NCBI GenBank assembly: GCA_017428545.1
Contig: JAFRQR010000003.1
Location: 17,311-49,310 of the forward strand
From: Clostridiales bacterium
GTDB lineage: Bacteria; Bacillota; Clostridia; Saccharofermentanales; Saccharofermentanaceae
DNA length: 32,000 bases
Direction of reading: 5' to 3'
Shown here: piece after piece, positions 1 through 32,000 of the stretch
Numbering within the stretch: position 1 is the first letter of the stretch
How the letters are laid out: the number at the start of each line of letters is the position of its first letter
The notes under the pieces: generated by a model
Seen by the model: the letters and a program-made list of their open reading frames with translations, nothing else
Databases searched by the model: none
What the model was told of the DNA's origin: nothing
Made by a program: the position numbers and the translations under genes

Positions 1-3000
1 TGTCAGAAAGAGTTCGGTCAAGCCGCCTACTTCGGAGACATTCACAGCGTCGGTCTCGCCTATACGACTATCACCGACGAAGACCTTGAAATCCAAGTCA
101 CCGCAAACCTCAAAGAGCCGAGCATAGACAAATTTATTGCCGGCGTTCTTGTGGAACGGCAGTTCTTTGAAAGCCTTCGTGAAATGTGCGACTTCCTTGA
201 AACTCTCGATTTCAACGAGCTTACCGATTACACCGACGAGCAGATAGAGATCGCCAAGAGTCAAGGAAAACAGGCTGAACCCGAAAAGACTGAAGCTCCG
301 CTCGCCCCTCCGCCTCAGAAGGTAAAACGAGACCTAACACCGCATATTCTTTATCCCGAGATCAAGTCTGATTATCGGACGAACTTCAAGATCGAGGATG
401 ACGACATCGGCGTCGGTACTCCGCTTGAACGGTTTCACCATAACATTATGGCGATCCAACTCCTTCACAAACTGGAGGGCGAACACCGACTCGCGGATAC
501 CAATGAACAGCGTATCCTTTCCGATTACGTCGGGTGGGGCGGTCTATCTGAGTTCTTTGAGGAAACCAATCCGCACTACAACGAACTTCGCGCAGTGCTG
601 AATGATGAGGAGCTTGCCTCTGCCCGCGAATCGACGCTGACGGCGTTCTATACGCCTCCGGTTGTCATTAAGAGCATCTATCAAGCGCTTGAGAATATGG
701 GGTTCAAGAACGGCAATATCCTTGAGCCCTCGTGCGGTATCGGCAATTTTATGGGTCTCGTCCCGGACGGAATGAGCGAATCGAGGATCTACGGGGTAGA
801 GCTCGACAGCGTTTCCGGCAGGATCGCACAACAGCTTTATCAGAGGAACAATATCGCCGTTCAGGGATTTGAAAGTACCGATCTTCCCGACAGTTTCTTC
901 GACGCTGCGGTCGGCAACGTGCCTTTCGGTCAGTTCAAAGTGCCGGATAAGAAATACGACAGATATAATTTCAATATTCACGACTATTTCTTCGCTCGAA
1001 CGCTCGATAAGGTCAGACCGGGCGGCGTTATCGCATTCATCACCTCTCGCTTTACAATGGACAAGGAAAACCCATCAGTGCGGAAATATATTGCGCAAAG
1101 AGCCGATTTGCTCGGAGCTATCCGCTTACCGAAAAACACCTTCAAGGATGCGGCGGGAACGGAAGTAACGGCAGATATTCTTTTCCTTCAAAAACGCGAC
1201 AGACTCGTAGATATCGAACCCGATTGGGTCCATCTCGGAACAGACGAAAACGGGATCACGATGAACCAATACTTCATCGACAACCCCGACATGATCGTCG
1301 GTGAGATGAAAACGGTCAGCGGACCGTTCGGCCCGGAACCCACCTGCGCCCCGTATGAGGATCAGACGCTTGCGGAGGGGTTGAGCGAAGCTGTTCAGAA
1401 TATCCACGCCGAATTCACCGAGGTCGAGCTTGACGACCTTATCGACGGAGAAGAGGACAACAGTATTCCCGCAGATCCGAGCGTTCGAAATTTTTCCTAT
1501 ACCGTCATTGACGGTAAGGTGTATTACCGCATCAACAGCCGGATGAATCCCATCGACGTTTCCGTTACAGCGGAAAACCGGATAAAAGGGATGATAAAGC
1601 TTCGCGACTGCACAAGACAGCTTATCGAGTATCAGATGGAAGACTGGCCGGATGATGTGATATCCGCCAAACAGAAGGAACTGAACGAAATATATGACGC
1701 GTTCAGCAAGAAATATGGGATCATCAACAGCCGCGCCAACTCTTCCGCTTTTAATCAGGACAGCGCGTACTACCTGCTGACCTCTCTTGAAAACCTCGAC
1801 GACGAGGGAAACTTCGTCGGGAAAGCGGATATGTTTACCAAAAGGACCATCCGTCAGAAGGTCATCGTAACGAGCGTGGACACCGCGTCGGAAGCTCTTG
1901 CACTTTCACTTGCCGAGAAAACGAAAGTGAATATGCCGTATATGTGTGAACTCACCGGCAAGACAGAAGAAGAGATTGCGGGAGAACTGCGCGGAGTTAT
2001 CTTCCTTAACCCGATGAACAGAGGGGACGACGATGAGGAACGTCCGAAATATCTTCCCGCAGACGAGTATTTGTCAGGCAATATCCGCGAAAAACTCGAG
2101 TGGGCAAAGCGCAGCGCGGAACTTTATCCGGATGATTACAACGTAAACGTTCAGGCGCTCGAAAAAGTGATGCCTAAGGATCTTTCCGCAAGCGAGATCT
2201 CCGTCCGCCTCGGGGCGACCTGGATTCCCAAGGAAGATATAGACTCGTTTATGTGGGAATTGTTCGATACGGCGTATTGGATGAGAAGAAACATCTCTTC
2301 CCGTTTCGTCCCGTATACCGGAGAGTGGAGCATTGAGGGAAAAACGTACGACAGGGGGAATATAAAGGTTCACAGTACCTATGGTACGGAAAGAAGGAAC
2401 GGTTATCAGATCCTCGAGGATACGCTCAACCTCCGGGACGTGAGAGTCTTCGATTACTTCGAAGACGAAAACGGAAGGAAAATCGCCGTGCTCAACAAGA
2501 AGGAAACGGCGATCGCTCAGGGAAAACAGCAGCTTATCAAAGAGGCTTTCTCGGAGTGGATCTGGAAAGATCCTGACAGGCGCGAAAGACTTACGAAACT
2601 ATACAATGAGAAGTTCAATTCGACACGTCCGCGTGAGTACGACGGCAGTCACCTGAACTTTGTCGGAATGAATCCGGAAATCACCTTGAGACCTCACCAA
2701 GTGAACGCTATCGCTCATATTCTCTACGGCGGGAATACCCTTCTTGCTCATGTGGTAGGCGCTGGGAAAACGTATGAGATGGTCGCCGCGGCGCAGGAGA
2801 GCAAACGGCTCGGACTTTGCCATAAAAGCCTGTTCGTCGTGCCGAATCACCTGACGGAACAGTGGGCGTCGGAGTATCTTCAACTCTATCCTTCCGCCAA
2901 CATCCTCGTAGCGACCAAGAAGGATTTTGAGACAAAAAACCGCAAGAAGTTCTGCGGGAGGATCGCGACGGGAGACTATGACGCGATCATCATCGGTCAC

Positions 3001-5157
3001 AGCCAGTTTGAGAGGATACCTATGTCGGTCGAAAGGCAGATCGCCATGCTCGAACAGCAGGAACGGGAGATCATACAGGGAATCGAGGAACTGAAATACA
3101 ACCGCGGAGAACGCTTTTCAATAAAGCAGATGGAGAAAGCGCGCAAGGCGGTGCGTCAGAAGCTTGAAAAGCTTAACGATCAATCCCGCAAGGACGACGT
3201 TGTGACATTCGAGGAACTCGGCGTCGACCGACTGTTTATCGACGAGGCGCACTTTTACAAAAACCTTGCCGCGTTCACAAAAATGAGGAACGTCGGAGGT
3301 ATTTCTCAGACCGAGGCGATCAAATCGAGCGATCTGTATATGAAGTGCCGGTATCTCGATGAACTGACAGGAGGACGAGGCGTCGTCTTTGCGACCGGAA
3401 CGCCTATCTCCAATTCAATGGTCGAGATGTACACGATGCAGAAGTATCTTCAGTACGCAACGCTAAAAAGAAACGACCTCATTCATTTCGATTCGTGGGC
3501 GTCGACATTCGGAGAAACGGTTACAGCGATAGAACTCGCTCCCGAGGGGAACGGATACCGCGCAAAGACGCGGTTCGCCAAATTCTACAATCTTCCTGAA
3601 CTGATGTCTATGTTCAAGGAAGTCGCGGATGTTCAGACTGCGGATATGCTCGATTTGCCCGTTCCAAAAGCAAACTATCACAACATCGTTCTGAAGCCAT
3701 CCGAGCATCAGAAGAAAATGGTCGAGTCTCTTTCCGAGCGCGCCGAAAAGGTCCGGAACAGAATGGTCAATTCAAGCGTTGACAATATGCTCTGCATTAC
3801 CAACGACGGGCGAAAGCTCGCTCTCGATCAGCGTCTTCTCAACGATATGCTCCCGGACAGCGAGACGGGCAAGGTGTCCGCGTGCGCCGACAACGTTTTT
3901 GATATCTGGCAAAGGACTGCAGATCAGCGTTCCACGCAGTTGGTGTTCTGCGACCTGTCCACTCCGAAAGGAGACGGTTCCTTCAACGTATACGACGATC
4001 TGAAAGCAAAGCTCATCGCCAAAGGTATTCCCAACGCGGAGATCGCTTTCGTTCACTCCGCAGAGACCGAAAGCAAGAAGAAGGAATTGTTCGGGAAAGT
4101 CAGGAGCGGACAGATCCGCGTACTTATCGGTTCCACGCAGAAGATGGGTGCGGGAACGAACGTGCAGAAGAAACTCATAGCTCTTCATCATCTCGATTGT
4201 CCGTGGCGTCCTGCCGATCTTCAGCAGCGCGAAGGCCGCATCATCCGGCAGGGCAACGATAACCCGGAGGTGGAGATCTACACATACGTTACCGAGAACA
4301 CATTCGACAGTTATCTGTATCAGCTTGTCGAGAGCAAGCAGAAATTCATCGGTCAGATCATGACAAGCAAATCGCCCGTTCGGTCGGCGGAAGACGTCGA
4401 CGAACAGGCGCTTTCTTATGCGGAGATCAAGGCTTTGTGTACGGGGAACCCGTATATAAAGGAGAAGATGGATCTCGATATTGACGTGGCGCGGTTGAAG
4501 CTCCTTAAAGCGAATCATTTGTCCCAGCATTACGCTCTTGAGGACAAGATCTTAAAGGATATACCGAAAAAGATCGCTTCACTTGAACAGAGGATTGCCG
4601 GGTTCAAAGTTGATATTTCCCACGCTGAAGCGTATACACATCCGAACGAAGACGGGTTTTCTCCGATGATTATTCAGGGTAAGATCTATACGGACAAGAA
4701 AGCGGCAGGTACGGAGATCCTCGCGGTTTGCAAGAAAATGACGAGTCCGAACCCCATACCGCTTGGCTCATATCGTGGGTTCGATATGGAACTGTCATTC
4801 GATCCGGTGGTAAGGGAGTATATGATTACTCTGAAAAACGAACTCCGTCACACGACTCCGCTCGGAACGGATATCTTCGGCAACATTCAGCGCCTTGACA
4901 ACCTCATATCCTCGTTTCCGGAGAAGCAGAAGGCTTGTGAGAATCAACTCGAGAACGAGAGAGTTCAGCTTGAGAACGCGAAAGAGGAACTCGACAAGCC
5001 ATTTGTTCACGAAGAGGAACTAAAGACGAAATCTGCGCGGCTTGCGGAACTGAACGCGATGCTTGACCTCAACAAGAACGACAACGAGATCGTTGACGGG
5101 GAGCGCGATGAAGAAGAAACACCTGAACCAAGCAGAGATGAAAGGGATTCCAGATGA
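1..5157 (+). CDS. Giant fused N6-adenine DNA methyltransferase + SNF2/DEAD-box helicase typical of conjugative elements (5'-partial; frame open from nt 1)
   Basis: Frame 1 has no stop between nt 1 and the GTG at 151, so the protein probably starts upstream of the window. It carries SAM-binding motif ILEPSCGIGNF (nt 718-750), catalytic-type motif GNVPFG (nt 913-930), helicase Walker A GAGKT (nt 2758-2772), DEAH box (nt 3241-3252, FIDEAHFYKN) and motif VI QQREGRIIRQGN. Total size exceeds 1668 aa. Confidence 0.9.
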   Translation, partial: CQKEFGQAAYFGDIHSVGLAYTTITDEDLEIQVTANLKEPSIDKFIAGVLVERQFFESLREMCDFLETLDFNELTDYTDEQIEIAKSQGKQAEPEKTEAPLAPPPQKVKRDLTPHILYPEIKSDYRTNFKIEDDDIGVGTPLERFHHNIMAIQLLHKLEGEHRLADTNEQRILSDYVGWGGLSEFFEETNPHYNELRAVLNDEELASARESTLTAFYTPPVVIKSIYQALENMGFKNGNILEPSCGIGNFMGLVPDGMSESRIYGVELDSVSGRIAQQLYQRNNIAVQGFESTDLPDSFFDAAVGNVPFGQFKVPDKKYDRYNFNIHDYFFARTLDKVRPGGVIAFITSRFTMDKENPSVRKYIAQRADLLGAIRLPKNTFKDAAGTEVTADILFLQKRDRLVDIEPDWVHLGTDENGITMNQYFIDNPDMIVGEMKTVSGPFGPEPTCAPYEDQTLAEGLSEAVQNIHAEFTEVELDDLIDGEEDNSIPADPSVRNFSYTVIDGKVYYRINSRMNPIDVSVTAENRIKGMIKLRDCTRQLIEYQMEDWPDDVISAKQKELNEIYDAFSKKYGIINSRANSSAFNQDSAYYLLTSLENLDDEGNFVGKADMFTKRTIRQKVIVTSVDTASEALALSLAEKTKVNMPYMCELTGKTEEEIAGELRGVIFLNPMNRGDDDEERPKYLPADEYLSGNIREKLEWAKRSAELYPDDYNVNVQALEKVMPKDLSASEISVRLGATWIPKEDIDSFMWELFDTAYWMRRNISSRFVPYTGEWSIEGKTYDRGNIKVHSTYGTERRNGYQILEDTLNLRDVRVFDYFEDENGRKIAVLNKKETAIAQGKQQLIKEAFSEWIWKDPDRRERLTKLYNEKFNSTRPREYDGSHLNFVGMNPEITLRPHQVNAIAHILYGGNTLLAHVVGAGKTYEMVAAAQESKRLGLCHKSLFVVPNHLTEQWASEYLQLYPSANILVATKKDFETKNRKKFCGRIATGDYDAIIIGHSQFERIPMSVERQIAMLEQQEREIIQGIEELKYNRGERFSIKQMEKARKAVRQKLEKLNDQSRKDDVVTFEELGVDRLFIDEAHFYKNLAAFTKMRNVGGISQTEAIKSSDLYMKCRYLDELTGGRGVVFATGTPISNSMVEMYTMQKYLQYATLKRNDLIHFDSWASTFGETVTAIELAPEGNGYRAKTRFAKFYNLPELMSMFKEVADVQTADMLDLPVPKANYHNIVLKPSEHQKKMVESLSERAEKVRNRMVNSSVDNMLCITNDGRKLALDQRLLNDMLPDSETGKVSACADNVFDIWQRTADQRSTQLVFCDLSTPKGDGSFNVYDDLKAKLIAKGIPNAEIAFVHSAETESKKKELFGKVRSGQIRVLIGSTQKMGAGTNVQKKLIALHHLDCPWRPADLQQREGRIIRQGNDNPEVEIYTYVTENTFDSYLYQLVESKQKFIGQIMTSKSPVRSAEDVDEQALSYAEIKALCTGNPYIKEKMDLDIDVARLKLLKANHLSQHYALEDKILKDIPKKIASLEQRIAGFKVDISHAEAYTHPNEDGFSPMIIQGKIYTDKKAAGTEILAVCKKMTSPNPIPLGSYRGFDMELSFDPVVREYMITLKNELRHTTPLGTDIFGNIQRLDNLISSFPEKQKACENQLENERVQLENAKEELDKPFVHEEELKTKSARLAELNAMLDLNKNDNEIVDGERDEEETPEPSRDERDSR

Positions 5158-5275
5158 AAATGGCAGCGTCGGAAACGACGCTGCCGGATACATTAAGTGC
5201 CAATTGTTATTCTCATACGAAGGGTAACAAGGAACTAAAAGAAAAAGGAATGAATTTGATGAGTTTAAGATTTTT

Positions 5276-5299
5276 AAGGAAGGCTTGCCTTCCTTTTTT
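5276..5299 (+). terminator. Rho-independent terminator downstream of the methylase-helicase gene
   Basis: Stem AAGGAAGG (5276-5283), loop CTTG, stem CCTTCCTT (5288-5295), running into a T-tract (5294-5299). Confidence 0.55.
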
Positions 5300-5317
5300 G
5301 CGATAAGAGATAAATTG

Positions 5318-5394
5318 GTGCGATTAATTCCCTTTTAAAATATCGAAAAGGTGCAATTAATTCACATTCTTTCTTGACTTAATGTGCAACTAAT
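5318..5394. repeat. Three direct copies of GTGC(A/G)A(T/C)TAAT at exact 33-bp spacing (operator/iteron-like array)
   Basis: Copies are GTGCGATTAAT at 5318-5328, GTGCAATTAAT at 5351-5361 and GTGCAACTAAT at 5384-5394. The third copy lies inside the spacer of the promoter at 5374-5402. Confidence 0.7.
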
Positions 5395-5402
5395 GGTATA
5401 AT
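5374..5402 (+). promoter_or_regulatory. Sigma-A/sigma-70 type promoter for the ATPase gene
   Basis: TTGACT (5374-5379), 17-nt spacer, TATAAT (5397-5402). The -10 box overlaps the ORF-track ATG at 5401, which argues that translation starts at the downstream ATG at 5434. Confidence 0.6.
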
Positions 5403-5433
5403 GACGATACTTCAAGAGAACGGAGCGGGTTAT

Positions 5434-6795
5434 ATGTACAGAAATACACTTGAAAATTTGAAGAAGTGGAAAGACAATCCGCGGCGCAAACCGATGATGG
5501 TCTGGGGCGCGAGACAGGTCGGGAAAACTTATCTTGTCAGAGATATCTTTGCCGAAACATTTTATAAAGACAGATATCTTTATATCGATTTTCGAGTTGA
5601 GGACGATATCCGCGATTACTGCGAAAAGCACGTTTCGGCGAAGGAAATAGTCGAGTTTATCGCAGCGGTCAAAAACAAAAAGGTCAACAGGGACACCCTG
5701 CTGATCTTTGACGAAATACAGGAATGTCCCGGCATAATCACCGCACTGAAATACTTCTGTCAGGATATGCGCGAGGTACCAGTAATCGCGACCGGGTCGA
5801 TGGTCAGGATCAAGCTTCAGAGGCTGAGCAGAAAGCGCGGTGCAAAGACAAACAATCCGTTTCTCTTCCCTGTAGGTAAGATCAATCAGATCACCGTCTA
5901 CCCGATGACTTTTGACGAGTATCTCATAAATGCGAACAGGACGCTGTATGATGAAATCTGTTCCGCGTACCGAAAAAAACAGCCGCTCTCCGACGCTTTT
6001 CACAAACTCGCTCTTGATACGGTTTATAAATATTTGCTTATCGGTGGAATGCCCGACGCCGTTCAAACGTTTTTCGACACGGGGAGCTATCTGGAATCCA
6101 GAGAGGTGCTGACCGATTTGTACGACAACTATCTCTCGGATATGGAACTGTATCAGGCAAGCCCGGAATCTATCATACGGTCCAGAAAGATCTTCAAAGG
6201 GATCTATGCGGAACTAAACAAGGAATCCCGGAATTTCAGGCCGGGCATGATTGAAGAAGGAAGCAAAACAAGGGATATGAAAACCCCTATCGACTGGCTG
6301 ACGATGGCTCATATCGTTCATCAGTCGTTCCGGCTGGACGAGCACATATCCACTCCTTTTACAGAGAAAAACGACTCGGACTTCAGGCTTTTCCTGTGTG
6401 ACGTCGGAATGTTTACGTACCAGAGCGGAATCAACTCCGCTTCGTTTATCTCCGGCAATGAGAACAACACTTTATCCGGCATATTCTTTGAAAACTTTAT
6501 CGCGAATGAATTGATCGCCGCGGGCATAGATCTTTATTATTGGTGCGGAAAACATTCATCCGAGCTTGAATTTATCGTTGAGTCGGATAATAAGATTTAC
6601 CCGATTGACGTTAAGAAAAGCAGAGGATCTTTGAATTCGCTCGCAAACTTTGCCAACCACAACAGGTTTGAATTAGCGATTAAAGTATCTTCAAATAATT
6701 TCGGATATAACCCGGAAAGAAAATTATTGACAGTCCCGTTTTATATGTTCTTTCTTGTTGCAAATGAACTTGCAAAAGGCACATTGAAAGTCTGA
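5434..6795 (+). CDS. AAA+ ATPase of the AAA_14/DUF4143 type
   Basis: Walker A WGARQVGKTYL and Walker B LLIFDEIQ, with overall length and layout typical of DUF4143 ATPases. Start moved to 5434 (MYRNTL...), preceded by GGAGCGGG and lying downstream of the promoter. Confidence 0.85.
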   Translation: MYRNTLENLKKWKDNPRRKPMMVWGARQVGKTYLVRDIFAETFYKDRYLYIDFRVEDDIRDYCEKHVSAKEIVEFIAAVKNKKVNRDTLLIFDEIQECPGIITALKYFCQDMREVPVIATGSMVRIKLQRLSRKRGAKTNNPFLFPVGKINQITVYPMTFDEYLINANRTLYDEICSAYRKKQPLSDAFHKLALDTVYKYLLIGGMPDAVQTFFDTGSYLESREVLTDLYDNYLSDMELYQASPESIIRSRKIFKGIYAELNKESRNFRPGMIEEGSKTRDMKTPIDWLTMAHIVHQSFRLDEHISTPFTEKNDSDFRLFLCDVGMFTYQSGINSASFISGNENNTLSGIFFENFIANELIAAGIDLYYWCGKHSSELEFIVESDNKIYPIDVKKSRGSLNSLANFANHNRFELAIKVSSNNFGYNPERKLLTVPFYMFFLVANELAKGTLKV

Positions 6796-6847
6796 TCGTT
6801 TTCCCAATAGGCTCTAAATTTATAAAGTTAATAAAAAGGAAAAATTT

Positions 6848-7984
6848 ATGGTAGATCAAAACAAAGCACTTGATGTTGAAATAAAAAAATTGCAAAGCTT
6901 AAAACGAGAAGGAGATTATTGGGACTTCAAAAGAGAATGGCACAATGATAAAGGTGATTTGCTGCATGACATTATCTGTATGGCTAACAATCTTTCCGGA
7001 CATAACGGATATATCATAATTGGCATAGATGATGAAAATGATTGTAAGGTTATTGATGTTTCAAATGATCCAAATCGCAAAAACACTCAAAATATCATCG
7101 ATTTTTTATCGACAAAGCCGTTTGCGGGAGATATCCGCCCATTTGCATATGTTGAGACAATTCGATTAGATGAAAAAAGCGTTGATGTATTAGTTGTAGT
7201 TTCCGATAGTCGCGTTCCATATTATTTAACAGAGCGCTGTGAAAAAGTCAATCCAAATAACATATACATCCGAGTTGGTGATACTAATACTCCTATTAAC
7301 AAGTCGGCTGATGTCGGAAGGATTGAAAAATTATGGCAAAGGAGATTTGGATTGGATTTGTCTCCGATCGATCGGGTGTTTATATATTTATCAAATCCTT
7401 TCGATTGGGTTGGATTGCACTCCGGGGACGGCTATTACTATAATAAGTTCCCTGAGTTTCGTATTCAGTTTGAAGATGATCCTACTCGGACATCATATGA
7501 ATATTATATGTTTCCTTATGTAAATACTGAATCAAGATGGTTTATAACTCGTATTTATTATCACCAAACTCCTTTAAATGAAATTCTTTGCAATTCGTTA
7601 GGTGGCGAACGATTGTTAGTTTCAGCTCCGGATTGGCTTTATTTAGATCTAACCAGCAGAAGTGGTTTTTTGTATCACAGTTATACTAAGAACTCATTAA
7701 AGTGGATGTTAAATAAACTATTTAACACTAATCAAGATCAAGCAGACCTTGATTTGGATTCACTTTACTCCATTGTTCCGGTTTTTGAAAACGAATATGA
7801 ACGTTCAGATTTTGAAAAATATGTTGCGGGGAAATATGACGCTCAAGAATTAGAAAAATACTCCAATCGCATCGATTCTATTCGCAACATTGACAACGAT
7901 GATTACAAGGAACGACTTGAGAAGGATTTCGAAAATGCACTGTATCTTATTGATATGCTAAATGAATACCGAAGAGCAAAATAG
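6848..7984 (+). CDS. AlbA_2 / Schlafen-like (divergent AAA) domain protein with uncharacterised C-terminal half
   Basis: The N-terminus EGDYWDFKREWHNDKGDLLHDIICMANNLSGHNGYIIIGIDDENDCKVIDV matches the AlbA_2 pattern (E.lEfK ... icAfaN..GG.iiiGv.d). The gene is markedly AT-rich relative to its neighbours. AAAGGA RBS lies before the ATG. Confidence 0.75.
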   Translation: MVDQNKALDVEIKKLQSLKREGDYWDFKREWHNDKGDLLHDIICMANNLSGHNGYIIIGIDDENDCKVIDVSNDPNRKNTQNIIDFLSTKPFAGDIRPFAYVETIRLDEKSVDVLVVVSDSRVPYYLTERCEKVNPNNIYIRVGDTNTPINKSADVGRIEKLWQRRFGLDLSPIDRVFIYLSNPFDWVGLHSGDGYYYNKFPEFRIQFEDDPTRTSYEYYMFPYVNTESRWFITRIYYHQTPLNEILCNSLGGERLLVSAPDWLYLDLTSRSGFLYHSYTKNSLKWMLNKLFNTNQDQADLDLDSLYSIVPVFENEYERSDFEKYVAGKYDAQELEKYSNRIDSIRNIDNDDYKERLEKDFENALYLIDMLNEYRRAK

Positions 7985-8110
7985 TTATTCGATTGTCGTT
8001 TTCATCATATGAACTTGCAAGAGGCTAACTAATGGTTTGATTAAAGCATTTTTCTAAGTCCTAACATTAAAACCGAAAGATTCTCTTATGCCACGCTTCG
8101 AATCGCACAT

Positions 8111-8139
8111 TTGCCGTCTTTCGATGCGTGGCTTATACT
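8111..8139 (+). promoter_or_regulatory. Possible promoter of the metallophosphoesterase gene
   Basis: TTGCCG (8111-8116), 17-nt spacer, TATACT (8134-8139), located 23 nt upstream of the AGGAGG-preceded ATG at 8162. Confidence 0.35.
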
Positions 8140-8161
8140 TTGCCCCAAGGAGGTGAACATA

Positions 8162-8704
8162 ATGGTTTTCTTTATTTCCGATACACATTTCGGACACGCG
8201 AACGTATTGAGACTTTGTGATCGCCCTTTTGAAACAATAGAGCAGATGAACGAAGCAATTATCGGGAACTGGAATCGTCGAGTTACCGGCAGCGATTCAG
8301 TATACATAATCGGAGATATGTTCTTCCGTTGCTCAGATCCTGAATCAATACTTAAAAGACTTCACGGCAAGAAGCACCTTATAATCGGTAATCATGACAG
8401 TTCGTGGATGAATAAGGTTGATCTAAATAAGTATTTTAAGAGTGTTGAGCTTATGGCAATCATATCAGACGGAGCGCACGCTATGACGCTCTGCCATTAT
8501 CCGCTGTTATCGTGGAAGCACGCCAAAACGTCATATATGATACACGGTCATATTCACGCAAATACCGATATGGATTTTTGGCCTCTTATTTTGGCTCGGG
8601 AGAACGTGCTAAACGCAGGAGTGGATTTGAATGGTTTTCAACCGGTTCCCTTTGCCGAGCTTTTTGAGAACAACATAAGATTCAAGGATGAACATGCTAC
8701 ATGA
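8162..8704 (+). CDS. Metallophosphoesterase (calcineurin-like phosphoesterase superfamily)
   Basis: All four MPP motifs are present: FFISDTHFGH, IIGDMF, IIGNHD, IHGHIH. Start set at 8162 (MVFFISD), preceded by the AAGGAGG RBS. The ORF-track start at 8111 overlaps the putative promoter. Confidence 0.85.
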   Translation: MVFFISDTHFGHANVLRLCDRPFETIEQMNEAIIGNWNRRVTGSDSVYIIGDMFFRCSDPESILKRLHGKKHLIIGNHDSSWMNKVDLNKYFKSVELMAIISDGAHAMTLCHYPLLSWKHAKTSYMIHGHIHANTDMDFWPLILARENVLNAGVDLNGFQPVPFAELFENNIRFKDEHAT

Positions 8705-8854
8705 GTATCATGAACAGATATTACTGTAAATATCTTCTGCGGTTTTTGTGATACATAATCACATTTGTCAAGGATAAAGTGTGCAATTTTTCAAAAAATT
8801 CATACTTTTATGACAACAGGCGGCTCGATGGGATTCGAGTCGCCTTGAATGTCT

Positions 8855-10143
8855 TTATGCGGTTATGGATTTAATGGATTTGGGTGGAAAGATAGCAAGC
8901 TCCTCGGGCGGTGCGTTTACGATCTCCTGTCGCAGTTCCTCGATCTGCTTCAGCTTTTCCGCCTTGGATTTCGCCGCCTCTGCCGCAAGCCGTTCGGCGT
9001 TCTTTTTCTTGCGTCGGGCAAGCTCGTAATCTCTCCGCTTTCGGTATTGGTCTTTCCAATACTGCTTTTTCTTCATCTCCTCGATTTCTTCGGGCGTGGG
9101 TTCGGGCAAAGGAACCTCAATACGACCGATGAAGTTGAGGTAGATATCCACCTCTTGAATACGCTCGCCGGTGGACTTGTTGGGAGCATGGACGAGGATC
9201 TTTTCCACGAACTCGTTGATCATTTGATTGGTCAGTCCCGTAAATCCGTGTACTTCCGGATAAGCTCCATAAAGCCGTTGATGTTCGTTGTGTCCTGATC
9301 GTATACAGATATCTCCGTCTCGGCTTCGACTATGACGGTCTTTATCTCTTTCTGCTCGTTCTCGTATTCTTTGGATAACGCCTCAAAACGTTCCTCCGTA
9401 ATCTTGCCGAGAGCGTAGGTTTCATACAACTTCTTGTAGAGGATATCCAGTTCGTCGAAACGCCGTTTATCTCGATTCAACTTCCGCTTTTTCTCTTTGG
9501 CGGCGGCGTCCTGTTTCAATACAGACGCCTTGCGTACACGTTCTACGAAATCTTCTTTGTTTGTAATGGCGTATTTGCTGACCGTTCGGATCGTAAACAG
9601 GATCAGTTCCCGCAGAGCTTTCGTACTGATGTGATGCGAACAGCAAACCGGCTTTGTCCCTCGTATGGATAATTTATAGGTCGAACAGTCATAATCATTG
9701 TTCGGATTTAATCGCTCATTCTTCTGTTCTTCTGCAGTTCTACAAAGACGAACGTATTCTGCTTTCGTCAGTTCCTTTTCTTCGTTGCAAAAAGTTTTGC
9801 GCTGAACCTTGAATTGTTTGACGCACAGATCGAGCCACCCCGCAAATCTGAAAAAGGCGTTGATTGACGCGATCATCGAATTAGCGCTCGCCACGGCATA
9901 TTCCTTTTCAAGTTCCGCCTTATACGCCAATACCAAACCTTTATCAATCAGTTTTCCTGACGAAAATGCGATAAATCGCCGCACATCCCGCAGATACTTT
10001 TCCACAGTTAATTCGCTTTTTTCGTCATTACGAAGCTCATACTCAAATTCCGCAATCATTTGATTTGTAATTTTACTCTGTTCCATTTTCTTGACCTCCG
10101 TTTGAAACATTGTACTAAAATCTTGTGAAACTTTATATTCCAC
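8855..10143 (-). pseudogene. Chimeric, frameshifted recombinase remnant: tyrosine-recombinase N-terminal SAM-like domain fused to large-serine-recombinase C-terminus (zinc-ribbon, coiled coil, DUF4368-like tail)
   Basis: Residues ~21-145 (MEQSKITNQMIAEFEYELRN...SINAFFRFAGW...ELTKAEYVRL) look like a phage-integrase N-terminal domain, but no catalytic domain follows. From about nt 9708 the same frame continues as YDCSTYKLSIRGTKPVCCSHHISTKALRELILFTI...ITEERFEALSKEYENEQKEI...FMELIRKYTDLRD*, which is typical of TnpX/TndX-like serine recombinases. A 1-nt frameshift near 9226-9234 separates it from LTNQ/MINEFVEKILVHAPNKSTGERIQEVDIYLNFIG (9223-8855). No resolvase catalytic domain is present. Confidence 0.75.
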
Positions 10144-10209
10144 AATAGTTTAATACAGGACATTTCACTCCGGTTTCAAGAAAAGATGCTTCGATATGGA
10201 CTTTTTTGT

Positions 10210-10248
10210 AAAAAGCAGCCGACCTATGAAAAATATCATAAATCGGCT
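10210..10248 (-). terminator. Probable intrinsic terminator of the three-gene minus-strand operon
   Basis: On the minus strand there is an imperfect hairpin AGCCGA-tt-TATGA / TCATA-gg-TCGGCT (10248-10217), followed by GC then TTTTT (10214-10210). It starts 53 nt after the stop at 10301. Confidence 0.4.
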
Positions 10249-10300
10249 TTCTACTATATCTCAAGTATCATATTTGCTTTAAGCTGTGTATAATCAACAT

Positions 10301-11926
10301 TTATAGTATTCTTGTAGGACGTGCTACACTATCATCCTCATTAATCAATTTACCCAATATGTATTTCTCAAAAAGACCAAGCGAAAGAAATGTTACAACT
10401 TTGTCTTCATCTTGAAAGTCCAATTCTATCGGCTTAGATGAAAGAAATATAAGATGAGTTATGACATCGCCGTCAGCATTAATGAATTTCTTGATTTTGT
10501 CCGGCTCAGAAAGAACAAGATCATATCTTTGCCTACAATGATTGTAGTACTCACCCTTTCCAAACAGTTTATCGTAATCCGTAATCATTGCACTTGAGTT
10601 TAAAGAATCAGAAAAGTACTTTGCCTCTATTAAGAATAGCTCCTTGCTATCCTCAGAATAAAAAACTATATCATAATCTCCATAGTTAATATCTCGTTCC
10701 CCGAATATTCTTTGAAACTTTACATCTTTTTCATCTACGGTTGCCTGATAGTGTTTGTTTAATATTAGGCGAATCCTATCGACCAAAATGTCAGACAATT
10801 CTTGATTTCGCTTGCCCATAGCTTCTGAAAGAACATCGGCCTGATTGGAATAACACATGCCTCCGTTGCTGAAATATGAAATCCACAATTGTTTTGATTG
10901 CTCCAAAGCTGCATATGAAATCAATACATTCCCGTTTTCAAGACCAACAAACGGTCTTAATTCATATCGTTCCTTATTAGCCCCCGTTATCCATATAATG
11001 TCTTCATTATCGCGTAATTGCTTTTTAACTTTTTCTTTTGTTAGTACGAAACTATTGTAAAATGATTTTCCGTCGATTCTAGGTCTTGTATAATTTTCAA
11101 CTAGATTAATAAACTTTTCACGACCAATAATTGTAAGAGCTTTATCGTCTCCGTGTAACAAGTCTTCTTGAAAACTTTTCAGTGCAGCTAAAAACAAAAG
11201 GAATTCTACACCATGCGATTTTGAAAACGCTTTTCCAAAATCGCTTTCATTTGCATCTGAGGTAAGCGAATCGCAAACAAGAGAATCCTGATTACCAGTA
11301 ATAATTGTATTATAAAATATGACGGGATGATATTTTAACACTTCAAATGGCACATTCTTTTGAGGCGTGATTTTGAGTCCGTAGAATAATGATTGGCCGG
11401 GTCCTTTTGATAATGTTAACAAAGATATCGCCTGAGACAGCGCGCCGCATATATATAAATCTATTATTAATTCGTAATCCATTGAAAACCCACGGCTTTT
11501 TGCAGAAGCCATCGTATCTGCATCGTGTTGATACAAAATACAGTTTTCAATCCAAACATTACAAGAATCAATAATACTTCTCATTATGTTTCTATTTTCG
11601 ATAAACACATTTAATGCAGTTTCGCTTTGAATATTCAATCTTGCCAGTTTTGTTCTTGCTTTCTTTTCGGCAAGATATATGGCATGGACTTCATCAAAAA
11701 TATAATGCAGTTTCATGAACATATCATAGGTATTTTCCTCTTTAAGATTCTTTAATAGTTTTTCTTGGATAATTGAAATCTTGTCGAGCATCATTTGGAT
11801 TGCTTCTTTTCGGTCATTGATTACTTTCTCACCATCTCCAAATAAGCTTTTAAACCTATTGTGAACCATGGAGGTTGGAACCCCCATCATAAGCCAAAAA
11901 GGCCTGGTTTGAAAAAGCATACACAT
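10301..11926 (-). CDS. Uncharacterised 541-aa protein with C-terminal PD-(D/E)xK-like nuclease motif (operon gene 3)
   Basis: AGGAGA RBS lies 8 nt before the ATG at 11926. The C-terminal segment GDYDIVFYSEDSKELFLIEAKYF gives D (10670-10672) ... E-A-K (10627-10619), the restriction-endonuclease-fold signature. The N-terminal ~400 aa has no motif I recognise. Very AT-rich. Confidence 0.8.
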   Translation of the reverse strand: MCMLFQTRPFWLMMGVPTSMVHNRFKSLFGDGEKVINDRKEAIQMMLDKISIIQEKLLKNLKEENTYDMFMKLHYIFDEVHAIYLAEKKARTKLARLNIQSETALNVFIENRNIMRSIIDSCNVWIENCILYQHDADTMASAKSRGFSMDYELIIDLYICGALSQAISLLTLSKGPGQSLFYGLKITPQKNVPFEVLKYHPVIFYNTIITGNQDSLVCDSLTSDANESDFGKAFSKSHGVEFLLFLAALKSFQEDLLHGDDKALTIIGREKFINLVENYTRPRIDGKSFYNSFVLTKEKVKKQLRDNEDIIWITGANKERYELRPFVGLENGNVLISYAALEQSKQLWISYFSNGGMCYSNQADVLSEAMGKRNQELSDILVDRIRLILNKHYQATVDEKDVKFQRIFGERDINYGDYDIVFYSEDSKELFLIEAKYFSDSLNSSAMITDYDKLFGKGEYYNHCRQRYDLVLSEPDKIKKFINADGDVITHLIFLSSKPIELDFQDEDKVVTFLSLGLFEKYILGKLINEDDSVARPTRIL

Positions 11927-11953
11927 ATGTATTCTCTCCTAAAAAATAGTTTT

Positions 11954-13228
11954 TTAAATAATGGTCAGTATTTTATCGATCAGCGAACCCAGTTTATTAT
12001 CCTCAAGATAAATTTTAAAACGAACCAATCTGTCAATTTCTTCACACATCAGTTCAGTTTTCTTTTTATTCAAATATACCTTAAGTCTTCGCTTGCATTT
12101 TACAGGAAGCACAGTGCAAATATATTCAAGTTGTTGCGCGTTATAATCATTTACTTTTCTTTCTTCAAATTGTTCTAACAGAATATCAGTCACGGCCATA
12201 AACAAATCAAATTTTGAAATCCTGGTGTTTTTTTCGCTTATGGCAGAATTTTCCGAGATTATTTGAGTAATAGTTGCAAGGTCGAAAACACTTTTAATCT
12301 TTTCTGATTCTCTAATTTGCAATGCAAAATCTGACTGGAGATTTCCAATTAGTTTTTGCGCAAAAATAGTCGGATACCTTTTGTGAACCAATAAATAATT
12401 TACCAACAAAGATGCTTGGGTCTTATTATCGCACTTATCCAAATGGCTGATAAAAGCATCAACTGACGTACACAGTTTATTTCTAACTTCTTTTTCGCAA
12501 TCATTAGAACACATTCCGCTTTCTATCTGATGCAATTCATCAACATTCCTTGATACTTTTGTTGAAATCATAAAAAGTCCGATATTCTTTAATAAATCAT
12601 TATCGCTTTTTAAAAGAGATATTATTAGCGTGTCAGATGGATCAGTTAAAAAAAGCGGATTTATCATATTTAAGAGCAATATGCGACTTTCATCATTATA
12701 CGCAAGTTTTTCAAATTTCCCCTGATCTATTTTTTGCAGTATTCTTGCTGCCATTATTATAACTAAATAATTTCTATATGAATCATAGAAAAAGAAACGA
12801 TTAAGATATTCATACTTATTCCGGAACCGTTCGTCTCCCCACTTAATCTTAAAGGTAAAGTTATCAGACTTTCCACATAATAATCTTGTTAACCCGCCAT
12901 AAAGGCAATTAGTCAAATTGTATTTTTCAATAGATGACTTTATTTCGTCATCGCAGTCCAGATTTCGGCATAATAAAGACAAGACAATAATTAGAACTGA
13001 CTTGCCTTTTGATTGACCATGAACCAAATCAATATATTGCTTAAGTTCACAGAAAACTGTATTTATGGATTTTCTATGTAAAATCCCATTTATTCTTTTT
13101 TTGACCTTGTTGAACATTGATGGCTCGTTTATATAATCATTTACAGCTATACCTAGATCAAGTATCGTTTTCTGATTTATCATTTTTATATATTCTTGTG
13201 TGCAATAATATTTCCGTCTTCCATCCAA
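11954..13228 (-). CDS. Uncharacterised ~409-424-aa, apparently all-helical protein (operon gene 2)
   Basis: Long ORF in the same orientation and composition as its neighbours. The start is either TTG at 13228 (43-nt overlap with gene 1) or ATG at 13183 (2 nt after the gene 1 stop). No Walker or other catalytic signature was recognised, only a loose R-x5-H string (SRNVDELHQ). Confidence 0.75.
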   Translation of the reverse strand: MDGRRKYYCTQEYIKMINQKTILDLGIAVNDYINEPSMFNKVKKRINGILHRKSINTVFCELKQYIDLVHGQSKGKSVLIIVLSLLCRNLDCDDEIKSSIEKYNLTNCLYGGLTRLLCGKSDNFTFKIKWGDERFRNKYEYLNRFFFYDSYRNYLVIIMAARILQKIDQGKFEKLAYNDESRILLLNMINPLFLTDPSDTLIISLLKSDNDLLKNIGLFMISTKVSRNVDELHQIESGMCSNDCEKEVRNKLCTSVDAFISHLDKCDNKTQASLLVNYLLVHKRYPTIFAQKLIGNLQSDFALQIRESEKIKSVFDLATITQIISENSAISEKNTRISKFDLFMAVTDILLEQFEERKVNDYNAQQLEYICTVLPVKCKRRLKVYLNKKKTELMCEEIDRLVRFKIYLEDNKLGSLIDKILTII

Positions 13229-14559
13229 GATTTGAGATCTTTTAATATTTTTTTAGAAGATGCAGGGCTAAGTTTAGATATACAATAAAAATTTCTATCT
13301 AGAGAATTGAATGATGTTCCAATTGATACCCCACTATAGCCATTTTTGTTATTCTGTAATAAAAATCTATCATGTATGGGGAATTTTGATTGATATAGTC
13401 CAATACCTAATCTCTTTTTTATACGAATAATATTGCCCATTACAGCATCTTCCTTTATTTTTTTAAAAAAGGAATCAGCGTTCAAACTATTGTTGGATCC
13501 ATTACAAAAGAAAACTATACTCTTAAATTTGGCGTTACAATTTGCAATAATCCTCAACCAATCCAAAGAGCAACCTATACCGTCATTATCAGAAAAATAA
13601 GAATCAAATAACCATATTTCGTTGGTAGCAGATTCTATTTCTTTCCACAACAAATTGTTGACTACCGATAACTGATTTGGTTTAATAAAATGAACTTGGT
13701 CATCCGGTTGATCTGTTTTGATTTGCCTTCTTATTTCAAATTCGGACTTTCTAATAACGGTGTTATAATCCGAACGTTTTCCAATGTGTGTAATACGTTC
13801 ATTACTTGTTTTTGCAGGAATATACTCTGATGCAATTTTATTAAGTTTTATAGGCTTCAAGTTTTGTTTTATGCCAATTTGAAAATCTAAACTTGTAATA
13901 TAACTTACATCTCTATTGCAGAATACCAAATTGCCGTCTTGAAAAACCTCAATATCATGGCTGTTCCATGTTTTATCACACTCTATTTCTATATCTCTTG
14001 TTTCAGTTTCATTGTTTAAAAGTTGACTAGATACAATTATCCCATTTTCTTTGAATTGAACTACTATTGAAGACTTGGCAGGAACCTTTTCAATTATTAC
14101 GCTCCCTTTCTCGTTAGTCTTCAAACCGAATTCATGAGGTTCAAAAACGAAAGCATCTCCCAATGCCATTGGATTTAAAAGGATATCTATTCCTGTATAT
14201 TCTTTAATAAACTCACTGATTTTGCAAAAATCATCCGATGATATGCTTAAACGATATTCATCATTGTTTATCTCAAATATGCATAACGGCTTTTCAAAAA
14301 AACAGTAACGTGTCATTTTGGCACAAGTGGAATCATTATAAGGATTCATGGTTGACCGCGGTTGCAACAAGCCGGTTTCTATTTGAATCCAACCATCTGA
14401 AACAATTGCATGATCGCAATAGCTTTCTGTAAACACAAGATTAAATCTGCCGACTTTGATTGTTCTTTTTAGTATTCGACCGGTTGCTTTTTTTCTAAAA
14501 CCTTGGTGAAAAATAGTTAATAGAGGTTGCCCTTTAAACAAGATCTTATCGCAAATCAT
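13186..14559 (-). CDS. Uncharacterised 457-aa protein with C-terminal HDR-type PLD-like (MIT_C-like) module (operon gene 1)
   Basis: GGGAG RBS lies just upstream of the ATG at 14559. The C-terminal ~145 aa reads IWLFDSYFSD...SIVFFCNG...PIHDRFLLQNNKNGYSGVSIGTSFNSLD (His codon 13372-13374). This resembles the DxY...IHDR...G..IG.G(L/F)D layout I recall for the PLD-fold C-terminal domain of MITD1. The N-terminal ~300 aa appears beta-rich and I cannot assign it. Confidence 0.8.
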   Translation of the reverse strand: MICDKILFKGQPLLTIFHQGFRKKATGRILKRTIKVGRFNLVFTESYCDHAIVSDGWIQIETGLLQPRSTMNPYNDSTCAKMTRYCFFEKPLCIFEINNDEYRLSISSDDFCKISEFIKEYTGIDILLNPMALGDAFVFEPHEFGLKTNEKGSVIIEKVPAKSSIVVQFKENGIIVSSQLLNNETETRDIEIECDKTWNSHDIEVFQDGNLVFCNRDVSYITSLDFQIGIKQNLKPIKLNKIASEYIPAKTSNERITHIGKRSDYNTVIRKSEFEIRRQIKTDQPDDQVHFIKPNQLSVVNNLLWKEIESATNEIWLFDSYFSDNDGIGCSLDWLRIIANCNAKFKSIVFFCNGSNNSLNADSFFKKIKEDAVMGNIIRIKKRLGIGLYQSKFPIHDRFLLQNNKNGYSGVSIGTSFNSLDRNFYCISKLSPASSKKILKDLKSWMEDGNIIAHKNI

Positions 14560-14600
14560 TTTACTCCCACAATAGTCTTTTACATTTTTTATTTGAGTTT

Positions 14601-14629
14601 ATTATACAAAAGAATAATGAATAATTCAA
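14601..14629 (-). promoter_or_regulatory. Near-consensus promoter of the three-gene operon
   Basis: On the minus strand: TTGAAT (14629-14624), 17-nt spacer, TATAAT (14606-14601). It lies about 40 nt upstream of the ATG at 14559. Confidence 0.55.
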
Positions 14630-14646
14630 GATTTTACTTATTCTAT

Positions 14647-14964
14647 CTAGTATACTTTTGTAATAATAAATATTTCGTCCGGTGAATACAGATCCTCGCA
14701 AGTGTGGAAGCCGAACAGACTCAATTCGGGTGATTTGTTATGCCGCGCGGTGTCGTATGTTATATCCAAGTTCCACCAAGTACCGTCAAAGTAGACACGA
14801 TTCCAAGAGTGCTGCATTTGCGTGTCCGTTTTCTTCATGCCGTCTAAACAATAGCAGGGTACGCCCTGGCTCCGGCAGATTGCCGCGAACAAGTTAGCGA
14901 AATCATAACAGATCCCGCTTTTCAATGAAAGCGTCCGTTTTACGTTGAAGCACTGAAAAACAGG
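14647..14964 (-). pseudogene. Transglutaminase-like cysteine protease core fragment (N-terminally truncated)
   Basis: LKSGICYDFANLFAAICRSQGVPCYCLDG...HSWNRVYFDGTWWNLDITYD matches the transglutaminase-core Cys/His/Asp pattern (GvC.dfA...R..GIP.R.v.G...HaW..vy..g.W...D.T). The frame is open only back to a TGA at 14965-14967 with no ATG (TTG at 14925). Only ~92-105 aa remain of a domain that is normally embedded in a larger protein. Confidence 0.7.
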
Positions 14965-15041
14965 TTCATAATCATTATCGTATCAATCATTATAAGCCTA
15001 CTTCTCTTACATACCCGTCACCTGCTTGACGGGATATTATT

Positions 15042-15515
15042 ATGCGAAAGCGAGGTGAGCAACAATTGAGGACAGATATTAACCGTGTCGACAGTATTTC
15101 AAAAGAGATGAAACTCAACGACAAGTTATACGAGCAAATGAAAGAAGAACTCGACGACCTGATCCTCGACTACTATTTCAGTGATTACGAATACGGCGAG
15201 AACGAAGAGGTCATATACGGATTTGAGACCCTGTATTTCTTCAGACGTATTCTCTCAGTTATGAGCAATCGTGACCTTCCTTTCAAAGCTGCGCTCGGGC
15301 TGTATTTCTTCCGTGACCGGCTGAAGATCATCAACAACTTTCGTGAATACTACCTACCTGACGAGGACTCGGATTCTGAGATGCTTGAATTCATTCTTGA
15401 ACTCAGCTACCGCTTTTACGACCTCATATATATCCCCGGTATGACCGAAGACGAAATGCTTGATCTGGTTGAAGAATGCAGAGAGTACCGAAAGGAGGCG
15501 TCAAAGTGTGGGTAA
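15042..15515 (+). CDS. Hypothetical acidic protein (first gene of the transfer-module operon)
   Basis: 157-aa ORF co-oriented with and overlapping the next gene. It is Asp/Glu/Tyr-rich and I recognise no family. The start is uncertain (alternative ATG at 15109). Confidence 0.55.
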   Translation: MRKRGEQQLRTDINRVDSISKEMKLNDKLYEQMKEELDDLILDYYFSDYEYGENEEVIYGFETLYFFRRILSVMSNRDLPFKAALGLYFFRDRLKIINNFREYYLPDEDSDSEMLEFILELSYRFYDLIYIPGMTEDEMLDLVEECREYRKEASKCG

Positions 15516-16429
15516 CTCCTGAGCAAATAGAAAACGCGAGACGGATGGATCTGCTCACATATCTTCAAACTTACGAGCCGGATAACTTGCAACGACTCGG
15601 AACGGAAACTTACTGTACGAAAGAACACGATTCACTGAAAATATCGAACGGAATGTGGCATTGGTTCTCGCGCCATATCGGCGGCAAAAACGCTCTTGAC
15701 TACCTTATCAAAGTCAAGGGCTTTTCTTTTTTGCTGGCGGTGATGACGATCAATAACGCGGCTGAAGGAAAGCAAGTAAACCGTGAGGAAAGGGAGAAGC
15801 TGAAAGATCTCGAAGTACCGAAACTCAACCCGAACATCCGAAGAGTAAAACGCTACCTTATGAGCCGCGGGATTGACGAGCGTCTTATCGACTATTGCCA
15901 CAAAGAAGGGATGCTTTTTGAGGACGAGGATCACCACAACTGCGTCTTCATAGGAAAGGATGAACAAGGCGTCCCGAAGTTTGGCTCGCTGAGAAGTACA
16001 ACGACAGATTTCAAACGGGATCTCGACGGAAGCGATAAAAAGTATGCCTTTAATCTTTGCCTTAAAAAAGGATCAGACACGCTGCACGTATTCGAGGCTG
16101 TCATCGACCTGATGAGCCATATCACTCTTTCTGTCAAATCAAATAAAGAGTGGTACAAGGACGGATATCTTTCGCTCGGCGGCGTTTATGCGACGGATAA
16201 CAAGAAGGATATTCCGCTCGCGCTGAACTCTTTTCTTGAGAGTCATCCGGATATAAGAGCGATCCGTCTTCATCTTGACAACGATGAGATCGGGAGAAAG
16301 GCGACCGAGCAGATCACGGAAGCGTTAAAAGACAAATATGAAGTTATCGACGAGCCGCCGAAAAGCGGCAAGGACTACAACGAGTATTTGCAAAATGAAA
16401 TACGAAGAAGAAAGGAGCCGACACGATGA
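15506..16429 (+). CDS. DUF3991 + Toprim domain protein (primase-like, conjugative element)
   Basis: VWVTPEQIENARRMDLLTYLQTYEPDNL...KISNGMWHWFSRHIGGKNALDYLIKVKG is the typical DUF3991 N-terminus. The C-terminal Toprim carries the LHLDNDEIGRKA (DxD) motif. GTG start at 15506 is preceded by AGGAGG. Confidence 0.85.
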   Translation: MWVTPEQIENARRMDLLTYLQTYEPDNLQRLGTETYCTKEHDSLKISNGMWHWFSRHIGGKNALDYLIKVKGFSFLLAVMTINNAAEGKQVNREEREKLKDLEVPKLNPNIRRVKRYLMSRGIDERLIDYCHKEGMLFEDEDHHNCVFIGKDEQGVPKFGSLRSTTTDFKRDLDGSDKKYAFNLCLKKGSDTLHVFEAVIDLMSHITLSVKSNKEWYKDGYLSLGGVYATDNKKDIPLALNSFLESHPDIRAIRLHLDNDEIGRKATEQITEALKDKYEVIDEPPKSGKDYNEYLQNEIRRRKEPTR

Positions 16430-17157
16430 ATATCCGAATCTATCAGGTCAATTTGGGAAGAGACGAAAAACGCGTCGCTTTTCAGGGACTTGATGCTCTT
16501 GAACACTTTAACGGATTAAAAGAGTTAGACAGCGAAATATATGACTGCGTATTCTCAGGAGAAGTTGATTGCAAAGGACTTGAAAACGTATTTCAAATAT
16601 TCAACAACGACCGCCCGGAAGGGTACAAAGGAAGATCTCTTTCCGTTTCGGACGTGGTGGAAATCATCGAAGCAAAGGACGTTGAACCCGGCTTCTATTT
16701 CTGCGATTACGTTGGATTCAAGAAAGTCGAGTTTGATCCGGAGGAAGCAGAGCCGTACAAAGAAGAGAGAATAAAAGTACTGATGGTCGAACCCGGTAAG
16801 AAAGCGTATGAAAAAGAGATAGGGACAAGTCTTGATGAAATGTACGCCACACTTGACTGCGAGTGTATTCAGACATTTTATCCATTTGATGATCTTGTCG
16901 TCATCGTTTGTGACGACGATGGGAAGATCAGCGGGAGCCGGGCAAACAGGGCGATTTACGGAGAGAACGGAGAAATGATAGATATTATCTGCGGTAAGTT
17001 CTTCATCTGCGATTGCTCCACTTCAAGTTTCAAATCCCTTCCCGATAATATGATGGAGAAATACAAAAGACAGTTTCTACTGCCCGAAAGGTTTTGCATG
17101 ATAAACGGTGAGGTTCTTGCAGAAAAGTATGATCCCTCAAGGGAGGATGCAAGATGA
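16426..17157 (+). CDS. YodL-like + DUF3846 domain protein
   Basis: IRIYQVN...FNNDRPEGYKGRSLSVSDVVEI matches YodL-like. IKVLMVEPGKKAYEKEIGTSLDEMYATL...VIVCDDDGKISGSRANRAIYG...ICGKFFICD matches DUF3846. An ATGA start/stop overlap links it to the upstream gene. Confidence 0.8.
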   Translation: MNIRIYQVNLGRDEKRVAFQGLDALEHFNGLKELDSEIYDCVFSGEVDCKGLENVFQIFNNDRPEGYKGRSLSVSDVVEIIEAKDVEPGFYFCDYVGFKKVEFDPEEAEPYKEERIKVLMVEPGKKAYEKEIGTSLDEMYATLDCECIQTFYPFDDLVVIVCDDDGKISGSRANRAIYGENGEMIDIICGKFFICDCSTSSFKSLPDNMMEKYKRQFLLPERFCMINGEVLAEKYDPSREDAR

Positions 17158-17690
17158 AAGGTTTTTACGTAACGATAACGGAAACGATGAAAATGAAAAT
17201 AAACGTCGAAGCGGAGACGATGGAGGAAGCGGTTGAAAAAGTGAGAAGCGGATGGCAGTCCGGTGAATATATCCTTGACGCCGATAACCTTGAGGACGTG
17301 GACTTTGAAGCGGAAGATCTCACCCCGAGAGTTGAGATGAGTTATCCGGAGCTCTCCGCTCTTTTCAGTTCAGTAAATGACAAAATGCTTCCTCCAGTCA
17401 CGGGATATATCATCTTTACCGCTGACAGCTTTGACGGCCCGTACAGCGAGACGTCAAGAACGTATCGGGTGTCAAGTGACAATAAAGCGTATCAGTCGGG
17501 TATGGGCGGCTATTCTATCTACGCTTCCTGTCTTGACGGGACCGATCCTTGCATACGGCTTGAAGGATATATGCGCGGGGAGAACGCCTGGAAGATCGAG
17601 AAATGCTATATGCTCAAGGAGGATTACGACAGACTCCTGAAAGATCTTGAACCTTACGTGAGGGCCCCGGGCGACCGGGACGAAAGATAA
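17154..17690 (+). CDS. DpnD/PcfM-like protein
   Basis: The N-terminus FYVTITETMKMKINVEAETMEEAVEKVRSGWQSGEYILDADNLEDVDFEAEDL matches the DpnD/PcfM pattern. An ATGA overlap links it to the upstream gene. Confidence 0.7.
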   Translation: MKGFYVTITETMKMKINVEAETMEEAVEKVRSGWQSGEYILDADNLEDVDFEAEDLTPRVEMSYPELSALFSSVNDKMLPPVTGYIIFTADSFDGPYSETSRTYRVSSDNKAYQSGMGGYSIYASCLDGTDPCIRLEGYMRGENAWKIEKCYMLKEDYDRLLKDLEPYVRAPGDRDER

Positions 17691-17695
17691 TGAAA

Positions 17696-17776
17696 CCGCT
17701 GGGGACAGCGGCGGTATTGGCTTAGCAAGCATCGCCGAATGATATCATTCGGCACTTGTTAGGGCTGCCGCCCTAA
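17696..17776 (+). promoter_or_regulatory. Candidate oriT / relaxosome-binding region (three inverted repeats upstream of mobC)
   Basis: CCGCTG-GGGA-CAGCGG (17696-17711), a perfect 20-bp palindrome GCCGAATGATATCATTCGGC (17734-17753), and TTAGGGC-TGCC-GCCCTAA (17759-17776). All lie in the 107-nt gap immediately upstream of mobC-relaxase. Confidence 0.4.
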
Positions 17777-17797
17777 GACCCGCAGAAAGGATTGTGA

Positions 17798-18109
17798 ATG
17801 AATGATAGAAATCATCAGGTCTTATTCCGCTTAAACGACGCAGAATATGAATCTCTGAATCGGGACGTTGCCCGAAGCGGCTTGAGCCGCGAAGAGTTCA
17901 TTCGATCCGCTTTGAAAAAAACGGTCTTCAAGGAGCTTCCTCAACTTGAGTTTTACGAGATACTCAAACATCTTCGCCAGATCAACAACAATCTGAATCA
18001 GATCGCAATGAGGGCGAACGCAACGGGATTCATTGACGCTCGATCATACAGGGAAAACTACTCGAAGCTTCAGGAACAGATCGGCGAGATCATAAGAGGT
18101 ATTTACTGA
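17798..18109 (+). CDS. mobC: MobC-family relaxosome accessory protein (RHH)
   Basis: LFRLNDAEYESLNRDVARSGLSREEFIRSAL ... LKHLRQINNNLNQIAMRANATG is the typical MobC pattern. Its stop overlaps the relaxase start (TGATG). Confidence 0.85.
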   Translation: MNDRNHQVLFRLNDAEYESLNRDVARSGLSREEFIRSALKKTVFKELPQLEFYEILKHLRQINNNLNQIAMRANATGFIDARSYRENYSKLQEQIGEIIRGIY

Positions 18110-19518
18110 TGGCAACCACGTCGCTTTGGAGAGTGAAGGGATATATCGGTAAACTCATTCTTTACGCTTCAAATCCCGATAAGACAAAAAGCCGTCAGTC
18201 GGTCGATACCGGTAATGATGATACCGATCCTGAACAGGCTCTCGGAGACGTGCTGTCTTATGCCGGTCGAAATGAAGCGACCGATAATATGGAATACGTT
18301 TTCGGAATCCACTGCGGAGTGAGATCCGCCAAAGACGATATGATGAAAGTAAAGCGAAGATTCAAACAGCTTGACGGAGTTGTCGCTTATCACGGGTATC
18401 AATCGTTTGCCGAAGGGGAAGTCACTCCGGCCATTGCGTTTGATATCGGAAAAAAACTCGCCGACGAGCTGTGGGGAGATGAATTTCAGGTTCTCGTTAC
18501 AACGCATTTGGATAAGGAATCCCATATTCATAATCACTTTGTAATAAACACGGTGTCGATTAAAGACGGTCACAAATTTCACCGCACGAAGCAAGACTAT
18601 TACAAGATGCGGGAAGTGAGTGACCGTCTCTGCCGTGAGTACGGGTTATCGGTTGTATCAAGACCCGCTGAAAAAGCCAGGCATTACACAGAGTGGAAAG
18701 CCGAGCAGGACGGTCAGCAAACTATACGCGGTGCGATACGCGCCGCCATCGATACGGCCATACGCGGTTCAACCACGAAAGCAGGATTCCTCGAAGCGAT
18801 GGATCAGATGGGATTCGTCATCGACCAAAGCGGAAAATATCCGAAGATAAAACAGGTCGGCAATGAACGTTTCGTCAGGTTCAAATCGCTCGGCGAAGGT
18901 TACAGTGTAGAAGAGATTATCGATCGAATCTACCGTAATGAACGACCGATGTACCCGAGGATACCCGAGCAGGAAGACCCGAGACAAATCTTTGAAGGAG
19001 AGGACGAACCGGTCGCCATAATGACCTTTGTCCCGCTTTTTCGATGTTATCACCGCGCGCTTGACGTCGCGCTTGAAAGACCTAGGACAAACAGGCGAAT
19101 ATATTTCCTCGTCAGGCAGGACACAAGTTCTATGAGACTGTACGTCGATTCTGCAAGACTCGTCACTCAACATAATCTGCACTCAAAAGAAGACGTCCTC
19201 AATTACAAGCGGCACGCGATGGATCAGATCGATCGTTTCATTAAAGAAAGGCAGGATTCGAGAAACGCAATGAAAAGAGCGATGCGGTCCGGCGACTCGG
19301 ATCTGTACAATCAAGCGAAGTACAACATAGGAGTACTGACGCGAAAGCTCTCAAAGCTTCGCCGGGAGGTCACGACCTGCGATGAAGTGATCGAGAGAAG
19401 CGAACACGTCAGGACTAATCTCTCAAGGATAGAACAGGATAAATTCAGGGGAAAGGAGGTGATAAGAGATGAACACGTCAGCAGACGCCGCGGAACAAGT
19501 CGTGAGAATGAGTCTTAA
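18109..19518 (+). CDS. Relaxase/mobilisation nuclease (MobA/VirD2-type)
   Basis: It has the histidine-triad region VTTHLDKESHIHNHFVINTVS and an N-terminal relaxase-domain layout. It lies directly after mobC. Confidence 0.9.
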   Translation: MATTSLWRVKGYIGKLILYASNPDKTKSRQSVDTGNDDTDPEQALGDVLSYAGRNEATDNMEYVFGIHCGVRSAKDDMMKVKRRFKQLDGVVAYHGYQSFAEGEVTPAIAFDIGKKLADELWGDEFQVLVTTHLDKESHIHNHFVINTVSIKDGHKFHRTKQDYYKMREVSDRLCREYGLSVVSRPAEKARHYTEWKAEQDGQQTIRGAIRAAIDTAIRGSTTKAGFLEAMDQMGFVIDQSGKYPKIKQVGNERFVRFKSLGEGYSVEEIIDRIYRNERPMYPRIPEQEDPRQIFEGEDEPVAIMTFVPLFRCYHRALDVALERPRTNRRIYFLVRQDTSSMRLYVDSARLVTQHNLHSKEDVLNYKRHAMDQIDRFIKERQDSRNAMKRAMRSGDSDLYNQAKYNIGVLTRKLSKLRREVTTCDEVIERSEHVRTNLSRIEQDKFRGKEVIRDEHVSRRRGTSRENES

Positions 19519-20263
19519 CGGAGCGGAAGTCGCTTTGAGAGTTACCGGCAAAGGAGCGGAAAAAGCGGCGATCCTCATTTACCGCGCACTCAAAAGTGCG
19601 AAGAATGAATCCACTAAGACAAAAGGCGCGATCAGACTTGCCAATCTCGCACGTTCAGGTAAAAAACTCGACGTCACGGAGATTATGGACGTCGATCTCA
19701 AGAAGTTCTGTACCGAGGCGAAGAAGTACGGGATCCTCTATACTGTTCTGAAAGACCGGAACAGAACGGACGGGTTGACGGAGATAATGTACAAGACTGA
19801 AGACAAGGAAAAACTCGGCATCATTTTCGACAAACTGAATATGGCAACATATGACACGGCTGAGGTCAAAAATGAGATCGCGCCTGATCTCGAGGAGAAG
19901 AGTCCGCCCGAGAAGACCGGTCCGGAGGTCAGCGACCCGGACAATTTTATCGAAGAACTTATGAAGAAGCCCGAAAAGAATCCCACGAAGGAGGAAGGAC
20001 AGACGAAAAACCCTACGGAGGCTCGGATAGCGAAGCGCGCTCAATCCGAGCCAGAATCAAAAAGCAAAAGAGCTCCGCAAAGCAGAGATTCTTCTGACCG
20101 TGAACGGAAACCGGGCGAGAGAAGATCTGTCCGGAAGGAACTGAACGAGATCCGCAAAGAGCAGGAAGGGCGGAGAGATTCACAGAGACGTTCGCCGAGA
20201 TCTCAAACGAAGATGAACGAACATAAAGCTCCGCCAAAAAAGAAGAAAGTAAAGGAGAGATAA
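19469..20263 (+). CDS. PcfB-family (DUF3801) protein with K/E/R/S-rich disordered tail
   Basis: AEQVVRMSLNGAEVALRVTGKGAEKAAILIYRAL ... LDVTEIMDVDLKKFCTEAKKYGILYTVLKD matches PcfB. AAGGAGG RBS is present. The gene overlaps the relaxase 3' end by 50 nt. Confidence 0.8.
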   Translation: MNTSADAAEQVVRMSLNGAEVALRVTGKGAEKAAILIYRALKSAKNESTKTKGAIRLANLARSGKKLDVTEIMDVDLKKFCTEAKKYGILYTVLKDRNRTDGLTEIMYKTEDKEKLGIIFDKLNMATYDTAEVKNEIAPDLEEKSPPEKTGPEVSDPDNFIEELMKKPEKNPTKEEGQTKNPTEARIAKRAQSEPESKSKRAPQSRDSSDRERKPGERRSVRKELNEIRKEQEGRRDSQRRSPRSQTKMNEHKAPPKKKKVKER

Positions 20264-20267
20264 TAGG

Positions 20268-21164
20268 ATGAACAAATACGACGATCTGTTTGAAAAAATC
20301 GACAGCAAAACAGAAGAAAAAAAGGAACGTCCTGCCGAGAAAAAGGATTGGGCGGAAAAGAAAAGACTCGAGCGCGCGGAAGCGTATATGCTTCTTGATA
20401 AAGCGTCGGAAGAGATAGCAAAGGACCCTGAGAAGTTCAGAGATTATCTGAATACTCAGGCTCAGTTTGACCGATATTCGGCGGGAAACGCTCTGCTTAT
20501 CGCATTCCAGCGCCCCGGGGCGACAAAGGTTGCGGACTTTTCATCGTGGAAGGAAGAAGACGTTTCAATAAACAAAGGAGAGAAGGCGATCACGATCCTC
20601 GAGCCGGGGAACGAATATACCCGTGACGACGGAACGACCGCTTTCAGCGTCAACGTCAAGAAAGTTTTCGATATTTCACAGACCTCAAGCGCCGAGATAA
20701 ATATGCGTCACAGAAAACCCGACGAAAGAGCAGCGATAAAAGCCCTTATTGCGACTTCTCCCTGCGAGGTCGTTCTTGTCGACGAGTTGAAGACGTCTAA
20801 CGCGCGTTATTCGGTCGACAAGAACAAGATATTTATCGTGAAGGGACTGGAAAGCGACGAGATCTTCCGCTCTCTTGCTTTTGAGATCGGGATAGCCAAG
20901 CTCGCGGCTGAAGACGTGAGCAGGAAGGACGGTATGTTTACCGCGTACTGCGCCTCATATATCCTCTGTGAGCGAAACGGCTTTGACACCGGAAGCTTCA
21001 ACTTCGATAAGGTTCCCGAGCGTTATGCGGATAAGGATACAAAGGAGATTCGCAAAGAACTCGGTTCCATACGCGACATGGCGAATGACCTCACTCAGGA
21101 AATGAACCGTCAGTTTGAGGCGATAGACAAGAACAAACGCACAAGAGACGACGAAGCAAGATAA
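20268..21164 (+). CDS. ArdC-like ssDNA-binding (DUF1738-like) protein
   Basis: YLNTQAQFDRYSAGNALLIAFQRPGATKVADFSSWKEEDVSINKGEKAITILEP resembles the ArdC N-terminal domain (YS..N.lLI..Q.p.AT.va.f..W...gr.V.KGEK.I.il.P). Confidence 0.6.
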   Translation: MNKYDDLFEKIDSKTEEKKERPAEKKDWAEKKRLERAEAYMLLDKASEEIAKDPEKFRDYLNTQAQFDRYSAGNALLIAFQRPGATKVADFSSWKEEDVSINKGEKAITILEPGNEYTRDDGTTAFSVNVKKVFDISQTSSAEINMRHRKPDERAAIKALIATSPCEVVLVDELKTSNARYSVDKNKIFIVKGLESDEIFRSLAFEIGIAKLAAEDVSRKDGMFTAYCASYILCERNGFDTGSFNFDKVPERYADKDTKEIRKELGSIRDMANDLTQEMNRQFEAIDKNKRTRDDEAR

Positions 21165-21175
21165 GGAGGCGTCCT

Positions 21176-21367
21176 ATGCCTGAAATACGAAGAGTCATCG
21201 AAGTGACAGACTTTGAACATCGCCTTATGGTCAACTGTATGCGGACTGCCCGGAACGAGTATATCGACGAGGGCGCTCCGACTGAAGACGTCAGCAGACT
21301 GATGGTTAAGGTTATGGAAGCCCCGACCAAAAAGGAGAAGCGGAAAGCCGACCGTGAGGCAAGATAA
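21176..21367 (+). CDS. Small hypothetical protein (63 aa) upstream of the coupling protein
   Basis: AAGGAGG RBS, co-oriented with its neighbours, and overlaps the next gene by 14 nt. I cannot assign a family confidently. Confidence 0.55.
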   Translation: MPEIRRVIEVTDFEHRLMVNCMRTARNEYIDEGAPTEDVSRLMVKVMEAPTKKEKRKADREAR

Positions 21368-23267
21368 GTTTTCAAGGTCAAGCATCCTTCTGTACTGTCT
21401 CGGAGTGATACCCGTCATATGGCTCGCTCTTCTCACAGCGCCTGCGCTCGGCGGCGGTCTTCCGAATCTTCTAAAAAATCTGTCCGAAGTTTTTAAGAAT
21501 CCGTTTCACGTCGAATGGTGCGGAGACAGCCTGAAAACTGTCCTTGTATTCATTTTTGCTTATGCTATGGGGATAGGGATATATCTCGCGACGGCAAGGA
21601 ATTACAGACGCAGAGAAGAACACGGCTCTGCGCGTTGGGGCAGCGCTAAAGCCGTAAACAGGAAATACAGAAATTCGGATGCTGAAAAGAACAAACTCCT
21701 GACGCAGCAGACATCTATAGGGCTTGACGGAAGGAAGCACAGACGCAATCTTAACGTACTCGTGTGCGGCGGTTCCGGCGCGGGTAAAACGAGGTTTTAC
21801 GCCAAGCCGAACATAATGCAGGCTAACACGTCTTTTGTCGTCCTCGATCCGAAAGGCGAGATACTGCGTGATACCGGTAATCTTCTTAAAGAGAAAGGAT
21901 ACGAGATCAGAGTACTCGATCTCATCAATATGGATAAGAGCAACTGTTACAATCCTTTCGTTTATCTCCACGAAGATAACGACATTCAGAAACTTGTCAC
22001 AAACATTTTCAAGAACACGACGCCAAAGGGGAGTCAGTCGCAAGACCCGTTCTGGGATCAGGCGGCGATGATGTTGCTTCTCGCTCTTGTGTTCTATCTT
22101 CATTACGAGGCTCCTCCGGAAGAGCAGAACTTCCCGATGGTGATGGAGATGATAAGAGCCGGAGAGGTACACGAAGACAACGAGTATTTTCAGTCTCCGC
22201 TCGACATTCTGTTTGACAAGCTTGAAGAAAGAGCGCCTGACCATATCGCTCTGAAGTATTACCGAAATTACAGATCCGGTTCGGGGAAAACGCTGAAGTC
22301 GATTCAGATCACACTTGTATCCCGCCTTGAGAAGTTCAATCTCGACAGTCTGGCGTCGATAACGCAGACTGACGACATGAAGCTCGGAGAACTCGGTGAG
22401 AAGAAAACGGCGGTCTTTGCCATTATTCCGGCAAACGACAGTTCCTTCAACTTCATTGTCGGTATGCTTTACACTCAGCTCTTTCAACAACTTTACTTCA
22501 AAGCGGATAACGAATACGGCGGTAGGCTTCCGGTCCACGTCCACTTCGTAATGGACGAGTTTGCAAATGTCGCGCTTCCGGACGAATTTGAGAAGTTACT
22601 CTCCACAATGAGAAGCTATGAGATCTCCGTGAGCATCATCATTCAGAATATGGCTCAGCTCAAATCCCTCTTTGAGAAACAGTGGGAAAGTATCGTCGGT
22701 AACTGCGACGAGTTCCTTTACCTCGGCGGCAACGAGCAGTCAACGCACGAGTACGTTTCCAAACTGCTCGGTAAGGAAACCATCGATATGAACACATACG
22801 GACAGTCGAGGGGACGGAACGGAAACTATTCGACCAACTGGCAGATCACAGGCCGGGAACTGATGACGCCTGACGAAGTGCGTATGCTCGATAACAGGTA
22901 CGCGCTTCTGTTCATCCGGGGAGAACGTCCGGTTATGGATCTGAAATACGACATTATGAGCCATCCGAACGTTGAACTGACAGCAGACGGGAAAGCCAAA
23001 CCGTACGTTCACGGAAAAAGAAAGTACAACTACGCTTCAATCCAACTTGACAGAGATCTTATCGACCCCGAAGCCAAAGAAACTGAATTTGAGGACGACA
23101 ATAGCGACTACGTGATTCTGACAGAAGAGGACATTGATAACATACTCTATCCAAAACAAGAAAACGAAATAGAAGAAACGGAGGATTTATTCTATGAAGA
23201 TGATCAGAACTTCAACGCATCTCAAAAGACAAGAAGACACGTCCCGCCTCATTCGGGGAAAAAGTAA
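21354..23267 (+). CDS. Type IV coupling protein (VirD4/TraG family, CD1115-like)
   Basis: N-terminal TM segments, Walker A VLVCGGSGAGKTRF, Walker B HFVMDEFAN, and conserved IIQNMAQLK and RYALLFIRGERP strings. Confidence 0.9.
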   Translation: MRQDKFSRSSILLYCLGVIPVIWLALLTAPALGGGLPNLLKNLSEVFKNPFHVEWCGDSLKTVLVFIFAYAMGIGIYLATARNYRRREEHGSARWGSAKAVNRKYRNSDAEKNKLLTQQTSIGLDGRKHRRNLNVLVCGGSGAGKTRFYAKPNIMQANTSFVVLDPKGEILRDTGNLLKEKGYEIRVLDLINMDKSNCYNPFVYLHEDNDIQKLVTNIFKNTTPKGSQSQDPFWDQAAMMLLLALVFYLHYEAPPEEQNFPMVMEMIRAGEVHEDNEYFQSPLDILFDKLEERAPDHIALKYYRNYRSGSGKTLKSIQITLVSRLEKFNLDSLASITQTDDMKLGELGEKKTAVFAIIPANDSSFNFIVGMLYTQLFQQLYFKADNEYGGRLPVHVHFVMDEFANVALPDEFEKLLSTMRSYEISVSIIIQNMAQLKSLFEKQWESIVGNCDEFLYLGGNEQSTHEYVSKLLGKETIDMNTYGQSRGRNGNYSTNWQITGRELMTPDEVRMLDNRYALLFIRGERPVMDLKYDIMSHPNVELTADGKAKPYVHGKRKYNYASIQLDRDLIDPEAKETEFEDDNSDYVILTEEDIDNILYPKQENEIEETEDLFYEDDQNFNASQKTRRHVPPHSGKK

Positions 23268-23565
23268 GAAGGCGCTTTCCGTGATACTTTCCGTTGTGAT
23301 AGCAGTAACGCTTATGTGCGTTATGGCTCTCGCGGTGTTTGCCGACGGCAACGGAGACCCGCTTGCAGTTGTGAATAACCTTTCAAGTTTCATTTTCGGA
23401 CTCATCCGCGCGATCGGCCTTATCCTTCTCGGGTTCGGCATCGTACAGGTAGGACTGTCCCTCAAATCGCACGACCCGTCACAGAGGGCAAACGGATTCC
23501 TTACTGTTGCAGGAGGCGTCATTATCACATTCGCAAAAGAGATCCTTTCCCTTATTACGGGATGA
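23194..23565 (+). CDS. Maff2-family small membrane protein
   Basis: DPLAVVNNLSSFIFGLIRAIGLILLGFGIVQVGLSLKSHDPSQRANGFLTVAGGVII is the typical Maff2 pattern. GGAGGA RBS lies before the ATG at 23194. The gene overlaps the coupling-protein gene by 74 nt. Confidence 0.8.
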   Translation: MKMIRTSTHLKRQEDTSRLIRGKSKKALSVILSVVIAVTLMCVMALAVFADGNGDPLAVVNNLSSFIFGLIRAIGLILLGFGIVQVGLSLKSHDPSQRANGFLTVAGGVIITFAKEILSLITG

Positions 23566-23635
23566 CGTCCGCAAATGCGGAGTACCGTGTGACGGCGCGG
23601 TACTCCGCATATTCTGACGAAGGGAGGAATTCAAT

Positions 23636-24469
23636 GTGTCAGATAACTGGGTAGTCAATAATCTGAACTATGCGCTTGAGACCTGGAATTCAAAGTATGC
23701 GGAGATTTGGTCTCTGCTGACCAAATCACCTGCTGAGTTCAAGGGCGGAATGATATGGAGCGTCATTGTCAACATTCACGGAACGCTTCAGGCGGTCGGA
23801 TACGCTCTGCTTGTCCTGTTTTTCGTGATCGGAGTCGTGAAGACCTGCGGCTCTTTCACGGACTTGAAAAAGCCGGAACATGCCTTGAAACTGTTTATCC
23901 GTTTTGCAATAGCAAAGGGCGTCATAACATACGGCTTGGAACTTCTTCTGAAACTCATTGAAATCGCTCAGGGTATCCTGTCAAAGATTATGGGCTCCTC
24001 CGGGGTTTACGGAGCCGCGGCTGTGCGGCCTCAATCGATCGTTGACGCAATCGAAAGATGCGGCTTTTGGGAATCGATACCCCTGTGGGCGGTCACTCTT
24101 ATCGGCGGTCTGTTCGTAACGATCTTGTCATTCATTATGATAATGACGGTCTACGGACGGTTTTTCAAAATATATATGTACGCTGCAATAGCACCTATCC
24201 CGCTTTCAACCTTTGCCGGAGAACCGACTCAGAACGTGGGAAAAACTTTTCTCAAGAGTTTCTGCGCTGTCTTGCTTGAAGGCGCAATAATCCTACTCGC
24301 GTGTATCATTTTCTCTGTGTTCGCTTCTTCTCCTCCGATGGTAGACGCATCCGCGCCGGCTGTAAATCAGGTTTGGGCTTACCTCGGAGAATTGACCTTC
24401 AATATGCTCGTCCTTGTCGGAAGCGTCAAAATGGCGGACCGGATCGTGCGGGAAATGATGGGACTTTAA
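23636..24469 (+). CDS. VirB6/TrbL-like polytopic membrane protein (CD0415/CD1112-like)
   Basis: Multiple hydrophobic segments, and a position between Maff2 and the VirB3/VirB4 genes as in related Clostridia ICEs. GTG start is preceded by GGGAGGA. Confidence 0.75.
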   Translation: MSDNWVVNNLNYALETWNSKYAEIWSLLTKSPAEFKGGMIWSVIVNIHGTLQAVGYALLVLFFVIGVVKTCGSFTDLKKPEHALKLFIRFAIAKGVITYGLELLLKLIEIAQGILSKIMGSSGVYGAAAVRPQSIVDAIERCGFWESIPLWAVTLIGGLFVTILSFIMIMTVYGRFFKIYMYAAIAPIPLSTFAGEPTQNVGKTFLKSFCAVLLEGAIILLACIIFSVFASSPPMVDASAPAVNQVWAYLGELTFNMLVLVGSVKMADRIVREMMGL

Positions 24470-24542
24470 GCGCGCTGTTTATGTCACAATAAGAGGTGGA
24501 TTATACGCAATAATGTTACCTCAGTAAAAATTGCAATGAAAT

Positions 24543-24593
24543 AATCAAATAATTTGATTTTTTAGTTGTAATTTTACGAGAATGTGATATAAT
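24543..24593 (+). promoter_or_regulatory. Palindromic operator candidate plus promoter of the ATPase/RloB cassette
   Basis: A 17-bp palindrome AATCAAAT-A-ATTTGATT (24543-24559) is followed by TTGTAA (24566-24571), a 16-nt spacer ending in TGA (extended -10), and TATAAT (24588-24593). AAAGGAGG RBS at 24609-24616 precedes the ATG at 24625. Confidence 0.5.
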
Positions 24594-24624
24594 AATATAG
24601 AACAACGAAAAGGAGGCCGCAAAT

Positions 24625-25923
24625 ATGCTTGTTGAGTTTAAGTTTAAGAATTACAGATCTTTTCGTGATGAAACGGTTTTGTCAATGGAATCTGTAGGAC
24701 TGTCTTCTTTTAAAAATATCCTGATAGAAGCAGGTTCGTACAAACTGTTGCCCGGAGTCGCTATTTACGGAAAGAACGGCGGCGGGAAAAGCAACGTAAT
24801 CAGAGCATTTTGGTTAGCGGTTCAGTTTATCAGAAACGCGCAAAGAACACAGCATGAAAAATCAGAGATCCCTGTTCGCCCTTTTGAACTGAACGATTAC
24901 TCCCGTGACGAGCCGACCGAGTTTGAATTCACATACTATCTTGACAGCATCAGGTATATTTACGGATTCTCTGCGACAAGAGAGAAGATAATCAAAGAAT
25001 ATCTGTATCATTCTCCCAAGGGAGAGAAAGCGCTGGTATTCTCCAGAGAAGAACAGTCATTCACTTTTACAAAAGACAAGCCCAAAAGAAAAATGATAAG
25101 TGAAATGGTTGCTCAGAATCAGCTGTTCTTTTCCGTCGCCTGCACAATGAATGACGCCGCGTGTGTCAACGCAATGAAGTGGTTCAGAGATTGCCTCTTC
25201 TTTTCCAGAGATTATTCGGATATTCCGAGTCAACTTTTGGAATACAGCGAAGACGAAGAGATGCTCAAAGCGATTTCCGAATATGCAAAGTCGGCTGATA
25301 TCGGAATCGAGGAAATGAGTTTCAAGTTCAATAACGTCGAGTTGGGCAAGGATTTATCTTTCCCTGAAAATATGCCTGAAGGAATAAAGGTCGCACTGAC
25401 ACAATTTGTCAAATCGTTGTCCGAAGTGTCTCAAACAACCGACGTTAATTTGAAAATGGGAGAAGTTACTGCAACGTCCTCACATAAAGGCGTGGATAAG
25501 AGCGGAGCGAAGAAAAGTTATCCTCTTGATCTTTCGGATGAATCTGACGGAACAAGAAAACTTATGGCGTTAGCTCCTGCTGTTGAGTCTGCGCTTCGTA
25601 CAGGCGGCGTTTTGTTTGTCGATGAACTGGACCGTTCTCTTCATCCCGTATTAATAAACTACGTAGTCTCAAAGTTTCAGAGTAAGAAGACGAATACGAA
25701 AGGCGCGCAGCTGATATTCACAACACATGGAACGGAACTGCTCAGTCTGGAAAGAATCCGTAAAGACCAGATTTACTTTGTGAATAAGCGGAACGAAGAC
25801 GGAGTTTCCGAGTTATACAGCATCGATGAGTTTATGACGAGGACGACGGATAATATCCGCAAGGGATATCTTGCCGGAAAGTACGGAGCCATTCCTGACG
25901 TTGAAATCGAGGAGGTAGAATAA
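24625..25923 (+). CDS. ABC-type AAA_21/AAA_15-like ATPase (abortive-infection-type)
   Basis: N-terminus MLVEFKFKNYRSFRDETVL, Walker A GKNGGGKSN, signature-like SDGTRKLM, Walker B LFVDELDRSLHP, and H-loop FTTHG. Confidence 0.85.
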   Translation: MLVEFKFKNYRSFRDETVLSMESVGLSSFKNILIEAGSYKLLPGVAIYGKNGGGKSNVIRAFWLAVQFIRNAQRTQHEKSEIPVRPFELNDYSRDEPTEFEFTYYLDSIRYIYGFSATREKIIKEYLYHSPKGEKALVFSREEQSFTFTKDKPKRKMISEMVAQNQLFFSVACTMNDAACVNAMKWFRDCLFFSRDYSDIPSQLLEYSEDEEMLKAISEYAKSADIGIEEMSFKFNNVELGKDLSFPENMPEGIKVALTQFVKSLSEVSQTTDVNLKMGEVTATSSHKGVDKSGAKKSYPLDLSDESDGTRKLMALAPAVESALRTGGVLFVDELDRSLHPVLINYVVSKFQSKKTNTKGAQLIFTTHGTELLSLERIRKDQIYFVNKRNEDGVSELYSIDEFMTRTTDNIRKGYLAGKYGAIPDVEIEEVE

Positions 25924-26579
25924 TGCCTCGCAGATTCAAGAAAACAAAACCGCTCGTATACGTGTTTTATGAGGGAGAAAGCGAACAGAAATATATCGAC
26001 TTTCTGAAGAAAACATTTTCAGACGTTGCGGTAATAAAAAGGCCGGCATCTACCGGACTGTTTGAAGCGGCTGAAAGCAAATTCAAAAGTGACCCTCAAT
26101 ACAAAAACTATGCTGAGATAACAGACGAGATATGGTTTTTCTTTGACGTGGAAACTGAAGATATCCCCAAATGGGAAGACAGATTATCTGCGATAAAAAG
26201 ATTGAGAAAGCTGAGAAAAGATCCTCAGATAAAGGTTCGTCTTTTGATGACAACCGGGTGCGTTGAGTATTGGCTGATGCTTCATTATGAGTATTGTGCG
26301 CCTCGGCTGAACACCGTTGCCGAGAAGGATCGGATGGAAAACAGATTGAAGACAAAAGAGCCTTCTTACCAAAAAGGTGACAAAGATTCGATCTTTAAAA
26401 TCGCGGGAAAATATGAAACCGCGATCAAAAACGGGGCCAAGTCATTGTCAAGACTCATTCAGGACGGGTTGCCATCAATTGAGGAAACCGACGAAAGAAA
26501 TCAATGGCTTGTAAAGAACTGCTTGACCTTTACAACCGTCCAACAGGCAATTGATTTTTTGGTGAGTTTGGGAGAATAA
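25923..26579 (+). CDS. RloB-like (Toprim-related) protein
   Basis: VYVFYEGESEQKYIDFL matches the RloB N-terminal motif (..EGe.tE..Yf), followed by an acidic FFFDVETED block. The TAATG 1-nt overlap with the ATPase gene indicates translational coupling. Confidence 0.75.
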   Translation: MPRRFKKTKPLVYVFYEGESEQKYIDFLKKTFSDVAVIKRPASTGLFEAAESKFKSDPQYKNYAEITDEIWFFFDVETEDIPKWEDRLSAIKRLRKLRKDPQIKVRLLMTTGCVEYWLMLHYEYCAPRLNTVAEKDRMENRLKTKEPSYQKGDKDSIFKIAGKYETAIKNGAKSLSRLIQDGLPSIEETDERNQWLVKNCLTFTTVQQAIDFLVSLGE

Positions 26580-26631
26580 CCATCCAAGGACACTTTCATA
26601 ATGTTTTCAACTGCAAACACATAATTCAAAC

Positions 26632-26664
26632 AAATCGCCGTCTGCCCGGACGGCGATTTTTTCT
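26632..26664 (+). terminator. Rho-independent terminator of the ATPase/RloB cassette
   Basis: An 11-bp perfect stem AAATCGCCGTC (26632-26642) / GACGGCGATTT (26649-26659) with loop TGCCCG, running into a T-tract. Confidence 0.75.
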
Positions 26665-26681
26665 GAAAGGAGAACTACTTG

Positions 26682-27032
26682 ATGGAGATTAAGGTTAACA
26701 AAGAAATCCGCAATTATACGGAATCAATGTTTTTCGGGCTGTCGATGAGACAGTTCTTTTTTGCGCTGATTGGTGTAGGAGCAGCAATCCTAATGTACTT
26801 TCTGCTTCGCACTCATCTCGGAACCGAAACGCTGTCGTGGGTATGTATGCTCGGAGCGGCTCCGTTCGTTGCAATGGGTTTTATCACATATAACGGGATG
26901 ACAGCGGAACAGTTCGCGTGGACGTGGATCAAAAGCAAGTTCATCGAGCCGAAAAAGGTGAAGTTTGAGTGCGATACCTTCTACCACGAAACGGTTCAGA
27001 GATCTGCGAGAAAGGAGAATAAAAGACTATGA
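26682..27032 (+). CDS. PrgI-family / VirB3-like T4SS membrane protein
   Basis: IKVNKEIRNYTESMFFGLSMRQFFFALIGVGAAILMYF is the typical PrgI pattern. ATG at 26682 follows AAAGGAGA. An ATGA overlap links it to the VirB4 gene. Confidence 0.8.
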   Translation: MEIKVNKEIRNYTESMFFGLSMRQFFFALIGVGAAILMYFLLRTHLGTETLSWVCMLGAAPFVAMGFITYNGMTAEQFAWTWIKSKFIEPKKVKFECDTFYHETVQRSARKENKRL

Positions 27033-29374
27033 TGAAATCGCTCAAAAGTATGCTTATGTCAGATAAGGAAGCGTACAAAGTCCCGAGATCCGTTCACGAC
27101 TATATACCCATAACCGGGATCTTCGATGATGGCATCTTCAAAGTCGGCAACCGCTATACAAAGACGTTCAAGTTTGAAGATATCAATTATCTCGTGGCGA
27201 GTCGAGAAGACAAGGAAACGATGTTCCTCGCCTACTCGGAATTGCTCAACAGTCTTGACAGCGGGGCTACGACAAAGATTACGATCAACAACAGAAAACT
27301 CAATCGGAACGACTTTGAGAAAAACATCCTTATGCCTGAACTCGGAGACTCGCTGGACGTCTATCGAAAAGAGTATAACGATATGCTCCGGGACAAATCC
27401 TCGGAAGCAAACGGGATCGTTCAGGAAAAATATATCACTGTATCCGTTGCCAAAAAAGACGTTGAGGACGCGAGAACCTACTTTTCGCGGATAGGATCCG
27501 ATCTGAACACTCACTTAACCGCGCTCGGATCAAAATGCGCGGAACTTGACGCTACTGAAAGGCTGAGGATACTCCACGATTTTTACCGTCCCGGGCAAGA
27601 AGTTTTCTTTCACTTCAATATGAACGAGATGGCGAGAAGCGGACACAATTTCAAGGATTATATCTGTCCAGACAGTATTGAGCGTTTCGATGATTACGTG
27701 AAACTCGGCGACAAGTTTGTCCGGGTTCTTTTTATCAAAGACCTCGCGGCGTATATAAAGGACAGTATGGTATCGGAACTTACCGAACTCAACCGTAACC
27801 TTATGCTTTCCATTGACGTTATCCCAATCCCGACCGACGAGGCGGTTCGTGAGGTGGAAAACCGTTTGCTCGGGATAGAGACGAACATTACGAACTGGCA
27901 GAGGAAACAGAATCAGAACAACAACTACTCCGCCGCGGTTCCTTATGATATGGAACTCCAAAGAAAAGAGAGCCGTGAATTCCTCGACGACCTGACCACA
28001 CGGGATCAGCGTATGATGTGCGCCACCATAACGCTTGTCCACGAGGCGGATACAAAGGAGCAGCTTGATTCCGACACTGAGGCGCTTCTTTCAACTGCAA
28101 GACGTCACCTTTGTCAGCTTGCCGTACTGAAGTTTCAGCAGATGGACGGGCTCAATACCGTTCTTCCCATAGGGTGCAGAAAGATAAACGTGTTGAGGAC
28201 GCTCACAACCGAGAGCCTTGCGGTCTTTATGCCGTTCAAAGTTCAGGAGATCGGTCACGAGCGCGGGATCTATTACGGCCAGAACGCCATAAGCAACAAC
28301 ATGATAATCGCCAACAGAAGGCATTTGCTCAACGGCAACTCGTTCATACTCGGCGTCTCGGGCTCGGGTAAATCGTTCACGGGTAAGTGCGAGATCTCCA
28401 ATCTGATGCTCGACGGCGATGCAGATATTATTATCATTGACCCGGAGCGTGAATACGCCCCGCTTGTCAAGGCGCTCGGAGGCGAGATCATCGACATTTC
28501 CGCAACGAGCAGGAACCACATCAACGCAATGGATATGAACAGAGAATACGGCGACGGAGAAGATCCCGTTATCCTCAAATCGGAGTTTATTTTGTCGCTT
28601 TGCGAACAGCTCATCGGGAGCCGGAGCCTCGGCGCAAAGGAGAAGTCGCTCATTGACCGATGCACGAAAATAGTGTATCGCAATTACAAGAAGCGAGGGT
28701 ATAAAGGGGCGGTTCCCACTCTGAAGGAGTTCCGCGCGGAGCTTCTCAAGCAGGAGGAACCCGAAGCGCAGGATATCGCGCTTGCCATTGAACTCTTCAC
28801 GGACGGTTCTCTGGACACATTCGCGAAGAAGACGAACGTAGACGTGGACAACCGTCTGATCTGTTATGATATTCTTGATCTCGGAAAGCAGCTTCTTCCT
28901 ATCGGAATGCTCGTCGTACTAGACAGTATCCTCAACCGAATAACTGAGAACAGAGCTAAAGGAAGAAACACGTTCATTTTCATTGATGAGATTTATCTGC
29001 TCTTTCAGCACGAGTATTCCGCAAACTTCCTGTTTACTCTTTGGAAACGTGTAAGGAAGTACGGCGCGTTCTGTACCGGCATCACGCAGAACGTGGACGA
29101 TCTCCTTCAGAGCCATACCGCGAGGACGATGCTCGCCAATTCCGAGTTTATCATCATGCTGAATCAGGCGACGACCGACCGGATCAAACTCGCGGAGCTG
29201 CTGAATATCTCCGACACGCAGTTGTCGTATATAACGAACGTTGAAGCAGGTCGTGGATTGATGAGGGTCGGCTCTGCTCTCGTTCCGTTCGTAAACAAGT
29301 TCCCGAAGAATACAAAGTTGTATCGCCTTATGACTACAAAGATGTCAGATTTGAAAGACAGAGGAGGTGAATAA
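27029..29374 (+). CDS. VirB4-like conjugal transfer ATPase (CD1110-like)
   Basis: 781 aa, with Walker A ILGVSGSGKSF, Walker B IIIIDPEREY and a conserved C-terminal TQNVDDLL region. Confidence 0.92.
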   Translation: MMKSLKSMLMSDKEAYKVPRSVHDYIPITGIFDDGIFKVGNRYTKTFKFEDINYLVASREDKETMFLAYSELLNSLDSGATTKITINNRKLNRNDFEKNILMPELGDSLDVYRKEYNDMLRDKSSEANGIVQEKYITVSVAKKDVEDARTYFSRIGSDLNTHLTALGSKCAELDATERLRILHDFYRPGQEVFFHFNMNEMARSGHNFKDYICPDSIERFDDYVKLGDKFVRVLFIKDLAAYIKDSMVSELTELNRNLMLSIDVIPIPTDEAVREVENRLLGIETNITNWQRKQNQNNNYSAAVPYDMELQRKESREFLDDLTTRDQRMMCATITLVHEADTKEQLDSDTEALLSTARRHLCQLAVLKFQQMDGLNTVLPIGCRKINVLRTLTTESLAVFMPFKVQEIGHERGIYYGQNAISNNMIIANRRHLLNGNSFILGVSGSGKSFTGKCEISNLMLDGDADIIIIDPEREYAPLVKALGGEIIDISATSRNHINAMDMNREYGDGEDPVILKSEFILSLCEQLIGSRSLGAKEKSLIDRCTKIVYRNYKKRGYKGAVPTLKEFRAELLKQEEPEAQDIALAIELFTDGSLDTFAKKTNVDVDNRLICYDILDLGKQLLPIGMLVVLDSILNRITENRAKGRNTFIFIDEIYLLFQHEYSANFLFTLWKRVRKYGAFCTGITQNVDDLLQSHTARTMLANSEFIIMLNQATTDRIKLAELLNISDTQLSYITNVEAGRGLMRVGSALVPFVNKFPKNTKLYRLMTTKMSDLKDRGGE

Positions 29375-29376
29375 GC

Positions 29377-30117
29377 GTGGACGAATTAAGAGAGCACCCG
29401 CAGGTCGCGGAACTTATCGATACTCTCGACAAAAATGATATGCATAAAGAAAAGGCGGAAGTGGAATCTCTTGTTGACTATATCGGGGAGATGGAGAAGA
29501 CTCTTTCTGAAATGCTCAAGGAAATGCAGAATATGAGGAAGGAGATAAGTCTTATCCACAACAGCACGCTGAGATCCAAGTGTCAGAACCTTGTTCAGAA
29601 AACCGAGGGGAAGATCAAACAGATCTTCGCGGTAATCGGAAAGATCAAGGATAACTTCATTCAGGCAGTGGGAAACGCGGTAAGGACCTTCAAAGAGAAA
29701 GGTAAAGAGGCGTTCAAAAAGGCGGTCCGGGCAATGAAGGTGCCGGAAACGTTTGATAATCTTTCTGGTCTGTTCGGTAAGTTTTCGAAGGACATAGAAC
29801 AGGACGTGGCGCAGATCGATTCCATGCAAACCGAATTGACCGGCGCGAAGAACCACCTTAAAAACGTCGGTCGCCTTCTCGTCGGCAAACCCGCAAAAGA
29901 GGCGGAACAAGAGAAATCGGACAAGGGAATCCTGTCACGTCTTGGCAAAGTTTTCGGAAAGATCGGGCGCGGCTTTGAAACTCTTTCTCAAAAAGCAATG
30001 GATAAGGCGGACAAGATCCGAGCCGCGGACGTCAAAGAATCGGTCAGAAATGAACTCGACGCACTCAAAGGCATTAAAGGTGCCCCCGGTAAGTCCGATC
30101 CTATCCGTGACAGGTAA
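29377..30117 (+). CDS. Hypothetical coiled-coil protein of the T4SS operon
   Basis: GTG start after GGAGGTG. K/E-rich heptad-like sequence. It is syntenic with unnamed genes between VirB4 and the cell-wall hydrolase in related elements. Confidence 0.65.
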   Translation: MDELREHPQVAELIDTLDKNDMHKEKAEVESLVDYIGEMEKTLSEMLKEMQNMRKEISLIHNSTLRSKCQNLVQKTEGKIKQIFAVIGKIKDNFIQAVGNAVRTFKEKGKEAFKKAVRAMKVPETFDNLSGLFGKFSKDIEQDVAQIDSMQTELTGAKNHLKNVGRLLVGKPAKEAEQEKSDKGILSRLGKVFGKIGRGFETLSQKAMDKADKIRAADVKESVRNELDALKGIKGAPGKSDPIRDR

Positions 30118-30132
30118 CACGGAGGATCTTCA

Positions 30133-31779
30133 ATGAAAGAAATACGGCAAAAGGGATCACAAAAGAACGCCGGGACGACAAATATGAAGTCAGACCTTGC
30201 TTCAAAAATGAGGCAAGGTCTGATCCGTTCTAAAGACACTTCGCGCGAGTTGTCATATGACGACAGATATGAATCCCCGGACGCATACGCGCAGGAGAAA
30301 GTTAAGGATATCTCTGAAAACGCGGCGGGAGATTCGATTCAAGTTGTAAAAGGTACAGCCGGGAAAACGTATGACGGCGGTAAGCGTCTTATTCAGCAGA
30401 TCAAACAGAAAAAGAGGACGGGAGAGGATATAAAGCAGACGGCGAAATCTACCGGAAAAGCGTCTTTCAAAACTGTTGATAAGAACATAAAGTGCGCCGG
30501 TCGGACGGTCGAAAAAGGAACAGGAGCGATAGAACGCTCTGCACGAGTTAAGATAAAGACTGCGGAGAAGGCTGCCGCGGGGACGGTGCAAAAAGCCAAG
30601 AAAGCGAAGAAAGCATCAAGAAACGCCGCAAAGAAGGCAAAGAAAGCAGCCGATAACGCAAGAAAAGCCGCAAAGAAAACCGCCAAAGCAGTCGTATACA
30701 CAGTCAAAGCAATTGTGAAGGGGATAAGAAAACTTGTCGTTTTAATAGCGGCAGGCGGATGGGTCGCGGTTTTGGTAATCATCATTATCGTGATGATCGC
30801 TCTCATCATCGCATCCGGGTTCGGTTTGTTTTATTCCGGAGGCGGAAACAGTTCCGGAGATATCTCAATGACCGACGCCATTTCAGAGATCGACGCCGAA
30901 TACACAGGCAAACTGGACGAGATAAAAACAAACAACGAATTCGATTTGCTTGAGATGAGCGGAAGCCGTGCGGTGTGGCGCGAAGTTTTGACCGTTTATT
31001 CCGTTAAGGTTTCCGGCGATCCGGATAATCCTCAGGAAACGGCGACAATGGATGAAGGCAAGCTTCAGGAACTGAAAGACATTTTCTGGAGTATGAACGA
31101 GATCGACTACCGAACAGAGACTAAAGAAGTAGAAGTCGTCGAGGAGACGGACGACGGAAACGGAAACATTACGGTTGAAACGACGCAAGAAACGAAAACT
31201 GTACTGTATATAACGATCTCTCACAGATCTGCCGAAGAGATGGCGTCTGAATATGGATTTACAGATCTTCAAAGGACACAGCTCAATGAGATGCTGTCTG
31301 ATGAGAACATAGGATTATGGGATCAGTTTCTTCAGGAGGTCAACGCGTCGGACGACGATATAGTATCAATCGCATATTCTCAGATCGGCAATACCGGAGG
31401 AGAAACATACTGGAGTTGGTACGGATTCCCGAGCCGAGTCGAGTGGTGCGCGTGTTTTGTGAGCTGGTGCGCTGACAGATGCGGGTATATTGACTCAGGT
31501 GTCATTCCGAAGTTTGCTGGTTGCCAGATCGCGGTGGACTGGTTTGACGATCGTGGGCAATGGCGTGACAATCGGTATGTTCCGAGGCCCGGCGATATTA
31601 TCTTTTTTGATTGGGAGTTCAACGGCACTACCGGGACAGCGGACCATGTTGGAATTGTGCAGAAGGTTGAGAATAAAACCGTGTATACAGTTGAGGGCAA
31701 CTCAAGCGATTCCGTTGTTCAAAGGGATTATCCGGTTGGGTATGGTGAGATTCTCGGTTACGGAGTACCATTGTATTGA
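30133..31779 (+). CDS. Membrane-anchored CHAP/NlpC-P60-type peptidoglycan hydrolase (VirB1 analogue)
   Basis: K/A-rich low-complexity tract, then TM helix LVVLIAAGGWVAVLVIIIIVMIALIIASGFGLF, then a C-terminal CHAP pattern YWSWYGFPSRVEWCACFVSWC ... PGDIIFFDW ... ADHVGIV ... TVEGNS. Confidence 0.85.
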   Translation: MKEIRQKGSQKNAGTTNMKSDLASKMRQGLIRSKDTSRELSYDDRYESPDAYAQEKVKDISENAAGDSIQVVKGTAGKTYDGGKRLIQQIKQKKRTGEDIKQTAKSTGKASFKTVDKNIKCAGRTVEKGTGAIERSARVKIKTAEKAAAGTVQKAKKAKKASRNAAKKAKKAADNARKAAKKTAKAVVYTVKAIVKGIRKLVVLIAAGGWVAVLVIIIIVMIALIIASGFGLFYSGGGNSSGDISMTDAISEIDAEYTGKLDEIKTNNEFDLLEMSGSRAVWREVLTVYSVKVSGDPDNPQETATMDEGKLQELKDIFWSMNEIDYRTETKEVEVVEETDDGNGNITVETTQETKTVLYITISHRSAEEMASEYGFTDLQRTQLNEMLSDENIGLWDQFLQEVNASDDDIVSIAYSQIGNTGGETYWSWYGFPSRVEWCACFVSWCADRCGYIDSGVIPKFAGCQIAVDWFDDRGQWRDNRYVPRPGDIIFFDWEFNGTTGTADHVGIVQKVENKTVYTVEGNSSDSVVQRDYPVGYGEILGYGVPLY

Positions 31780-31781
31780 AA

Positions 31782-31815
31782 AAAGGGGCTGTCGTATTAA
31801 GGAGACAGCCCCTTT
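31782..31815 (+). terminator. Hairpin terminator after the hydrolase gene
   Basis: A 12-bp stem AAAGGGGCTGTC (31782-31793) / GACAGCCCCTTT (31804-31815) with a 10-nt loop. Only a short T run follows. Confidence 0.55.
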
Positions 31816-31919
31816 AGATGAGGACCTTGACTTATTATCGTTTTCAATATCCTATTTGACCTTACAATAACTATTAATTATTGTAAAAAGAACTGACAAA
31901 GAATAAAGGGTTTTGGTGT

Positions 31920-32000
31920 ATGTTTGATTTTTTTGTTTCCCACTCTTCGATTGATAAAGATACCGTCGTAAACGATCTGGTTTCCATTCTTCAAAATATG
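31920..32000 (+). CDS. 5' end of a TIR-like domain protein (3'-partial, runs off the window)
   Basis: The ATG at 31920 (AAAGGG about 10 nt upstream) opens MFDFFVSHSSIDKDTVVNDLVSILQNM, with no stop up to nt 32000. This resembles the canonical bacterial TIR N-terminus (Y/F)D(V/F)F(I/V)SH(S/A)S.DK..(F/V)...L. Only 27 codons are visible. Confidence 0.4.
   Translation, partial: MFDFFVSHSSIDKDTVVNDLVSILQNM

Follow-up and report, generated by a model that had tools for sequence, protein, structure and literature searches.

A Juno-related gene pair and an Upx-like gene as two candidate defence modules in the cargo of a clostridial ICE

Among the described systems closest to the locus analysed here is Juno (VPA1262 family), a single-gene anti-phage system of August 2026 that consists of one polypeptide of ~1000-1200 aa and was described from Gram-negative genera (bioRxiv 10.64898/2026.08.01.741415). 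The VPA1262 family is represented in NCBIfam by a full-length model (NF040699; ~1026 positions, cutoff 325 bits) and by a model of the N-terminal domain (NF040700; cutoff 80 bits). Another example is the anti-phage nuclease Upx, a single-protein system for which NTD-MD-CTD domain boundaries and the catalytic residues D1161/E1176/K1178 were described (PMC13099982) and whose N-terminal region is a terminase sensor (PMC13601566). The NCBIfam model of Upx, NF042954, carries an equivalog cutoff of 1900 bits.

Proteins of the PLD superfamily are also relevant to this locus. A PLD active site requires two HKD-type lobes, supplied by a homodimer, a heterodimer or tandem domains, the canonical catalytic motif being HxK(x)4D(x)6GSxN, and BfiI, Nuc and Zucchini dimerise to build it. 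MITD1, a eukaryotic ESCRT-III cofactor, contains a PLD-like domain for which we know of no catalytic activity. This domain was reported to bind membranes (PMC11962514).

The window considered here is a stretch of 32,000 nucleotides from a Clostridiales bacterium, within which a 4.4-kb AT-rich block carries three genes on the minus strand. This block, part of the cargo slot of an ICE, probably represents two independent defence-type modules in head-to-tail arrangement, namely a gene pair (genes 1 and 2; Module A), whose first member is related by sequence to the N-terminal half of Juno, and a solo gene (gene 3; Module B) that resembles Upx.

The AT-rich block and its setting

The preliminary description of this DNA had proposed three minus-strand ORFs with their junctions, ribosome-binding sites and a terminator, all of which are borne out and can be read directly from the sequence (Table 1). 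Gene 2 starts at the ATG at 13183, since homologue alignments begin at that codon. The promoter-like site ahead of gene 1 is well placed; hexamer pairs of this kind are not enriched in the AT-rich stretch (25 found vs. 23.1 expected), and the site is therefore statistically not distinguishable from chance. The hairpin that follows gene 3 is the sole minus-strand terminator-like site in 10100-14750, and transcription of the block probably starts at a single promoter and stops at a single terminator. The G+C content of genes 1, 2 and 3 is 31.7%, 31.1% and 34.5%, respectively, compared with 47-51% in the ICE backbone, so that the contrast claimed beforehand stands (31-35% vs. 47-51%), with the backbone at about 50% and not at the 53% given then. 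Both modules show a G+C content below that of their flanks wherever they are found.

Table 1. Positions of the features discussed in the text, numbered along the window
Feature	Position	Strand	Remarks
PADLOC candidates PDC-S01 (AAA_14+DUF4143) and PDC-S50 (Schlafen AlbA_2)	5401-7984	+	E=3e-122 and 6e-117
Chimeric recombinase remnant	9232-10143	-	by sequence resemblance
Intrinsic-terminator-like hairpin and T-tract	10217-10248	-	after gene 3; 13-pair stem
Gene 3	10301-11926	-	541 aa
Gene 3 motif D417/D419 ... E434-A-K436	10619-10678	-	catalytic-type; D419, E434 and K436 invariant in the alignment
AGGAGA, ribosome-binding site of gene 3	11935-11940	-	within the 27-nt gene 2/gene 3 spacer
Gene 2	11954-13183	-	409 aa from ATG; 11954-13228 from the alternative TTG start
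Gene 1	13186-14559	-	457 aa
Gene 1 stop codon TAA	13188-13186	-	2 nt before the gene 2 ATG
Gene 1 C-terminal PLD-superfamily (MIT_C-type) domain	13189-13770	-	aa 264-457
Gene 1 motif H396-D-R-F ... G410 ... G414-T-S-x-N-S419	13303-13374	-	putative active-site lobe; invariant alignment columns
Gene 1 disordered linker			aa 223-263
Gene 1 beta-rich N-terminal region			aa 1-222
GGGAG	14568-14564	-	4 nt ahead of the gene 1 ATG
Promoter-like site TTGAAT-17-TATAAT	14601-14629	-	upstream of gene 1; 10/12 consensus positions
Transglutaminase-core gene fragment	14647-14925	-	92 aa; upstream boundary of the minus-strand insertion

Related ICEs carry homologues of the relaxase and the coupling protein of the element, and the slot that holds the block, located between a giant methylase/helicase (polyvalent) protein and a DUF3991-Toprim gene, is a variable cargo site. 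With its PADLOC candidates, the cargo slot of the window is a defence island. Collectively, the homology of the ICE genes, the PADLOC neighbours and the recurrence of the modules in defence islands and mobile elements support the earlier reading of the block as defence cargo of an ICE that was acquired horizontally. The recombinase remnant is composite: its residues 20-155 are similar to a tyrosine integrase located after the gene pair at another locus (L047), and its residues 146-303 to the C-terminus of a serine recombinase.

Genes 1 and 2 (Module A)

The C-terminus of gene 1, described beforehand as PLD-like, was confirmed as such by an AF2 model (pLDDT 82.4) and by Foldseek, which matched the domain with a probability of 1.00 to the NgoAVII R-protein, BfiI, FAM83, Zucchini, MITD1 and NucT, as well as to the PLD-type domains of polyphosphate kinases. 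The top structural matches are the single-lobe PLD nucleases NgoAVII, BfiI, Zucchini and NucT. At the sequence level, no Pfam domain was found above threshold in the gene 1 protein of the window by a Pfam search, and among 30 members of its family MIT_C was matched by 16 and PLDc_2 by 5. When the family profile was compared with the PDB, the closest sequence relative was MITD1 (E=0.0016), with the IHDR motif aligned. The histidine codon singled out in the preliminary description (13372-13374) indeed encodes H396, which is invariant in the gene 1 family as part of the variant motif H396-D-R398 ... G414-T-S-x-N418, in which an arginine takes the place of the HKD lysine and the spacing is longer than canonical.

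Given this arginine and the proximity to MITD1, nuclease activity of gene 1 is, judged from sequence, not assured. The PLD-like domain could instead be a non-nuclease of the MITD1 type that binds or hydrolyses lipids, with Module A acting at the membrane. Such a role would fit the membrane association that the MITD1 domain mediates (PMC11962514), the shared IHDR, the excess of MIT_C over PLDc_2 matches in the family and the non-canonical arginine; it is nevertheless improbable, as the fold matches are headed by single-lobe nucleases, the invariant G-T-S-x-N-S resembles the GSxN of catalytic HKD motifs and neither a transmembrane nor a lipid-related partner was observed. In the preferred reading, gene 1 would be a phosphodiesterase and, most likely, a nuclease. 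Since PLD sites need two lobes and gene 1 has one, it would dimerise to complete its site, by analogy with BfiI, Nuc and Zucchini. The proteins that consist of a stand-alone Juno-type N-domain are most often followed by a second HDR-PLD lobe of ~200 aa (32 loci), an arrangement that may echo the need for two lobes and would support this idea indirectly.

The relationship of gene 1 to Juno is a distant one. Gene 1 matches the N-terminal model NF040700 over residues 91-326 with E=1.6e-15 and 56.8 bits, below the cutoff of that model, and neither gene 1 nor gene 2 matches the full-length model NF040699 at E<=1. More distant relatives, found by the gene 1 family profile, pass the NF040700 cutoff at 84-207 bits, and the same profile reaches a near-full-length Juno-type protein of 1225 aa that scores 293 bits on the full VPA1262 model. 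Additionally, the D[SP]YF ... HDR[F] motifs can be aligned from gene 1 through the intermediate tiers and the protein P0316 to full-length proteins from Anabaena and Shewanella. On sequence criteria, gene 1 thus shares distant homology with the N-terminal half of VPA1262/Juno and lies just outside the curated family boundary, because its more distant relatives pass NF040700 and gene 1 itself, with 56.8 bits, fails.

Gene 2 accompanies gene 1 with great regularity. A gene 2 homologue lies directly downstream and on the same strand at all 37 gene 1 loci outside the window, which come from Clostridia, Bacilli, Negativicutes and one Bacillus cereus megaplasmid and were examined with flanks of up to 10 kb. 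The median junction between the two genes measures 3 nt (range -38 to +17 nt), and their pairwise identities correlate with r=0.96, a value as high as which was obtained in none of 2000 Mantel permutations. Furthermore, the two genes occur as a natural fusion of 826 aa (P0204; hhalign probability 98.2%). Module A is a tightly coupled, obligate two-gene unit. Gene 2 itself, even when searched as a profile of 26 sequences, was without a signal in Pfam, the PDB, NCBIfam and PADLOC, and is an orphan obligate partner of gene 1. The single-polypeptide architecture of Juno was found at none of the 38 loci, window included, all of which have two genes. Gene 2 has no similarity to the C-terminal half of Juno detectable by HMM or hhalign, and the C-terminal half of the P0204 fusion is likewise gene 2-like and not Juno-like; the picture of a 'split Juno' is therefore positional, not homology-based. 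In terms of position, gene 2 sits where single-chain Juno has its long C-terminal region, and it may be a sensor or regulator that holds gene 1 inactive until infection.

The tight translational coupling, the strict co-inheritance and the natural fusion could alternatively mark genes 1 and 2 as a toxin-antitoxin (TA) or addiction module that stabilises mobile elements and does not sense phages, gene 1 being a PLD toxin and gene 2 its antidote. The frequent location of the pair on ICEs, integrative elements and one megaplasmid would agree with this. The account is nonetheless quite unlikely: large multi-domain proteins such as these two (457 and 409 aa) are uncommon among classical TA pairs, phage protection by the homologous Juno comes from a single polypeptide, and several pair loci are classic defence islands. 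Neighbours of the pair include an Avs4-like gene with Hachiman, a Vsr/C5-methylase/AIPR set, and a methylase with ResIII. A TA-like function does not preclude one in abortive infection, or vice versa.

Gene 3 (Module B) and the make-up of the block

The preliminary description had treated the three genes as one system, in which two nuclease effectors would be joined by a helical adaptor. Within the window, the shared strand, the similar G+C content (31-35%), the 27-nt spacer without terminator between genes 2 and 3, and the single promoter-like site and single terminator that bracket the trio all point in this direction. However, gene 3 is absent from 37/37 other loci of the pair, the closest relative included, as far as their flanks were available (up to 10 kb), and genes 1 and 2 are absent from 8/8 inspected gene 3 loci. 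Homologues of gene 3 stand alone on hundreds of contigs, those with 61-68% identity are solo genes, and the only contig with all three genes is that of the window. Conserved co-occurrence, the lack of which had been named beforehand as speaking against the proposal, is missing for the trio and holds for the pair (37/37). At the locus of the closest relative of the pair (52% identity), genes 1 and 2 are followed by an integrase; in the window, gene 3 separates the pair from the remnant of an integrase that elsewhere comes directly after the pair, which suggests a secondary juxtaposition. The missing co-occurrence largely refutes the three-component system, which is accordingly very improbable.

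The three proteins had also been called unassignable. This does not hold for gene 1, with its match to NF040700, or for gene 3, which is linked to Upx by profile and structure; 'undescribed variant' is a fair term for each module, as neither passes the thresholds of the known families. None of the three genes matches PADLOC-DB v2.0 (2023) at E<=1.

The PD-(D/E)xK-like nature of the gene 3 C-terminus was upheld by structure prediction and fold search, and by an invariant D...ExK signature. The E and K codons pointed out earlier (10627-10619) correspond to E434 and K436, both invariant in the gene 3 family. The predicted model is of moderate quality (pLDDT 68.4), with a confident C-terminal part. 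Foldseek matched it significantly to a single PDB entry, that of Upx (9wuf; E=4.4e-9, probability 1.00), the next match having E=0.87. The alignment with Upx spans about 546 columns and gave no residue-level mapping; with its low TM-scores (0.22/0.11) and the moderate model quality, the extent of the predicted fold similarity is uncertain. No sequence-level match to the 9wuf chain was found. Residues 401-500 match positions 1114-1220 of NF042954 weakly, with 14.2 bits (E=0.0045) and far below its cutoff; weak matches to this model were obtained for 17/19 members of the gene 3 family. From D to E the distance is 15 residues, just as in Upx (D1161/E1176/K1178), and gene 3 and all listed homologues measure 528-543 aa. 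Gene 3 is an independent solo gene for an Upx-like PD-(D/E)xK protein, a predicted nuclease.

Most gene 3 loci show a fixed slot directly upstream of the primase-like DUF3991-Toprim gene, where gene 3 points the same way as the transfer genes and frequently follows DUF6664. The family is highly conserved (81% mean column identity). Gene 3 might therefore serve the ICE and not host defence, by processing transferred DNA, excluding rival elements or acting as a counter-defence in the recipient. We regard this as unlikely. Cargo varies at the site flanked by the polyvalent protein and the primase-like gene, the window copy is inverted relative to the backbone and lies among defence candidates, and one homologue follows Hachiman and an AbiJ-like gene (PDC-S32) with no ICE genes in view. 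In addition, the only structural relative of gene 3 is the validated anti-phage protein Upx. As a defence protein, gene 3 would be a single-gene nuclease with an Upx-like body and a canonical D...ExK site. It has no counterpart to roughly half of Upx, and the missing part would be the N-terminal terminase-sensing region; if so, the trigger or the targeting of gene 3 must differ from that of Upx.

Comparison with described systems

The analysis directly establishes the homologies and folds, the motifs, the linkage, natural fusion and co-divergence of the genes, and their defence-island contexts, whereas catalysis, dimerisation, the role of gene 2 and an anti-phage activity of both modules are inferred. 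A wider reading, which we hold tentatively, is that genes 1 and 2 form an undescribed Gram-positive two-gene anti-phage system, that the Juno N-domain is a common effector chassis and that gene 3 is a 'half-size Upx'. If true, this chassis would combine a beta-rich region with an HDR-type PLD lobe and would be used with at least four unrelated partners, i.e., the fused C-terminal half of Juno, the second HDR-PLD lobe of ~200 aa, a partner of ~450 aa and gene 2. On this view, a large modular superfamily would exist, with single-chain Juno as just one representative that has been tested, and gene 3 would work without a terminase-sensing N-terminal region.

The single-lobe PLD nucleases BfiI, NgoAVII R-protein, Nuc/NucT and Zucchini share their fold with residues 264-457 of gene 1 and, like it, carry a single HKD-like motif in each chain, implying that the active site is dimeric. 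Their sequence similarity to gene 1 is undetectable, their HxK(x)4D(x)6GSxN contrasts with HxR...GTSxNS in gene 1, and BfiI and NgoAVII carry the PLD domain N-terminally and a DNA-binding domain C-terminally, whereas gene 1 has its PLD domain at the C-terminus. The C-terminal domain of MITD1 (Pfam MIT_C, PF16565) has the IHDR motif in common with the gene 1 family; the MIT domain of MITD1 is without counterpart in gene 1.

Juno is the sole characterised relative of gene 1, at about 13-25% identity at best, and this likeness transfers no mechanism to gene 1. In both, a PLD-like domain lies at the end of the N-domain, and both Juno and the gene pair are cargo of mobile or defence islands. Whereas Juno is one chain, the N-domain forms here a separate 457-aa protein of Bacillota with an obligate 409-aa partner.

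With ~1270 aa, Upx (PDB 9wuf; PMC13099982; PMC13601566) is more than twice as long as gene 3 (541 aa), which is too short for the full NTD-MD-CTD architecture or a whole terminase sensor, and the gene 3 family, unlike Upx, resides mainly on ICEs of gut Clostridia. Both are solo genes, and both carry a C-terminal PD-(D/E)xK core with the D-15-ExK arrangement.

Layout of the block and its cargo slot

The window represents an ICE, whose relaxase and coupling protein have homologues in related elements (33% and 70% identity, respectively, to those of L003). The AT-rich block formed by genes 1-3 lies in a variable slot of this element, between a giant polyvalent protein and a DUF3991-Toprim protein, and since the same slot holds strong PADLOC matches to PDC-S01 and PDC-S50 (see the table), it is a defence island. 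The gene matching PDC-S50 has a low G+C content (33-37%), as do genes 1, 2 and 3 (31.7%, 31.1% and 34.5%, respectively). The compositional contrast drawn in the preliminary description stands for the three genes, but the backbone contains 47-51% G+C and not about 53%.

The three ORFs, their junctions, the GGGAG and AGGAGA motifs and the hairpin with its T-tract were all recovered where they had been described. The stop codon of gene 1 lies 2 nt ahead of the gene-2 ATG at 13183 and, because the alignments of homologues begin at this ATG, gene 2 is read as a 409-aa protein. The promoter proposed upstream of gene 1 is also present as a sequence, but hexamer pairs of this type are not above chance in such AT-rich DNA (25 versus 23.1 in shuffled sequence), so that it is plausible by position alone.

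Features of the block and of the surrounding cargo slot
Feature	Position	Strand	Remarks
Giant methylase/SNF2-helicase polyvalent protein	151-5157		One border of the cargo slot
AAA_14+DUF4143 ATPase	5401-6795	+	Single-gene defence candidate; PADLOC PDC-S01, E=3e-122
Schlafen AlbA_2 protein	6848-7984	+	Single-gene defence candidate; PADLOC PDC-S50, E=6e-117
Calcineurin-like metallophosphoesterase	8111-8704	+	197 aa; Pfam matches sub-threshold only; no PADLOC match
DUF4368 fragment	8855-9223	-	Separate; next after the recombinase remnant
Chimeric recombinase remnant	9232-10143	-	303 aa; borders the minus-strand block
Hairpin (13 pairs) and T-tract	10248-10217	-	Read from sequence
Gene 3	10301-11926	-	ORF, 541 aa
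AGGAGA	11940-11935	-	Within the 27-nt gene 2/gene 3 spacer; read from sequence
Gene 2	11954-13183	-	ORF, 409 aa from ATG (11954-13228 if TTG)
Gene 1	13186-14559	-	ORF, 457 aa
GGGAG	14568-14564	-	Read from sequence
Promoter-like TTGAAT-17-TATAAT	14629-14601	-	Read from sequence
Transglutaminase-core fragment	14647-14925	-	92 aa; directly upstream of the gene-1 promoter region
Acidic ORF	15042-15515	+	157 aa; directly upstream of DUF3991-Toprim; no family or PADLOC match
DUF3991-Toprim protein	15476-16429		Other border of the cargo slot

A co-inherited pair and a solitary gene 3

Genes 1 and 2 (Module A, hereafter the pair) were followed through 30 genome loci retrieved with the gene-1 profile, together with single contigs and one megaplasmid of B. 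cereus, a survey that covers Clostridia, Paenibacillus, Viridibacillus, Caryophanon, Selenomonadaceae and MAGs labelled Gastranaerophilales. Each gene-1 homologue (31-52% identity) has a same-strand gene-2 homologue (28-53%) next downstream. Across 37 distinct loci, the junction between the two genes ranges from -38 to +17 nt (median, 3 nt), and their pairwise identities rise and fall together (r=0.96; none of 2000 Mantel permutations as high). Moreover, the pair occurs as a natural fusion, the 826-aa protein P0204, in which gene 1 corresponds to residues 1-461 and gene 2 to residues 574-824 (hhalign 98.2%, E=4.6e-14). The two halves of P0204 are joined by a linker of ~110 aa, and its organism is very AT-rich.

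Gene 3 (Module B), by contrast with the single three-gene system proposed in the preliminary description, is absent from the flanks of every surveyed gene-1 homologue. Its own homologues, which fall into 368 clusters (some spread over more than 100 contigs), are solo genes in every case; all three genes adjoin one another in the window's own contig only. These neighbourhood counts (37 pair loci devoid of gene 3, and gene 3 solo elsewhere) led to rejection of the trio as one unit, and the reading as a categorically new three-gene system is set aside.

Other candidate third components fared no better. DUF6037 accompanies just 2 of 38 pair loci, and comparison of the third genes of L001 (552 aa) and L002 (394 aa) with gene 3 was negative, which dismisses them as divergent forms of it. 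In the two loci concerned, DUF6037 adjoins the pair upstream (L001, a Clostridia MAG, 5516-6094; L129, a 590-kb B. cereus plasmid, 7679-8350; 31% mutual identity). Separately, L040 (3788-6570) and L047 (6544-9273) encode, no more than a few kb from the pair, an agr-type quorum-sensing cassette (LytTR response regulator, HATPase_c_5 kinase and AgrB); the relationship between the pairs of these two loci is only a distant one.

In L047, which holds the pair most closely related to that of the window, a tyrosine integrase comes next after gene 2. In the window, residues 20-155 of the recombinase remnant resemble this integrase (42% identity), and residues 146-303 the C-terminus of a serine recombinase. 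Together with the DUF4368 fragment, this remnant resembles a scar left by nested insertions, and its likeness to the L047 integrase suggests that the pair once travelled with an integrase of its own; gene 3 thus sits between the pair and what was probably that integrase. The opposite edge of the insertion is probably marked by the transglutaminase-core fragment, for which the other loci yielded no homologue.

A PLD-type core shared with Juno and its variable partners

The three proteins had initially been considered unassignable to named families, a view no longer tenable for gene 1, which matches the NCBIfam model of the VPA1262 N-terminal domain (E=1.6e-15; 56.8 bits, cutoff 80), nor for gene 3, which resembles Upx (see below). 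Because this N-domain model spans the first ~478 of the 1026 positions of the full VPA1262 model, the counterpart of gene 1 is the N-terminal half of VPA1262. An exhaustive search with the gene-1 profile retrieved 241 relatives in tiers: ~460-aa proteins that constitute the gene-1 family itself, relatives of ~440-490 aa above the N-domain cutoff, others of ~500-545 aa well above it (119-207 bits), and one protein of 1225 aa that reaches 293 bits with the full-length model. In this last protein (P0316), residues 388-519, a PLD-like region, weakly match PADLOC PDC-S05 (E=6.6e-7), which may be another small HDR-PLD family; gene 1 has no such match. No gene-1 relative was found among phage records and viral contigs.

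Genes 1 and 2 gave no signal in Pfam, PADLOC, PHROGs or a single-sequence PDB search. As a family profile, gene 1 aligned in the PDB with the C-terminal domain of MITD1 (E=0.0016), IHDR included, and 16 of 30 family members match Pfam MIT_C, for which a literature search gave no relevant publication. In the AF2 model of gene 1 (pLDDT 82.4), the N-terminal region is rich in beta structure, residues 223-263 form a disordered linker and the C-domain is alpha/beta; the top PDB fold matches of this C-domain are the NgoAVII R-protein, BfiI, FAM83, Zucchini, MITD1 and NucT, i.e., single-lobe nucleases of the PLD superfamily and their relatives. This agrees with the PLD-type C-terminus first read from the sequence. 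H396-D-R-F, G410 and G414-T-S-x-N-S419 are invariant in the family, and the D[SP]YF and HDR motifs can be aligned from gene 1 to full-length Juno-type proteins of Anabaena and Shewanella plasmids. A PLD-type domain of one lobe that carries an HDR motif thus emerges as the conserved core of the superfamily.

Gene 2 remains an orphan, a profile of 26 sequences having found no match in Pfam or the PDB. Descent from the C-terminal half of Juno, which would make the pair a split Juno, is not supported, as neither a gene-2 profile nor a 34-sequence HMM matched the C-halves of P0316 or of the Anabaena and Shewanella proteins, leaving a positional analogy alone. A hidden PLD lobe was likewise discarded, the family having no conserved His.

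The partners of other N-domain proteins were surveyed in 80 metagenomic loci (L049-L128), each with a VPA1262-N-domain protein that stands alone; 65 of these loci were analysable. A same-strand ORF follows immediately downstream in 63 of the 65. These partners belong to mutually unrelated families of ~200 aa (32 loci), ~450 aa (11) and ~460 aa (3), the rest being singletons, and none resembles gene 2 or the C-half of Juno, so that kinship of gene 2 with them was also rejected. The ~200-aa family is a small HDR-type PLD lobe (consensus D.y...HDRf.iiD...G; PLDc_2, E=0.001). Its pairing with an N-domain protein of ~490-600 aa is the commonest (e.g., L057 6520-7128 and L113 6183-6854), and no description of this two-gene, two-lobe architecture was found in the papers searched. 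In L086 (4434-6647), a partner of the ~450-aa family ends in a glycosyltransferase family 2 domain (E=2e-32), unexpected beside a PLD-type, defence-like protein.

PLD active sites are, as an established rule, made of two HKD-type lobes, which the ~200-aa partner lobe fits. For gene 1, whose only lobe is accompanied by a partner of non-PLD type, this suggests homodimerisation. Gene 1 could be a dimeric phosphodiesterase or nuclease effector, with gene 2 as the putative sensor or regulator of Module A. The main uncertainty is catalysis by gene 1: an Arg replaces the canonical Lys, and MITD1, which is closest to it in sequence among PDB entries, is reported to bind membranes through the PLD-like fold (PMC11962514).

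Gene 3 and the comparison with Juno and Upx

The gene-3 family has 81% mean column identity, with D417, D419, E434 and K436 invariant. Residues 401-500 of gene 3 weakly resemble positions 1114-1220 of the NCBIfam Upx model, as is the case for 17 of 19 members. Taken as a whole, the AF2 model is of moderate quality (pLDDT 68.4), but it is confident in the C-terminal domain; its sole significant PDB match is Upx as solved by cryo-EM, 9wuf (E=4.4e-9, probability 1.00, ~546 columns; next, E=0.87). Sequence searches of the PDB gave no useful match with the single sequence, the family profile or the C-terminal fragment, none of the three genes matched PADLOC or PHROGs, and no BFVD viral structure matched gene 3 significantly. 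The invariant D...ExK residues and the fold match to a PD-(D/E)xK protein bear out the nuclease-type C-terminus noted earlier, and gene 3 is predicted to be a nuclease.

In related ICEs, the usual place of a gene-3 homologue is immediately upstream of DUF3991-Toprim; one homologue comes after Hachiman and a PDC-S32 gene of AbiJ-like type. Ahead of gene-3 homologues there is usually a small gene (L003 7555-7884, L043 5796-6125, L130 5682-5894, L046 6691-6894), which is DUF6664 or else an ORF similar to DUF3991-Toprim residues 18-88. This small gene is absent upstream of gene 3 in the window and, where gene 3 has its usual ICE surroundings, could act with it as a second component of the module. 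Three IMG/VR contigs classed as viral (L130-L132) carry gene-3 relatives (51-60% identity); as the Toprim-N-terminus-like ORF also lies upstream in L130, these contigs may be misclassified ICE fragments and not phages.

We infer an anti-phage function for both modules. Module A represents a Bacillota family of the Juno N-terminal half that is always split from, yet strictly co-inherited with, an orphan partner, and offers a hypothesis for Juno itself, a dimeric phosphodiesterase effector with a variable sensor or regulator, with residues named for mutation. The pair is robustly conserved, the modular picture of the HDR-PLD superfamily is testable, and the named relatives were described only very recently. 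The family to which gene 3 belongs is abundant on ICEs of human-gut Clostridia and has no annotation; resembling part of Upx and devoid of about half of it, it helps to ask which part of Upx suffices for nuclease action, and by what route such proteins are triggered. Neither module is recognised by PADLOC-DB v2.0 or Pfam, and both are missed by current annotation of defence systems in gut microbiomes.

The name Juno was given to the VPA1262 proteins in a preprint of August 2026, which describes a single-gene system widespread in Gram-negative genera (bioRxiv 10.64898/2026.08.01.741415). Whereas Juno is a single chain, Module A consists of two genes, the second an orphan partner, and misses the curated Juno thresholds. 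Upx is a single-protein defence of ~1270 aa with three domains (NTD 1-515, MD 516-714, CTD 715-1272) and a PD-(D/E)xK core at 1121-1272 that includes D1161, E1176 and K1178 (PMC13099982); its N-terminal sensor region senses the phage terminase, and E1176 is essential (PMC13601566). The D-to-E spacing is 15 residues in both proteins (D419/E434 in gene 3, D1161/E1176 in Upx). At 541 aa, gene 3 is a half-size protein that cannot hold all of the Upx domains; its length and the place of its nuclease core make the CTD its most likely counterpart, and it misses the curated Upx threshold. Since the curated thresholds are unmet and each differs in architecture, the two modules are best placed as variants near Juno and Upx, respectively.

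Follow-up and report, generated by a model that had tools for sequence, protein, structure and literature searches.

Within the window, the 32,000-nucleotide stretch of Clostridiales DNA analysed here, a two-gene cassette with a promoter-like site and an intrinsic terminator lies inside a T4SS operon, between the VirB6-like and the PrgI-like gene. The features of the locus are as follows.

23636–24469, forward strand: gene for a VirB6/TrbL-like T4SS membrane protein, assigned through its homologues; left flank of the slot.
24470–24624, forward strand: 5' region of the cassette, starting right after the VirB6 stop codon (GC 0.30).
24543–24559, no strand assigned: perfect 17-bp palindrome AATCAAATAATTTGATT, a putative operator just 5' of the -35 element, from sequence and conservation.
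24566–24593, forward strand: promoter-like site TTGTAA-16 nt-(TG)TATAAT with an extended -10, from its scan score.
24609–24616, forward strand: RBS AAAGGAGG, 8 nt 5' of the abiLi ATG, from sequence.
24625–25923, forward strand: abiLi, encoding an ABC-type AAA_21/AAA_15 ATPase of 432 aa (PADLOC, Pfam).
25923–26579, forward strand: abiLii, encoding an RloB-like, Toprim-related putative effector of 218 aa (PADLOC, Pfam).
26632–26664, forward strand: intrinsic terminator with an 11-bp stem (AAATCGCCGTC/GACGGCGATTT), a 6-nt loop and a T run (RNAfold).
26670–27032, forward strand: PrgI/VirB3-like gene with its RBS AAGGAG (26670–26675), Pfam PrgI 1.2e-30; right flank of the slot.

The VirB6-like gene of the window has no Pfam match; its homologue in two related loci (L081 and L090) is annotated as TrbL_2 (PF19478), and the protein is 66–84% identical in 72 of the 75 loci carrying a homologue. 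PrgI starts at either TTG 26679 or ATG 26682, and the T4SS genes downstream of the cassette encode PrgI, VirB4, DUF6674 and a CHAP hydrolase. The same element also carries an ArdC-like anti-restriction gene (20268–21164). The GC content of the cassette is 0.42–0.43 and its GC3 0.47, compared to 0.46–0.50 and 0.52–0.62, respectively, for the adjoining transfer genes. A tRNA scan of the window was empty and so revealed no integration-site tRNA, and a megablast search with window positions 22500–28500 found no match among PLSDB plasmids.

The first-pass annotation had taken the 2.2-kb block that parts the VirB6-like from the PrgI-like gene for an insertion, and comparison with related elements bears this out. 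Seven loci with VirB4 proteins 83–91% identical to that of the window (L001, L003, L004, L007, L008, L011 and L012) keep the two genes only 13–17 bp apart; thus, the block is an insertion and not a core part of the T4SS. In the alignment with these insert-free relatives, homology stops on the left at the TAA of the VirB6-like gene and on the right begins again from the PrgI RBS; in L001 the empty junction reads TAA-GGAGG. The insert hence spans window 24470 to about 26668, precisely from stop codon to RBS, which is slightly wider than the limits of 24543–26664 given for the cassette at first; the block stands and its limits move. VirB6 and PrgI abut (13–25 bp) in 20 of the 74 related loci, six of the closest relatives among them, and the two cassette genes are therefore not universal at this position.

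The product of the first gene is an ABC ATPase of the AAA_21/15 type, as had been proposed from the letters alone. Its Pfam matches to AAA_21 (7.8e-35) and AAA_15 (1.5e-10) both exceed the curated cut-offs, and the AbiLi model PDLC02335 is the best of 76 PADLOC models (3.9e-91). The AriA models score far more weakly (1.9e-34 for PDLC02980, and 1.5e-11), the PtuA models of PADLOC reach only about 1e-12, and among PDB chains the protein matches just distant PtuA ones (8e-6). The protein retains intact Walker A (GKNGGGKS, residues 49–56), Walker B (VLFVDE, residues 329–334) and H-loop (TTH, residues 366–368) motifs. The two genes are co-oriented, lie between one promoter-like site and one terminator, and overlap by a single base that is shared by the abiLi stop and the abiLii start (TAATG), in agreement with the translational coupling ascribed to them earlier.

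For the second protein, Pfam RloB (PF13707) matches at 5e-17 (63.2 bits against a cut-off of 31.5) and the AbiLii model PDLC02337, at 1.5e-14, is the sole PADLOC match, so that profile searches uphold the RloB-like identity of this gene along with that of the ATPase. No Pfam match to DUF4435 (PF14491) or Toprim was obtained for the protein even at E values up to 10, and a sequence search against PDB chains returned nothing meaningful. Five acidic residues, Glu19, Glu21, Asp75, Glu77 and Asp80, are invariant in 33 RloB homologues. An AlphaFold model built with these 33 homologues (58–96% identity) reached a mediocre pLDDT of 63.6; at that confidence it places a β-α-β core at residues 12–122, with Glu19 and Glu21 after strand 1 and Asp75-x-Glu77 and Asp80 after strand 3. 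A Foldseek search of the PDB with this model gave no significant match, the best being generic Rossmann-like folds (E 0.02), with topoisomerase Toprim domains at E 0.06–0.17. AbiLii has been superposed on the OLD nuclease 6NJV (PMC13064643). When the window genes are compared with those of L081, AbiLi shows a pN of 0.09 versus a pS of 0.77 and AbiLii a dN/dS of about 0.11; both genes are under purifying selection.

The palindrome, extended -10 promoter and strong RBS that had been assigned to the cassette are all present. The palindrome widens to a 24-nt imperfect inverted repeat (24527–24575), and its half-sites AATCA...TGATT are retained, around a variable centre, in five homologous cassettes (L081, L084, L086, L090 and L097). 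The promoter-like site scores 10/12, which is the joint top score, and is the sole scanned site with the TG extension; its TGTGATATAAT/ACT motif, and with it the -10 element, is kept in homologous cassettes elsewhere. Because the palindrome and extended -10 are conserved in homologous cassettes of four to five other genomic contexts, their occurrence goes beyond chance; palindrome and promoter move along with the cassette. The cassette encodes no obvious DNA-binding protein. We also considered a promoter framework shared by the inserts of the slot (the window, L002 and L006) and rejected it, as the alignment contains just generic AT-rich promoter features.

An ATPase paired with an RloB protein is the arrangement of AbiL, the abiLi/abiLii system of Lactococcus lactis reportedly described by Deng, Liu and Dunn in 1999. 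The initial naming of the pair as AbiL-like proved right, since AbiLi and AbiLii are the best PADLOC models of the two proteins. The window cassette shares with the lactococcal system a coupled operon of two genes, in which that for the ATPase precedes the RloB-like one, and carriage on a mobile element. In a lactococcal prophage, two proteins that carry the annotation of abortive phage resistance score 4.4e-76 with the AbiLi and 4.7e-18 with the AbiLii model, comparable to the window pair, and the partner protein of this prophage pair matches AbiLii in BLASTP at E 7e-6. However, the window proteins are only ~24–28% identical to lactococcal representatives, and while lactococcal AbiL resides on a plasmid or prophage, the window AbiL lies in a gut Clostridia ICE, inside the T4SS operon and closed by a terminator. 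Passages of PMC13064643 that cite Deng 1999 describe AbiL as a two-gene Abi system acting after phage transcription, and a phage-resistance phenotype is known for the lactococcal AbiL system only (PMC13064643).

The parallel with PARIS drawn in the first-pass annotation holds for architecture and fails for identity. Both systems ride on a mobile element and place an AAA_15/21 ABC ATPase before a small effector, which in the window is putatively of the Toprim class. The target of the PARIS effector AriB is tRNA-Lys. AriB carries a DUF4435/Toprim nuclease, whereas the effector of the window is RloB and no AriB model appears in the PADLOC output; since the effector is RloB rather than DUF4435, the system is AbiL and not PARIS. 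The same architectural parallel is drawn in PMC11464382, where AbiL is grouped with PARIS as an ABC ATPase plus TOPRIM and where the ATPase tree of Burman et al. includes AbiL together with PARIS. RloA/RloB of Campylobacter jejuni type I restriction-modification loci likewise pair a Pfam RloB domain with an AAA ATPase, but the window cassette has no adjoining hsd genes. Septu and retron PtuAB differ in that PtuB is an HNH nuclease, in place of the RloB partner of the window.

The cargo of the slot was compared across the 74 related loci. In addition to the empty sites, we found an AbiL merely 26% identical to that of the window (L002), an AbiLi-like ATPase paired with an unknown protein (L009), PDC-S01 (L006, L010 and L064), a Fic protein (L005), a ParE toxin (L027/L059) and unknown ORFs. 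Other ICE lineages (L081 and L090/L091) have the window's own AbiL clade in this slot, and an AbiL pair stands at the same place in ICE lineages with VirB4 only 62% identical. Thus, the AbiL arrangement within the T4SS operon is not unique to the window element, and the VirB6/PrgI junction is a general cargo hotspot, with an identical junction, conserved flanks and alternative unrelated cargo. The concept of a variable-cargo hotspot in ICEs is described in bioRxiv 10.1101/2020.12.16.423150 and PMC10201445. SXT/R391 elements, with anti-phage systems in hotspot 5, similarly hold alternative, largely defence-related cargo at a fixed intergenic position of the ICE backbone. Unlike these, the window ICE is of the Clostridia VirB6/PrgI/VirB4 type, its slot runs from stop codon to RBS inside one operon, and the autonomous inserts of the slot are consistently capped by a terminator.

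The same clade was also found outside the slot. In L101 it lies at a chromosomal site between esterase and PEPCK genes; in L097 it is part of a defence island, where the adjacent ThiF/E2-like, JAB and SUa-2TM genes are a signature of cyclic-nucleotide defence; a further such locus is L092. The L090 cassette, which sits in the T4SS slot, is 88% / 84% identical to the chromosomal L101 cassette and only 69% / 65% identical to the window cassette. Since the clade is found both in the chromosome and among other defence genes, AbiL is mobile cargo rather than part of the T4SS. Comparison of L090 and L101 for the ends of a mobile unit confined the homology to the coding region and revealed no terminal repeats. 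Degraded copies also exist, in which RloB is reduced to remnants while the ATPase survives (L084 and L086). The clade is extremely common in human-gut Clostridia, with 2787 blocks of the assembly collection indexed for a single RloB variant.

At its 3' end the cassette is closed by the 11-bp-stem terminator noted at first pass, with stem arms at 26632–26642 and 26649–26659, a T run to 26664 and a ΔG of about -19 kcal/mol (RNAfold). A canonical hairpin with a T run, 4–34 nt before the PrgI start, closes each of the 15 examined inserts that bear a promoter or are otherwise non-coupled, in a list based on RNAfold, a stricter custom scanner having under-called sites. The terminator of the window is nearly identical in L081, and 14 other autonomous inserts have terminators of different sequence at the same place, with L005 and L006 having one in common. 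No terminator was found at the slot in empty sites or in translationally coupled small-ORF inserts, and none lies within 110 nt of the L092 and L097 cassettes, which are outside the slot. Closure by a terminator is therefore a property of the slot. Its origin as an ancestral slot feature was considered and rejected, because different cargos have different hairpin sequences and empty sites lack one.

There is no room for a promoter between the terminator and the transfer genes downstream, and an Rfam scan of the window gave 0 matches, with no recognised antiterminator RNA. Intrinsic terminators inside conjugation operons with essential transfer genes downstream, bypassed by processive antitermination, are documented for pLS20 (conAn) and Tn916 (canT) (PMC8191782, PMC8955417, PMC11658703); in the Clostridia family the terminator comes with the cargo instead of being part of the backbone. 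T4SS transcription likely continues past the terminator by read-through or processive antitermination.

We consider it probable that the block is an AbiL-family abortive-infection module, carried as autonomous cargo in a recurrent slot of Clostridia ICEs, and that it works as follows. The cassette would be transcribed from its own promoter during the integrated state of the ICE, when the transfer genes are silent. By analogy with AriA and AriB of PARIS, AbiLi may be a sensor that depends on ATP and either holds AbiLii or activates it, and AbiLii may be a Toprim-like nuclease that is released on phage infection and stops growth. In the sole published toxicity test AbiLi failed to neutralise AbiLii (PMC3985639), which disagrees with a simple PARIS-like sequestration model. 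The terminator would shield the downstream PrgI, VirB4, DUF6674 and CHAP hydrolase genes from the constitutive cassette promoter. On induction of the ICE, operon transcription would have to pass it, by partial read-through or by processive antitermination, as in Gram-positive conjugation operons.

Could the pair instead be mainly an addiction module of the toxin-antitoxin kind, stabilising the ICE through an RloB toxin that the ATPase restrains and that kills cells losing the element? We think this unlikely. The founding AbiL was isolated through its phage-resistance phenotype, and the same clade is stable at chromosomal sites with nothing to stabilise (L101). The slot does hold a classical TA toxin, ParE, and Fic in other loci, and outside ICEs it is the effector that decays while the ATPase survives, both of which would suit addiction. 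PARIS moreover acts as a type II TA system (PMC13064643), and expression of F. nucleatum AbiLii by itself is toxic in E. coli; the same study, however, is the one in which AbiLi had no antitoxic effect (PMC3985639). Addiction and phage-defence roles of the pair can coexist.

We give little credence to a cassette aimed at other mobile DNA, such as rival conjugative elements or plasmids, or triggered by anti-restriction proteins that are delivered by conjugation. In its favour, the anti-restriction protein Ocr triggers PARIS (PMC11464382), ArdC-like anti-restriction genes are present on conjugative elements like that of the window, and the cassette clade recurs in the T4SS operon of ICEs; but the clade is equally at home outside ICEs, and the element's own ArdC-like protein would risk self-triggering. 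It is very improbable that the cassette now lacks a function and is carried along as an inert or decaying passenger: the RloB remnants at L084 and L086 show that copies do degrade, whereas in the window both ORFs are intact with all catalytic motifs, both genes are under strong purifying selection in the comparison with L081, and the promoter, palindrome and coupling are conserved. An accessory role in conjugation, for instance as an ATPase-nuclease pair processing transferred DNA, is scarcely credible and close to refuted, for although the pair lies within the T4SS operon in the same orientation and holds the same position in ICE lineages with distant VirB4, it is missing in 20 of 74 relatives and replaced by unrelated cargo in others, has its own promoter and terminator, occurs in non-conjugative contexts and differs in composition from the flanking genes.

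The window cassette is a clear but fairly ordinary example of a mobile-element hotspot that carries defence genes; such cargo in the hotspots of ICEs is already established, as are terminators within conjugation operons, and current ideas stand. We can entertain, tentatively and with considerable doubt, a more far-reaching reading, in which the VirB6/PrgI junction is a dedicated defence/addiction expression slot of a large, gut-prevalent Clostridia ICE family. Each autonomous insert would then bring or acquire a terminator abutting the PrgI RBS, the transfer genes would need an undescribed processive antitermination or regulated read-through, and the conserved AATCA-N7-TGATT palindrome would, as an operator, tie AbiL expression to a regulator. 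A single precise slot that is empty or variously filled offers a natural experiment on how cargo is insulated and tolerated in a tightly regulated transfer operon, and its terminator-capped form could also be used to seek antitermination in Clostridia ICEs. Among the ABC-ATPase/Toprim defence systems, AbiL has received relatively little study. As this clade is very common in gut Clostridia and is carried on conjugative elements, it probably influences the dynamics between phages and hosts, and between mobile elements, in the gut.

The genes flanking the cassette in the window form a conjugation module, in the order Toprim primase, YodL/DUF3846, PcfM, NikA, MobA/VirD2 relaxase, DUF3801, ArdC-like, VirD4 coupling protein, VirB2-like, VirB6-like, the cassette, PrgI, VirB4, DUF6674 and CHAP hydrolase. 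The cassette and its neighbors are laid out as follows:

23636–24469, VirB6-like gene, directly before the cassette
24543–24559, perfect 17-bp palindrome AATCAAATAATTTGATT, upstream of abiLi
24566–24593, promoter-like site TTGTAA-16-TATAAT with TG extension, upstream of abiLi
Upstream of abiLi, ribosome-binding site AAAGGAGG
24625–25923, + strand, abiLi (432 aa, ORF call)
25923–26579, + strand, abiLii (218 aa, ORF call)
26632–26659, T run to 26664, terminator hairpin with 11-bp stem (about −19 kcal/mol), downstream of abiLii
26679–27032, PrgI, directly after the cassette
27029–29374, VirB4, after PrgI

A VirB4-relative scan with one genome per species yielded 80 loci (handles beginning with L), 74 with both flanking genes complete. 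VirB6 and PrgI are separated by only 13–25 bp in 20 of the 74, including L001, L003, L004, L007, L008, L011 and L012, whose VirB4 is 83–91% identical to that of the window. The junction in insert-free loci reads VirB6-TAA-GGAGG-8 nt-TTG(PrgI). Homology of the window to these loci ends at the TAA (24469) and restarts at AAGGAG (26670); therefore the insert comprises 24470 to about 26668 and lies exactly between the VirB6 stop codon and the PrgI ribosome-binding site. Thus the block is an insertion and not core T4SS, as the first-pass annotation had proposed, although its limits of 24543–26664 were slightly narrow. The self-contained character claimed for it also holds, as palindrome, extended −10, ribosome-binding site, TAATG-coupled genes and terminator are all present. 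The two ORFs overlap by one base in TAATG and the palindrome sits within a longer imperfect inverted repeat (24527–24575). Three promoter-like sites tie at the top score (10 of 12) in a scan of 19000–32000, of which only 24566–24593 is TG-extended. GC3 is 0.47 in the cassette versus 0.52–0.62 in the transfer genes.

Profile searches confirmed the proposed pairing of an ABC ATPase with an RloB protein and its AbiL identity. In Pfam the ATPase is assigned to AAA_21 (7.8e-35) and AAA_15; its Walker A, Walker B and H-loop are intact. Among PADLOC models it scores by far the best with AbiLi (3.9e-91), the runner-up being the PARIS ATPase AriA (1.9e-34). For the second protein, Pfam gives RloB (5e-17, at double the gathering score) and PADLOC gives AbiLii alone (1.5e-14); its residues E19, E21, D75, E77 and D80 are invariant across 33 homologues. 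Comparable scores on the same AbiL models come from a lactococcal prophage pair that carries an abortive phage resistance annotation; the second protein of that pair aligns with that of the window at E 7e-6. By these tests the cassette falls within AbiL and outside PARIS. Compared with the L081 pair (84%/86% identical), pN is about 0.07–0.09 and pS 0.42–0.77; pN lies far below pS in both genes, therefore abiLi and abiLii are under purifying selection. The pS of abiLii (25923–26579 versus L081 7299–7955) is 0.42, clearly lower than in abiLi, VirB6, VirB4 and VirD4 (0.66–0.77), which could reflect recombination or extra constraint on abiLii.

AbiL is described as a two-gene lactococcal Abi system acting after phage transcription (PMC13064643), and has been grouped with PARIS as an ABC-ATPase and TOPRIM system (PMC11464382). 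One AbiLii was toxic in E. coli, without neutralization by its cognate AbiLi (PMC3985639). On the PARIS analogy, infection would be detected by the ATPase, and the RloB effector, once released or activated by it, would arrest growth. The RloB protein gave no Toprim or DUF4435 (PARIS AriB effector) signal in the Pfam search; its predicted model (pLDDT 63.6) has a best Foldseek E value of 0.02 against the PDB and reaches only 0.06–0.17 with topoisomerase Toprim domains.

The VirB6|PrgI junction carries alternative cargo in other elements: a second AbiL in L002 (AbiLi 9e-84, RloB 1.5e-41; ATPase only 26% identical), in L009 an AbiLi-like ATPase whose 177-aa partner lacks annotation, PDC-S01 ATPases in L006, L010 and L064 (e-109 to e-135), a Fic protein in L005, and ParE toxin in L027 and L059. 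In many loci the junction is filled by small ORFs with translational coupling to VirB6. The original interpretation is supported and refined: the arrangement is recurrent, the slot is a general hotspot, and the cassette is an AbiL-family defense cassette of a known kind, carried as ICE cargo in this backbone hotspot. In L009 (4838–6537; ATPase PADLOC 1.2e-34, coupled to its partner), the 177-aa protein has no Pfam or PADLOC match but can still be aligned to RloB over the CEG..E and D motifs, and may be a divergent Toprim-like effector. The Fic (L005 6520–6651) and PDC-S01 (L006 2495–2624) inserts have a right end of ~110 bp in common, holding terminator CGTCACCATACACGGTGGCG and GTTCCCTAC repeats, the latter also flanking the promoter in L005; this suggests that cargo was exchanged inside a cassette frame already in place. 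The 142-bp gap in L013 (6501–6643) contains a terminator hairpin only, with no ORF, and may be what remains of a lost cassette. The neighboring VirB2|VirB6 junction is a second variable slot, empty in the window and occupied in relatives (L007 5248–5814, L020 5259–5741, L058 3820–5283); several loci have an MT-A70 DNA methyltransferase there, and L058 has an IS transposase.

Elsewhere in the element, a separate cargo region holds two further candidate defense genes, PDC-S01 (AAA_14 and DUF4143; 5401–6795, PADLOC 3.2e-122), also an alternative occupant of the VirB6|PrgI slot, and PDC-S50 (Schlafen AlbA_2; 6848–7984, 6.1e-117). A 1668-aa ORF (151–5157) fuses an Eco57I-like N6-methyltransferase region to a SNF2/ResIII helicase, resembling the giant methylase-helicases that conjugative elements carry; in L084 a relative of 2430 aa adjoins the orphan AbiLi. 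Three large consecutive ORFs (10301–14559, − strand; 541, 424 and 457 aa) have no match in Pfam or PADLOC and adjoin a 303-aa ORF (9232–10143) with a phage-integrase SAM-like N-terminal domain.

The same AbiL clade occupies the same slot in L081 (VirB4 91% identical to the window's) and L090/L091 (62%); in the collection, the RloB variant of the latter is indexed for 2787 blocks and has 22 similar places. The clade also occurs in L092, between esterase and PEPCK genes in L101, and in an L097 defense island with ThiF/E2-like, JAB and SUa-2TM genes, a cyclic-nucleotide defense signature. With the chromosomal L101 cassette, that of L090 shares 88%/84% identity, and with the cassette of the window only 69%/65%; therefore the T4SS-slot occupants are not one vertical lineage. 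Across contexts, the half-sites of the palindrome (AATCA...TGATT) are conserved together with the extended −10; both belong to the cassette. RloB-truncated copies adjoin a SpaA adhesin (L084) or lie in a capsule locus (L086); away from the ICE slot, decay affects the effector gene. In these copies (AbiLi at L084 6001–7443 and L086 6001–7421), promoter and palindrome are intact and the RloB remnants are 44-aa N-terminal or 42-aa C-terminal. More distant relatives (23–35% identity) were found on 176 plasmids and in 10 phage records.

All 15 slot inserts without translational coupling to VirB6 (window, L081, L090, L002, L009, L005, L006, L010, L064, L031, L027, L071, L067, L077 and L013) close with a canonical hairpin and T run 4–34 nt before the PrgI start, and the hairpin sequences vary between cargos. 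No such terminator was found at empty sites, in coupled small-ORF inserts or within 110 nt of same-clade cassettes outside the slot (L092, L097). This pattern is most simply read as selection for insulation: the terminator would keep constitutively promoted cargo in a repressed transfer operon from driving PrgI, VirB4 and the hydrolase. A further hairpin (8 pairs, then TTTTTT; 26736–26766), in the 5′ part of PrgI (FGLSMRQFFF motif) and kept in all aligned relatives, could be a coding-sequence coincidence or an intragenic attenuator.

The gap between the terminator and the PrgI ribosome-binding site is too short for a promoter, therefore induced operon transcription must pass the terminator. 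The obvious candidate is processive antitermination, which has precedents in Gram-positive conjugation operons (PMC8191782, PMC8955417, PMC11658703); no antitermination element was identified in the window, with zero Rfam matches. The terminator-capped slot inside a T4SS operon, and how transcription reads through it, are the parts of this system that merit experiment.
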